A DNA stretch of 64,000 nt from Nemertoderma westbladi. Its lineage: Eukaryota; Animalia; Xenacoelomorpha. The translations under genes were made by a program, and so were the position numbers. Shown piece after piece: positions 1 through 64,000 of this stretch; the first letter of the stretch is position 1; the number at the start of each line of letters is the position of its first letter. Below the pieces are notes generated by a model. It searched no databases, had not been told where the DNA came from, and saw nothing but the letters and a program-made list of their open reading frames with translations. The stretch is from assembly GCA_032718475.1 (NCBI GenBank), contig JAUCBJ010006096.1:19774-83773 (forward strand), read 5' to 3'.

Positions 1-1549
1 AAAATAATATTGAATTGTCTGGAGGTAATAATACATCAAGTAGGAGCCACGCTGTACTAGGGCATAGGCTAAGGCTATACAAACAAATGATACAAACAAA
101 TTCGTCATGCCTACTCTTCTGTTGTACTTACAGTACAGTATTATGCACTATACTTTACATGACTTTGCTGCACTTAAACTACTCCCCTGATTCATTGATG
201 TTACCTACCAGCTTACTAAAGGCTAATTTATTTTCCCTACATATATCTAGGAAGATCATGAAACAAAAGCTTTCCCACTAACTTTACTCAATTCGATGAA
301 CTTTAGCAATGAAGTTGACAGTTGAGAATTTCACTTTCGTACGCGTCCCGCACTTTACAATTTTTTGAAGCAATAATTGTGAGACATAAACTGTTTTGCA
401 AACTGTTTTTTTTACTGAACCGATAATTGGTTTTTCTAAGAAACATAAGCATTATAATATTTTAGTTCATTTTCTTGATGTACAGTACTAAAGTATGCAC
501 AAAAAGTCGTACGAATGTCCCACACTTTACATGGAATGAGTCAGCATGGTTTTATGCTTTCTTGTTGATAGATATATATAGACAGACTTTCTCACATTAA
601 CAGACAATTTTTGCGCGGGGAGGTTCAAATTTTAAACGCAATTATCTCGGAATGGTATTTTTTCATTTCAACGAATTTTAAAATGCTACTCCTCTGCCAA
701 TTTTTAATATTTTTTCATGAAATTTCGACAGAGTAACAACATGCCTCAGGCATGTTGTTCAAAGGTATCTTCAAAAGTATTGGTAAGAATTTTAAAATTT
801 GATCCTAACTAATTTTATTGGCTTCGAAATGTGAAAATGCTAATTTTTTTTTTAAAAATAGGAAAATAATTAATTAATTTGATAATAAAATTGGAAATAA
901 TCAATATGAAAAAATGTTGACCATTACTGTACGCGCTTTTATAGACCTTCAGCAATTCCCCCCCCCCCCCCCCCCCCCCCCTCCCCACTTACTTTGATCT
1001 CTCTCTGCCATTTCGCAAAAGCTTTTACAAATACAGTGACGTTTCTTAATAGGCCTACAGTATATAAGGTTAATTAAATATAATGTTTACTATCCTTTTT
1101 TTTTAGATAATATCAATTCAGTTTTTCCCTTTTTTTGAACCGTATCCGATCCTTTTTGTCCTTTTTTTGAACTGCATCCTATCCTTTTTTTATCGATTTT
1201 TTGGCTGGGAGGGCTGATAAGGTAAGTTTTAATATTTCTTACAAATTGGGTCGCCTCCACGCCAAAAATATTTAACTCATTACTTTATGTATATTGATTT
1301 CTTTGTTGTTTAAATAAATAAATAAAATAATATGCGATCTTTTACTATTTCTGCTAGAAATTGTTGCTGTTTGTAAATTTGTGAATCGCTTCCAGTTATA
1401 CTTTGTGTTATATTAAAAATATTTTTAAAACACAAATTGCCTGTTAATACCTGCCTTTCATCAATCCTCTGTGCGCCTTTGGGTGGAGGTGGTGCAGATT
1501 ATTATGCAGGTTGAAGGGGAAGGGGGGGGGGGGGGGGTGGGAGACTTCT

Positions 1550-2345
1550 TATAATATACCTACAGTGATGTAGGACAAATAAATAGGAATGGCACATTGC
1601 ACAAACTTTAAACTAAAGAGTGCAAGTTGCTATCCAACAAGGTAGATATAAGTCTGTCTGTATTCGTGTTCTAAATCGTTAGATGATATAAAATAGAATA
1701 GTGACATAGTCTGGTAAGTTATAAATAATAATATATAATATTGGCTCTGTTACAAACAAAATTACTTGCATTTATAGCAACACTATATTAATAATCTTTG
1801 GAGTTTTCATTATTAAATTAAATTTGAATTAATTGAGTTATCTTGAATATATTAGGATATATAATGAAGATCAAATTACAAGTTTTTTTTCAAATTTAAA
1901 TTTTATTCCAAGCAATAAAATATCAGATCGACCTGCATGACGCTGTCCCTTCAATATTACTACAGTGCGCGTTACAAAAATGGCAACACACCAACTGCTA
2001 CTGTATAAAACCCAGCATTGTTCCTATACTACATGTAAGATAAATAAATAGTTCCGGTGTGCACATCTTCTAAATAGAAAAGTGCATGTTGAACTCGTCC
2101 CATACCGATTAAACCATTGAATGAGTCAGTGTATCTGATCGTTGGTTGGATATAATATAGAATAGCGAAGTATTCTGGTTGGTAAGTTTTAAATAATATT
2201 ACATATATTGGATTACGTTTACACTATAATTGCTTGAGATACACGAACACTACACTGATATTTATAGTTTTCATTATTAAATTAGTTTGGAATTAATTAA
2301 TTTATCGTGAATACATTATGATTTATAATAAAGAATAAAGTCAAA
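1550..2345. repeat. Diverged direct repeat, two ~320-bp copies (~1550-1885 and ~2025-2345)
   Basis: Collinear shared blocks in both copies, e.g. aaataaatag...tgcaca...agtgca, atagaatag...ggtaagtt, agttttcattattaaatta; no consistent ORF. Confidence 0.6.
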
Positions 2346-2404
2346 GTTAATATTGACATATCGTACCCAAAGTGTACTATACTACCTGAGATCAGTCTGG
2401 TTTA

Positions 2405-4541
2405 CTACTACTACTAGGATCGGCATGCTGCATTGCAGCTGCATTTTTAAGAATGCTGTGCCGGCTTATCGACAAAATTGCACCGCCACAACTCCCTATC
2501 ACCCATGACATTTGCTAGATCATCCGCATCTTCAAGGCCAGTGTCCTTTAAGATGCGTCTCAAGAAAGTCATGGGCTGTCCACCATGCTTATTCACTCCA
2601 TGAGGCTGTCAAAGTACAAGATTATGCACTGGCTGGTCCTCACGGCGAAAGCAATGTCCTGCAAAGCGGAGGCGATTTTGTTCTAGTGTCAAGCTTGGGG
2701 GAACCAATGAGACACCTCCAATGTTATATAGTGTCTGGTTGGAGATGTGTGCATTGTACTTGATACACTGAACCCGGCGTAGCATTCTTGTGAATGTGCC
2801 ATCCAGAGATTTGGTGTCCTCAGCAGTTAGAGCCCAGCATGGACTCCCGTAGAGGAGTACTGGAACTACTACTGCTCTAAATAATCGGACCTTAAGTTTC
2901 CGATTAATTCTCGGTGACTTCCAAATCCTGGAAAGCCTAGTCAAGGCTGCTCATGCCTTTCCCTTACGTATTCGAAGGTCCTCGCCTGACTTCCGGATCC
3001 ATGATCCCAGGTAACAGAAGTCGTCCACATGCTCAAGCATACCATCCTTTGAGCTTATGCTCATCCGATCAGAGACTTGCTGAGGACTTTCAAAGTTAAC
3101 TGTCAAAATTTTGGTCTTTCTGGAGTTAATAAAAAGACCAACACTAGAAGCAGCATGTTCTAATGAGCTGAGGAGCCGTTGGGCTCCCTCTAATGATTCT
3201 GAAAGTACTCCTAAGTCATCAGCAAAGTCTAGATCAGTTAGGTACTTGGCAGGATTTCCTCGACTTCTGGAGCCAGTAGGTGGAGTTATCATCACCCCAT
3301 CATCATTATGATGATCTAAGGACATGCGTAGAACATAGTCAACCACAATAATGAACAAGAATGGTGCAAGTGTGTCTCCTTGGAGGACGCCCCATAACAC
3401 TTCAAATGGTTCTGTGTCACCGTCAATAGTAGACACAAATGTTGTCGAACCATCGTATACTGATCTGATTGCTGCAATAATTTCATTAGGAATCCCATAT
3501 AATGAAAGTATGCTGAACATACGTGAGCGAGAGACTGAATCAAAGGCCTTGAAGAAGTCAACAAAGATAACAGCCAGATGCCTGTCTTTCTTTTTTGATA
3601 ATTCTTCAATTATCCTTCTAAGTGCCAAAATGGGCTCCATGGTCCCACGACCTTTACGGAACCCATTCTGATTTCCACGGAGCAGTCTCTCAATGGGATC
3701 CCTGATGCGATTTAATAGAATCCTATTGTATAGCGTTGCTGCAATCGAGATCAATGAGATTCCCCGAAAAGAACCATAGAGTGTTAGGTTGCCCTTCTTG
3801 GGAACTGGCACCAACTTATTTGTTTTCATTTCTTGTGGGACTCTTGTTGTTCGGTACATGTCTACTATGATGGGATAGATGAGCTTTAAACACTCAGGTA
3901 TTTTAAAGACCTCAGGGGGAACACCATCTACTCCACTGGCACGATTGGTCTTAATGCACTTTGCAGGAGATATCGCCAATGGGAATATCTGGGAGTACAG
4001 ACTCAGACACTTTTACTTCTATAAAGTTATCAGGCAATACCCTGTCATTATTGAGGAGCTTTTCAAAGTGGGCTTTCCAACCATTGAGGCGATCGGCTGG
4101 TGATTCAGCCTTAACCTTGGTGGTTGGTTGGCTTTTCCACCCAGTAAGCACATTGGTCGATTTCCATGCCTGGGATGATTGCCTGCTGTCGTCAGCACCA
4201 TTGATGGGATGGCATCAACCTGTTGGTTTATTAGCTCCTGTAGATTAACAGAGTACTGCCTGTTCAGGGACCTAGATGCAGCCTTAACTGCATTCTTGGC
4301 CGCTGTAGTCTGTTTGAGTCGGGACTCTTTCTGCGCGTTATGAAGATCATTTCGGCACTTCTGAATTTTGTTGTCAGTCCAGGGGGCCCTTTTCCAGTTT
4401 CGAGGGTATACAGGAACTGTTTCTGCAGCTGCTAACTTAACTGCTTCTGTAAAGGCAGTATAGCCCTCACAGTGATCTGCCGCCTCAGAGGCAAGAGCCT
4501 CATACCTGTTGCTCAGCTGTAGTGTGAAGCTGGATCTCACA
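2405..4541 (-). mobile_element. 5'-truncated RTE-clade non-LTR retrotransposon (LINE)
   Basis: RT ORF fragments; (AGT)n 3' tail read as tactactactacta at ~2403-2416; 12-bp TSD cagtctggttta at 2393-2404 and 4542-4553. Confidence 0.9.
2609..4541 (-). pseudogene. Disrupted reverse transcriptase ORF of RTE LINE (endonuclease domain missing)
   Basis: Motifs QNGFRKGR, FVDFFKAFDSV, GVLQGDTLAPFLF, LDFADD, FCYLGS; nonsense codon at 2951 (KGKA*AAL, W expected) and frameshifts near 3980-4200. Confidence 0.9.
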
Positions 4542-4694
4542 CAGTCTGGTTTAATCTGCAGTGTAGATAGAGTGTGCAGTAGCTTCGTTGTTTTTGGGTA
4601 TTGGATATGAATCAGCGATATAAGGGAAGGAATAATTGATAATAACAACATTGTACAACACCGCACACTGACAAAACGTAGCTGGCCATACACC

Positions 4695-5945
4695 GGATGT
4701 AGGACAATTCGGTCCCGGACAATTCGGCACGGACAATTCGGCACGGACATTTCTGTCCCAAAACAGCAAATAAATGGGACCGAATTGTCCGGGACAGAAT
4801 TGTCCGGGACCGAAATGTCCGGGAACGAATTGTAAACTTTTTATCGTTTAAGGCCTGTTTACACGTGGCAACTTTTAGAGCAACTTTCTTGGCAACTACT
4901 GTAGCAACTTTTTTTGGAGCAACTTGGCTAGTTTGACTGTAAAATAGTGGGTAATTTTATCTACTAGCTAGTTTTTGATAATTTAATTTGATTATCCCGC
5001 TTTAATTCGCCAACGCAAATTCCTTCAAGTTGCCGTAAAAGTTGGGCAACTTTTACTGCAACTTTTTTACGTGTTTACACGGAGCAACTTGATCGGCAAC
5101 CTGGGTTGCTCTACAAGTTGCCGAGAAAGTTGCTCTAAAAGTTGCCATACGGGGATAGTAATACAGTACATAGCTATACATAGATACACATAGCTAGTAT
5201 TTTTTTTGAAATTATAAAAACATTGATATTTCAGAATTAGGCCTAAACTGTTACATAATATATCAATTACCAAAAATATTGATGATATTATAACAATTTA
5301 AGCTGAACATCGTGTGGCGGTACAGTTATTATAATCTAAATTCAGCAACTACTGTAGTGTCTCTGAATGAGATCCTGCTATTGTATAGGATAATAATAAT
5401 TTAGGCTTGTTAACCAATACAAACGCAACACAAACGTAATTAATACATACGCAACATATTAAAAAATTTGTTTTATGCAAATACAATATACTAATAAATA
5501 AAATATATAAAATATAAAATAAATACAATATGCTATATCTAGCTACAGTAGTAAATAATTCACAAGCTCCATAAAAACACCATATTATAGCTAACTGTAC
5601 CATAACTAAAAATGTAAACAAAAAAATAAACTTTTTTAATTTCAACAAAATACTAGCTAGTAAAAAAACACTAGCCTCACCATAAAAAATATCCATTAAG
5701 GTTCTAGAACATTCACCATTATATAGTACCAATTAAATTTTGTCCCGGTCAATTTGCTCCCATTAATTAGGTTTGTTTTGAGTTTGTTTTTGGAATTCGG
5801 TCCCAAAACAAAAATATAATGGGACCGAATTGTCCGGGACCGAATTGTCTGGGACCGAATGTCTGGGACCGAATTGTCTGGGACCGAATTGTCTGGGACC
5901 GAATTGACTGGACCGAATTGTCCGGGACCTAATTGTCCTGCATCC
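4695..5945. mobile_element. Non-autonomous Mutator/Foldback-like DNA transposon with 15-bp subterminal repeats
   Basis: TIR ggatgtaggacaattcggtccc / gggacctaattgtcctgcatcc; 9-bp TSD ccatacacc at 4686-4694 and 5946-5954; arrays of cggacaattcggtcc in both orientations. Confidence 0.8.
4852..5150. mobile_element. Nested MITE (possibly PIF/Harbinger-type), right terminus eroded
   Basis: Inverted arms tggcaacttttagagcaactttcttggcaact / agttgccgagaaagttgctctaaaagttgcca; left end taa|ggcctgtttacacg. Confidence 0.6.
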
Positions 5946-6299
5946 CCATACACCATATCCCGGATTATAGCGTCTTTCCTACATGCCCACCACCCCCCCC
6001 CCCCCCCCCCCATAATTTTCTACTAATCCTAATGAGATGATTGCCTGAAATTTGCAAGAGAGATAGTTTCACTTCCCGACAGTTAGAAGGTGAGCAGAAA
6101 TTTTTTTTATTTTCGCTTTCATTCTTTATCTACCAACGCATAATATAAAATATGGGATCATCGTGATATATACATAAAAAATGGCAATATAAAATGATAT
6201 ACACCAACACAAACGTCTACTAATTATTCAAATTCAGATTATAGTATGAATAATTATAGTATCCGATACCTATAGAATATCAATTCAACCTCACTATTC

Positions 6300-7597
6300 T
6301 ACGGAGCCCCTAAGGGGACATTAAAAATAAAATTTTCTTTTGCGTAGATAGCTCGTGCGAACGACTTACTAACTCATGCGAACGACTTATCTATACTTCG
6401 ATTGGCTAAACTTTACTGGTAATAAAAAATACAATAGTAGTGGGATTTCCAATTCAATATTCAATACTTGTAACTCAATAATGGCTCACTCAAGTCCGTC
6501 TGAAATTCTCTAGTCTGTCGCTAGAGGGCTTAATTTAAATCCTTCGACCCATTCCGTAATTTATAATCTGTTCAAGCTGAAACTTCTCAGCTATGTGCAA
6601 TAACTACATCTTGTGTCTTTGTGGGGACGGTAATCGGTCTGCAGGAATTACTTCACGATTGCTTGAGGATCAATATGATTGCATCGATTTTACTTTTTTC
6701 CCGGCTCGCTGGCGCTCGGTACACAATATGCCTCGAGAATAATGAAAAAGGTCCTACTTTTTTTTCCAAAGTAATACATTATTAATAAAAAGGTCCTTCG
6801 AAAGTTACAATATTAACCGTTGAAAATGAGGAAAGCAGGTCGGACAATTCGGTCCCGGAAGATACAGTACCGGAGAATTAGAACCCGGACAGTTGGATCC
6901 CGGACAATTCGAATTAGGTCTCGGATAATTCGGTACCGGTCAATTCGGCCTCTGACTATTCGTTTTCGGACAATTCGGCCCCGGACAATTCGGTCTCGGA
7001 CAATTCTGTTCCTGAGAATGCGGCCCCGGACAATTCGGTCCCGGAAGATACAGTACCGGAGAATTAGAACCCGGACAGTTGGATCCCGGACAATTCGAAT
7101 TAGGTCTCGGACAATTCGGTACCGGTCAATTCGGCCTCTGACTATTCGGCCCCGGACAATTCGCTCCCGGACAATTCGGTCTCGGACAATTCTGTTCCTG
7201 AGAATTCGGTCACGGATAATTCGGTACCGGACGATTGTAGCATCGGTCCATGAAATTGCAGGACGCCAAAATTCACAACTAAATTGTCTAACCTTTTTCT
7301 CTTCTATATACAAACTAAATTTAAAGAAAAACTGACAGAACCGTTGCTGAGATATTGGTGTCTAAACATTGAGCCAGACAGACCAACAAGACAAACATAA
7401 GCACGTGATGGACCAACATAGACAACGCCGATTTGGCCATGCATTAAACTGTATGCTAAGGCTCGCTTACTTCGAGGCTCGCCCCACAAATATCATTTAT
7501 AGCAGGGAGTCATATTTAATCATCGAACGACTTAGTAAGTCGTTCGCACGAGATAGTTAAGTCATTCGCACGACTTAGCAAAAAAGGCTCCTCCGTA
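6300..7597. mobile_element. Non-autonomous IS3EU-like DNA transposon
   Basis: Termini tacggag...ctccgta (TAY..RTA); 6-bp TSD ctattc at 6294-6299 and 7598-7603; subterminal gcgaacgactta repeats inverted at both ends. Confidence 0.7.
6841..7250 (+). repeat. 15-bp minisatellite (cggacaattcggtcc) with 186-bp higher-order duplication
   Basis: Same unit as in the 4695-5945 element; block starting at 6841 recurs at 7027. Confidence 0.9.
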
Positions 7598-7689
7598 CTA
7601 TTCAAACACATTTAAATAGAATACCAGTATAGTCACCCTGTACATTCCTCAGTTTGTTTATTTTTGCTGGTTCACCGATCACGGACATG

Positions 7690-8830
7690 ACTGCTGGTAA
7701 TCCAAACAAACCAATGATTTCCTTATCAGGCCATTTCCATCTGTACCCAACTGACTTTTCCATCATTGATACTTGAGCCATATCAGCCAGAAATAGTTGG
7801 AGTTTACCTGGGATGAAGACACTATTGTTCTTCACAATCACATTAGTAAATTTATGCTCGATTCTTTGCGTGTTCTGTGAAACAGTTAATAAGTTTATTA
7901 TTCCCGGCAAATTGGGAACTTTGCACAAATTAGCGAGTATGGATACGTGTAACTATTTCACTGTCCCCTTTGCTCGGTTCTACAAGATGGATAGACATAA
8001 TTCCAGGGACTGATTTTGTATTTTCTTATTTTTCCTTAATTTTCCATTTGGATATCTCCTTATCATATACTAAGATGGCTTTGGTGTTGTCGTCAACAGT
8101 CTCTATGGATGGTGCATCATTAACAATCATATTTTGTCTCAGAATTTATATTTTTGTCTTTAATGAAACCAACACTAGTAAATAAAGAATCTTGGGTAGT
8201 GTTCCAATGGCCCGATTGCACCTCGTCTTGATAGTTGCAAGAAAAATTATCTGCAAAACCGACTTGCAACAGTGCTATATCTGAATTGTCTGTAGCCTTC
8301 TTGCATATGCCGTAATAAGCCGCACGTTTTACCAATAAATGAAATAGAAACTTTGGCATCATCAATTCCAGCACGGATAACATCACACTACGTTGAATCA
8401 AACTCATCGACTTGGGGGTTCCGTTCTCCTTTAAGATTTATTTCCATTCCCACAATGAAAAAGAATTATCCAAACCACTTGTCATCTTCTCAACGAAATA
8501 AATTTGTAAAATTATGACATATATTTCTTGTTATCAATATCACAAACACACCTCTTTATAAAATAATCAGAATAAAGTGGGAAGGTCGCTGGTAGATCTC
8601 GATGAAAGGCTTGCTGAAGTCTTATAATGTTTTGGTGATAAATGCAAATAGAGACGTTTCGAGGGAGTTTGGATGATAATAGTAAATGGCAGGGACGCAA
8701 TGTTGTAAAATTTGTAAAACATATATCATCCCCCATGGAAGGATGTTTTTCTTCATAATCTTATTATGCCGCCCATAGAGTAAGAATTATTACAGTATTA
8801 AGTCTCTTTTGTTTTTTTACTTTCTCTTTA
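7690..8830 (-). pseudogene. Decayed DNA-transposon transposase, probably Sola2-like
   Basis: Fragments LPRNVSICIYHQN, LLQVGFADNFSCNYQDEVQSGHWNTTQDSLFT (DFAENY..Q.E.QS.HW-like), YRWKWPDKE; many stops and frameshifts. Confidence 0.55.
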
Positions 8831-9076
8831 TCGATATAGACTGTCATAACGTCTCACTGGCTTTCGCAGTGAGGACCAGCCAGTTTGCCATTTCAGCCAG
8901 CCATTGTGCTTTGGCAGATTGGTTTTGAAGATGCGGATGATCTAGCAAATGTCATGAGTGATGGAGTTGTGGCGGCGCAACTTTCTCGACAAGCTGGCAT
9001 AGCATTCTTAAAAATGCAGCTGCAATGCATGATCCTAGTAGTAGTAGTCATACCGTCAGCAATAACGACGAAAGAC

Positions 9077-9590
9077 TCAAAAACGACGAAGGTCGTCGAG
9101 GAAGTAACGGCATTTGTGGGCGGCCCATGCGGCCCTCAGGGCATCGAGTTCAGCCATCCCGGTCAAGTTGGCTTCACGTTTAGCGAGGGTCCGGGATCCG
9201 CATCGGATCGTTAACCAAAGGTTTCGGGGTGGGCCCCATTGCCGCATGAGAAATCCGTGTTCATTGAGATGGGAGGCATCGGTGAGGAGCTCAGTGCGAC
9301 GGTCGGGTTGAAACCCGGAAAGGTGGTGGGGGCTGGAGAGCGCTGTGCGGATTGCCTCGAAAGCATCCTGGTGTTGGTGGTCAGGTGGTTGGGGAGCCAC
9401 AGCCACGAGGAGTAGTTGGAGTTGATGCTGCGGAGGGGCTCAACCACTTGGCTGCTTGGGTAATTTCGGCGGTGGAGTTGCCGAGTTGCTGCGCGAGGCC
9501 GAGGAAGGATCGGAGTTCTTTCCAGCACGTCGGAACGGCGAAATGTTGGAGGTCGTCTGTGAGCTCCGGGTCGATGTGGTGCCAAAACTA
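9077..9590 (-). pseudogene. Ty3/Gypsy RT-connection/RNase H fragment
   Basis: AFEAIRTALSS..L..F.P.RRTELLTDAS, CGSRTL...EAN, ELDAL..AWA..KCRYFL; GC-rich island in AT-rich DNA. Confidence 0.8.
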
Positions 9591-9766
9591 GATAGGTAAC
9601 ACAGTCTGACTCTGACTGTATGTAGGCGTACGGTAGTAACATACTAACACAAGGGGCGAGCCATCAAGGGAGGTGGGTACTATGGATGTTACTAAAATAG
9701 GCACACAGTCAAACACAATCAAACACAAGCAGGAGGATGTTTGTAGAACCCCTAAAGGTCTAACTA

Positions 9767-10145
9767 CACAGCAGCTTTTTAGGCTAAAGTGCTAACTTTT
9801 TTAAAGTGCTAACATAAAGTGCTAACCAAACCTGCCAAATGAATTCTAAAGACATGATTGGTGCAAATTTGCTTTCAGTTTGGCTGTTAGCACTTTAAAG
9901 GTTTTGCAAACCCGGACATGTGTATGTGTAAATTGCGATGCGCCCCCTAGCGTCTCATGTGTGCATCAATATATTGGCAGAATCTTCTATAGTGCTAACT
10001 TTGTGTGTAAATGTTAGCAGTATAATATTATAAAAATAAAGTTACTATAGTGCTAACTGCACTGTGTAAATGTTAGCAGTAAAATATTTTAAGAGTAAAT
10101 TGAATATAGTGCTAACCTAAGTGTGACAATTTTGGCAGTTATAAT
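9767..10145. repeat. gtgctaac-rich subterminal repeats (~59-bp unit x3), possible EnSpm-like element end
   Basis: Starts cacagcag; repeated gtgctaac...gttagca pairs; no matching right end found. Confidence 0.4.
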
Positions 10146-10289
10146 GAACAAAAATCACATAATGAAAATATATAAAAGTTAAACTGTTTTTGGGACGATG
10201 AAAAAGGCAATTGAAAATCATTGAATTACTATTAATATCGTTTTAGGACTCTACGTAGGTACAATACTGTATGACAAAATAAACTTTAA

Positions 10290-10684
10290 TGTCTTAATGT
10301 AATAAACTTTAACTTTAATTTAAAAAAACCATCACTTTTTGCACTTTGAGAGGCCCAGTTCCTTTTTTTATTCATTCCGTTGGATTCAGAACAAATGATT
10401 TTCAATTGGTGCTCAAATTTGGTACTAACACCAAAATTGAACACCAGAATAATAACAAGTTTCAAATCTCTAGTACATTTTTCCGAAGAATTCTGAACCC
10501 CCCAAGTCCGTGGACAAAAAATAGAGATGACTGTATGGTACAATTCATAAGTTCTATATCTTGAAAAGGTTTTTTTTTTTAAAAGTAGTAAGTTCAGATT
10601 CCGAACTCTGTTTGATTGAGAAACATAATTGATAAAACCACGGATCGTATTACCCCCCACATCCTCCGGGTTTAATAGGGTTAA
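10290..10684. mobile_element. Possible piggyBac-like right terminus
   Basis: Ends ...tttaataggg|ttaa (GGG followed by TTAA); partner end not seen and left boundary is a guess. Confidence 0.3.
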
Positions 10685-12300
10685 GTATGATGGCTTAATA
10701 ACATTTATTGATATTATTCAGAGTCGAATACTAAACTTCATGTGACTGACATGGTAATTTTGATAACAATAATAGGCAGTATTTATTTTTATCACGTTAC
10801 AGTTAATGGTTAATTAATTTATCTTTTACGTTTCCTGATTCGGTTATATATTTGATGGTAAATATGCCGCCATGGGATACTACCAAGAATAGTGTGCTCT
10901 CTTTGAATTTGCTCTATTTCCTCCTTTTTGGGCGGCGTCATATTAAGTAGGTTTTTCTCAAAGCACCTCTCTATTGTCTTTAAATCTTTTGTAAAAGCTT
11001 CTGTGGGATATAACTGGCCCTTTTGCTTCGCAATCCAGTTTCCCCCCTAGGCGCTGGAATACTCTAAAAGGCTCTATAACTATATATATATTCCCCTCGC
11101 CCGCAAGGTACCGTTATAGGTGTTTTAACGGACATAAAAGTCATTCTGCTATATACGTGTTTTGGCGGACATGGTAAGGCAAAAAACCTGCAATGCACCA
11201 AATACCTTTACACAGCTTAGCCTTGATGATTCAGATTGCGACATCTAGCAGCTGGTTGCTGGCATGGAAACAGCCATTGGACGCATGGTTCTTTGTTTGG
11301 CTTGAGCCAATCAGAGCGATTTTTTCTGTCGACGTGTAGATATTCGGCCGATCATACTGGGAGTGTTCAGTCTTACTGTTTTTAGTGATACCGTTGTGTT
11401 ATTGCTATCTAGGCCAGGAACACCGGCTCTAGAGTCAATTCGTTTTCATACTTTAGAAGAAACATTAGTAGGCTTAAATTATAGAGCGTATAACTGTTAT
11501 CAGTGCAGTCTTGTCACATCTTGTCATACCATATCTTAACCTACCGTCTTAATGCTGTTTACTGTTGTGTTTTGGTTGAATATTATTTGGAGAACATATA
11601 TAAAGAACCCAAATTTCCCAATTTTCTTGATACACTACAGGTTAGAGAGACGGGTTATATATAGCGATTGCGACTTATATTATTATGGTTTGTAGTGAAT
11701 TTAATGCTATTTGATAAGCCCTACATGAGTCCGTTGCTGTTCTCTTTATATATGATAAAATTCATTGACGGTCGGCAAATTAGTGAGCAGTATTGTGTGT
11801 TACCGGTAGTGTGCATGATTGTGACTGATAACTAAGCATTTCCTAAAGAATGCGCCTCATACGTGAATCATAAGCCTTACCGACTTACCGTTGTGATTAG
11901 TATAAGTCATATCTCTGTTTACCTAGATAGAGCGCCACGTCCTAAAGGAACTGTTAATATTTCCCGAAAGTGAATAATATTAGTCAGAAATTATTTATTA
12001 ACGATCAATCGAATAATACAATACAGTAAGCTTACACTGCAATAATAATCTAAGCCCTCAGAATCCAGTCTCCCGGGTATATCCAGCGGGTGAATGGACG
12101 CGCACTATGCTGGCTTCTGCTAATGTTGTGTTTATTGGTATTAAATATTTGTCATCTTCTAAAGTCTATTTATAAACCAAAAGACATATAAATTTTGGCA
12201 GGTTAAACTGCTAAAGGTCTTCAAAAGCGCGTACAATAACAGTTATTGTCTTTATTGCAGTAAGCAATAAAGTTGAAAGTACCGGTCGACCGGTAAACCT

Positions 12301-12430
12301 GAACCGGTACTTCTGTAGGTCAGTAGGCCCAACTGCCAGAACCGGTACTGCTGTAGGTCCGTAGGTCCAACTGCCAGAACCGGTATTTCTGTAGGTCCGT
12401 AGGCCCAACTGTCCTAACCGGTACTTCCAG
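12301..12430 (+). repeat. 38-bp tandem repeat x~3.3 in BEL leader
   Basis: gaaccggtacttctgtaggtcagtaggcccaactgcca units at 12301, 12339, 12377. Confidence 0.85.
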
Positions 12431-12597
12431 TATAAGTACATTAGTATTATTCGATTTTGATTATTGTATACTGGTAGGTCTTAGTATTTAATCAGGGACT
12501 GCAGCCCTGGTTTTTTATTGAGATTTTACTCATTTCTGTCGGTTTTATTTACATGTAAGTTAATATTGAGCTGAAGACGTGTAAGTCTGCTCAGATT

Positions 12598-13190
12598 GTT
12601 CAGATAATTGTAGGCCGGACTGTTGTTAGATTGTTGTTGAGTTTGGAGAGATTACGGCGTGTGTAGAGTTTGTCCGATAGAGTGCCAGTTAGTAAGTTGG
12701 GGCAGCCATAGCTGTAAGGTCAATCCCCTCTTAAAGAATAAGTCGTACTACCGTGTTAGAACGCATACTAACTAACAATTTTGGAATCTGCACATACTGT
12801 AGTTTATTTAGGCTTGACAGTATTCTGCCAGCGCTTTGGCCTGTGTTTGTTTGTGTGGTCTGTTCAGGTACCGTAATAGTTATTACTCAGATATTTTGTA
12901 GGCTGGATTGTTGTCTAGCTATTATTAGGTCTGAAGAGATTGCTGCTTGTGTAGAGTTTGTCTGATAAAGTGCCAGTTAGTAAGTTGGGGCAGCCATAGC
13001 TGTAAGGTCAATCCCCTCTTAAAGAATAAGTCGTACTACCGTGTTAGAACGCATACTAACTAACCGTTTTGGAATCTGCACATACAGTAGTTTATTTAGG
13101 CTTGGTGGTAGTCTGCCAGCGTTTGGTTTGTATTTTGTTTGAGTATTCTGTACGGGTAGCGTAATATTTATTATTCAGAGTTTATGCGAT
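12598..13190 (+). repeat. 288-bp tandem duplication in BEL leader
   Basis: agtaagttggggcagccatagctgtaaggtcaatcccctc... at 12691 and 12979. Confidence 0.9.
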
Positions 13191-14089
13191 TATTCGCAAC
13201 ATTCATGTCCCCAAGTTTATTCCTAAAGTAATTGTGTTTGTTACACATACCGTTATAGTTAAATTAACCCCGGTACTACACGGGCTGCTTGGCGTAGGAC
13301 AAGACTGGTGACTTTGTGCTTCGGTCACTCCAGCAGATGCCGTGGTTCTTTTAACTGTTCAAGTATATTTAACTACTGATTATTTGTTGTACCAGTACTT
13401 GTACCTAATTTAGGGTTTAGTGTACAGTGCTTTCCGAAGTAATTAGTGTGTAGGCAGTATATTTGTGTTGTAAAGTGGTTAATAGGCACGCTGGATCTGG
13501 TAGTCCGCGGTAATTAACTTCCAGGTAGGAACACTCCGTGATACATAACGTAGTACCTATAGCGATACGGCTATAGGTCGTCAGGCGGTGGTATTTTCCT
13601 ATCTGGACAGCGCAATATATTTACTACTACTTATTATTTCAAATACCGTAGTACCCTGTCCATTGTAATAACCAGAAATCTAACCCTTTGTTAGGCTGGT
13701 TTGTAGACTTCCTGTAAAATTACCCTAAAATTTCGTACGTAATATTTTTGTTGTGTTTAATTAGAGAATTAATCTCACCCGTATCGTAAGAAATTTGTAG
13801 TATTAAGTAACTTAGGAAAATTAGAATGTAGCACTCCACTGAGAGCGCACAGCTTCTGTGTAGTGACCCCAGAAATAATAACATTTATTTCAAATATTGA
13901 CAAAACCCATTTTAAACGGGTATATAAATATTATAAATCAACTCAAACGATTTATAAATAGTAGGCCTGCCATACAACAACTAGGTCTCAATATCAGTTG
14001 GACTACTGCTTAAATAACAGTAATAAAGTAAGTTAAAGTAATCAAGTAACCCTAAAATATTCAGAAATTCAATTATTCTAAAATAATTG

Positions 14090-14345
14090 ACATACCGGTA
14101 TTTACCATAGGCTTATTATATTTATTTCTATAAATTTGAGCTAAAATCATACCGGTATTCTGTAATTAATTCTAGTTCATAATTATACTTATATATACTA
14201 TAAGTGTAAGCTGTATACCGGTATTCACGATAGGCCTATTATATATTTATATATATTTGTGCTAAATTATATACCGGTACTCTGTGACAAAACTAGTTTA
14301 CAATACTTATATATATTATAAGTGCATACCGGTATTCTAATATAC
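14090..14345 (+). repeat. Degenerate ~60-bp repeats centred on ataccggta
   Basis: Five ataccggta motifs at about 55-65 bp spacing. Confidence 0.6.
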
Positions 14346-14443
14346 TGCAATAAATTACTGGTACTAGGCCAACGGTCATACTGAATTACTAGACTTGCTT
14401 TAACTGTAACTATAGCAGTAAGCATTCAACTGTATAGCTAAAC

Positions 14444-17400
14444 ATGTCTGACACTCAGCAAAACCTGTCAGACAGTCTAATCGATACAACCATCTGTGAC
14501 ACAGATAGGAGTGTGGAGCGATTAAGAAAGGAGTTCAGCTCACCTCCTACTGAAAGAAAAGTCATCCCTCCAGTAGTGGTATCGGACCCTAAGCTAATCC
14601 AACACCGTAGGTCTATCATCGGCACTCGGGCCCAAGTCAAACGGAACCAGGAAGCAGCTGTCCCACAGCAGCAACAGCCTAGTCAAGAAACTTGTTCCCA
14701 GCGATCCGATAGCTCCAGTAGTTCGGATACTGTCGAGCTGACCCCCGAACGCGGATTGCGGATGGCGGCTAAAGCCTACTCGGACCCCCTTCTCACCCTC
14801 CCTGCCGCAGTGCTAACTACTATATTGATTGCGGTGGAGGAACATCAAGCCAATTGGGCGAGAAATAAGCGAGCGACCCAAGATAATTATGCGGGATACG
14901 CCAGGGAAGAATTGATGTCTATTGTCGAGTCACAATGGAACTTTCCCGAACCCGGACTCCCGTTAGATCTGTCCGAGGCTACTTGGGAAGATATACACAG
15001 GATGGGAGTGGCTAAAGATACGATGGATCCAGCTGTTTGGAAGAGGTCGGCAGCAGGATATGTGCAGGGATTCTTCGGCTCCTTAGAGCGATTAGAAGAA
15101 CAACTGTTTCGACAACCCCAAGGACCTCAAGAGCAAGAAGAACTGCTATACCAAGTACGCGAAAGAACCCTACGCATTCGACTAATCCTATCAGCCTTTG
15201 AGGAAACTTCCAAAAGAAGACAGGACACGTCGCTGCAAGTTGCTGTCAAAACTTGGTTCCAGCGGGTGGGTCGCAAAGTACAAGAAACGGACCAGTGGAA
15301 ATCCCAGCTGTCTGAGAGACTAACCTATGAAGAACCAACCGATGCCACCCTTCCTCAAGTGGAAGGCGAAGAGACCGCAGAGAGACCACGAACGAGAGAC
15401 GCCATAGACATTTATCTGTCCGACTATCAGCGATTCCTAGGAGACGAAGAGTTGAGGAGACGGCTTTCTGGACTTTCCCCTAATAGTGAAGGAACCCAAC
15501 GTGTGTTAGACTCAATCGATGCTGAAATGTTAGCTGCTAACCAAGCAGAATTTGATGAAAAACTCTGCCTCGCTAGAGTCCAGGAAGAACAAGTAAAGAA
15601 AAGACGGATAGAGGAACAAAAGGCGGCGGCTATGGCAGAAGCAGAAGTAGAAAGAAAGGCAGTGACGGCAGAAGCAGAAGCAGAAAGAAAAGCAGCAAAG
15701 GCAGTGGCAGAAGCAGAACGGAGAGCCTCTGAGCAGAGTACCCAACTGGAGTTGGAAAATCTGCAAGAGACGCAAGACAACATAAATAAACAGTTAACTG
15801 CTAGTCAAATGCAGATGATGAGACGATCTACTCCCAAACGCCAGGGATACACATCATCGGAGGAAAGCGAAACCACCGATCCTGAAGGCGGAGGAAATAG
15901 ATCTCGTCTAAGCAGGCGTAGAAAAACATCTCACCGTCACAAATTGCCTGATTTGCCCCCAGCTATTAGAAGACAGCTAGCTAGCACAGACTTAGGTAGT
16001 ACGGAACCCGCATACCAAACTATTCAGGTCAAAAGACTCCCTACAATAGTTGATGAGCCTGAAATAATTAGGCCTGTCGTTCCCAAAGTCACTTCTGTGT
16101 TAGAGACCCCTGTACTTCCAGAGCTTAACTCTAAATTCCCTTTACATAGTACTACACTGCCTGTACCCGGTAGAACAGTCCAAGAGAATATCCCTGTCCT
16201 GGAATCTGAGAGAGAAATCAAAGATTTGTCTCCTGTCGTCCCGCGTAAGCCCGCTACAATGTTGGCGACTCCCGCTTCGGCGGTCGAGTGGGTAGAGGAG
16301 GGACGGCGGGGGATGAACCTCCTGCTCGGACAGATGCAGGAGACTGTCCACCAACTTAAGGGAACAGTAAGGGAAGGTAGGGCAGAGTTGCAAGAAGTGC
16401 AGCAAAGTATCGCACTGGAACGCGACAAGTTAGTCAATATACAAAAAGGGATACCAATACCCCCTGTAAAATTGTGTCAACCTGTTAGGTCTGAAGTATT
16501 GCATGCGCAAGGTGTGGAGCCTACACGCATCTATACTGCTAGTGAAGTAGAAACTCCTATAGCAAACCCTATTAAGGGTGATTATAGACCTGTTGTTAAT
16601 GATGTTCCTTATAGACCTGACAATGATCCGAGAAATTTATATACCGATAATTCGATATTAAATAACACGATGGCCCAAGAAAGCTTTACGCGTCAGATGG
16701 CCAGAACAGAAGCCCGCCAAGCGGTCAAAGTGGGAGAGATCGTCAAATTCAATGGAGATGAGATGAAATGGTTACCTTTCAACGAATATTACAAAGATAG
16801 CATACAAAACTCTGTACTATCTAACGGAGAGAAACTTAGGTTCCTCATCAAGTGCTTGGAAGGACCTCCCAGGTTAATGGCGTTAAAGTTTATTGGACAT
16901 CCAGAAGGATTAAGACAAGTATGGGATACATTAAACATCAGGTACGGTAACAAGGATAACATAGCTAAGTATTTGTATGCAAAATTAGTAGCCCCCCGAC
17001 GCTTCCTTAGTAGCGGGATTATAGAGTTTTCCGATGAAATTCAGGAAATCTGTAGACAATTGGACTGGTTAGGTAAGTCTCATGAATATCAAAGTTCCAT
17101 GGTTATTGGAGCAGTAGTCTCTACTTTACCAAAGGGTGGAGTATGTACACGCTGGGACAAGAAAGTGTTGTACATGAATGAACAACAACAACGAAGTCCT
17201 ACCATGGCTGATCTCATGTCCTTCTTAGATAGTGAAGTAAAACTACAACTCATCAACCAGTCCAGAGAGAAAACATCGGAAAATAAGGTAAGTGAGAAAC
17301 CCGCTTCTAGGAGAAGAGTAACCCCGGTGTGTTACACTGACGACGGCGAAAGCCAAGCTTCTCAAGAAGAGGACAGCGGGAAAGACACTGAGAGATCTTA

Positions 17401-17560
17401 CTACGTTGACAAAACCTCAAAAGATGTAAGTAAATACAAGGCTCGAAACAACAATAGGAGAGAACAGGTTGCCAAGACCCCCCTCAGTCTCCTAACAGAA
17501 TGCACCGAAGAAAACCCGAAGAAAAAACGAGAGTGCATCAAGTTACCCAAGGTAAAGTGA
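14444..17560 (+). CDS. gag: BEL/Pao Gag N-terminal part (long coiled-coil/Pro-rich region plus DUF1759-like domain), frameshifted before the zinc knuckles
   Basis: FNGDEMKWLPFNEYY...LSNGEKLRFLIKCLEG...W..L..RYG; AEAERKA repeats; homologous to copy 2. Confidence 0.85.
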   Translation: MSDTQQNLSDSLIDTTICDTDRSVERLRKEFSSPPTERKVIPPVVVSDPKLIQHRRSIIGTRAQVKRNQEAAVPQQQQPSQETCSQRSDSSSSSDTVELTPERGLRMAAKAYSDPLLTLPAAVLTTILIAVEEHQANWARNKRATQDNYAGYAREELMSIVESQWNFPEPGLPLDLSEATWEDIHRMGVAKDTMDPAVWKRSAAGYVQGFFGSLERLEEQLFRQPQGPQEQEELLYQVRERTLRIRLILSAFEETSKRRQDTSLQVAVKTWFQRVGRKVQETDQWKSQLSERLTYEEPTDATLPQVEGEETAERPRTRDAIDIYLSDYQRFLGDEELRRRLSGLSPNSEGTQRVLDSIDAEMLAANQAEFDEKLCLARVQEEQVKKRRIEEQKAAAMAEAEVERKAVTAEAEAERKAAKAVAEAERRASEQSTQLELENLQETQDNINKQLTASQMQMMRRSTPKRQGYTSSEESETTDPEGGGNRSRLSRRRKTSHRHKLPDLPPAIRRQLASTDLGSTEPAYQTIQVKRLPTIVDEPEIIRPVVPKVTSVLETPVLPELNSKFPLHSTTLPVPGRTVQENIPVLESEREIKDLSPVVPRKPATMLATPASAVEWVEEGRRGMNLLLGQMQETVHQLKGTVREGRAELQEVQQSIALERDKLVNIQKGIPIPPVKLCQPVRSEVLHAQGVEPTRIYTASEVETPIANPIKGDYRPVVNDVPYRPDNDPRNLYTDNSILNNTMAQESFTRQMARTEARQAVKVGEIVKFNGDEMKWLPFNEYYKDSIQNSVLSNGEKLRFLIKCLEGPPRLMALKFIGHPEGLRQVWDTLNIRYGNKDNIAKYLYAKLVAPRRFLSSGIIEFSDEIQEICRQLDWLGKSHEYQSSMVIGAVVSTLPKGGVCTRWDKKVLYMNEQQQRSPTMADLMSFLDSEVKLQLINQSREKTSENKVSEKPASRRRVTPVCYTDDGESQASQEEDSGKDTERSYYVDKTSKDVSKYKARNNNRREQVAKTPLSLLTECTEENPKKKRECIKLPKVK

Positions 17561-20500
17561 GTAACATAAAACCTAACTGTGCGTTGTGCGACGGGACCCA
17601 CCGTTTGAGTGCGTGTGCTGAATTTCTAAAGAAATCCCTTGTAGACAGACGTGCAGTCGTGTGGGACAAGCGGTTATGTTATAATTGCCTCAGACCAGGA
17701 CACCAACGGCGAACCTGTTACTCCGACATAAAGTGTGCAAAGTGTGGCGCGAAACATCACATCTTGTTACACAGTGAGTTCGATCGAGACAAACTGAGTC
17801 AGGTAAGTGAGCCCGAACTACATGTCCAATTCAGTGATGTAAACGACACTGATCAAGAATCTGAGATGGAAGGATTCTATACTGACGAATTCTCCGACGC
17901 CAACGAATCCTGTTATCTAATCAATACCGCAGTGTATCGAGCACTTACTTATGAAAAGGACACCAACGATGAGTTTCCCCCAACTACTTTTGCCAAACAA
18001 CCATCTTGGAAAGCTCCAACTTCCAACGTAGGAATCAGAGAATTTCCTGTAGTGCAGGTAAGAGTTCACGGTCTTAACAAAAGTTACATAGTGAACGCCC
18101 TCCTTGACTCTGGCAGCACAGGAACATTCATCGATCAAGAACTAGCCGAAGATATCTTTGCTGGACAACCCAAGTTCCGGACTAAATTGAATATGTCAGG
18201 AATTATGCAGGTTTGGAAATCTACCCTAACGGCAGATTACTATGTAGGTGTGTTGTCCACCCCCCAGGATAAGTTAGGAGCACAAGGTATAAGGTCGGTA
18301 AAAATGGTGGCTATAAAGAACTTCGCTACTACTCAAGCAGACCTTTATAATTGGGACGAGGATGAGAGCATCCAACATCTTAAGATACCTCGATTCCAGA
18401 CAGATTATCCTGGAGTGCAAATACTCATCGGCCAAAACGCGCATGAAGCGCTCGAAACATTGGAGAAACGGCCTGCTCAACCACAGCCACTGCAAACCTA
18501 TGCGGTAAGAACTAGAGTAGGTTGGTACCTTACTGGCCCTTCCCGCAGGACTCTCGAAGAACAAATATACCAAGTAAACGATTGGGAAGTGGAGAGCAGT
18601 GAGGTGGACGAACTAACTGAGGGAACACCATACTCCTCAGATAATGACGACATCTACCAACTCTTCGATGAAGAGAATACAATCGACCTACTTACAGAAA
18701 ACCAAACTTGGAAAAATCAGGTGAACCTATGTCAACTGATTCGCCCATCGGAACCCATCGCTTACAATGACGAACTAAACGATGAGATAGAGCGCTACAA
18801 CGCTAGAACTCGGGACGAACTATCCGTACGATTCTTTACTCAGGAACTGGTAGAGCCCAATTCATATGATAAGGCTCTATCGATAGAAGAAGAAAGAGCC
18901 AAGCAAATCCAGGAAACAACTACACGTTTTTTAAAAGACCAAGGTAGATATGAAATCGGCCTACCATTTCGAAAACGAGAACCTAGATTTATAAATAACA
19001 GACCTTTGGCAGAGAAAAGAATCGCTCAATTACATCGACGACTTACAGCTAATGCTTCAGCGAAAGAAATGTACCAAACTCAGCTGAAGAAATTTATAAC
19101 AAAGGGATACGCGGAGCGAGTACCGGAAGGAACACCAGTGACTGAGAGAACGTATTACTTAACGCATCATTACGTTCCCAAACCCGGTAAACCACACGAA
19201 GTACGAGTCGTATTCGATGGCTCCGCCCTATATATGGGCCAATCCCTCAATTCCGAGTTGTTACCAGGACCCAACTTACTCCAATCTTTGTTGGGAATAC
19301 TTTTAAGATTAAGACAATATTCCATCACGTTCGCCTCAGATATAGAAGGAATGTTCTTACAAGTCAAGGCGCTGGATAGAGATAGAGACAGCCTGAGATT
19401 TCTGTGGTGGCCTGAAGGAGACCTCAATCAGAAACCGGTAGAGTATTGGATGACCATCCAGGCTTTTGGAATCATATCAAGCCCTTCCAACGCCTGCTCC
19501 GTGGTGTGAACCACTGCGAATGACAACCGAGACTCCTTCTCAAAGGAGGTGATAGATAACATCAAACGGAATATATACATGGACGACAATTTAAGGTCCC
19601 TTCCATCAGTAGAAGAAGCCATAGATGTCGCGAAAGGAACGGTAGAGTGATTGAAAAGAGGTGGATTTCGACTGACGAAATTCACCAGCAACTCCCGTGA
19701 GTTTCTAGAAGCGATACCGGTAGAAGACCGCAGAGCGAAAGACCTAGACTTAATAAAGGACGATCTTCCTGAAACCAAGACGCTAGGCTTAAAGTGGGAC
19801 ACTGAAAGAGACATCCTGTTTTTTCAGTTAAAACAGCGAGATAATCCAGTTCGGACCAAACGGATTTGTTTAAGTATTCTGAGCACTTATTTCGACCCAT
19901 TGGGATTCATTAGCCCAGTTATATTGATTGCTCGGAGTTTAGTACAACAAATGTGGCTTGAAAACCACTCATGGGACGATCCACTTAAGGGAGAATTGTT
20001 AACGAAATGGATGAAATGGGAAGATTCTCTACCTGCCATCGAGAACTTTATAATTTCCCGTGCATATTTTGGCCATGTTCTCCCTACGTACTCTTATCAA
20101 CTCCATGTGTTTGGAGACGCCAGCGACATGGGAATAGGTATAGTAGCATATCTGCGAGTCGAAACTCCGGATGGGATCAAGGTCGCCTTGGTTACCTCTA
20201 AGGCATTGATTAACAACAAGTTAAAGGTTCCTCGAGCGGAGTTAAAGGCAGCTTTATACGCTACAGCCATCGGCCGGAACGTAACGGAACAAATCGACTA
20301 TCCACTGGAGAAAACGGTTTATTGGACCGACGCTTTACTCGTGTTGGAGTATCTAACCAATGAAGTCTGTCAGTTCAGCGTTTTTGTTACTAACCGAGTA
20401 GCTATTATTCTTAGTCGCACAAAGATAGATCAATGGAGACATTGCCCTGGTACGATTAATCCAGCCGATATCGCCTCCAGGGGAGCAACTCCACAGGAAC

Positions 20501-21685
20501 TGATAGATACTCCAGATTGGTTGGGTGGACCCGACTTCCTGAGCAAGGAAGAGGATGAATGGCCTCCTCACCTTACTACGGCAGAGATTAGACAAGCCAA
20601 GGGAGCGGAGACAGTCAAACCTAAAACCCGGGCGAGTAAATCGAAGTTATTTAAACCGACTATCGATCTATCTGTATTACATACTTCCGGGAATGATGCT
20701 TCGGATCCACAATCCCTCAACACAAATAAGTCTGTTGTGGAAATTAGAGATAAAGATTGGAAATCTGGAATACCAGACGTCTCGCAAGGAATCTCACCCA
20801 TGCTGCAGAGAGCAATGCATCATTACAGTTCCTGGAATCGGCTCTGTAAAGCCGTCACATATTTAAGACGATGTTTTCATCATCACTACTCCAGGACGAA
20901 GACCACTAGTGATACCGCTCCATTGACATCTGCACAAGTTCATGTTATTAAAAATTTACCCAAATATAAGACATCTGACCGTTTTCTAAAGGAGAAAATT
21001 AGTCACCAGGAACATGAAGAAACCAATAAGCAGGTACTGAGACTCCTGCAATGCTATGAGGATCCCGAAAAGTATTTCCTGTTGTTAAGAAATCCGCAGA
21101 TGCGCTTAAGGGATCGATTCTCGAGCACAATGATAGATGGGTTAATACGTGTTGGAGGAAGACTCACCAATGCGCCCTTATCCTTTGACACCAAATTCCC
21201 CATACTTATTAGAAATCTTGAAGTACAAATCAAGATGATTGTAGATGTTCACAGTAAACTTTATCATGCTGGTAGAGAACGAATTCTTAGCGAAATTCGA
21301 ACTCGCTATTATTTTAATAAACCCCGTAGAGCTCTGAACCAAGTTCTTAGGAACTGCATACCCTGTAGGAAAGCATTCAGTAGGCCTTTAACACAGCGAG
21401 AGGCAGAATTACCTAGGGAACGAGTAAGCTTCTATGAACCACCTTTTACTAATACTGGTGTAGATTTATTTGGCCCTATTGAAGTATATCGTGCGAGGAC
21501 TATAGTCAAGAGATGGTGTGTCATCTTCGTGTGCATGACTTGTAGAGCCATCCATCTCGATATGGTGAACGATCTATCTACCAACAGCTTCGTCTTAAGT
21601 TTACGACGACAGATCGCTCGCTTCGGGACGAGTAATACCATAAGGGAACGAACTTCATTGGTGCCAACAACGAAATACAGGCTTA
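17500..21685 (+). pseudogene. pol: BEL/Pao gag-pol remainder: three Cys/His knuckles, aspartic protease, RT, RNase H, partial integrase
   Basis: CALCDGTH..C, CYNCL..GH..C, CAKCGAKHH; ALLDSGS; IYMDD; FGDAS; NPADIASRG; GVDLFGP; stops at 19507 and 19648; small deletion at ~21641 removes the integrase SD. Confidence 0.9.
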
Positions 21686-21887
21686 CATAACATAACATAA
21701 TACTCAGTTCTATAATGCTATAATGTATATATTGGTTTAGACAATAATCACATACTTACATAAATCAGTCCTTCCTATTCTAACGCTAGGCCTATACTGC
21801 TATACATAAGTACAGTAGGAACCGGTACTGTCACATCACCTCAATCATCCCATCACCAGAGCCATGGCCTATTCCAGAGCAGTCACA
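21686..21887 (-). repeat. Copia 3' LTR (outer 10 bp missing)
   Basis: Matches 26933-27134; lacks tgtgaaatat. Confidence 0.95.
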
Positions 21888-21901
21888 ATCTCCCCTCTTA
21901 C
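21888..21901 (-). promoter_or_regulatory. Polypurine tract
   Basis: gtaagaggggagat on the minus strand immediately before the 3' LTR. Confidence 0.85.
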
Positions 21902-21992
21902 AATATTAATGAAAACAGTACAGAATAAATCAATATGTATATCTCCCCCAACTTTGTAACAAATAACATCTATGAGTTTTGAGTTAGTGATA

Positions 21993-24900
21993 TTACTCAT
22001 TAGTTTTATTACACCATCCCAAATAAGAATGATTTTGTAATTGCCCTGATTTCAATACCCCACGTAGAAGAGTTTTAGACGCCCCTCTTTTGGTCAGCGA
22101 GTCCGCCACTTGCTCTTTAGCTTCTACCCAAAGAATTTCAAGCTCGTGCCGTTCTACCTTCTGACGGAGAAAGGCAATGTCAACCCTAAGACCGCGATCC
22201 TGAACGACATTCGTAGTTTGGACTGCCGAAAATAGACTTCTGTTGTCAATTAAACACACCAACGGGAGCTGAACACCATGAATTTCCTCCACAATAGCTA
22301 AGATCTCTCCAGCAGCATCTATCCCTTCCACCAGAGCTAACGTTTCGGCAGCTAATGTACTCCTCACCACCCTTCGTAATTTTCTGCTTTGCCAAGCCAA
22401 TGGCAGACAAACACCTCGTCGATTAGTCAGAAATATAATGAATGCACCCTGTGATGATCCATCTGATAAATTCGCATATGATGCATCACTATACACCTGT
22501 AATATACAATTTTCAATAGATCCTAGATTGGGATAATAAACATCCAGTTTCTCGTATTTAATATCCTTTATGACCTTATTAACTGTACGTATTACATTTA
22601 TTGTCGCATTTTTAATATTAGTACTTGAAATGCAGATCTCATATCCAATATCTGGTCTCGTTTGATTGAAGATCCACATGAGTTGTCCCAATACAGTTTT
22701 TAATGATTTTTTACAATTATCATTTAGTTTATCTTCACTGTACTGATGCGATGGTACCTCAATTTCCTGTAGCTCTTGTATATAGTTGTCTTGGCTAATA
22801 GTTATACCTTCAGTTGTTTGAATCAAATCTAAGCCTATATATTTAAAGGTACCAAGTTCTTCATGACTCAATAGAAATGTTGATCGAACTTTCCTCATAA
22901 CCCGACTCTCAAAAACTTCTGTACCACTGTAAACAATATCATCAACATGGGTCACAGCAATTCCATGTAATGTACCCGATATCTTGTAAATAAACATTGC
23001 CGGATCAATCTTACTGACAGTCATGCCCAATTTTAACAATTGGTCCCTAAAACGTGTGTACCACATTCTAGGCGCATCGACCAATCCATAAACGCATTTC
23101 TTTAGTTTCCATATTTTCCCTGGAATGTGACATTCTTTTGGAGGCTGAACATATACTTCCCGTGAAATAGGGTTTCCCTGTAAAAAGGCAGCACGAACAT
23201 CAAATGACTTGAGTTCCCAGTTGTTGCTCACTATTGTGGCCAAAACCATCCTAAAACTTTCCTTACTACATGTTGGTGAATCACAGCGAACATCTGTAAT
23301 TTCTTCGAAGCCCCTTGCTACAAGCCTTGCCTTCACAAATTTATGACCATTGAGTTCTTTTTCTGTTAATATCCATTTTATTGAAATAGTTTCTTGACCT
23401 ATCTCATCAACCTCCAAATAAACATCATTTTCTTTCCAACTTGTCAGTTCTTTTACCTTAGCATCCATTATTTCCTGCACTGAATGAGTTTTATGGGTAA
23501 CAGTGGTTACTAAAACTTCGTTTAAGGTTTCATCTTTAATTTTCCATTGACTCACATAATCTGGCCAGTCTACACATTTTGGCTCCTTTTCATCAGCAAC
23601 TTTAATGTTTACAAATGTATTATACTTCCCAGTTGACTTGAGTTTGCTTAATATCTTGCCTTCCTTCCATTGTTCAGATTCATACGGTCGAAATAAAACA
23701 GTATTTCGAATCTTTGGGATTATTGAACCATTCTTATAAGAATGTATTTCCGCATCTTTACTCATTGAACCTTGAACTGTAATTTCACTATTGTCATTAT
23801 TTTCCAGAATTGCCACATCATCACATCCTACTAATCTCTCTGTATTATTATGGTTAACTTGGCTGTCCTCATCTAGAACAGCAGTATCATTATCTGAAAG
23901 AACCTCAATTTGTTTCGATTGGAAATCGTTTATATCTGTATTGACAACAGACAGGGGTGACTTATCGATAGAACCTCTTCCACTTTCCTCCTTCGAACTT
24001 TTCTCCACAGGGTTGTGCAAGTCATCCATTTGTCCAAATGTAACAGATTTTACATGCTTTAAATGACAGGGATGTACTCGATAATACTCAGACTGATGTT
24101 TAACTAAAACTGTTTGACCTTCTTGCCCTAGAACAATAGCTGGTCCACTCCAATATTTATGTTTATTTCTTCTAAAATAAACCTTATCTCCATTATTATA
24201 ACTGACGTCATTGCTGGTACGTACCTGATGTCTCAATGCTCGTCGTATTTTCTCACTAGATTCAGCTTTGATATAATTTTCTCTCGCTAAATGCATAGCA
24301 TTGATATTCGACCCAACCAATTTACTACAGGTTCTCCCTTCTAGAGCCGGTAATTCATCGACTAACACATTTGGTAAAGTAGGGTTGCGGCCAAAGGCTA
24401 GTTGATTAGGGCTATAACCATGTACCATTTGAAGTGAGTTTTTGGCACTTAGGGCCCAATATAAGGCAGTTTCTAAATCACAGCCTGAATCCTGATATGT
24501 TCTCTCTAAAGTTTCTGCTAACACAGCATTGTGCCGCTCCACTATCCCATTGGAGAATGGAGATTCTGCTGACGATACTTGTAGTTGTATATTAAAATTC
24601 TGACACATGTCTCTATAATGTTCATTAGAAAATTCCCCTCCATTATCAGACATGAATTTCTTTGCAGCCCCAAAGCACCATATCCATGTCTTAAATAAAC
24701 CTTTAATGACACTATCCTTCTGTTTATTTGAAATCAAACAAGCTGCAGAAAATCTCGATGCTAAATCTATAAGATGAAGAATATATACTCTCGGACGAAT
24801 TTCTTTCAGATCCATTGCCACAACCTCATTGAACTCATGTGCTCGCTTCAACCCTACAATAGGTCGGGGTTTAGGCTTTTTGTATTTCTGACAAACCTCA

Positions 24901-26660
24901 CAAACAGAACATACATCATCAATTGTCAAAGAAAGCCTCTTATCTAAAATCCTGGCATCTCTAAGGAGAGATTTCAATTTAATAGCATCTGCATGTGCAA
25001 ATTGACGATGAAGTTTAAGAACATCACTTCTTAAATCAGAATCACTCTTATCTTTTAATGGGGTCACTTTAAAAACCAACTTTGGTCTTTGATCAGGAAT
25101 ATTTGATATCGATCGACGATAATTATTCAGCGGTAAACAAAAGTGACCTGTGGACGTAAGATCTAATTTCAATTTGGTACCAAAAAGTTCAATCGTGTTA
25201 GTAGTAAAACATAAAGAAGCTCCAGCCTTTTTAAGTGATGTATTACTTAATAGTAATGGCAGATTATTGTCAACAACATTACACTCTATAAACACTGAAA
25301 GATGCCTAAGAAATGCTGGTATTTTAACCAATGTATCTGATATAACAGGGTTTCCAACTCCAAATTTGAAAGGTGTGCAACAAGATGTAATTTCTATTAA
25401 TCTATCATCTTCTTCACTGAGAGTTTCCCTGTATCTATTCAACCAATCTCGCCCACAAACTGTACGCGTACAGCCAGTGTCTATAATTGCACACGATAAA
25501 GCCTCCTTTACAAACAGGCAGTCAACCTCTGACACGGATTCCATAAGCCGATCAACATTACTGATCCCATTAACAGTTTCACCTAAAGATATCCCCTCAC
25601 ATGATTGAAAAAATGTGTAAAACACTCTCTCTCCATTTGTATTATCATAATTGTCATTAAAATCTGCATTATCTCTATAACTATCAGCAAGAAATACAGC
25701 TTGCTGTGCAGGACATTGAGCCACATAATGTTCTGTACTGTTGCAATTATAACAACGTCGCACATATCCACTTGAATCAACTACATTTTGGCGAGCCCTG
25801 AAACTAGGTTGGCCAGATCTACCAGTACTGATACCCGATCCTCTGAATTGCAATGTCGGACCTCGTTGTAAATATCTTCCCCGTTCTGAACCTCGATTAA
25901 AGTTACCCCTTTGAACCCAACCTCTTTGATCCCTCCTAGATCCATAAAAACCTCCTCTACGATGATTCACAAACAATATCTCTGCATCACTATCCACCGG
26001 TTCAATCTTAATTTTATCCTCTCTTCCTCCAGTACCACTACCGGTAGCACTCACACTAATACCACTAGTGGTACTTCCTTGCAGTACAATGTCATATATC
26101 CTCAAAAGTGTGTCTGACATTCCCTCATAATTTATTTCTGTAGTCGTAGCCAGAGCCAAATCTTTTTTATCTCTAGGAATATTCGCACTTTTTAACAGCC
26201 TATAAGCTAAAACAGGCCCAGGTAATTCAATTTTGTATTTTTTCATCTTTTCAACAAGACGCTCAAAATCGATAACAAAATTCTCAATCGAACTATCTTT
26301 ATCTCTAACAAATTCTTCAAATTCTGCATAAGACTGATACGCAGCCTGTGAATCTTTTTTTAAATGTAACTTATCAAGTTTCAGTAACACATGAGCAAGT
26401 CCGTCAGCCTGTTTTACCTGATCAACGCTAAGTGAGGATACAGCATCTTTAGGCTTACCTTTCAACTCCAAATAAACCGCCATTCCATGTTTTGCTGCTG
26501 GTAAACTTGTTAGTTCGGACCATACCTCTATGTCGAACTTCCACTGTTCATATTCATTCCTGCTGGCTTTATCTTTAAGCGCTGGTGGAATCTTCCACAT
26601 TACACTACCACCAGTCATCCCAGTTGTACCGGTAGGTCTACCTGTACCTCCAGTTGCCAT
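21993..26660 (-). CDS. Copia (GalEa-like) gag-pol polyprotein
   Basis: CYNCNSTEHYVAQC knuckle; AIIDTGC protease; HRQFAH..CEVC; MDL / SDNGGEF / NGIVER integrase; KARLVARGF, CVYGL, HVDD RT; SDAS...ADSLTK RNase H; first ATG at 26660; no stops. Confidence 0.95.
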   Translation of the reverse strand: MATGGTGRPTGTTGMTGGSVMWKIPPALKDKASRNEYEQWKFDIEVWSELTSLPAAKHGMAVYLELKGKPKDAVSSLSVDQVKQADGLAHVLLKLDKLHLKKDSQAAYQSYAEFEEFVRDKDSSIENFVIDFERLVEKMKKYKIELPGPVLAYRLLKSANIPRDKKDLALATTTEINYEGMSDTLLRIYDIVLQGSTTSGISVSATGSGTGGREDKIKIEPVDSDAEILFVNHRRGGFYGSRRDQRGWVQRGNFNRGSERGRYLQRGPTLQFRGSGISTGRSGQPSFRARQNVVDSSGYVRRCYNCNSTEHYVAQCPAQQAVFLADSYRDNADFNDNYDNTNGERVFYTFFQSCEGISLGETVNGISNVDRLMESVSEVDCLFVKEALSCAIIDTGCTRTVCGRDWLNRYRETLSEEDDRLIEITSCCTPFKFGVGNPVISDTLVKIPAFLRHLSVFIECNVVDNNLPLLLSNTSLKKAGASLCFTTNTIELFGTKLKLDLTSTGHFCLPLNNYRRSISNIPDQRPKLVFKVTPLKDKSDSDLRSDVLKLHRQFAHADAIKLKSLLRDARILDKRLSLTIDDVCSVCEVCQKYKKPKPRPIVGLKRAHEFNEVVAMDLKEIRPRVYILHLIDLASRFSAACLISNKQKDSVIKGLFKTWIWCFGAAKKFMSDNGGEFSNEHYRDMCQNFNIQLQVSSAESPFSNGIVERHNAVLAETLERTYQDSGCDLETALYWALSAKNSLQMVHGYSPNQLAFGRNPTLPNVLVDELPALEGRTCSKLVGSNINAMHLARENYIKAESSEKIRRALRHQVRTSNDVSYNNGDKVYFRRNKHKYWSGPAIVLGQEGQTVLVKHQSEYYRVHPCHLKHVKSVTFGQMDDLHNPVEKSSKEESGRGSIDKSPLSVVNTDINDFQSKQIEVLSDNDTAVLDEDSQVNHNNTERLVGCDDVAILENNDNSEITVQGSMSKDAEIHSYKNGSIIPKIRNTVLFRPYESEQWKEGKILSKLKSTGKYNTFVNIKVADEKEPKCVDWPDYVSQWKIKDETLNEVLVTTVTHKTHSVQEIMDAKVKELTSWKENDVYLEVDEIGQETISIKWILTEKELNGHKFVKARLVARGFEEITDVRCDSPTCSKESFRMVLATIVSNNWELKSFDVRAAFLQGNPISREVYVQPPKECHIPGKIWKLKKCVYGLVDAPRMWYTRFRDQLLKLGMTVSKIDPAMFIYKISGTLHGIAVTHVDDIVYSGTEVFESRVMRKVRSTFLLSHEELGTFKYIGLDLIQTTEGITISQDNYIQELQEIEVPSHQYSEDKLNDNCKKSLKTVLGQLMWIFNQTRPDIGYEICISSTNIKNATINVIRTVNKVIKDIKYEKLDVYYPNLGSIENCILQVYSDASYANLSDGSSQGAFIIFLTNRRGVCLPLAWQSRKLRRVVRSTLAAETLALVEGIDAAGEILAIVEEIHGVQLPLVCLIDNRSLFSAVQTTNVVQDRGLRVDIAFLRQKVERHELEILWVEAKEQVADSLTKRGASKTLLRGVLKSGQLQNHSYLGWCNKTNE

Positions 26661-26902
26661 ATTAAAACTTAGAAGGTACCGGTACCGTATTCTATTCAAT
26701 TAATTGTAATAACAAACAGGCACCGCGCCGTTAATAGCAATAGGCCTAACTGCCTAATACAGTTGTAGTTATGTCTAGCCTAATTTAGAGTTCCCAGTTC
26801 TGCAATTTGCAGATTTGCCATATACCAGTATACATACATCTGTACATCTACCGGGTGACCGGTACATCGATTTACACATCCAGACATCTTCTTATTGCTG
26901 AT

Positions 26903-26920
26903 AACCACGCTCTGCTACCA
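26903..26920 (-). promoter_or_regulatory. Primer-binding site, initiator tRNA-Met
   Basis: TGGTAGCAGAGCGTGGTT 2 bp inside the 5' LTR; TGGTAGCAGAGC is the known GalEa PBS. Confidence 0.9.
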
Positions 26921-26922
26921 AA

Positions 26923-27134
26923 TGTGAAATATCATAACATAACATAATACTCAGTTCTATAATGCTATAATGTATATATTGGTTTAGACAATAATCACAT
27001 ACTTACATAAATCAGTCCTTCCTATTCTAACGCTAGGCCTATACTGCTATACATAAGTACAGTAGGAACCGGTACTGTCACATCACCTCAATCATCCCAT
27101 CACCAGAGCCATGGCCTATTCCAGAGCAGTCACA
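26923..27134 (-). repeat. Copia 5' LTR (212 bp, TG...CA)
   Basis: tgtgaaat...gtcaca termini. Confidence 0.95.
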
Positions 27135-27161
27135 CCTTACACTTTAAACGTATAAATTAAA

Positions 27162-27722
27162 ATGGATTCTGATTTATTTCAAAGATACAGTAAACCTCAA
27201 TATGGGGGATCAGACTCTAATCTTCCTGTTTTTAAAGGTGGAAAAAGTACCAGAGGCTCGACGCAAGTTCCAGTTTTTCGTGGTGGATCATATATTGACC
27301 CTTACGGTCAACAAATTGGCACATTTGGTCCAAACTTAAAACAACGTCGTTTTCAGCGTTATCGTAGAGGTATGCGGGCAAATCAACACGGAGAAGGTAT
27401 ATTTACAGACGCCTTATCGACATTGAAAAAATTTGGTAAGCCATTAGCTAAAAAAGTTTTACAAAAAGCTTTACCATTTACCACAAAATTTATGAGACAA
27501 CACGTAATACCAAAAGGTAAGCGGATCTTACATCGGCAGGCTAATACGGTTATTAATAAAGCATTAAATAAAATGAAACCATCAACAAGGTCGGTTGTAG
27601 AAAAAGTTTATAGAGATTTAAAGCGACCCGCTAGACCAATGACTATGAACATACATCATCGACGTAGTAAAAAGAGAAATATAAAAGGTAAACAGAAACA
27701 CTGCGAAAAAAGTATTTTTTAA
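27162..27722 (+). CDS. Basic core/DNA-condensing virion protein (adenovirus pVII-like role inferred)
   Basis: Lys/Arg-rich; QYGG, FKGG, FRGG, QHGEG protease-site-like motifs; precedes MCP; homolog at 54610-55137. Confidence 0.7.
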   Translation: MDSDLFQRYSKPQYGGSDSNLPVFKGGKSTRGSTQVPVFRGGSYIDPYGQQIGTFGPNLKQRRFQRYRRGMRANQHGEGIFTDALSTLKKFGKPLAKKVLQKALPFTTKFMRQHVIPKGKRILHRQANTVINKALNKMKPSTRSVVEKVYRDLKRPARPMTMNIHHRRSKKRNIKGKQKHCEKSIF

Positions 27723-27724
27723 TA

Positions 27725-28984
27725 ATGTCAATTATTAAGGAATTAGATTTATTTTCTACACAGCCAATACAGACTGAATTTAAAGCAAAACATTATGAAA
27801 CAATTTACCCTGTATCTAATCTCCGTAGCGAATCTAGGGAGGTTACCTTCCTTGTACCCAGATCCAATGAATTCTATACGAAACTGCAAGACGCGTTATT
27901 AATTACAAAATGTACAGTACGTTGGGATAGACGACTTGAAAACTCCCATATTTATATGCTGAATTACCCAGCTGAAACTATGTGGAGTGATATTAAAATA
28001 GACCTTAATGAGAAGCAGGTTGAAAATAGCAATAACCATTATTTCTACAAGTCGTACTTATCCAATTTATTATTTACAACTTACGAGGATAAAAATGGGC
28101 TACTAGGTGCCGGTGGTTTTCATCAACCTTTATCAGAACATGGAAATGAAATTGATCCCGGCGCGCATCCTATTGCCGATGCCTTTAGTAAACAAATGCA
28201 ATTTGTAAGTGGATTGACGATTGATTTTGATACTGAAACTAAAATAATACAACCTGGGTATGATTTACGAATGCATTTTAGAAAAGTATCAAATTCGTTT
28301 ATTTTTAAAATCACTCCAAACGCAAACGCTGTGACAAATCTTCGACTAGAGTTAGATGATATAAAAATTCTAATTCCTAGAATGGAGGTTAATCCGGTAA
28401 TAGAAAGCAGTCACCTAAAAGGCTTAGAGAGCTACGATATTGAATATCAATTTCAAAAGAAAGAGGTAACTACATTTACTATTCCAGCTCAAACCACAAA
28501 TTACACTCAAACAAACATATTTGATGGTAAAAAACCCAAATTAGTTATTATTGGTTTCATAACAAATAACGCTTATTCGGGAGAATTAATTAGCAATCCC
28601 TTGAAATTTGAACATTTTAACCTTAGACGCGCGGAACTGATTGTAGACGGTCTTCCAGTAGGAGGTGTAATATACGAGCCTAATTTTACAGATGGAACAT
28701 ATATTTTTGAGTATACTCAATTAATGAAGAACATTAATACATATATTAACGGTTATGGAGGTAATAATATAGACCATGAAACCTATTTAGGTAATTGTCC
28801 CCTTCTATCCTGGGACTTAACCGCTGACGGCTATGTTAGAGATCCACAACCCTCAATATATACTAACGGTCAATTAAAATTAAGATTTTCCGAACCGTTG
28901 GTTGAAACCATAAATGTAATTGTTTTTAATATTTATGATCAATCATTAAGTTTAAATAGCAGGAAAGAAATACATATCGATTAA
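27725..28984 (+). CDS. Polinton major capsid protein (PY/hexon, double jelly-roll)
   Basis: ELDLFS..PIQ start, P..VIIGF..N.AYSG...NPLKF.HF, DLT, G.L.L.F..PL motifs; 419 aa. Confidence 0.9.
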   Translation: MSIIKELDLFSTQPIQTEFKAKHYETIYPVSNLRSESREVTFLVPRSNEFYTKLQDALLITKCTVRWDRRLENSHIYMLNYPAETMWSDIKIDLNEKQVENSNNHYFYKSYLSNLLFTTYEDKNGLLGAGGFHQPLSEHGNEIDPGAHPIADAFSKQMQFVSGLTIDFDTETKIIQPGYDLRMHFRKVSNSFIFKITPNANAVTNLRLELDDIKILIPRMEVNPVIESSHLKGLESYDIEYQFQKKEVTTFTIPAQTTNYTQTNIFDGKKPKLVIIGFITNNAYSGELISNPLKFEHFNLRRAELIVDGLPVGGVIYEPNFTDGTYIFEYTQLMKNINTYINGYGGNNIDHETYLGNCPLLSWDLTADGYVRDPQPSIYTNGQLKLRFSEPLVETINVIVFNIYDQSLSLNSRKEIHID

Positions 28985-28986
28985 GT

Positions 28987-29439
28987 ATGTTATCTACAGA
29001 GGACCTTGATATGTTTCCAGTAGGTGGTCACTATTTGGGCGCGTTTCCGGCTAATAAATTACCTAAATTAGATAATAATAAGCGGCAGGAATATGGCTTG
29101 ATAGTAAACACTGATAAACAGCATCTGCCTGGGATTCATTGGATCGCAATATATATACGAGATAATGAGGCCGAAGTATTTGATTCGTTTGGATCAAAAT
29201 ATCCAAACAGATGCATCGAAAAATGGCTTGAGAAAAATTCCACAAGGTGGCGTACTACACGCAAACAATTTCAAGACCCTCGAAGGACCACATGCGGACT
29301 GTACTGTCTCTATTATTTGGTAAATCGTATTCACTCAATCTATCCAATGAGAGCGTTTACAAATAATGTGGAAATCAATGAAATTATATTATATAAATGG
29401 CTTGTTAATTATTATAAATTAAACCAACAAACTTTGTAA
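28987..29439 (+). CDS. Adenain-like cysteine maturation protease
   Basis: NTD...PGIHW, FDSFG, Q......CGLYC catalytic His-Asp-Gln-Cys arrangement. Confidence 0.9.
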   Translation: MLSTEDLDMFPVGGHYLGAFPANKLPKLDNNKRQEYGLIVNTDKQHLPGIHWIAIYIRDNEAEVFDSFGSKYPNRCIEKWLEKNSTRWRTTRKQFQDPRRTTCGLYCLYYLVNRIHSIYPMRAFTNNVEINEIILYKWLVNYYKLNQQTL

Positions 29440-29474
29440 TTAATCATTTAGCTTGCTTTTGTTTATCAGATAAA

Positions 29475-30065
29475 ATGGATAATATTATTTTTGTTGATTT
29501 TCAATACTATAAGATAGACAATAAGGAGTATCCGGTAGTATTTAAAGAATTTGCAATATACGATTCTAATTATACCAAAACTAATGTAAAGACGTTTTTA
29601 ATTAAAGGCCCTCCTAATATTAAGTTGTCGGCTTTAGATGTAGCTCACGTAAACAATTTACGCGATATGGGTTCTCACTTGCCCTGGGACTACGGTGACA
29701 TTTCTCAAGATGACTTTATAAAATATATGAAGAGACATTTAAAATATAAAAAAAACATTCACGTATTTGGGTTGATGAAGCGGGCGATATTAGTTTCCCA
29801 ATTCAATGTTCTCGAACCAAATTCGGTGGAGAAATTGGGAATATATAAGCAATATCACGATTATTTAACCCCATGCCGGTTCCACGATCGAATCACTACA
29901 GTATGCGCGTTCCACTTAAACATAGGGGATAACTGTATGCGATACTGCTCGGCAAAACGTGTTGGTTGGTTTGAGGCTCTACACTTTTTCTTGAGAAAGC
30001 GTTTAACTGCGACTGATGTCGATGATAAACAGAAAGAAATAACTGCGGTGGAAGATGTACTGTAG
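29475..30065 (+). CDS. DnaQ/DEDD-fold, Maelstrom-like putative nuclease with Cys/His cluster
   Basis: IIFVDFQY...FKEFA, HLPWDYG, C.FH....CAFH...C..YCSAK; homolog at 55401-55997. Confidence 0.55.
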   Translation: MDNIIFVDFQYYKIDNKEYPVVFKEFAIYDSNYTKTNVKTFLIKGPPNIKLSALDVAHVNNLRDMGSHLPWDYGDISQDDFIKYMKRHLKYKKNIHVFGLMKRAILVSQFNVLEPNSVEKLGIYKQYHDYLTPCRFHDRITTVCAFHLNIGDNCMRYCSAKRVGWFEALHFFLRKRLTATDVDDKQKEITAVEDVL

Positions 30066-30630
30066 GTTTACTCTAAGCGTGTAAGGTGATGGGGTAATAT
30101 ATAATTTTATTTTGGTGATGCTCTTGATGTTAATATAAAAATATAATAAAATATAATTTTTTTTACAACAAGTTCTCTAAAAAAGAGTCAATTGCGCTAG
30201 GTTAACCATACACCTTTAACAATATGATGTAGACGTAACATGTACAGTAAGTATTCTCGATATCATTCTAATATAGATGTACAGGTATTGCGAAACATCC
30301 TTTACGTCGCAAACTAATAACACATACAGTAGTTGACTAGTAATATTAGTCAGAAAATGCAACATAATCTGTATAGGGTGTAATGATAACCTGTTGGTAC
30401 CGGTTCTGATAAATTATAGGCCTATCTACAACGGTCATCCACTTTATCAGTACCGGTAGTGTTTTACTCTTCCAACACTGTAGTCGCTGTCTACTGGTAT
30501 CGGTACAGCAGTAATCTGATGCATGCAGGGTCTCACATACAGGGATTAGATCACCTATCCAAACAATACAGTACTGCTGTACTTTCGCTGTTCTTGATGT
30601 AACAGCATAATCAGAGGGTAAATCTTTTCG

Positions 30631-30830
30631 ACCTACGCGTAGGCCTACGCGTAGCTACGCGTAGCTACGCGTAGCTACGCGTAGTTCGCAACATTGGGTC
30701 ATATATCACCAGTTTCAGAGTTTTAACAATAACTACGCGTAGGTGCTACGCGTAGCTACGCGTAGGTGCTACGCGTAGCTACGCGTAGGTCCTACGCGAC
30801 CTACGCATAGGTGCTACCCATAACTATGCC
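30631..30830. repeat. Array of self-complementary ctacgcgtag units in two clusters
   Basis: (ctacgcgtag)n at ~30633-30684 and ~30733-30810; probably subterminal repeats of a DNA-transposon relic. Confidence 0.85.
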
Positions 30831-31326
30831 TATACGTCGTTTATCATTAGTAGGCTTACGTATTCCAAGCGAGTCAGTACTAAAATAAGACACAATACGG
30901 TATGTTCAATAAACAACCCACAACCATCAAATGCTTTCAACAGTAATGTATCCTATACCTGTATACTCTATATAGAGGAATACGCGAAAACTACATAATT
31001 CTTCACTTCATGCGTTGCGGGCGGTAAAATGTGTTAATAATTAATGTTTAGAGTTCAAAAATAGTTTACAAAGGAAATAGGCCGATGGTTCTTATCGATT
31101 CTCTATGCTTTTTATTGCCTTTGTTCACGATAGGGCAACTAGGATATACTGTTTTTAATATGTTAACCCCTTGACAAGGGAAGGGGGAGACTAAATTGTC
31201 TATCATGAGACGTGAATTTTAAGTTTACTTTTTATTCATCCTCTGTGTTTGTATGTGAAAGAGCCGAATATTATTTATTACCAGTGCTGTATGTAGAGAT
31301 ATGAGTTTCCGATTCTGATATTACTT

Positions 31327-33470
31327 CCCTGCAAACAATGTATTGTTAAAAAGCTGTTATTAAAATGTTATTTAATGACATAGATAACATTATTTCAAAT
31401 TGTTACATTAATGATAAAAAAACTGTAAATTGGCCAAGAAATATGACGTTATATACTAACGTTATTATTTCGTTTTTAATAACATTAAAATAACAAAGCC
31501 AGGATGGTTATATATATCATTACTTTTATGTTATTCCTTATCATTATTATTGTATTTTTATTGACATTAAAATAACAACGGCATAATGTTTATTTAGATC
31601 GTTACTTTTATGTTATTTCTTAACATAAAAATATTGTTTGCTAAAAATGTAACATTATACGTGCATTTAAGCCCTTCTCTCATGTTTTATGGTTGGTTCG
31701 CTTGCTCAAACTAATAATCCATTGCCGTTCTTTATATCGTTCTTTATAATTGCCAAACCCTTTATTGAATAATTAATTAATAATTTCCCTACGCATGTTG
31801 ATATGGTATGGCAGGCTACAATCTCTAACACAGTTTGATTGAATACAATTTTGTTGTAGGCAATTGTATGTAAATTAATAACAATTAAAACGTATAACAT
31901 GAATTTAATTTTTTGTATAATGACCAGTCAGGAACAAATAATGAAATAAACAGCAAAATCAAAGTAAAATATCCCAGAATAAGTAAACAACAAATATATG
32001 GCTGTATGGCCCATTACGTAAATGGTCTTGATATTTCGGTTAAAGTTAATCACAGACTTAAAAAGAATATGTTTATGACTTAATAATAAGTGACAACAAC
32101 GTAATGAATTGCATCAATTAAAATACTTTGAGTTAATATTATTCACTAGATTTATAGATCTGATTTGTAGTCTATATAAAATAATGTACATATAGTGGGT
32201 TTAATAAATAAAACCTCACAACAATGTTAAATTATTAAAAGGGGCAGGTTACAGTTGGCTACAGAGGCACATTATTATATCCTAGACGGGTAAACAAAAA
32301 AAAAACAGGTTACAGATTTATTTCTGGGAGAGTAATCAGTACTTATTTGAATCGATATCTCCCTGGAGAGGGATGATTTTGATTGCATCGCAAATCCTCC
32401 CTATCTGAACAAATCATATTTAAAAAATTAAATGTTAATTATAATTATAGCTGAGTGAGCTTCATTTATTACATATTAAACTGTAAAAATAAATCAATAG
32501 GCCTAGGCCCTACAAAAGTACAATCTAAAAACTGAAACAATAAATAGTTTGTAATAACAGTTAATGTGAAGTTTTCAAATCGAAATCGAATCGAAAGTTT
32601 TGTAGTAATGCTGTCCCTGTGCCCTGCCCCTTCAACTGAAAACTGGGACCTCCCAATAATAAGAATTCCAATCTTTAGTCCTCGGCTGTTGAAATCCACC
32701 ATCAGTACAGACAAATAAGTCAATCCTCCACCTGTCAGTGCTGGTTTAAGGGGACTTCCTGCTCCTGGTCCTGGCAGACTTGAATTCTGTAATTGGTAGG
32801 TCTAATGCAGTAATGTATGAATCCAGAGGGTAAAGGCGAACTCGCATTCAGGTAGATATGTTTTATTTATGAGTTTAGGTTAAATAAATCACAAAACCAA
32901 AAATATAAGCTACTGTACAGAGCAGTAGGCCTGCAGTAACTATACTACAGTAATAGAGATAGGCCTTGCAGTACAGCAGTATAACAATACATATACAGAA
33001 TAAACATTGAATACAGGCAGGCCAGAATGAGTATTGTACAACATACCTGATACCATACTGTATACCATTTACATGTGGAAAATTCCTCCATTACCGCGAA
33101 TTTTAAAATTAGCCAATCATCAATCTCAGATTAGATAATAGAAGTGACAGCGTCTATCGCATAATGTTTATTTTATGTGACAAAATAACATTGTTCTGAT
33201 ATGTAACAAACCATGTTCTTAAAATGTTAGAACTAAACACTTATAAAACATTTTTGACTAATGTTTATGTTCTCACATTAAAATTACGTTTTTTTAACAT
33301 CAACAGTTATCATTTATTTAATGTCTGACAAAGACATTATAGAGTAATGTTAAAATAACATATATTGAACATCTAAATATTCTATCAAACAAGGGAATAA
33401 CATTTATCAACATTTATAACAAATTAATGATGTTTTTCTGACATTCCTTGAAAGTAAATTGTTTGCAGGG
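31327..33470. mobile_element. Non-autonomous CACTA/EnSpm-like element (CCC...GGG type)
   Basis: TIR ccctgcaaacaat / attgtttgcaggg; 2-bp TSD tt; many aacatt/aatgtt subterminal repeats at both ends. Confidence 0.75.
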
Positions 33471-34100
33471 TTCCCTCTATATAACGCAAGTGGAACGGTT
33501 TCGTTCTAATTAAAAGATACAGAGTTATAATGATTTAAAAATTGTCAAAAATATCCAAATTTGGCCCAAAATTGGCCAAAAGTTGAATTATTGGAATACT
33601 GTTTAATATTTTTGGCCAATATTTTGACCCGATGAACAACTGTATTGGATATGTATTCGGTATGAGTTTCAATCGAAATGGCCAAGCTGCTTTGGTGATA
33701 GTGAGAAAACAATGTAAAAATTTACCATTGGGATAATTTTTGGGTAAAATTAAAATGTGGCCAAAATGGCCAAATTTGGCTAAACGAAATTTTTTAATGA
33801 AACTTGCAAATTTATCCGCGCACAAAGTCTCCGGAGAACATTTGAAGATTTCAGTCACCTTCATCCCGAATTTCACCAATTAGTGCTAGAAGTTTCCAAA
33901 TTGGGGCAAAAATCCACTTTTGGTTGCCAATTTGGAAATGTTGGGGAACTAAATTGAAAAAACAAAAGCGTACAAAATTCTTAGAATAACAAAAACTACA
34001 AACGTGGCAAATTTCAGAGAATATAATTCCTAGGAAGTTGTAAAACGCCCCGAGTAAGCTCCACTTTCTATATACTAATGTTGGAACGCCTACGCCCGGT

Positions 34101-34131
34101 GTGGGAGAATCCTCACGAAGGATCCTCCCAC
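34101..34131 (+). other. GC-rich hairpin followed by T-rich tail, probable 3' end of a Helentron/HINE-like element
   Basis: gtgggagaatcct-cacga-aggatcctcccac then gttgtgttgttttt; lies at the junction with the BEL fragment. Confidence 0.4.
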
Positions 34132-34149
34132 GTTGTGTTGTTTTTAGGT

Positions 34150-36165
34150 TTACATAAGAACCGCATATCCGACAAGGCAAATCAACCGTATATAAACCGT
34201 TAGTGTCAAACCGTATATTTAATAGTTCTTTGAATGATATCTCGTTTTCTGGTGGAAATATCCCAAAACTGTCTAATGCCCAAAATTTTTTTAGGATTTC
34301 GAAAAAATTTTCATTGACCGAGATTCCAGTACTTTGCCTTTGTAACTCAGACTTAACCAACATACATGTACTTGTACTGTTATTTTGAATTTTGTTTTCT
34401 CTAACATTTGTATCACTTTCCATTTTACCGGAAAGTAGCCAACCCACCCCTGAGTCCAGAGCTACCAATCCCGTTCCGGAAATACGAAACATTTTCCCAG
34501 TTACTATATCCCAGTAGTAATCTGAGCCAATTAAAATTTCAACTTCAAACGGTTGATCACTATGGTTTTTATTAAGTATGTCGTCTACTATGTTTGAATT
34601 AATACTGTCCGTAATGTCTTTAGAACAAATGTTATTTTGAATTGGGGAACAAATGTTATCTACAACCAATGCTGATACGACAACCGTTTTCTTGTCAAGT
34701 AGAATTAATGTAATCTGAGCAATTTCTAACAATGAAACATTTGAATTGACATCCTCACCTGGAATTCCTTGGAAATTATTGACTTCAATAAGTTTGGTTC
34801 CTATAATGGGTAAGTTGTATTTTTGAATTATGGATTTCACAATGAATGACCGCTGGCTTCCTTGATCAAAAAATCCTTTAACCTGAAATGAATTTGAATC
34901 ATTAACCGACTGATACTGACAATTCATTATTGCCGTTTGAAGAATACCATTTGAAGTTATTACCGATAAACCTGAAACTTGAACAGACAATGTTGAACTA
35001 TTATTAACAGATATTACGTTAACCGATGTTTTGTTGATATCTTTTAATGGTTTTTGGATTTGTGGACGAGACATTGTCAGTTTGTTACATATTGCAGCGT
35101 GGTGTCCATATTTCTTGCAATTATAACAAGGTTTGTCACGTGGACAGTCCCTTGCTATATGGCCACCCTTGATACACTTGTAACACAGTCGTTTATTTGA
35201 TAGAATGTGTTTACGCTGCTCAATATCTGTAATGTCTTGACAGTTTGATGAATAGTGCGTTTGATCACAAAATACGCACTTTATTACCGGTACTTGTGAT
35301 TTATTTTGATGTTGAAAATTTCCCTGTTGTTGTTTGGGCTTTACAATGTTTGTTGCATTGGCAGTAATTGGAAATGCCGCTACTGTAGATGTCATTGATC
35401 TATCATTTTGTCTCTGTGTTGTTATTTTGTTTATGGAATTTGTTCCGTTTGTTTCATTTTTATATGTGTTCATCACTTCCTCACTTGCTAATCGTGTACC
35501 TATTTGGTTCATTAGCCACAATAAATCATCGATGTTGTTATTTTTCTTTTCTAGTATTTTAGTGCCATATGCAAAATCTAAAGTTTTCATGATGTCTGGT
35601 ATCACAGTTATTTGATATTGTTGTGGATTAGTGCCAAGTGCTTCCAATGCTCGTATGTGTGTCATACATGTATTGTGTACTTGTCTCAATGTTAATTGTT
35701 TATTCGCAATATTTCGTAGCTTTTCTATGTGTGCCTGTATGATTCGGTGTTTCGAACCATACCTTTGTTCTAAAAGATCCATGGCTACTGGATAATTTTC
35801 GCTAGTGATTGATAGACCAGCAACTACTGCTTTAGCTTCACCTTGCACAGCTTGCATTAAATGTTGTAACTTAAGTACATCTGGAAGACCAGAATCGTGT
35901 ATAGCACTACGGAATGAATCTCGCCAACCACAAAAATCTAAAACGTCACCGCTGAAATAGGTCTATCCAATTTTGGAAGCACTGATCTGGCATATTGACT
36001 ACTTATAGCATATGTACTACTACTAACTGCACTAGAACCTGGATTTATTGCACCACTACTAACATTCGTACTTGTAGGTAGATTTGAGGCTGCTGAAAGA
36101 GACATTTCTAACAGAGTTATAGTTTCAGTGAGTCTAACCTTATAATTCGTTGAATTCGTTGAATT
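34150..36165 (-). pseudogene. Third, unrelated BEL/Pao fragment (gag, zinc knuckles, protease, start of RT)
   Basis: LPKL..(frameshift) FSGD...W.DSF..AIH; CVFCDQTH..C, CYKC..GH..DC, CYNC..GHH..IC; FFDQGSQRSFI; ILIGSDYYW; FWALDSFGI. Confidence 0.85.
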
Positions 36166-37732
36166 CCTTTAAACTGACAATGATGACATTGAGTCATAAA
36201 TTGAGGACAGACTGCGAAGATGTGTAGATTATTGAGTCTACAATACGCACAATAAATCTCCATAGCAGGTTGATCTTTAAAGTAGGAGCAGGGTACGCTG
36301 GAGTCAACCGGAGTAAAGTGATCTCGTGATGCACATAATCGGCAACGTTTCCTAGAAACATAATTGGCATGCCGATAATCGTATGCTGTGAGACATTGTG
36401 GACCTTGATACCATTCCAGAACATAATCATTGTCTCTGCTCCTGGGCGCTGTGGGTTGAATCTCCTCGGACTCCAAGCAAATTGGTTCATCTTCCAATTG
36501 CATATCTGAGGTAGGTATAGCTGTTTCTTCAAGCGAACCCACTGTTTGAACTTCCACAATAGATCGTATTCAGAAATAATCAGAAATACGATCTCAGTAG
36601 GAGGATTCAACGTTCGAGGACTATCTCCAAATGAATTTATTCCCAATCACTAAGGGAGGTGAACAACCAGATTTATGACACGTAATGGTACCAGTTGTTC
36701 AAAGACTATTATCGTGTCCTTTCCCCTTTCAGTCCTTGTATCAATGGCCATGGACTTGAGGAAATTATTGGTGGTTGATTATCCAATCAACGACAAGAGG
36801 GTTGGAAGTTGATATTATGAATACCAACACAATGGTACATGGACAGGAGGTGCGGACACCAATATAAGCATCCAAATAAACAGTAAGGGATGGGGAGGTT
36901 TAGTAGGAAGCGGTACGATCAATACCATGATACGACTATGATTGGTCGATCATCTCCCGAAAGCTCCGAGCGCGTTGGGTAGAGAAGATGGGAAGAAGAG
37001 GGTTTCTCTATCAACGTCTTGTATCCTCGATAGCGATGGATAGAGGGAGAATAGTGGTAGGGAGGAGGAAGGATATGTGGGTAGTATCTATAAGATACCA
37101 CAATGGACATGTTTTCCTTTCACGTCATTACTCATTCTTACTCTTTGATTGTGACACTGATCACAATAATTGCAGGAAGAGGATGAGGTAAGAGGAAGTT
37201 ACAGCCTCCCGAAGGAGACCACCCGCGAGCACCCGCACCCCGGGGAAAACTATTCACATTATAGAACCTGGACATTAACGTATGGTTTTTCTCCAGCTGG
37301 TTCTCCTCAACTTTCATTCTTTCATTCAACTTTCAACTTACATTCTTCCACATTCTCTCCTTTAGAGTCGGTTTCGAATAGAATTTTCATGTTCGATTCT
37401 CAGTTTACCATTCCGACTCCGCGGGTATGATATTTAAATAGGTTAATTTCCCTTTAGGTGTCTACATCGTCCGTATCGTGTAAATCGATAGGATGACCAG
37501 TAGTTAAGAAGTCCATATACCTGCCATTACGATGCGTATAGCGAGCGGTGAATTTTCTATAGTCCAATTCGCGCGTGAGCTGTTCCTTTGACATTGGCAG
37601 TTCGATATAACGGCCATCGTCCTCCTTAGTATGTTGACTAGCATCGCCGCTTATTAAACTATCAACAAACGCTTGCAATGGTAGGGTATATCGCCCCCTG
37701 ATACCAAGATCATCTTCTATTAACTCAGTCAT
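36117..37732 (-). pseudogene. Decayed ORF of unknown family with C-terminal Cys/His zinc-knuckle cluster
   Basis: Series of minus-strand ORF pieces ending in CRLCASRDH...C, CAYCRLNNLHIFAVC, CHHCQFKG. Confidence 0.45.
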
Positions 37733-38551
37733 AGCTGCTATATGAGTTTATCGATATTATAATTAATAATAATTAGGCTAGCGGTCGTCGCTGCCTCCCC
37801 CTCAGTGCCCTCGGACAGCGCAAGATCCTCAGCGCTGATGTACTGTCGCCACCGTGTCTCTCGCCAACGTAGTAGCTACACAACGACAACAATAACCAGC
37901 GTGAGTCACTCCACTGTCCGTCCCAAGGGCTTAGATATACTGGAGGTACTTGCTATAGAGGCAGGGTAACTTTCACAACTGCGACTCGCTACTGTAAACA
38001 CACCTTAGTAGTAACATTCACCTATAAACACACAAATTCCACATTCCTGTCACAATTTGTACAAATTCGGGCCATTTGTCCGTTAGTCAAATGCCTTCCA
38101 GAATGCCACGTTATTATTATGTATCCCTGGATACTAGCGGTGTGCTATTTATTCCGCATGCTATTCAATGGGGCAAGCATTCTATTGTTCTTTTAACTCG
38201 CTTCTAATTATGGCGGGGTTGTTGCTATGGTGACATTATGGAAAGCTAGTGGTAGAATTAGGGTAATTCTCATGCATACAGATCTGGGATGCTATTTAAT
38301 AGTAATCCTTTAATTGTCAATATTCCCCTTATACATGATTTTATGAATTTTATCGGCTATTGACTGTACACTGGAGATTCTCGCACACTAATATACTTAA
38401 TAGGGTGAATCTCCACTCCCATAATCTATTAATTATTGGAATTTTGGGAATGTTATAAATTGTATAAAATGACAATTTATCAAATTCATGAGAGGATATG
38501 AATTTAAAATTTATTCCCGTGAATTTTATTATTTGATATTAAATAGACACA

Positions 38552-38950
38552 ATTTTATTCCAGAACATGTCTGGGAACTAGGATCCTTAATTCTAGAAAT
38601 TTTTGTCCTTTTAAGAGTATCGGTAAGTGCTACGATATCTTAATCGACTAGAATTTTAGAGGATCGAAAATTTTAACAGATTTGATTTATAGATTTTCTA
38701 GAGTTAATTTGTTAGCATTTACTCTATTGTAACATTTGTTTTAACAGATTTTATAAATATTTATTAAATATTTAATATTTAAGATGGGCACCGATTTATT
38801 CCAGAACATGTCTGGGGACGTTAACCACTGATTCTAGAATTTGGTCTTTCAAGTATATCGGTGGGTTGCCGCGATATCTTAATCGACTAGAATTGCAGAT
38901 GGTCAAAGGGTTTAACAGATTTATTTTGCGTTTTATGCTACTGTTAAATG
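38552..38950. repeat. Diverged direct repeat (~165 bp, ~242-bp period), probably within the BEL copy 2 LTR
   Basis: ttccagaacatgtctggg...cgatatcttaatcgactagaatt...tttaacagattt occurs twice. Confidence 0.7.
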
Positions 38951-38961
38951 GACATCATTCT

Positions 38962-40996
38962 CAGTGCCGGATTAACCTTAAGGCATATAAGGCACGTGCC
39001 TTAGGGCCAGCCGAAAATCCGGGCCATTTTTTTTTGCAAGTCATTCCTGTAAAAAAAATATTTTTATCTGAAAAGTCCGGAAACAGAGCAAGAAAGTGCA
39101 TCTTTCGACTACTTTCTATCCCTAAATTTGTGATAGAAAGTGCAAAATTATAGCTCAGTCGACCGACAGGTGCTGTGTTATTAGTTCGAGACCTGATGGC
39201 AGAGAAATAATAAAACATGGGCAGTAAAACTTTAAAGTGCTAATTATGAACAATGGAGAATTTAATTTTATCTATTTGTGGGGAATTATTTGTAGTTATA
39301 TGCTCTTAAACTTTCTAGAACAACCAAATAATGACATACTGGAAATACTGTACATAGTAAATGTATGGCGTGTAGATATGGTAGTGCGAAATTAATTTTT
39401 TTTTACCGGAAACTAGTTTTATAAACATAGGCCCTAATAGATAAAAAAAAAAGGATAAATTAGTTGTAGATAAAATAGTTGTTGATAAAAAAAGAAATAA
39501 TTTCAGAAGTAACTTCTTGTCACTACTGTAACTTAGTTTAACTGAAATTCGGATGTTCTGCCCTCGTGTATTGAATTTTGCATTCGATGGCATTTTAGGT
39601 GCAATTCCTGCAAAACCTAAAACTCTCGGACAGCACAATTGAATTGGGGTAAATTAAAATTAGTGACAAAAAGTACTTATTTCCGAGACTGTTCTCTTAT
39701 TGAAGAACATTACTTTCTCAGCAAGTCCAAATATAGATCAGAAATATTATATCTTTGCACTAAGCCCACACTTACTGTGTTTTATTTCTCAGCAACTCCT
39801 GTAAAGATAAGTACCCTGCGAAACCTACAGCAAATAAATAACACATTCCCAAGATCCGATCAAAATTGCTAAATGCCTACAGGGGCCAGTCTGCCTTAAG
39901 GGGGCCAACTATAACCCCGACAGAAATGAAATTTTCGAAAATTTACACAATTTTTTTGTAGTTTGATAGAAGGGCTTTCATAAGGTGATGTCGGTTTTCA
40001 AAAGTGAATTATATTTTGACCTCAAAACTGCTCTTTTCAACAACATAATATATTGCGGATATTTATGACTCTCTGTATAAAACAACCTTTTTATCAGTTT
40101 GTCGATTTTTTACTTTTTTCATCACTAAATTCCCTACTATATACTATTTCATTTTTTACTCAATTGTCATCCAATATACAAAATGTTCGGCAGCTTTAGG
40201 ACTACTATCGTTGGTTTTGTAAAACATGGCCATTTGGATCTTCTAGAACCGATTTTGTAACTGCTACACTTTGTCTATCAAAAAATATTTATTCTCAAAA
40301 TATAGCCCGGAAATACTAAAACCCCCCTAAATTTTTCAAAAACAATAATTTTGTGCTAAAATTATCATATAAGATAGCCTACATTTTTAGGTCCATTTTA
40401 CCAAAGTCTTGGACCAAGAACTTCAATGCAGGGTATTACAGATCCTTAAACATGAGCTAATTTACATAGAAATGCCACAAATTTATAGAATTTTTGAAAA
40501 AACCGACCTGCTCAAAAAGCGCCATATTTTTCGAACAAACGGTTTATGAAGCTATCTATACTCAGTTTTAATAGTATATATAAGATCACAGATAATTGTA
40601 TTAAAGTTTCAGAATAGTAGCTTTATAAATAAAACAAATAGATTTGGGGTAATGGTCTCATTAATATATTAAAAATTAAAGCTTGAGAAGTTCTACCAAA
40701 ACCATTACACATTTTATAACAAAGGTTTTATAGGCATAATATGCCGTTTAGTAATGTTACAATTCTTGATGAAAACTATTTTTGCGAAGTACTTATTATT
40801 AAAGTACTTATTACTTATTTGCACGCAGTAATCCGACGAAAATACTTCATATTTCCTTCACAACATTTTCACAATTTCAGTTGTTTTTAGCAGCTTTTTC
40901 TTTTAAAAGGGTTTGCGGAAAAATATAAATTTTCGGGCCATTTTTGGAAATTACTAAAATGTGCCTTAGGGCCACCAGAGGCTTAATCCGGCACTG
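38962..40996. mobile_element. Non-autonomous hAT-like transposon
   Basis: TIR cagtgccggattaa / ttaatccggcactg; 8-bp TSD atcattct / ttcattct (1 mismatch). Confidence 0.85.
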
Positions 40997-41004
40997 TTCA
41001 TTCT

Positions 41005-44000
41005 ACTATATGTATTATTTAATATACGGTATGAGAGCAATATTGCAAGAAGCAATGTCAGTGAGAAGAGGCAAGTCGTTTCCAAGGTCTACCCAGAGCT
41101 TGGTTTAGCCGAGACACGAGGATCTGAACTTTGCATTCCTAATACTCTACTTATCAATAATACTTAAGTATAGTAGGGGCGGTATATTGTACTTTAATAA
41201 GTACTGACATTTCATCTTACTGTAGTCACGTATTTATAGTATGTTACGGACAGCAAGGAAAGAGAAAATTAATTATTTCTCGCCGTTAAACGAAATATAT
41301 TATACTAAGTAATTAAGTAATAAAACACGAATATATTGCACTAATCTACTGAATAATCAATAAAATATTATTCTACTAAATAAAATTAAAGAAAACGATT
41401 ATAATAATAAAAATTACGTAATAATACATACATAAATATAAAAATAAAAATATAAAATAATGTAGTCACACATCCACTCCAAACGCTGTTATGTTGGGGA
41501 GTCCCTAGATGTTTGTTGGATTAGGGAGGTGGTCGTAGGAAGAGTCTCTTGCCTTCCATAGTTCCCGGACAACTCTCGGTCTCTTTCCAGTAAACATAAA
41601 CGACCAACTGGGCGATTAAGTTGTTGTGTTTCGAATACAATTCCAGGTTTTTTAAAGTTACGTCGCATGACGACGAGTTCTACCGATCGCACTAAACCAT
41701 CATCGGATATATGAGTCTCGATGATACGACCTGTCTGCCACCTCTTACGTGGAAGATCTGATTCCACGATAAGGACCATGTCTCCGGCGCTGACGTTTTC
41801 CTGCTGCGCAAACCACTTTGTTCGAAGTTGTAGTGTAGGAAGATAATGTTTTTCGAAATGGTCAGCGAAACGACGGGATAATAACTGCATAAGTTGCCAA
41901 GTTTGTCGGCAGTATTCATCTCCGTCCGTGATTTCCGATTGAGGGAGCATGGCTACAGGTTTCTTTAGTAGGAAATGCGCGGGTGTTAGCGCTTCTAGGG
42001 AGTCAGGACTCGATGAGACTGGCATAAGCGGTCTCTCATTAAGATAGGCGGCGATTTCTTCCATTAACGTCCGCAAAAGTTCGTCGGTGAGATACGCGCG
42101 GCACGGCACTATAAAGTGAAATGCGGTCTTCACGCTCCGTATTAGTCTCTCCCAACTTCCTCCCCACCAAGGGGCGTCGGCGGCGTTGAAGGTCCAGCTA
42201 GATGTTGTTACCCTTAGCTGATCGTCCACCTGTCTTTGGTTCCAATCTTTCACGTAAGCTTTGATCTCATTATTGGTGCCAATGAAGTTCGTTCCTTTGT
42301 CGGATCTCATAGTGTTGCTAGTCCCAAAATGAGCGATCTGTCGGCGTAAACTCAGTATGAATCTGTTGGTAGATAGATCGTTCACCATATCTAGATGGAT
42401 CGCTCTACAAGTCATACAGACAAAGAATATACACCATCGCTTGACTATAGTCCTAGCACGATATACTTCAATAGGGCCAAATAAATCCACACCAGTATTA
42501 GTAAAGGGTGGTTCATAGAAGCTTACTCGTTCCCTAGGTAATTCTGTCTCTCGCTGTGTTAAAGGCCTACTGAATGCTTTCCTACAGGGTATACAGTTCC
42601 TAAGAACTTGGTTTAGAGCTCTACGGGGCTTATGGAAATAATAGTGAGTTCGAATTTCTCTAAGAACTCGTTCCCTATTCCCTACCAGCATGGTAAAGTC
42701 TACTGTGAACATCTACAATCATCTTGATTTGTATTTCAAGATTTCTAATGAGTATGGGAAACTTAGTGTCAAAGGACAATGGAGCATTAGTTAATCTCCC
42801 TCCGACACGTATTAACCCATCTATCATTGTGCTAGAGAAACAATCCCTTAAGCGCATCTGTGGATTTCTCAACAACAGGAAATACTTATCAGAATCTTCA
42901 TAGCATTCCAGGAGTCTCAGTATCTGCTTATTGGTATCCTCATGTTCTTAATAACTGATCTTCTCAGTCAGAAACCTATCAGACACTTTATAAGTGGGAA
43001 GGTCTTTAATAACACGGACTTTTTCAGATACTATTGGAGCGGTATCACTAGCGATCTTTGTCCTCGAATAGTGATGATGGAAACATCTTTTTATATACAC
43101 AACGGCCTTGCAAAGCCGATTCCAGGAGCTATAATGATCTATTGCTCTCTGTAGGAGAGGGAAGAGTCCTTGCGAGACATCTGGTGTTCCAGATTTCCAG
43201 TCTCTTTCCCTGATTTCTATAACGGATATAGTCGTATTTCTCGTAACATCCGCGGGTGAGTTTAGATCCACAGCGTCGTCACCGGAGGTGTGTAGTACAG
43301 ACAGATCTATCACGGGTTTAAATAAATTTGATTTACTTGTCCGGGTTTTAGGTTTGACTTTCTCCCCGCTCCCTTGGCTTGTCTAATCTCCGCCGTGGTG
43401 AGATGAGGGGGCCATTCCTCCTCTTCTTTACTCAGGAAGTCGGGTCCACCTAACCAGTCCGGAGTATCTATCAGTTCTTGAGGAGTTGCTCCTCTGGAGG
43501 CGATATCAGCTGGATTAATTGTCCCAGGGCAATGTCTCCATTGATCTATATTAGAGCGACTGAGTATAATGGCTACTCTGTTGGTAACGAAGATGCTGAA
43601 CTGACAGACTTCATTTGTTATATACTCCAGAACGAGTAAAGCATCAGTCCAATAGACAGTTTTCTCTAGTGGATAGTCGATCTGTTCTGTTCCATTCTGG
43701 CCGATGGCTGTAGCGTATAGAGCCGCCTTTAACTCTGATCTAGGAACTCGTAGTTTGTTGTTTATTAGGGCCTTAGAAGCGACCAATGAAACCTTAATTC
43801 CATCCGGAGTTTCAACTCTCAGGTAGGCTACTATACCTATTCCCATATCGCTGGCGTCTCCAAACATATGGAGTTGATAGGAATACGTGGGGAGAACATG
43901 ACCAAAATATGAACTGGAAATCTTAAAGTTCTCGATGGATGGTAGAGAATCTTCCCATTTCATCCACTTCTTTAGCAGTTCTCCCTTAAGTGGATCATCC

Positions 44001-47000
44001 CACGAGTGGTTTTCGAGCCACATTTGTTGCACTAAGCTCCGAGCAACTAATATAACTGGGCTAATAAATCCCAATGGATCGAAATAAGTGCTCAGGATAC
44101 TTAGATAAATCCGTTTAGTTCTAACTGGATTATCTCGTTGTTTTAACTGAAAAAACAAGATATCTCTCTCCGTGTCCCATTTTAATCCAAGCGTCTTGGT
44201 TTCCGGAAGATCGTCCTTGATGAGGTCCAGATCTTTAACACCTCGGTCTTCTACCGGGATCGATTCCAGAAACTCACGGGAGTTACTAGTGAATTTGGTT
44301 AGCCGAAATCCACCACGTCGTAAGCACTCTACCGTTCCCTTGGCAACATCAATGGCTTCTTCCACCGATGGGAGGGACTTTAAATTGTCGTCCATGTATA
44401 TATCCCATTTAATGTTGTCGATAACCGCTTTAGAGAAGGCATCTCGGTTGTCATTGGCAGTGGTACGCACTACCAAACAAGCGTTCGAGGGGCTTGAGAT
44501 GATGCCGAAAGCCTGGATCGTCATCCAGTACTCCACCGGTTTTCGGTTGAGGTCTCCTTCAGGCCACCACAGAAATCGTAGGCTGTCTCGATCCCTATCC
44601 AGCGCCTTGACTTGTAGGAACATGCCTTCGATGTCCGAAGCAAACACGATCGAATATTGCCGCAGTCTTAGTAATATTCCCAACAAAGATTGGAGTAAGT
44701 TAGGTCCCGGCAACAGTTCTGAATTCAGGGATTGACCCATATAAAGGGCGGAGCCGTCAGACACTACCCGGACTTCATTTGGTTTACCGGGCTTGGGAAC
44801 GTAATGATGTGTTAGATAATAAGTTCTCTCCATTATGGGTGTTTCTTCCGGAACTCGCACCGCGTATCCCTTATCTATAAATTTCTTCAGTTGGGTTTTA
44901 TACATTTCCCTGGCTTGAACGTTAGCTGTCAGACGCCGATGTAGTTGTGCGATTCTTTTTTCCGCTAAAGGTCAGTTATTTACGAAGCTGGGTTCTCGCC
45001 GTCGAAACGGAAGACCAATCTCATAGAGACCGTCATCCTTCAGATAACGTGTAGTCGTTTCCTGAATCTGTTTGGCTCTCTCTTCTTCAACAGATAAAGC
45101 CTTGTCGTAGGAATTAGGCTCTACGGCTTCTTGAGTAAAGAATCGTATGGCATGTTCATCGCGTAGTTTATCATTATATCTATCTACCACTGCGTTTAAT
45201 TCATCATTATACTTCAATGATTCACTTGGTTGGTGGATAAGATGACATAGGTTGAATTGGTTCAGCCAAGTTTGGTTCTCAGTAAGGATATTGATGTCAT
45301 TTCCCTCATTATATAAGTGGTTGATATCATTGTTGTCTGAGGAGTATGGAGTTTCCTCAGCTGGGATCTCTCCTTCACTGATTTCTTCTTCCCATTCACT
45401 CACCTGGTGGATGCGTTCACTTGGGAGTCTTTCCATTAAGGTCCTATGGGAAGGTCCAGTGAAGTACCAACCTACTCTCATTCTTCCCGCATACGTCTGA
45501 AGTGGTTGCGGTCGAGCAGGCCGTTTTTCTAATGTCTCAAGTGCCTCGTGCGCATTTTGGCTGAGTAAAATCTGCACCCCTGGATAATACATATTGAATC
45601 TAGGTATATTGTGTTGCTGGGTAAAATGATCTTCATCCCAGTTGTAAGGCTTCACTTGGCTAGAAGCAAAGTTCTTTATCGCCACCATTTTTACCGACCT
45701 TACACTATTTTCTCCTAGCTCCTAGTTTCCAAACCTGCATAATTCCGGAAAGGTTCGGAACTTTGGTTGACCTGCAAAGATGTCTTCGGCTAGTTCTTTG
45801 TCGATAAAGGTGCCAGTACTGCCGGAGTCAAGGAGGGCATTTACTATCAAGCTCTTCCCTATCCCATGGACCCTCAGTTGCACCACCGGGAATTCTCGGA
45901 TACCGACATATGAAGTTGTCGCTTTCCAAGATGGCTGTGGATCCGGAATAGACAGTCGGGAATCTTCTCCTTCGGTTTCTGTCTCGTACATAAGTTCTCG
46001 ATACACATCTGTGTTGATCATATAACAGGATTCATTTTCATTGGAAAATTCATCCGTGTAGAAGCCTTCCATCTCCGAACTGTGGTCAGTGTCTTTCACA
46101 TCACTGAATTGGACATGTAGTTCGGGCTCACTTACCTGACTCGTACGGGTTCTGTCAAATTCGGTGTGCAGCAAGATATGATGTTTCGCGCCGCACTTCA
46201 CACACCTTGCATCCGAATAACAGGTCCGTCGTTGATGCCCTCATCTGAGGCAATTATAACACAACCGCTTATCCCACATGACGTCACGCCTATCCTTCAG
46301 GGATTTCTTTAAGAATTCATCACACCCACTCAAGCGATGTGGCCCGTCACACAATACACATTTAGGTTTGATATTACTTACCTTAACCTGTGTTGTGTTG
46401 TGCACACTTGTTCTTTCTTCAGGCTTTCTTCCATGAATTCTCTTGGGAGACGTAGGGGGAGTTGTTACCTGTTCTCTCCTGTCACTGATTCGAGACTAGA
46501 TTTACTTACGTCTTTCCTAACCTTATTGACATAATAAGATCTTTCGGTGTCCTTGCCACTATTCTCGTCATAGGACGTCGTCTGACTCCCACAATCCGTA
46601 TAACACACTGGTGTTACCTCTCTCCTAGTAACGGGTTTTTCACTTACCTTACTTTCCGGTGTCTTCTCTCTGGACTGCTTTAGGAGCTGTAATCTTACCT
46701 CTCAATTTAAGAACGACATGAGATCAGCCATGGTAGGGTCTCTTTGTTGCTGGTCCATCAGATAGAGAACCTTCTTGTCCCAGCAAGTACCTACTCCACC
46801 CTTTGGCAAAGTAGATGCTACGGCTCCAACAACCATAGAACTCTGGTATTCCTGAGACTTACCTAACCAATCTAGCTGTCTACAGATCTCCTGAATCTCA
46901 TTGGAAAACTCTATAATCCCGCTGCTAAGAAAATTTTGGGGCGCTACTAATTTCGCATACAGATACCTAGCTATGTTTGTCCTATTACCATACCTGATGT

Positions 47001-48710
47001 TTAGTGTATCCCAAACTTGTCTTAATCTGTCTGGATGTCCAATAAACTTTAACGCCATTAACTTGGGAGGTCCTTCCAAGCACTCGATGAGGAATCGAAG
47101 TTTATCTCCATTGGATAGTACAGAGTTCTGTATGTTATCTTTATAATATTCATTAAAAGGTAACCATTTCATCTCATCTCCATTGAACTTGACGACCTCT
47201 CCTACGTTTACCGCTTGATGGGCTTCGGTTCTAGCCATTTGACGTATAAAACTTTCTTGAGCCATCGTATTATTTAATATCGAGTTATCAGTCTATAAAT
47301 TTCTCGGATTATGATCAGATCTGTATGGGATATCCATTATCAACAGGCTTATAATTACCCTTAATAGGGTTTACTATAGGAGTTTCTACTTCGCTAGCAG
47401 TATAGATGCGTGTAGGCTCCACACCTTGCGCATGAAATACTTCAGACCTAACTGGCTGACACATTGTTACAGGGGGTGGTGGTATACCCATTTGTATATT
47501 TACTAATTTATCATGCTCTAAAGCGATACTTTGTTGTACTTCTTGCAGCTCTAACCTACTCTCTCTTACTGTTCCCTTTAACAGTTGAACAGTCCCTTCT
47601 AATTCTCGGACTTGTTCGGAAGATCTGTTTTTGTGACCTTCCAACTGCCCGAGCAGCCGTTCCATCCCCCGTCGTCCCTCGTCCACCCACTCAACCGCGG
47701 AGGCGGGAGACGCCAATATGGTAGCTGGATGGCACATCAGGACGATGGGAGACAGTTTGATAATGTCTTGCTCGGCGTCTAGGACAGTTTGGGATTCTCT
47801 CAGTTGTCTACTGGGCACAGGTAGTTTAGTACTGTGCAAAGGGAATTTAGAGTTAGGTTCTGGAAGTACAGGGGTCTCTATCAAGGGAGTGGCTTCAATA
47901 ACAGGCCTAATTATTTTGGGCTCGTCTACTATAGTAGGGAGTCTTTCTACTCTAATAATTTGGTCTGTAGGCTCTTGATTACTTAAATCTACATTAGCTA
48001 GTTGCCTTCTCACCGCAGGAGGCAAATTAGGTAACTTCTGCCGGTGTGGCGCTCTTCTACGTCCGCTTGAACGAGATTGATTACCTTTAGCCTCGGGATC
48101 CGTTGTATCACCTTCATCGGAGGAGGTAAATCCCTGTCTTCTGGGAGTAGATCGACTCAGTAGTTGCATCTGAGTAGTTGCTCTCTGTTTATTTAAGTAA
48201 TCTTGTTTCGCCTGAAGATTCTCCAACTCTAGTTGGGTTGTCGCATCAGCTGCTCTTCGTTCTGCCACTGCCGCTGCTGCTACCGCTTTTCTTTCCGCTT
48301 CCGCCGCCTTTCTTTCAGCTTCTGCCGCTGCCACTTTTCTTTCCGCTTCTGCCGCCTTTCTTTCAGCTTCTGCCGCTGCCGCTGCTGCTAACCTTCGGTC
48401 TTCTATTTGCTTTTTCTTTATTTGCTCTTCTTGGTCCATGGTGATAAGGATGCCTTCATCAAATTTAGTCTGCTCCGCAGCTAATATTTCCGCATATAAA
48501 GAATCTAACACGAATTTGGCTCCCTCACTATGAGGGTGAAGTCCAGCTAGCCGTCTCCTTAGCTCTTTGTCACCAATAAATCGTTGATAATCCGACAGAT
48601 AGATGTCAATAGCATCCTTCTTCTGAGGTTTTTCGGATATCGCTTCGCCTTCCACATGAGAAAAGGTGGTATCTGTTGATTCTCCGTGGGTTATGCGCTC
48701 AGTTAGCTGA
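41005..48710 (-). mobile_element. BEL/Pao copy 2 (same family as copy 1), 5'-truncated; 3' LTR starts ~41470 and is interrupted by the hAT element
   Basis: Collinear homology to 15300-21685; PPT-like ggagtggatg followed by tgtgactaca. Confidence 0.9.
41489..48710 (-). pseudogene. Fragmented BEL gag-pol including full integrase core
   Basis: ORF pieces 47315-48655, 46702-47265, 45722-46201, 44972-45688, 43310-44905, 42948-43313, 41489-42712; GVDLFGP, RSDKGTNF, WGGSWERLI, LTPAHFL. Confidence 0.9.
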
Positions 48711-49084
48711 AGTATCCTGAATCATAAAAACTTGTCCGATACTTTTGAAAATCGACCTGTTTAAATTAATTCTGGAAAGATTCAGTGTTGAATAATGATT
48801 TCACTGGGATCCTTATCATTTCAAAAAACATGTGTCACAAAGTCAGTTAAATCTATTTTTTGGTAGTATAAGATATTATTCGGTAAACAATTTTTGTTTG
48901 TCAATCATACAAATATATATAGCAGCCACATAACAAAAATCAGACTGTTTCACTCATAAGTACTTCAGTAATCATTAAAAATCTGCAATATGTCAGAAAA
49001 AGGGGTAGCGACCCCTTAATATTTAATCTTGCATTCTAGAAAACCATAGGAAAACATTCAAAGTATGATCTTATTAATTTAGCT

Positions 49085-49160
49085 GTAGAGCTTAGAGTTT
49101 GTGGTAAGAATACCTGTCATGTTAACGGCAGACCTGGGTTCGACTACCAGTGGCGCTGTA
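49085..49160 (+). mobile_element. Degenerate tRNA-derived SINE head or tRNA pseudogene
   Basis: A-box-like tagagtttgtggtaag and B-box gggttcgactacc at tRNA-like spacing; no intact cloverleaf. Confidence 0.45.
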
Positions 49161-49719
49161 ATCAGTCTTTTACAATTTATTTCACAATGCTGCTCGCTAC
49201 ATCCAATAATTGTCTCGCTAAATTCCTAAGATCTTAATTTAACGAATGGATGCAAAAACAATTATATAACATTCGAAGAATTTCAAGAAAAATAAATTCT
49301 GTAATAATAGGAAGGATATCGGGGGGCAATAACATGTGAGGTGGTTAATTCACTGGTGGGCAATTGTATTAGTTCCTTTTTTGGACCCTGAAAATTAATG
49401 TGAAACTTTTTCTTATTTTACTAAAGCTTTTAAGGGGACTGCGAATGAAATACGACTTGACTCAGAAACTCCAGACTCAGAAATGTTTGATAATTATTCT
49501 GTTTATTGTTAATATGATTGAAATGTGTTTTGGAAACACAAAAACCCGACCTGTAATATATTGTCATTCTCCGATAATACGAACCAACACAACTAATTAT
49601 ATTCACCTCGATTACCGTACGGATACAAAATATTGGAATTGTGTTACGTGTGTGTTAAGTGTGTAAGATTTGATTGTTTTGGCACGAACCCATTAGGGCA
49701 CAGAAACTGACGGATTCTT

Positions 49720-49805
49720 CGCGAATTTTGTAAACGTCGCGAATTTTGTAAACGTCGCGAATTTTGTAAACGTCGCGAATTTCGCAAACGTCGCAAACTT
49801 CGGGA
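49720..49805 (+). repeat. 18-bp tandem repeat x~4.5 (gcgaattttgtaaacgtc)
   Basis: Direct reading of the sequence. Confidence 0.9.
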
Positions 49806-49894
49806 ATTTTTTCTACAATTTTGACTCCTTAAGCAAAAGGGTCCCGAATGAGCTTCTTAACCCTTATTTTTTTGTGATTTTGATTGCTTTTTTA

Positions 49895-50135
49895 TATTAG
49901 TGAATGTTCTAGAACCTTAGTAGATTTTTTATGGTATAATGCTTGTATTTTTTACTAGCTATAAATTTTTGGAAATTATTTTGGTCATTAATATATTCTT
50001 CAACAGTTTAACCTGAAATATCATGGACTTTCACATTTTTTATAATTTCTAAAAATACTAGCTAGCAAAAAAACACTACCGGTAGCTATCATAAAAAACA
50101 TATCTACTAATGTTAGAGAACTTACACCAATACCA
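49895..50135. repeat. Imperfect ~240-bp palindrome related to internal sequence at 5645-5725
   Basis: Arms tgttctagaacctta...tactagcta and tagctagcaaaaaaacac...gttagagaac resemble tagctagtaaaaaaacac...ggttctagaacattcacc at ~5655. Confidence 0.6.
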
Positions 50136-50464
50136 AAAAAATTTAAAAACTCTAAAAAAGGATTGGTGAAAAATGGCTGGGGTGTCGACAGGGCGAAGTA
50201 GGGACCGTGTTGCTTAACCCCTTAGAGCCTATGACGTCCAGTGCATGTCACCATGGACAGCACTAAGACGTGCAGTGGACGTCATGCTGGAATACATGTT
50301 TTATTGGAAGGCTCTTGGAGTAGGTATACTGGTGGATAGTATTAAAGACATTTAGTGCTCTTCATGGGAAAAAATCCATTCTGTACTGTAGATAGGCTGT
50401 ATTGTAGACTGTATTATCAATGTTAGGTATATGGCGTAATGTCAACCACAGTCTTACAGTAGTA

Positions 50465-51003
50465 CAGACTGACAGTAAGACCGACAGACAGACAGACTAG
50501 ATGTATGTAAACGTGTACTGACATCAGAAATGAAATCAGCAACCCTTAAAACCCCCATAGCGGGAATGTTGGTTAGTTAGTATACTTTCTTAAGTTTTGA
50601 CAGACTGACTGACAGAAAAAGACCGACAGCCAGACAGACTACATTTATTAAACGTGAAAACTGACATCTGAAATGAAAGCAGCACCCATTAAAACTCCCA
50701 TAACGAGAATGTTAGTTAGTTTGTATTCTTTTTTAAGTTTTGACAGACAGACTGACTGACAGAAAGACCGACAGACCGACAAACTAGATTTATGTAAACC
50801 TGAAAACTGACATCAGAAATGAAATCAGCACCCCTTAAAACCCCCACAGCGAGAATGTTAGTTAATTTGAATTATTTTTTATGTTTTGACAGACTGACTA
50901 ACAAAATGACCGACAGACAGACAGACTAGATTTATGTAAACGTGAAAACTGACATCAGAAATGTAATCAGCACACTTAAACCCCCATAGCGAGAATGTTA
51001 GCG
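50465..51003 (+). repeat. ~143-bp tandem repeat x4 with (GACA/GACT)n microsatellite
   Basis: Unit cagactgac...actagatttatgtaaac...ctgacatcagaaatgaaatcagcacccc...gagaatgtt. Confidence 0.9.
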
Positions 51004-51270
51004 ACAAGTTTTAATTATTAACTATATTTCGTAAGATATATTTTAAAACATTTATTTATTAATAATGCAATAACTGAATAACCAGATAACGGAATGACAA
51101 ACCGAATTGAAACTTTTAATTAGTAATAATAATTGTGGTGAGAGGTGATTGGAAATCAAGGATATATGTTATGTTATGGTAGGCACAGGCAAATGAATTG
51201 ATGTCTGTTGAGATGTATTGAAGGAGCACTATTCCTTCTACTAGACTACTACAGTTAGGCCATGTCCTTG

Positions 51271-52010
51271 AGTAGTAGGCATAACAACGTGATTGAGACA
51301 GCGTCTGCCATAGTCTACCATGTTAAAGAATTTGCCGAACGGCTCTTGCCCCGCCTACTTACTATGATTACTATTGTTGCCCCACCCACTTACTATGGTT
51401 ACCATGGTTACCATTGTGCATATGTAACATATGTCACCGCTGTGTATATATGTGACATACACGGTATAAGACCAGTTTGCAGGCGTGCCCCGCCTACTTA
51501 CTATGATTACTATTGTTGCCCCACCCACTTACTATGGTTACCATGGTTACCATTCTTGACCCCGCCATGGTTACTATGGTTACCATTGTGCATATGTGAC
51601 ATATGTCACCACTGTGTATATGCGACATATGCGGTATAAGGCCAGTCCACAGACGGAAGTAATTTAATTAATTCGTGTCTACCGGTCGGCGTTTGACCTT
51701 GAACCGCAATAGGTAAAGTGGGCAAACCCATAATATTACACTTTTAATTACAGTTGCAACAGCTCATCTCCAATTTAAATAAACACAGACTTATGGGGGC
51801 GAGCCATGAAGTGAGTGATAGCATCGAAGTGAGGTTATTGTATTTATACTTATCACTACGCAACAAGTTGTGGGGGGGGCGAGCCGTGAAGTGAGTATAA
51901 GGTTATAGTATTTATAATATTATTTTAATAATTTGATTATTCTACCTATGGGGCGAGCCATGAAGTGAGTGATAGCATCGAAGTAAGGTTATTGTATTTA
52001 TAATTATTAA
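51271..52010. repeat. Candidate Polinton terminal inverted repeat region
   Basis: (AGT)n start typical of Polintons; 139-bp duplication (51347/51486); palindrome gtgacatatgtcac; three ggggcgagcc(a/g)tgaagtgagt repeats; partner TIR lies outside the window. Confidence 0.55.
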
Positions 52011-52031
52011 TTGTCGAAATTATTACTTACA

Positions 52032-52322
52032 TTAATTTTCGGTTGGAGGCGGCGTATGTGTTTCGCCGACCATTCGCGGGGGGCATACACACATCGATCG
52101 CCCCCCAGCGATCGGCAAGACGATCGCCGGGCGCGTCGGGACCAAATCATCGTTGATCATTGACCGTGAGTTAAATTCAATTGAGTGCATCACCCACACC
52201 CTGCGTGCCCACTCAGCTTTTTTGAGAAGTTTCCTGTTTGATTTTTCCAAATTAAATGGCGGAGGATGATACTCGAAGGGTTGGACAACTAATAACTTCG
52301 GGTTTTTACCGCCTTCAGCCAT
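52032..52322 (-). CDS. Hypothetical 96-aa Polinton protein
   Basis: ATG start after AT-rich intergenic DNA, same strand as the other element genes; no motif. Confidence 0.35.
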   Translation of the reverse strand: MAEGGKNPKLLVVQPFEYHPPPFNLEKSNRKLLKKAEWARRVWVMHSIEFNSRSMINDDLVPTRPAIVLPIAGGRSMCVCPPRMVGETHTPPPTEN

Positions 52323-52654
52323 TGATATTGAATTGAAAATTAATTTAATAATTAATAAATTATAAGAATATAAGAATAATATTAAAAATTAAAATAATAA
52401 TGTGATGCCGCTATCACTATTCTCAATGTTATTATATAGCAAACTAGCTAACTAATTTTCTATGCTTCACGGCGTATCTATATTATTTCTTTTGCAAAAC
52501 TGCCCACATATGTGAGTAAATTGAACTCAGAGCTTTGATTGTCGTTAGAGCGTTTAATTATTGCCTAATTCGCGTAGCCTGGATTGAGATTCTGGCCTTT
52601 GTGTTAACCGCGTAAGTTGGGCGGCAGATGCTTGGGTCCCAATGTGCTCTGTGC

Positions 52655-52903
52655 CTAATTATTATTATTTCCGGTTTTACCAGATACGTTAAAGAGACCC
52701 CCGCCCGTAAGGTTTCTGTGAAGACCCCAACCCATATCACTTACCGTGCCCCATATATTTATTAAAAATATTGCTATTACTATATACCCAAGAAATAAAT
52801 ATTTATTATTAATATTAACGCTAATAATAATATGTTCACACACCGTAATTGAATATACCCATAACCAAAATAAATAAATTATTTTATTAATGAAAGTGTC
52901 CAC
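52655..52903 (-). CDS. Small hydrophobic, possibly two-TM hypothetical protein
   Basis: ATG overlaps the protease 3' end; two hydrophobic stretches. Confidence 0.35.
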   Translation of the reverse strand: MDTFINKIIYLFWLWVYSITVCEHIIISVNINNKYLFLGYIVIAIFLINIWGTVSDMGWGLHRNLTGGGLFNVSGKTGNNNN

Positions 52904-53319
52904 TGTAATAACAATAAATCATTGTACCGCAAATTAGAGGTGAATATATTCATTGCTCTGGGATTTTTCGGCACCTCGGTTAAATAATACAGACAAAATA
53001 GACCACACTGAGTCGATTGTGGCGCTTGAAATATTTTACGATTCCAAGTATGCCTTTGGGTATATTTATGCAACCAATATGATATTTTTGGTGGAGGCGC
53101 TTTACCAAACGAATCTAAATAATAAGCAATTCTGTTAACCACGCGCACGCAAGACCAGTGTTGTCCAGGTAGGCCTATACGTTGATTATTAATAATAAAT
53201 GAATAATTTTGTTTATGCTTATTTTTTTTTGTGTGTATTATGTGTAATTGGTCGATTGCGTAAACACCGATGTATTCGGGCCCCACCGGGAATTTCGCTA
53301 ATTGTATAGAGTCCAACAT
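52879..53319 (-). CDS. Adenain-like cysteine protease
   Basis: PGQHW, YLDSFG, FQ....TQCGLFC. Confidence 0.9.
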   Translation of the reverse strand: MLDSIQLAKFPVGPEYIGVYAIDQLHIIHTKKNKHKQNYSFIINNQRIGLPGQHWSCVRVVNRIAYYLDSFGKAPPPKISYWLHKYTQRHTWNRKIFQAPQSTQCGLFCLYYLTEVPKNPRAMNIFTSNLRYNDLLLLQWTLSLIK

Positions 53320-53349
53320 CTTAGCGTACGCGTATCATTAAAAGTTTAT

Positions 53350-54600
53350 TTATTCAGTTATTATTTCCTTGGCTTCCGAAATAGATAGAAGAGCGTCATA
53401 GCTTGCCATTAATATAACGTTAATAGTGTTAACTAGCGCATTACTAAATTTCAGAATCAAATGCCCACTAGTATGAACACTAGGTTGAATCTCATGGCTT
53501 TGATCCCCGCCGGCAGTAAGATCAAATACGATCAAAGGAAATTGGGTACGAAATCGTTCTGGTGTTAGCGAGCAAAATACGCCGCTCAAGCTCTTGAACA
53601 CGTTCATTAAACTTTCGAATTCCAACATAAAATTGTTTTCTGGAAAGTTAGGGCGATATGGATACCCGTGTATAATACGGGAGTCGATGTTTAGTTCAGC
53701 ATAATTTAAACCGAAATGGTTAAAATGTAACGGATTACTGCTTAATTCCCCGTTGAAGCTGGCGTTGGTAAGCATTCCAACCAAAATATACTTAGGTAAT
53801 TTCCCTTGGATTATGTTCGATTCTGTATAACTGGATTGCCCACCGCCAATAGTGAAGGTTTTCACTTCTTGTTTTAACAAGTTATAAATAAAGTCATTTT
53901 TTTGTGACCCCAACAAATGCGCGCGCATAACCTCGGCATCAATCTTGTGGCGTTTTATTTTTAAATTAATATTCATGATTTCAACTCTCGGGTTTACCAA
54001 TCCTGCGGGGGGTTCAACTTTCAAAAAAAAATTATTCGATACTCGGTCTATACGAAGTCGAATGTTAATTCCCGGCGGCAGTAATTTGTCCTGGCTTGCC
54101 AGGTCTAAAAAAATTGGGGCCACAACGAATTTAACATAATTCCCGCGAACGTCATTCTCAGTAGCGACAGGTACCCCACCTAGATTATTATCATTATCTT
54201 CATACCCACCAGCACTTAAAATACTGCGTTTTTCGTTAGCATCTGTCAACAGTAATGTCTGAAACGTAGACTTATAGGCGTAGAACCCATTCGAGGTTTC
54301 AACTAGCTTTTCATTTAAATATAACGAACAATTTTCAAATAGTGACCCACCCGGGTAATTAAGATGGTGGAGGGTTGTATCGTCGTTAGCCCTATTACCA
54401 TCCCATGTAATTTTATATTTAATGTGAAATTTCGAATTCTTTAAATCAGTATATAGAACATTTGACTGGGGTATAAAGAACTCGATTTGTCGGGCATTCG
54501 CGTCAAGAGTAGAAATCGGGTAGATATCCGAAAAATGTGAAGATGTATATTCTCGCTGATTTGTTTTACTTGAGAATAATGATAATTCTAATTTACTCAT
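53350..54600 (-). CDS. Polinton major capsid protein
   Basis: LELSLFS, QDKLLPPG..I.L, PKYILVGM..N..F.G....NPLHF.HF, FDLT; homolog of 27725-28984. Confidence 0.9.
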   Translation of the reverse strand: MSKLELSLFSSKTNQREYTSSHFSDIYPISTLDANARQIEFFIPQSNVLYTDLKNSKFHIKYKITWDGNRANDDTTLHHLNYPGGSLFENCSLYLNEKLVETSNGFYAYKSTFQTLLLTDANEKRSILSAGGYEDNDNNLGGVPVATENDVRGNYVKFVVAPIFLDLASQDKLLPPGINIRLRIDRVSNNFFLKVEPPAGLVNPRVEIMNINLKIKRHKIDAEVMRAHLLGSQKNDFIYNLLKQEVKTFTIGGGQSSYTESNIIQGKLPKYILVGMLTNASFNGELSSNPLHFNHFGLNYAELNIDSRIIHGYPYRPNFPENNFMLEFESLMNVFKSLSGVFCSLTPERFRTQFPLIVFDLTAGGDQSHEIQPSVHTSGHLILKFSNALVNTINVILMASYDALLSISEAKEIITE

Positions 54601-54609
54601 TTTGTTAAG

Positions 54610-55137
54610 TTACATAAAAATATCACGGCATTTATTATTTCGCTTTTTACGTTTGCGCCCAACGTTCATACCCACACTTGGGTGTCGTCGTTTCCCGCTC
54701 CTCTTTTTTTTACTTTTCGGGTTTGTAAATTCATTGTATACCCGTTGGGCGATTTGGCGAGTCTTTGGATGAGGTTCTAACCGCTCGGCCACTTTATTTA
54801 TCAAATCATCTGCTTTACCGCGTAAAATACGTTTTCCTTCCGGTATTATGTATTTCCGTGCTACTTTCGCTGCTTTGGGGAGTGCCTTAGTTAGCACCTT
54901 TCTCCCTAACTTGCGGGCTAATATACCCAGACCAGTTGTTAATATTCCGCGTCCGCGCTGGCGATTTTGGGTGTATCGCCGCCCGAATTTATTATTCTTA
55001 TTATTCCATATACCAGTAGATGGGCCAAACCCCGGGAGAATGCTTCCACCCTTAAAAACGGGTATATCGCTATAATTCCCGCTTCCCAGTTGGATTTGTG
55101 GGGTGCTATATAATTTAAACAAATCAGAATCTGACAT
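54610..55137 (-). CDS. Basic core protein
   Basis: SDLF..YS.PQ, PVFKGG, QRGRG; Lys/Arg-rich tail; homolog of 27162-27722. Confidence 0.7.
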   Translation of the reverse strand: MSDSDLFKLYSTPQIQLGSGNYSDIPVFKGGSILPGFGPSTGIWNNKNNKFGRRYTQNRQRGRGILTTGLGILARKLGRKVLTKALPKAAKVARKYIIPEGKRILRGKADDLINKVAERLEPHPKTRQIAQRVYNEFTNPKSKKKRSGKRRHPSVGMNVGRKRKKRNNKCRDIFM

Positions 55138-55143
55138 TATTAT

Positions 55144-55447
55144 GAGTATTTATTATAACATATAATAATAATTCTTTACTACATACGTATATGTGTAATC
55201 TACAAATATAAGTAGCATATAATAACGCAATAATTAATTATATATACATTAATTCGACGACAACCATTTCCCATAACCAACCGCGAGTTTCGCAGGAGTA
55301 TTTATTATAACATATAATAATAATTCTTTACTACATACGTATATGTGTAATCTACAAATATAAGTAGCATATAATAACGCAATAATTAATTATATATACA
55401 TTAATTCGACGACAACCATTTCCCATAACCAACCGCGAGTTTCGCAG
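55144..55447. repeat. Exact 152-bp tandem duplication
   Basis: 55144-55295 repeated at 55296-55447; includes the nuclease 3' end and the core-gene upstream region. Confidence 0.95.
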
Positions 55448-55997
55448 AACAATAATTAAAACAAAAATCACTATTATCAGAATGGTAGGCACAATTTGTT
55501 ATTGCCGAAAAATCGTGAAAAAGGCATTTGGTGTCATAATCAACATATTTTTCGTTTATGCCGTACGTTTCTAGAAGTGTTCCATTCACATTAAATTCAT
55601 TTTTTAAAATAAATAATTTCGGTATTCCGCGTATTAATATTTGAAACCCCAACCGTTTTTTTTCTTGTAACCATTCCTGTATGTACATTTTAAATGCGCT
55701 TTGGTCCATAAATCCGTAGTCAAAATTAATGTGATGCGTAATATTGGCGAGTTGTGTGAGACGGTCGTATTCGCTTAAACTTAAAATTTTTGCAGGTGGA
55801 CCATTAATAAACCATACGTTTTCTAATGATTTGATGGTAGTATTATAAGCCGCAAACTCTTTAAAATAAATGGTTGCAACGGGGTGTTGGTCGATCTGCG
55901 GAAGATGCGTATAATATTGGAAATCTACTATTATTCCCGGGTTTTCCAGCGTCGGGTAATAATCACGCCCACGGCTGCGACTTAGAAATTTATCCAT
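55401..55997 (-). CDS. DnaQ/DEDD-fold, Maelstrom-like putative nuclease
   Basis: IIVDFQY...FKEFA, HHINFDYG, CLFH....CAYH...C..YCSAK. Confidence 0.55.
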   Translation of the reverse strand: MDKFLSRSRGRDYYPTLENPGIIVDFQYYTHLPQIDQHPVATIYFKEFAAYNTTIKSLENVWFINGPPAKILSLSEYDRLTQLANITHHINFDYGFMDQSAFKMYIQEWLQEKKRLGFQILIRGIPKLFILKNEFNVNGTLLETYGINEKYVDYDTKCLFHDFSAITNCAYHSDNSDFCFNYCSAKLAVGYGKWLSSN

Positions 55998-56071
55998 ATA
56001 GTCGCTATAACTTCAGATAATCAGATAATAATAAATAATAAATAATTTACATCGATTAAATTGTGACTATC

Positions 56072-56875
56072 TCAATCAATTCGTATAAAATGAAGCGTCA
56101 ATATTGAATTTCCATAATGAAAGCGCAACAAATTTCCGGAATCTCCAATCAATCGAACTCGTATATAACGTAAATTAGATGTTGAATTAACTTTTTTATA
56201 GTAGACTTCCTCAACTTCACGACTAATAATTTGCCCATATTCCCCTTCTATGGGTATGCTACGCAACAGAGGGTATTCGCTATTGTCTACAAATTGAGGT
56301 TCGACGCAATTGATATGTATATTTATGTTGGGTTCCAGTATTTCGACAGCATTAGGATGCTTATGGCAGTCGTACTTATTATTCCGCGAATCAATCCTTA
56401 GCAAGTGATAATCCCCCGCAGCATTTTGCACACACATAAAACCTTTGCCATCAACCTCGTGTTCTGTTAATCCTAGGTAACCACCCAAACGTTTACTGAC
56501 AAATATCGACAACTGTTTACCTTTAAAATGTATGGTTATATTACCTGAGCGTGCTGTATTATCAATTATATTAATTTGGCCTTTAATAAGGCTTTTGTTG
56601 AAGTACTCAATGATCCTTTCCAATGATAGGAAAGATCCTTCGGGGAGAGTAACATCTCTTGTAAACATTTTTTTATTTTTTATGGCCTTTATATAAATGT
56701 CGCTATTGTCATACCTGATACTAGATACGTACGTTATACCGGTTAAACCTATTAACCATTGCCCTTTAGCGAAAGGTAAAGGAATTTGCAAATTTGTTTG
56801 GAAATCGCTGGCGCTATTACGCGGGAATTCTATGGGGTTTGCGTTTGAGGGTAGTACAACGTAATAACTGTTCAT
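56072..56875 (-). CDS. Minor capsid protein (penton) paralog 2
   Basis: YVVLPSN....FPRNSASDF...L..PL...W.IGL..I.Y ... PLLR.IP ... YY ... L.LHF. Confidence 0.8.
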   Translation of the reverse strand: MNSYYVVLPSNANPIEFPRNSASDFQTNLQIPLPFAKGQWLIGLTGITYVSSIRYDNSDIYIKAIKNKKMFTRDVTLPEGSFLSLERIIEYFNKSLIKGQINIIDNTARSGNITIHFKGKQLSIFVSKRLGGYLGLTEHEVDGKGFMCVQNAAGDYHLLRIDSRNNKYDCHKHPNAVEILEPNINIHINCVEPQFVDNSEYPLLRSIPIEGEYGQIISREVEEVYYKKVNSTSNLRYIRVRLIGDSGNLLRFHYGNSILTLHFIRID

Positions 56876-57756
56876 TCTTGTAGTTTTTGTCGCCGTTGTT
56901 GTTTTTTGAGTTCTAGAACTAAAATTGTTTTACCCCCATGAAAGACTATATGCTTTCCTTTATGGTCGCGAAGCGTTATACTAATTGTGTCGAGCACTTT
57001 TTTATTTCTTAATTGTTTGTAATGTGTGTTTTTGAATTCCAGGTTGATGAATGAGTATGGTTCCCATTTCAAAGGGATTATCCGCAAAAGAGGCGCCATC
57101 GAATGTCCTACGTGAGAAGATTCAATCATATCTGTATATATAAACATTGTGTGTCTATCCCTCGTTATATCGCAAGGTTCGGGGAATTCAACTCCATCCG
57201 CTTTGTTTGTATCTTTACAGCCTAAGTTCAATAAATCATCATCTTTGTTATAGTGTATTGCCCAAAGCGCCCCAAGACCCATTAAATTATTTTTTAAACT
57301 CGATAACCCGAAAATATTTATTATATCTCCATAGAATTGGAAATAGCGGCCTTTCTCACAATGTAGACGAATTTTTGATGTATGTTTTTGGTAGTTAAAC
57401 TTAACATCTTTGAAACCGTGGTGGGATATTGCGGGATTTTTCAAATAAACACTAATATGGTTTAAAATTGACTCAATAGAAGCATATAGACCAAGATTAA
57501 AATCGATTTCTATAAGATTGTATGGAGCTATATGAAATTCCAAATCCTCATCAACCATATATTCACCAATTCTAATTCCAGATCTTTGTTCAATATTTCT
57601 ATAGGTCGACACATACTGTATTTCCTTTAGACCCACGACCCAATCTGTGCTGACGGGGATAGGTTTGGACAACTCAATCGTGAAATCGCTGGGAGTGTTA
57701 TCAGGATATTTATCTAGACTGGCGTTGGAAGTCAACGTTAAATGTAAGTAATCCAT
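56872..57756 (-). CDS. Minor capsid protein (penton) paralog 1
   Basis: LTLTSNAS...YPDNTPSDF.I.L..PI...W.VGL.EI.Y ... FIYTD.IE...VG....PLLR. Confidence 0.85.
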   Translation of the reverse strand: MDYLHLTLTSNASLDKYPDNTPSDFTIELSKPIPVSTDWVVGLKEIQYVSTYRNIEQRSGIRIGEYMVDEDLEFHIAPYNLIEIDFNLGLYASIESILNHISVYLKNPAISHHGFKDVKFNYQKHTSKIRLHCEKGRYFQFYGDIINIFGLSSLKNNLMGLGALWAIHYNKDDDLLNLGCKDTNKADGVEFPEPCDITRDRHTMFIYTDMIESSHVGHSMAPLLRIIPLKWEPYSFINLEFKNTHYKQLRNKKVLDTISITLRDHKGKHIVFHGGKTILVLELKKQQRRQKLQE

Positions 57757-57770
57757 AATAATATAATTAA

Positions 57771-58845
57771 TTATTGTACGTGATCAACCCACCGATGTGC
57801 CGCAAAACCAACAAATTTAACCAAATATTGCTTTTTGCCGCTTTTATTTACTTTTTCTTTAATTATTTTTTCAATTGGTAGGAATTGAAATGGTTCTATT
57901 ACCTTTTGGATTTCATGCCGATAAAATGTCCCCTTTATAACGCGCCCATTCGAGTCCGCAACTTCGTACATAGGGTACGGCTCTCGATCCAATCTTATTC
58001 TGTAGATTTTGAAAATTTCTACAGTATAATTAGGTGTATAACCTTTGTCAAATGGCTTTCTAGCTAAACTCAGCCGCACCTTATCACCAACCTTGAAATG
58101 AACTCGACGCTGCGCACGGCGTTTTCTTTTATTGGGATGACCCACACTCCCATATAGTTTTAAAAATAGGTCAGTTTCATTCTTTTTATTGACAGAGTTT
58201 GGCGCCATACCAATGGTTCTATGTATTGAATTATTATATGCAACCAATATTTTTGGCAATATACCCATCCATTCTCTATTCTGTTTCCTCGTGAAAATTC
58301 TGTACATGCGAGATTTGAGGGTGCGATTCAGCCTTTCACAGATACTAGCTTTAAATTGGCTAACTAAAGTATAAAAATGAACATTATTGTTCAGTAAGAA
58401 ATCTTTCACCAATTTATTAACAAACTCAGTTCCTTGATCAACCGCTAGCCGTTTAGGTTTTCTATCTTTAAATATCGCGGCTAGGGCCCTTTTAATTTCG
58501 ACCCCTGTTTTACGTTTTAGACCCAACGCCCACGCCTTCCGACTAAAACAGTCAATACAAGTAAGTATGTAACCGTAGCCATTATTCTCACCCCTAAAAG
58601 GTTGCATATCGCACAAATAGATCACCAATACCGCTCGTGAAGATTTTTGATGTCGGGTAATGGCGCCTAGCCGGCGCGTGTAGGGAATACGTTCGTTGGG
58701 AGCTCAACCATTCTTTTGCGCGATTTCTCGTAACTTTAGCGGCTTTCGCTAGTTTGGTTACGCTCGCGAAACCGGCAGCATTTGAAACATCGTAATATAT
58801 TCTTCCCAGTCGTTTGTTTGTTCGATTTTCTACGATTCTCCCCAT
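57771..58845 (-). pseudogene. Polinton retroviral-like integrase with C-terminal chromodomain-like region, frameshifted at ~58615
   Basis: N-terminal YYD....GF...KL in one frame; CDMQ, IDCFSR, VDQGTEF, ERLNRTLK, YNNSIHRTIGMAP, FDKGY, IEKII..QYLVKF.G in another. Confidence 0.9.
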
Positions 58846-58969
58846 CGGTTGTGTCGTGTCGTGGAAGAAAACACTTGCAATGACAGTTAATACTTAATAT
58901 GAAACGTTCAAAAAACATACTACTACTACTATTTTAATGTTATCCTGCGCTTTGTTTCCACACGTCGAT

Positions 58970-59431
58970 TTATTGTAGTCCTACGTATTGTTTCCACGCG
59001 TCGGCGCGTTTTGTGTTGGAAGGGGTCACGCGGACCCTTTGCCGTTTCAACCAACCGCGACCAATTAATCGTTTTGGTATCCTTAATCGTTTTAATAACC
59101 CCAAAAATGTTGCTTGTCCTGGAATTATTTCGGTGTTTTTCTTATTTTTTTTTGTAGTCAGCAATTCAATCAAATGATCAATATTTGCTCCGGGAATAAG
59201 TTTATTTTCTATATAGAGTTTATTATTATCGTTCCACCGTACTCTGTCTCGCGAGAATCGCATCAAATAACTCAACAATCGTTTGGCTTTCTGGGATGAA
59301 ATTGTCACACCATCTAGCGGTTGTATTATATTATTGCTTTTCTTATTATTATTATTATAAGTATCCGTTAATAAAGTAGAAACTAGATACAACTTCTTAA
59401 AATTTCCGAGGCTAATCTCGTTATTTTTCAT
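58970..59431 (-). CDS. Conserved Polinton hypothetical protein
   Basis: KAKRLL..L ... WND...L.I....IPGANI..LI ... PG...FL..L....IP..LI pattern, between ATPase and integrase. Confidence 0.65.
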   Translation of the reverse strand: MKNNEISLGNFKKLYLVSTLLTDTYNNNNKKSNNIIQPLDGVTISSQKAKRLLSYLMRFSRDRVRWNDNNKLYIENKLIPGANIDHLIELLTTKKNKKNTEIIPGQATFLGLLKRLRIPKRLIGRGWLKRQRVRVTPSNTKRADAWKQYVGLQ

Positions 59432-59552
59432 CGTTATATATCATTATTAATATATTAATACTATATACTAGAGTTCACGTTCATGGACCGATAATAACCT
59501 AATTTCGGTGAAAGTCTAAACAATGTGTGAAAATGGTTTTAGCGCGGCGTCG

Positions 59553-60263
59553 CTACTGCGGTATAGACTGGGCCTCGGGGCGTTGGTGAGGTGTGTTAGA
59601 GTTCATATTCGCGGGTTGATAAACAGTTTGCCCTAATGGGTTGAAAATATCACCCCTAACTCTTATACTATCATCCGTTTTTTGATGAAAGTCTAAGAGA
59701 AGGTGTGTGAATGGTTTTTGTGTGGCGTCACTATATGCTTGAACAATAAAATTGCTATTTTTTGGGTACACTTGCCGCGCTATATAGCTTATTTGACTTG
59801 CGTCGCGGGGATTTTTTGTGAAAATACAATATTGGGCATTTAGACTTCTAGTCCGTGTTTCAGCCCCTTTACTGAAGAAATTTTGTGTTATATAGATAAT
59901 GAAACAGGAAGTATGGTGGCAGGTTTTTGTGAAGCTTTCTGTCAAACTCTCATCACTCTTACTTTCGCTTAACAAGTCGTCTATAATAATTAGATCGTTT
60001 TCGCGGAAAATAGAATTAATTTTTTGCGGTAAACCTTTGAATAGATGTGTTATACCCGGGAATTCTGGTGGGGTGGCGCCATAAAAGAATAATACACGCT
60101 TCGGGGTTATATCAAAAACTAAATTTTTATTTTTTACAATTTTTGATACCAACACTGTTTTTCCGGAAGAACTTGGACCCGCAATAATCATGGCCGAACC
60201 CATCTTGAAAGAGGCGTCGTATGATGTGATTGGTTCCCGCGATATCGTCGGCTCTCGGGACAT
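59553..60263 (-). CDS. A32/FtsK-HerA family genome-packaging ATPase
   Basis: Walker A GPSSSGKT, Walker B LIIIDD, HH..C.II.ITQN, RTRSLNAQY, KNPRD. Confidence 0.95.
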   Translation of the reverse strand: MSREPTISREPITSYDASFKMGSAMIIAGPSSSGKTVLVSKIVKNKNLVFDITPKRVLFFYGATPPEFPGITHLFKGLPQKINSIFRENDLIIIDDLLSESKSDESLTESFTKTCHHTSCFIIYITQNFFSKGAETRTRSLNAQYCIFTKNPRDASQISYIARQVYPKNSNFIVQAYSDATQKPFTHLLLDFHQKTDDSIRVRGDIFNPLGQTVYQPANMNSNTPHQRPEAQSIPQ

Positions 60264-60280
60264 TGTTGATAGGTAGCCAC

Positions 60281-60742
60281 TCAGTAGATGGGAAACCTAG
60301 AAACTTGACGGTTGACGCGTGTGCCAGAGGTAGTAGGTCTATACCCCCGGCGGGATTGGGCTAATTTTCTGCCTCTTACAGCCGTTATTATGGGTGATAT
60401 TTTCTGATAAGCGTTAAGCCCACTCATTAAACCAGAGATTAGTAGATTTATAAATCCGCCCCTTTGCACCAATCGTTTACGATAAATTCGAATGGGATAC
60501 TTGGCTTTTGGTTTTTTAGCGATCTCGCGTATTGTTTTTTTATGGCGTTTTAACCTCGCGATTGTTTGCTCAGGAATTTTTACGTTACCATTTAATACAT
60601 TTAGAATAATATTAATTAGAAAACTTATAAGTTCGTCGGTTCCGCCGACACGTAAGAAGGTTTTTCTACGGTTGGGGGAGGCGTTAGATAAGAACTTTAA
60701 ATCCCCGTCAAATTGTTTAATTAAAGCTTTGAGTGATTTCAT
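60281..60742 (-). CDS. Conserved Polinton virion protein with QRGG|F site (pX/pVI-like role inferred)
   Basis: N.L.GNV....LKRHK..IR...K.LVQRGGFINLLISGL. Confidence 0.7.
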   Translation of the reverse strand: MKSLKALIKQFDGDLKFLSNASPNRRKTFLRVGGTDELISFLINIILNVLNGNVKIPEQTIARLKRHKKTIREIAKKPKAKYPIRIYRKRLVQRGGFINLLISGLMSGLNAYQKISPIITAVRGRKLAQSRRGYRPTTSGTRVNRQVSRFPIY

Positions 60743-60914
60743 TACATATATTAATAACTTATATAAACGAGAACAATAATAGTAAGTAATAAAACACCAC
60801 CACCGTTATAAATAGTATCGATTATATGCGTGGGTGGGGTTTTTCACGCGATAAAACCGAGCAATTATAGAAACCGGCACTCTTTAAAACCTAACATCAA
60901 TAATTAAGAACGCA

Positions 60915-61600
60915 AATCCACGTTTAAAAAACCAAACGAGATCCCACAGGACAAACCTACAAAATTTCGAAATTATTCAAAAATGAAACTTTTAATTTTT
61001 CGAAAAATTTTATGAAATTTCTAATTAAATATTACTACCCAAATTACTAATAAAATTCAAACTTTTTTAAGTTTTAACAGACTGACTGACTGACAGACCG
61101 ACAGACAGACAGACTAGATTTATGTAAATGTAAAAACTGACATCAGAAATGAAATCAGCACCCCCTAAAACCCAAGACCATCAATAAAACACATTATATA
61201 TATATATATATCAAGGGAACAATGATAATATCCGCATTTAAAAACCAAACGAGATCCTAAAGGGCAAACTTTCAAAATTTTTAAATTTTTCAAAAACGAA
61301 CATTTTAATTTTTCGAAAATTTTTTATGAAATTTCTAATTAAATATTACTACCCAAATTACTAATAAAATTCAAACTTTTTTAAGTTTTGACAGACTGGC
61401 TGACTGACAGAAAGACTGACAAACCGAAGACAGATAGACTAGATTTATGTAAATTTAAAACTGACATCAGAAATGAAATCAGCACCCTTGACAACCTAAG
61501 ACTACCGATAAAACACGTTATATATATAATGTGAATAATGGTAATATCCACGTTTATTTAAAAACCTAACGAGATCCCACCGGACAAACCTAAAACTGAC
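60915..61600 (+). repeat. ~315-bp tandem repeat x2.2 sharing its core with the 50465-51003 array
   Basis: aaaaccaaacgagatcc-like motif recurs at ~60928, ~61241 and ~61561; contains gactgac...actgacatcagaaatgaaatcagcaccc. Confidence 0.85.
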
Positions 61601-61617
61601 ACCAAAAAATGAAAAAA

Positions 61618-62178
61618 TTAAATATTTCTACCTAAATGACTATCTAAATTACCGATAAAATTCAAAAACTTTGGAAAAAATACTCGAAATATCTCGGGTC
61701 TTGCCATACACACAACATTTCGTGTGTAAAAAACGCAAAATGTTATGATATTAGAACTAGTTTTACCCCGACGATAAAACTGCACAAGAATATTATTAAA
61801 TATCTCCGGCTCATATTTCACCTCCACATTATAATAATTATCTAAAAAATGAAACCCAACCGTTTTCATTAATTTGCTATAGTCTATGTCTAGATTGTTA
61901 ATAATATAAGTTTGGCTATTGATTGAAATAAAAGTTAGTTTATAATCAGTATGCTTATATATATACTTAATAATTTTTTTTATTTTAGGTGATTTACCGA
62001 GTACAGTGACCTTACCGCTCGGGAAAAAGAGACACGTCCATCCGCAAATTTTGGCGATATATTGGTAAGGCTTTAAGATGAGTTTTCCATTTCGAATTCG
62101 TTTAGCCAGCACATCGAATGATATGCACCCATCACCCAACCTCAAACTTATATTACTGTTGACAATACTAAAAGACAT
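61618..62178 (-). CDS. TATA-binding protein (TBP)-like protein
   Basis: 186 aa with two TBP-like repeats: IVNSNISLRLG, LAKRIRN, TCLFFPSGKVTVLG, then KYEPEIF and FCVFYTRNVVC; starts 9 bp after the PolB stop. Confidence 0.75.
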   Translation of the reverse strand: MSFSIVNSNISLRLGDGCISFDVLAKRIRNGKLILKPYQYIAKICGWTCLFFPSGKVTVLGKSPKIKKIIKYIYKHTDYKLTFISINSQTYIINNLDIDYSKLMKTVGFHFLDNYYNVEVKYEPEIFNNILVQFYRRGKTSSNIITFCVFYTRNVVCMARPEIFRVFFPKFLNFIGNLDSHLGRNI

Positions 62179-62187
62179 CGCAATCCG

Positions 62188-64000
62188 CTATTCTATAATG
62201 GGCGGCATATAAAGCTTAGGGGCAGGCGCTTTACGATCCAAATGTGTTTTATAATGACCGTAAGGTAGACTTTCATTAGTCGATGTGTAGTACCTTTTAT
62301 CTTCCCACAGTGTTAGCGATTTTTTTCTTTGTGAAACGGTGTATATTTTATGTAAATTAGATTGAAACCTTTGACTGTATTCGTAATGCTCGCTAACCTC
62401 GTTATATACTTTTAAATATGATTCGTGGGAGAGTTTCTTTTTTATAACCATTTTTCCTACGCCTTTAGCGACACGTTTTGGAACTGACCCCCCACGAAAG
62501 CTATAACATTTTGGTCTAAGTAAAATAACCTGGTCAAACGGGATAGACTTCCCTTCATCCTTTAAATATCTATATTTCCCTTTCTGTTCTACTGTATACA
62601 ACGGATGCGTAATAGGGTAATTTGAACAGTCTAAAACTTTTTTTGATTGTAACGCAGATAAAAATTGGTGTTGGGATAAACCAACACACTGTAAAAAAAA
62701 AGAATCCGTGTCCCCACCTAGCAAATTTATACTACAATTTAATTCGGCTTCCACGGGCTTTAACTTATCGTAGAAAAAAGTGTAGTAATCTAACTTTGAC
62801 AAGTCCAACACAGCTTGGCCTAAAAAAATAGGTTTATGCAAACAAACCGCAGCCTTAGATAGGACGTGACCTGATAATGAATCAGTGAACATAATTAAAT
62901 TTTCGTGATTCGGCTTGGATAATAATAAGTCACATTTCTCGATTGAATTACATAAGCGAAATGAGACACGGTCCCGTATATTCTCCATGCTTTTCCCGAA
63001 AAGCGCGTTATTTGTTCCTTTGTGAAACTTATCATAAAAGTCATTGCGCGCAATTTTTCTCTGCTGTGTGTTATATTCAATAAAATCCTTAAAAATGTAA
63101 CCTTGCTTAAATCTAATAAGTTTATGAACTTTAATCAAACGCATACCATGATGAATATAAAAGCGCAATAATTTTAGATGCACGCCGTACTCATACTTAT
63201 CAAATTGGGTTAACATCAATTTTTTTGCTGGGCTATTGAAAATTTTATCACCATTATAATGTCGCCAAAGACTTTTCATGTGCGGGCTGAGATACCTACT
63301 ATCGAGTTTAATATGCTCCGGTGCAAATGGAAGCTCAGCTGTGGCATCATGAATAGACATTGGGTATTCAAGGTCTACAATTGCGAAGTATCCAAATATA
63401 TCGTCAATTTCCAGACTCATGATATCGACACTATCAACATCCAACCATTCAAAGTCAGAATAAGGAAGTTTCTCCGACAAAGAACCGCTATATAAACTGT
63501 TGAAATCTAAATTATATAAATGAGCTTCAGGTTTATTAGGGTCGTATGTTTCTGTGCCTGGTATATTCGCATTTGCCATATGAAGGTTGGTGTAAGAAAC
63601 CCCACCCCTAATGGAATTTTCGAATGTTAAATACATTTCATGGTCTGCAAGTAGACGAATATGTGACTTGGAAAATCTCAAAGCCGCGTCCCAACTAACC
63701 CCTGCCATCGTGTAATAGTTCGACACCTCAAGCGAATAATGTTTAGTACAATATGCGCGAAAATTTTCAAAAATATCGGCTAGCAGCAAAACGTCAAGAT
63801 GTAAGTAAGCTTCCAAATAATCAAAAAGTGTCTTACATTGAAATTGCTCCCACGAAAGATGTGCAAATGTATATTCTTCGGGGCTAATAGATGATAATGT
63901 TAATTCACTGTAAAACTCTTTTGGATGTGGTAATTTAGTATCCTCCAATTTACTTAAGGAATCGACATATTCGTAAGGAAAAACTGACTTACGACGTAAA
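62188..64000 (-). CDS. polB: Protein-primed family B DNA polymerase (5' part outside the window)
   Basis: RKSVFPYEY, YLHLDVLLLADIFENFR, SIRGG, DFNSLY, KGTNNALFGKSMEN, GGDTDS, LRPKCY, AKGV, EDKRY..SLPYGHY; frame open to the window edge. Confidence 0.95.
   Translation of the reverse strand, partial: LRRKSVFPYEYVDSLSKLEDTKLPHPKEFYSELTLSSISPEEYTFAHLSWEQFQCKTLFDYLEAYLHLDVLLLADIFENFRAYCTKHYSLEVSNYYTMAGVSWDAALRFSKSHIRLLADHEMYLTFENSIRGGVSYTNLHMANANIPGTETYDPNKPEAHLYNLDFNSLYSGSLSEKLPYSDFEWLDVDSVDIMSLEIDDIFGYFAIVDLEYPMSIHDATAELPFAPEHIKLDSRYLSPHMKSLWRHYNGDKIFNSPAKKLMLTQFDKYEYGVHLKLLRFYIHHGMRLIKVHKLIRFKQGYIFKDFIEYNTQQRKIARNDFYDKFHKGTNNALFGKSMENIRDRVSFRLCNSIEKCDLLLSKPNHENLIMFTDSLSGHVLSKAAVCLHKPIFLGQAVLDLSKLDYYTFFYDKLKPVEAELNCSINLLGGDTDSFFLQCVGLSQHQFLSALQSKKVLDCSNYPITHPLYTVEQKGKYRYLKDEGKSIPFDQVILLRPKCYSFRGGSVPKRVAKGVGKMVIKKKLSHESYLKVYNEVSEHYEYSQRFQSNLHKIYTVSQRKKSLTLWEDKRYYTSTNESLPYGHYKTHLDRKAPAPKLYMPPIIE

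Follow-up and report, generated by a model that had tools for sequence, protein, structure and literature searches.

The 64,000-nt stretch of Nemertoderma westbladi DNA analyzed here (the window) raises the question of why a Polinton, a kind of element that to our knowledge lacks an RNA polymerase, would carry a gene resembling that of the TATA-binding protein (TBP) right behind its DNA polymerase, and what such a gene could do there. The original prediction, made from the letters alone, was of an intact 186-aa open reading frame (ORF) 9 bp past the stop of DNA polymerase B (PolB), with five TBP-like motifs. This description is borne out. The ORF (P0001) occupies positions 61618-62178 of the minus strand, runs from ATG to TAA with zero internal stops, and begins after a 9-nt spacer from the PolB stop TAG (62188-62190); all five motifs are present in its translation. 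A stop-free run of this length has a probability of about 1e-7 under the local composition. GC content at third codon positions is 0.305, slightly lower than the 0.33-0.38 of eight other element genes, and the protein consists of the two-lobe TBP core only, with no N-terminal extension.

The claimed TBP homology is supported by profiles from which the protein itself was left out. Profiles built from nine Polinton TBPs and from 45 relatives score it at 51.4 and 52.6 bits, respectively, the match spanning residues 2-136, whereas 2000 shuffles reach at most 7.8 bits against such profiles. The proposed Pfam search did find TBP (PF00352, E 0.0013) with the protein alone, but its 19 bits fall under the curated cut-off of 22.9. 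In the ESM Atlas, 29 of 30 matches are TBP clusters (top score 0.95), at a recognition value of 1849, which is under the tool's mark of 2300. Single-sequence searches gave no match in a homolog search, among 1.84 billion protein representatives, or among PDB sequences, and scans of viral contigs yielded 0 loci whether the query was the protein, the PolB of the window, the alignment of TBPs, or a cellular-type TBP, with 8 and 1 confirmed stretches in two of the scans. Since this protein escapes plain sequence searches across billions of proteins, TBP genes like it are probably under-counted.

The protein is predicted to fold as a pseudo-symmetric two-lobe TBP saddle. An AlphaFold2 model guided by an alignment of its TBP relatives has a pLDDT of 82.6, and comparison with the PDB describes a two-lobe saddle (Z 11.8, rmsd 3.3 Å, 167 aligned residues). 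The top five VIA-align matches of the model are TBP chains with Z of 10.0-11.8, the best non-TBP standing at 7.3, and Foldseek likewise places TBPs on top of the PDB matches (E 6e-9, TM 0.5-0.6). Structural matches in BFVD are viral TBP-like proteins, with E from 1e-9 to 1e-4. A single-sequence AlphaFold2 model (pLDDT 37) was discarded, as it gave kinase-lobe noise only, with Z of at most 5.6. The AlphaFold and Foldseek check suggested with the prediction came out in its favor, the saddle being predicted and the top PDB matches all being TBPs. We regard it as confirmed that the protein is a real, extremely diverged TBP homolog, encoded by an intact ORF in a Polinton context.

That context is a Polinton/adintovirus, with a protein-primed PolB, an rve integrase, a packaging ATPase, an adenain protease, and a jelly-roll capsid. 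The element extends from a likely left terminus at AGTAGT (51271-51276, plus strand), which we take to be the Polinton end motif, beyond the right edge of the 64-kb window, so that a single end is seen. Its genes lie on the minus strand and begin with the 3′ part of PolB (62188-64000, open at the window edge), whose homologs carry PF03175 at 34-44% identity; the named ones are animal. A canonical TATAAAA (62247-62253, minus strand) lies inside the PolB tail, 75 nt before the TBP ATG; it is possibly a host-driven early promoter or possibly just a Tyr-Lys codon pair, and the nine sense-strand occurrences of TATAAA are compatible with chance. The first AATAAA past the TBP stop is at 61553-61558 (minus strand), another lies within the TBP ORF at 61984, and the gap from the PolB stop to the TBP ATG has none; the PolB and TBP transcripts may therefore end together.

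Next in order is a spacer of two repeats of ∼314 nt (60916-61589) between TBP and the virion block, kin to repeats that lie in host DNA immediately beyond the element's left end (50464-50983), with which it has a unit of ∼110-140 nt in common. The first gene of the packaging and virion block is a basic 153-aa ORF (60281-60742, minus strand), labelled by position; small ORFs of like size adjoin the ATPase in related loci. An A32/FtsK-type packaging ATPase follows (59553-60263, minus strand; Pfam Pox_A32 E 0.009; 27-43% identity to related-locus ATPases), and then a second 153-aa ORF (58970-59431, minus strand). The spacer between these two (59432-59552, minus strand) looks like a degenerate duplicate of the ATPase 3′ end (59553-59730), with ATGAAC in both (59484 and 59606). 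The rve integrase (57771-58845, minus strand) is in two frames in this copy, split near 58600-58620, and is succeeded by two ORFs of 294 and 267 aa (56072-57756, minus strand) that position and homology mark as likely penton-type. A 198-aa ORF (55401-55997, minus strand) has a weak Maelstrom match (E 0.061) and is possibly a nuclease-fold or anti-silencing gene; it has a homolog in the Polinton remnant described below, and similar DEDD-looking ORFs follow TBP in two related loci (L007 and L015). A perfect 152-nt tandem duplication (55144-55447) covers its end and the region upstream of the basic core-like gene (54610-55137, minus strand). The major capsid protein, likely a double jelly-roll (53350-54600, minus strand), takes its label from an ESM Atlas lead (0.98 to clusters with PF21738 in 15-30% of members) and from homology to related loci; neither the protein nor its alignment matched PDB sequences. 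The block ends with an adenain-type maturation protease (52879-53319, minus strand; Pfam Peptidase_C5 E 0.074), which is 36% identical to that of the remnant (E 1e-5). Pfam scans of 28 window ORFs, covering the visible part of the element, found no match to TFIIB or RNA polymerase families.

The remnant, at 27162-30065 on the plus strand, is a second, distant Polinton with core-like, capsid, protease, and 196-aa ORFs that are 33-38% identical to those of the main element; its 5′ side is cut by a copia LTR (26933-27162). The element is flanked by Pao/BEL and copia retroelements. Two related Pao/BEL retroelements lie in opposite orientation (14438-21690, plus strand; 41489-48721, minus strand), are 72-90% complementary, and are both split into several ORFs, and a 15-nt unit forms arrays of both orientations around a small reverse transcriptase fragment (4699-7242).

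Relatives of the TBP-like gene were sought in 84 loci fetched with a PolB profile, namely four viral loci plus the 80 best among 352 confirmed metagenome stretches. Homologs are present in nine of the 84, many of which are under 8 kb and too short to show a TBP gene; among the 24 loci of at least 8 kb, seven have one. All nine proteins pass Pfam TBP (E 4e-12 to 2e-18, 46-66 bits), and a profile search with them gave 44 further proteins, of which 36 were aligned after omission of seven half-length fragments and one 131-aa fragment. By its sequence the Nemertoderma protein is a member of this Polinton-borne TBP family, at about 75-80% divergence from all relatives. Its place directly behind PolB is lineage-specific rather than general, as in none of the nine relatives does TBP directly follow PolB; theirs lies at least two genes later, often near the ATPase block. 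The PolB proteins of L007 and L015 are 90% identical and those of L009 and L019 73%, with L048 at 39-40% to the latter pair. In four loci of the TTAAGC group (L007:7511-8399, L015:2522-3467, L017:8810-9743, and L021:4842-5739) the TBP ORF shares 300-440 nt with an upstream ORF read in a different frame; these overlaps arise if the first ATG is used, a hint at splicing or a later start. A phylogeny of the 46 aligned rows, none omitted, fixes neither the placement of the protein nor a single origin: its branch, at 6.85 changes per column, is the longest in the tree and not placeable, and the Polinton TBPs do not group apart from two cellular-type rows. We therefore make no claim about origin or monophyly.

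Which residues are kept and which are lost bears directly on function. Yeast TBP numbers were mapped onto the protein by alignment. All seven family-invariant columns are retained, and F52, F150, E123, E125, and F127 are the same in 46 of 46 aligned rows. Three of the four DNA-wedging phenylalanines are kept. For the stirrup pair, which we take to be yeast F99 and F190, one per lobe, the C-lobe phenylalanine is kept (F127, presumably yeast F190) and the N-lobe position is P37, a Phe-to-Pro change common to this protein and 42 of the 43 Polinton-type rows and found in neither cellular-type row. N7 is presumably yeast N69, and N9, K36, Q39, and K56 are common to all six TBPs of the group associated with the word ATAAAC (L009, L011, L014, L019, L048, and P0122). 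The C-lobe is altered more than in any relative: Pro to N128, Gly to R153, and Gly to A159 are unique to this protein at positions invariant in all 45 relatives, and N154, at which the usual lysine is lost, and T58 are further departures peculiar to it. Alignment of the first C-lobe strand allows more than one register, with S88, T90, or N95 as a possible match to yeast N159. A phenylalanine at L5.1, described as a DNA contact in the available portion of PMC7221094, is present in both lobes (F52 and F150), and both C-lobe glutamates given there as the TFIIB contact, C.L3.2 and C.L3.4, are kept (E123 and E125).

We propose, with a probability of roughly 0.55, that the protein is the element's own late-promoter factor, which would bind a variant box ahead of the integrase and virion genes and recruit host TFIIB and RNA polymerase II (Pol II). 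It would be made early, together with PolB, and its target would be a non-canonical box some 30-100 nt upstream of the genes for packaging and capsid; the retained E123 and E125 would then recruit host TFIIB and, through it, Pol II. Use of the host's TFIIB is suggested because the TFIIB-contact positions are kept in the family and no TFIIB family match was found among the 28 ORFs scanned.

Related Polintons provide the evidence for such boxes, counted within 100 nt before ORF starts. The word ATAAAC precedes 7 of 15 ORFs in L009, 9 of 14 in L019, and 5 of 11 in L048, with about 1 expected, and TTAAGC precedes 7 of 14 in L007 and 8 of 11 in L015, with 0.5 expected; TACGCA-like words are found before ORFs of L017. 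The median distance from box to ORF start is 53 nt. The box word (ATAAAC versus TTAAGC) tracks the TBP subgroup, the virion genes of these relatives sit behind lineage-specific non-canonical boxes (clearly so in five loci), and the TBP gene of L019 has a box before itself. There is no excess in 14 loci lacking TBP, each with ATAAAC before at most two ORFs and TTAAGC before at most one; this count omits L014, L022, L031, and L074 (at least 8 kb, with only 3-4 ORFs), and loci scored as TBP-lacking may be incomplete. Two TBP-lacking loci, L042/L043, instead have canonical TATAAA at 5 of 10 ORFs, with 0.3 expected. The family-level case for a Polinton TBP with its box is strong. Against it, the box-bearing relatives make up only about 3-4 independent lineages, and similar single-locus P values can occur in control windows, with shifted windows of one TBP-lacking lineage going down to P 6.5e-6.

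The case for the Nemertoderma copy is incomplete. ATAAAC precedes 1 of its 11 ORFs (0.7 expected), lying 30 nt before the protease ATG, and TTAAGC precedes 0 of 11, so neither word is enriched. A candidate variant box, TGAACG/ATGAAC, has been considered. TGAACG has four sense-strand and zero antisense copies, among them minus-strand sites 52 nt before the second 153-aa ORF (59478-59483), 65 nt before the integrase ATG (58905-58910), and, in the core-like gene tail, 68 nt before the capsid ATG (54663-54668). This candidate fails three permutation tests (P 0.95, 0.15, and 0.14), WTGAAC has no strand bias (9 sense versus 8 antisense), no word reached significance in de novo motif searches of the element, and scoring with matrices derived from the relatives' boxes yielded P of 0.15, 0.82, and 0.50. 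ATGAAC is one letter off ATAAAC. Within the tail of the core gene, which precedes the capsid gene, it matches, in place and frame, the ATAAAC of L019 and L048. The remnant, whose capsid protein is only 37% identical, has it too, 80 nt ahead of its capsid gene. The capsid-gene site could reflect a Met-Asn codon constraint, and AAC makes up only 58 of 210 Asn codons. We infer that this lineage may read an ATGAAC-like variant of the ATAAAC box. The self-encoded transcription switch of the original prediction is thus supported in related elements by their non-canonical boxes, but not by any enriched box here.

A decoy, or an adaptor of weak specificity, would account for these observations differently: the TFIIB loop would be kept and sequence reading by the C-lobe lost, and the protein would act by sequestering host TFIIB or Brf, or would attach to AT-rich stretches of the element with no particular box as its target. 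It is because the C-lobe has lost family-invariant residues that this reading, like that of an eroding gene, must be given some weight. In its favor, the family's residues persist at E123, E125, and F127 but have changed at N128, R153, N154, and A159, the net charge is +15, and no box is enriched in this element. We nevertheless consider it unlikely, since the L5.1 phenylalanines F52 and F150 and also N7 are retained, the relatives pair TBP subtype with box, and a one-letter variant of their box stands at the equivalent place ahead of the capsid gene.

Another reading is that an old Polinton TBP is eroding as selection on it relaxes, its lineage having returned to the use of host TBP; its intact look would come from the recent expansion of one copy. 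The long branch and the lost invariant glycines fit this, as do AT-rich TATA-like words before some of the virion genes here. Copies of the gene bear on it further. Four sequencing runs (X1-X4; one organism label, three samples) cover the stretch, although X4 has no cover over 61534-61869, a hole that proves nothing. One run that may be of RNA showed no match to the TBP stretch, which has no bearing on expression. A 332-nt X1 contig from within the ORF shows 0 differences at a depth of 3345, and diverged contigs have depths of 36-58; this depth, which is no copy number, fits many near-identical copies or an amplified episome, and copies so alike leave little time for decay. The low-depth diverged contigs have gaps, as old dead copies would (X3 record 17, 17 differences and 3 gaps in 61712-61905; X1 record 4, 7 gaps in 62151-62251). 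The disruption in sister copies that would have spoken against the prediction was looked for, and no indel inside the ORF is listed in the high-depth copies at a 1% share, nor any stop. The 14 listed variants, pooled, comprise 6 synonymous and 8 non-synonymous changes and 0 stops, for a pN/pS of about 0.34 (nominal P 0.047), a value that rests on listed variants only, leaves transitions unweighted, and includes three changes in one codon. This is a weak signal of purifying selection; the comparison among copies proposed with the prediction thus yields a synonymous excess, but a slight one. Constraint on the PolB tail is stronger (pN/pS 0.20 over 33 variants). Codon 38 (62065-62067; listed as 61961 versus the 62065-62066 region), beside the lost stirrup phenylalanine, carries a Tyr/Phe polymorphism, with Y38F accounting for between about a fifth and a third of the contig depth summed in X2 and X3.

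We judge erosion improbable, and a little more so than a decoy, given that the gene, for all its divergence from its relatives, has an open frame, normal length, and every invariant column, that its copies have a synonymous excess, and that Y38F keeps the residue aromatic. A recent, neutrally decaying retrocopy of host TBP or TRF2 is largely refuted and very improbable: the gene is intronless, but the protein has no more than 17-24% identity with cellular TBPs of solved structure, has at position 37 the Phe-to-Pro change of the Polinton-type rows, and scores 39.4 and 35.0 bits against two Polinton subgroups versus 13.8 against a cellular profile that, with two sequences, is a weak control.

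If the protein is a late-promoter factor, it would by analogy work like the late-gene TBPs of herpesviruses, yet outside that system. The TBP mimics KSHV ORF24, EBV BcRF1, and HCMV UL87 are described with a TATT late box in the parts of PMC7498053 and PMC12529657 available to us. As in these beta- and gammaherpesviruses, a TBP-like protein occurs with no RNA polymerase of its own and, here in related Polintons only, with virion genes behind a non-canonical TATA-like word. ORF24, unlike the Nemertoderma protein, binds Pol II via its own N-terminal domain in a six-protein complex, and its model is reported as incompatible with direct TFIIB binding (same sources, as far as available), whereas the Nemertoderma protein keeps the TFIIB glutamates. 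An extra Pol II-binding domain is absent, as all 186 residues align to the TBP core. The TBPs of large dsDNA viruses share the two-lobe fold and the L5.1 phenylalanines, but the available text of PMC7221094 gives their TFIIB-contact positions as diverged, with a TFIIB of their own that co-evolves; Polinton TBPs, in contrast, keep both glutamates in every aligned row, and no TFIIB gene was detected in the visible part of the element. With cellular TBP and TBPL1/TRF2 (PDB 7o4i, 1cdw, and 1vol) the protein shares the predicted saddle, N7, F52, YEPExF, and F150. It differs from cellular TBP in an identity of about 20%, the N-lobe stirrup Phe-to-Pro change, shortened N-lobe loops, and loss of the C-lobe G-K and the terminal Gly. 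At N.L5.1 it has Phe, unlike TBPL1, which has Trp according to the same portion of PMC7221094.

The original prediction left open whether such a gene had been described, and it is not wholly unreported. In the Fig. 5 legend of Starrett et al. (2021; PMC8502044), a TBP is labelled for MELD viruses with an adintovirus-like PolB. These resemble the present element in having a TBP-like ORF in a Polinton-type genome, a likeness known from that legend label only; in the portions of the source at hand, the word promoter is absent from the main text, and TBP and TATA are absent from one supplement. Two further papers, available in part, place TBP in mirusvirus-type elements. Our search of the literature on Polintons/Mavericks with TBP or promoters, in which coverage of subscription papers, figures, and preprint supplements was partial, gave this legend as the sole direct mention and no description of a Polinton TBP together with its cognate box.

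Overall, we tentatively suggest, at rather less than even odds, that Polintons carry a one-protein early-to-late switch, in which a minimal TBP keeps its contact with host TFIIB while its DNA-reading face and the promoter word change together by lineage (ATAAAC, TTAAGC, TACGCA-like, and here ATGAAC). Compared with the viral TBPs in the available part of PMC7221094, such a switch would be the simplest of its kind, one 186-aa protein, since the host-TFIIB contact is kept. The copy in Nemertoderma marks the limit of the Polinton TBP family, and its element would, if this is true, hold the most diverged working TBP-box pair among the elements compared. Lineage-specific pairs would show which residues set TATA specificity, and together they would form a natural series of orthogonal TBP-promoter pairs running on host Pol II. 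How Polintons time their capsid and packaging genes without an RNA polymerase of their own bears on whether they form virions, and a private TBP with a private box would be a concrete answer to that question of timing.
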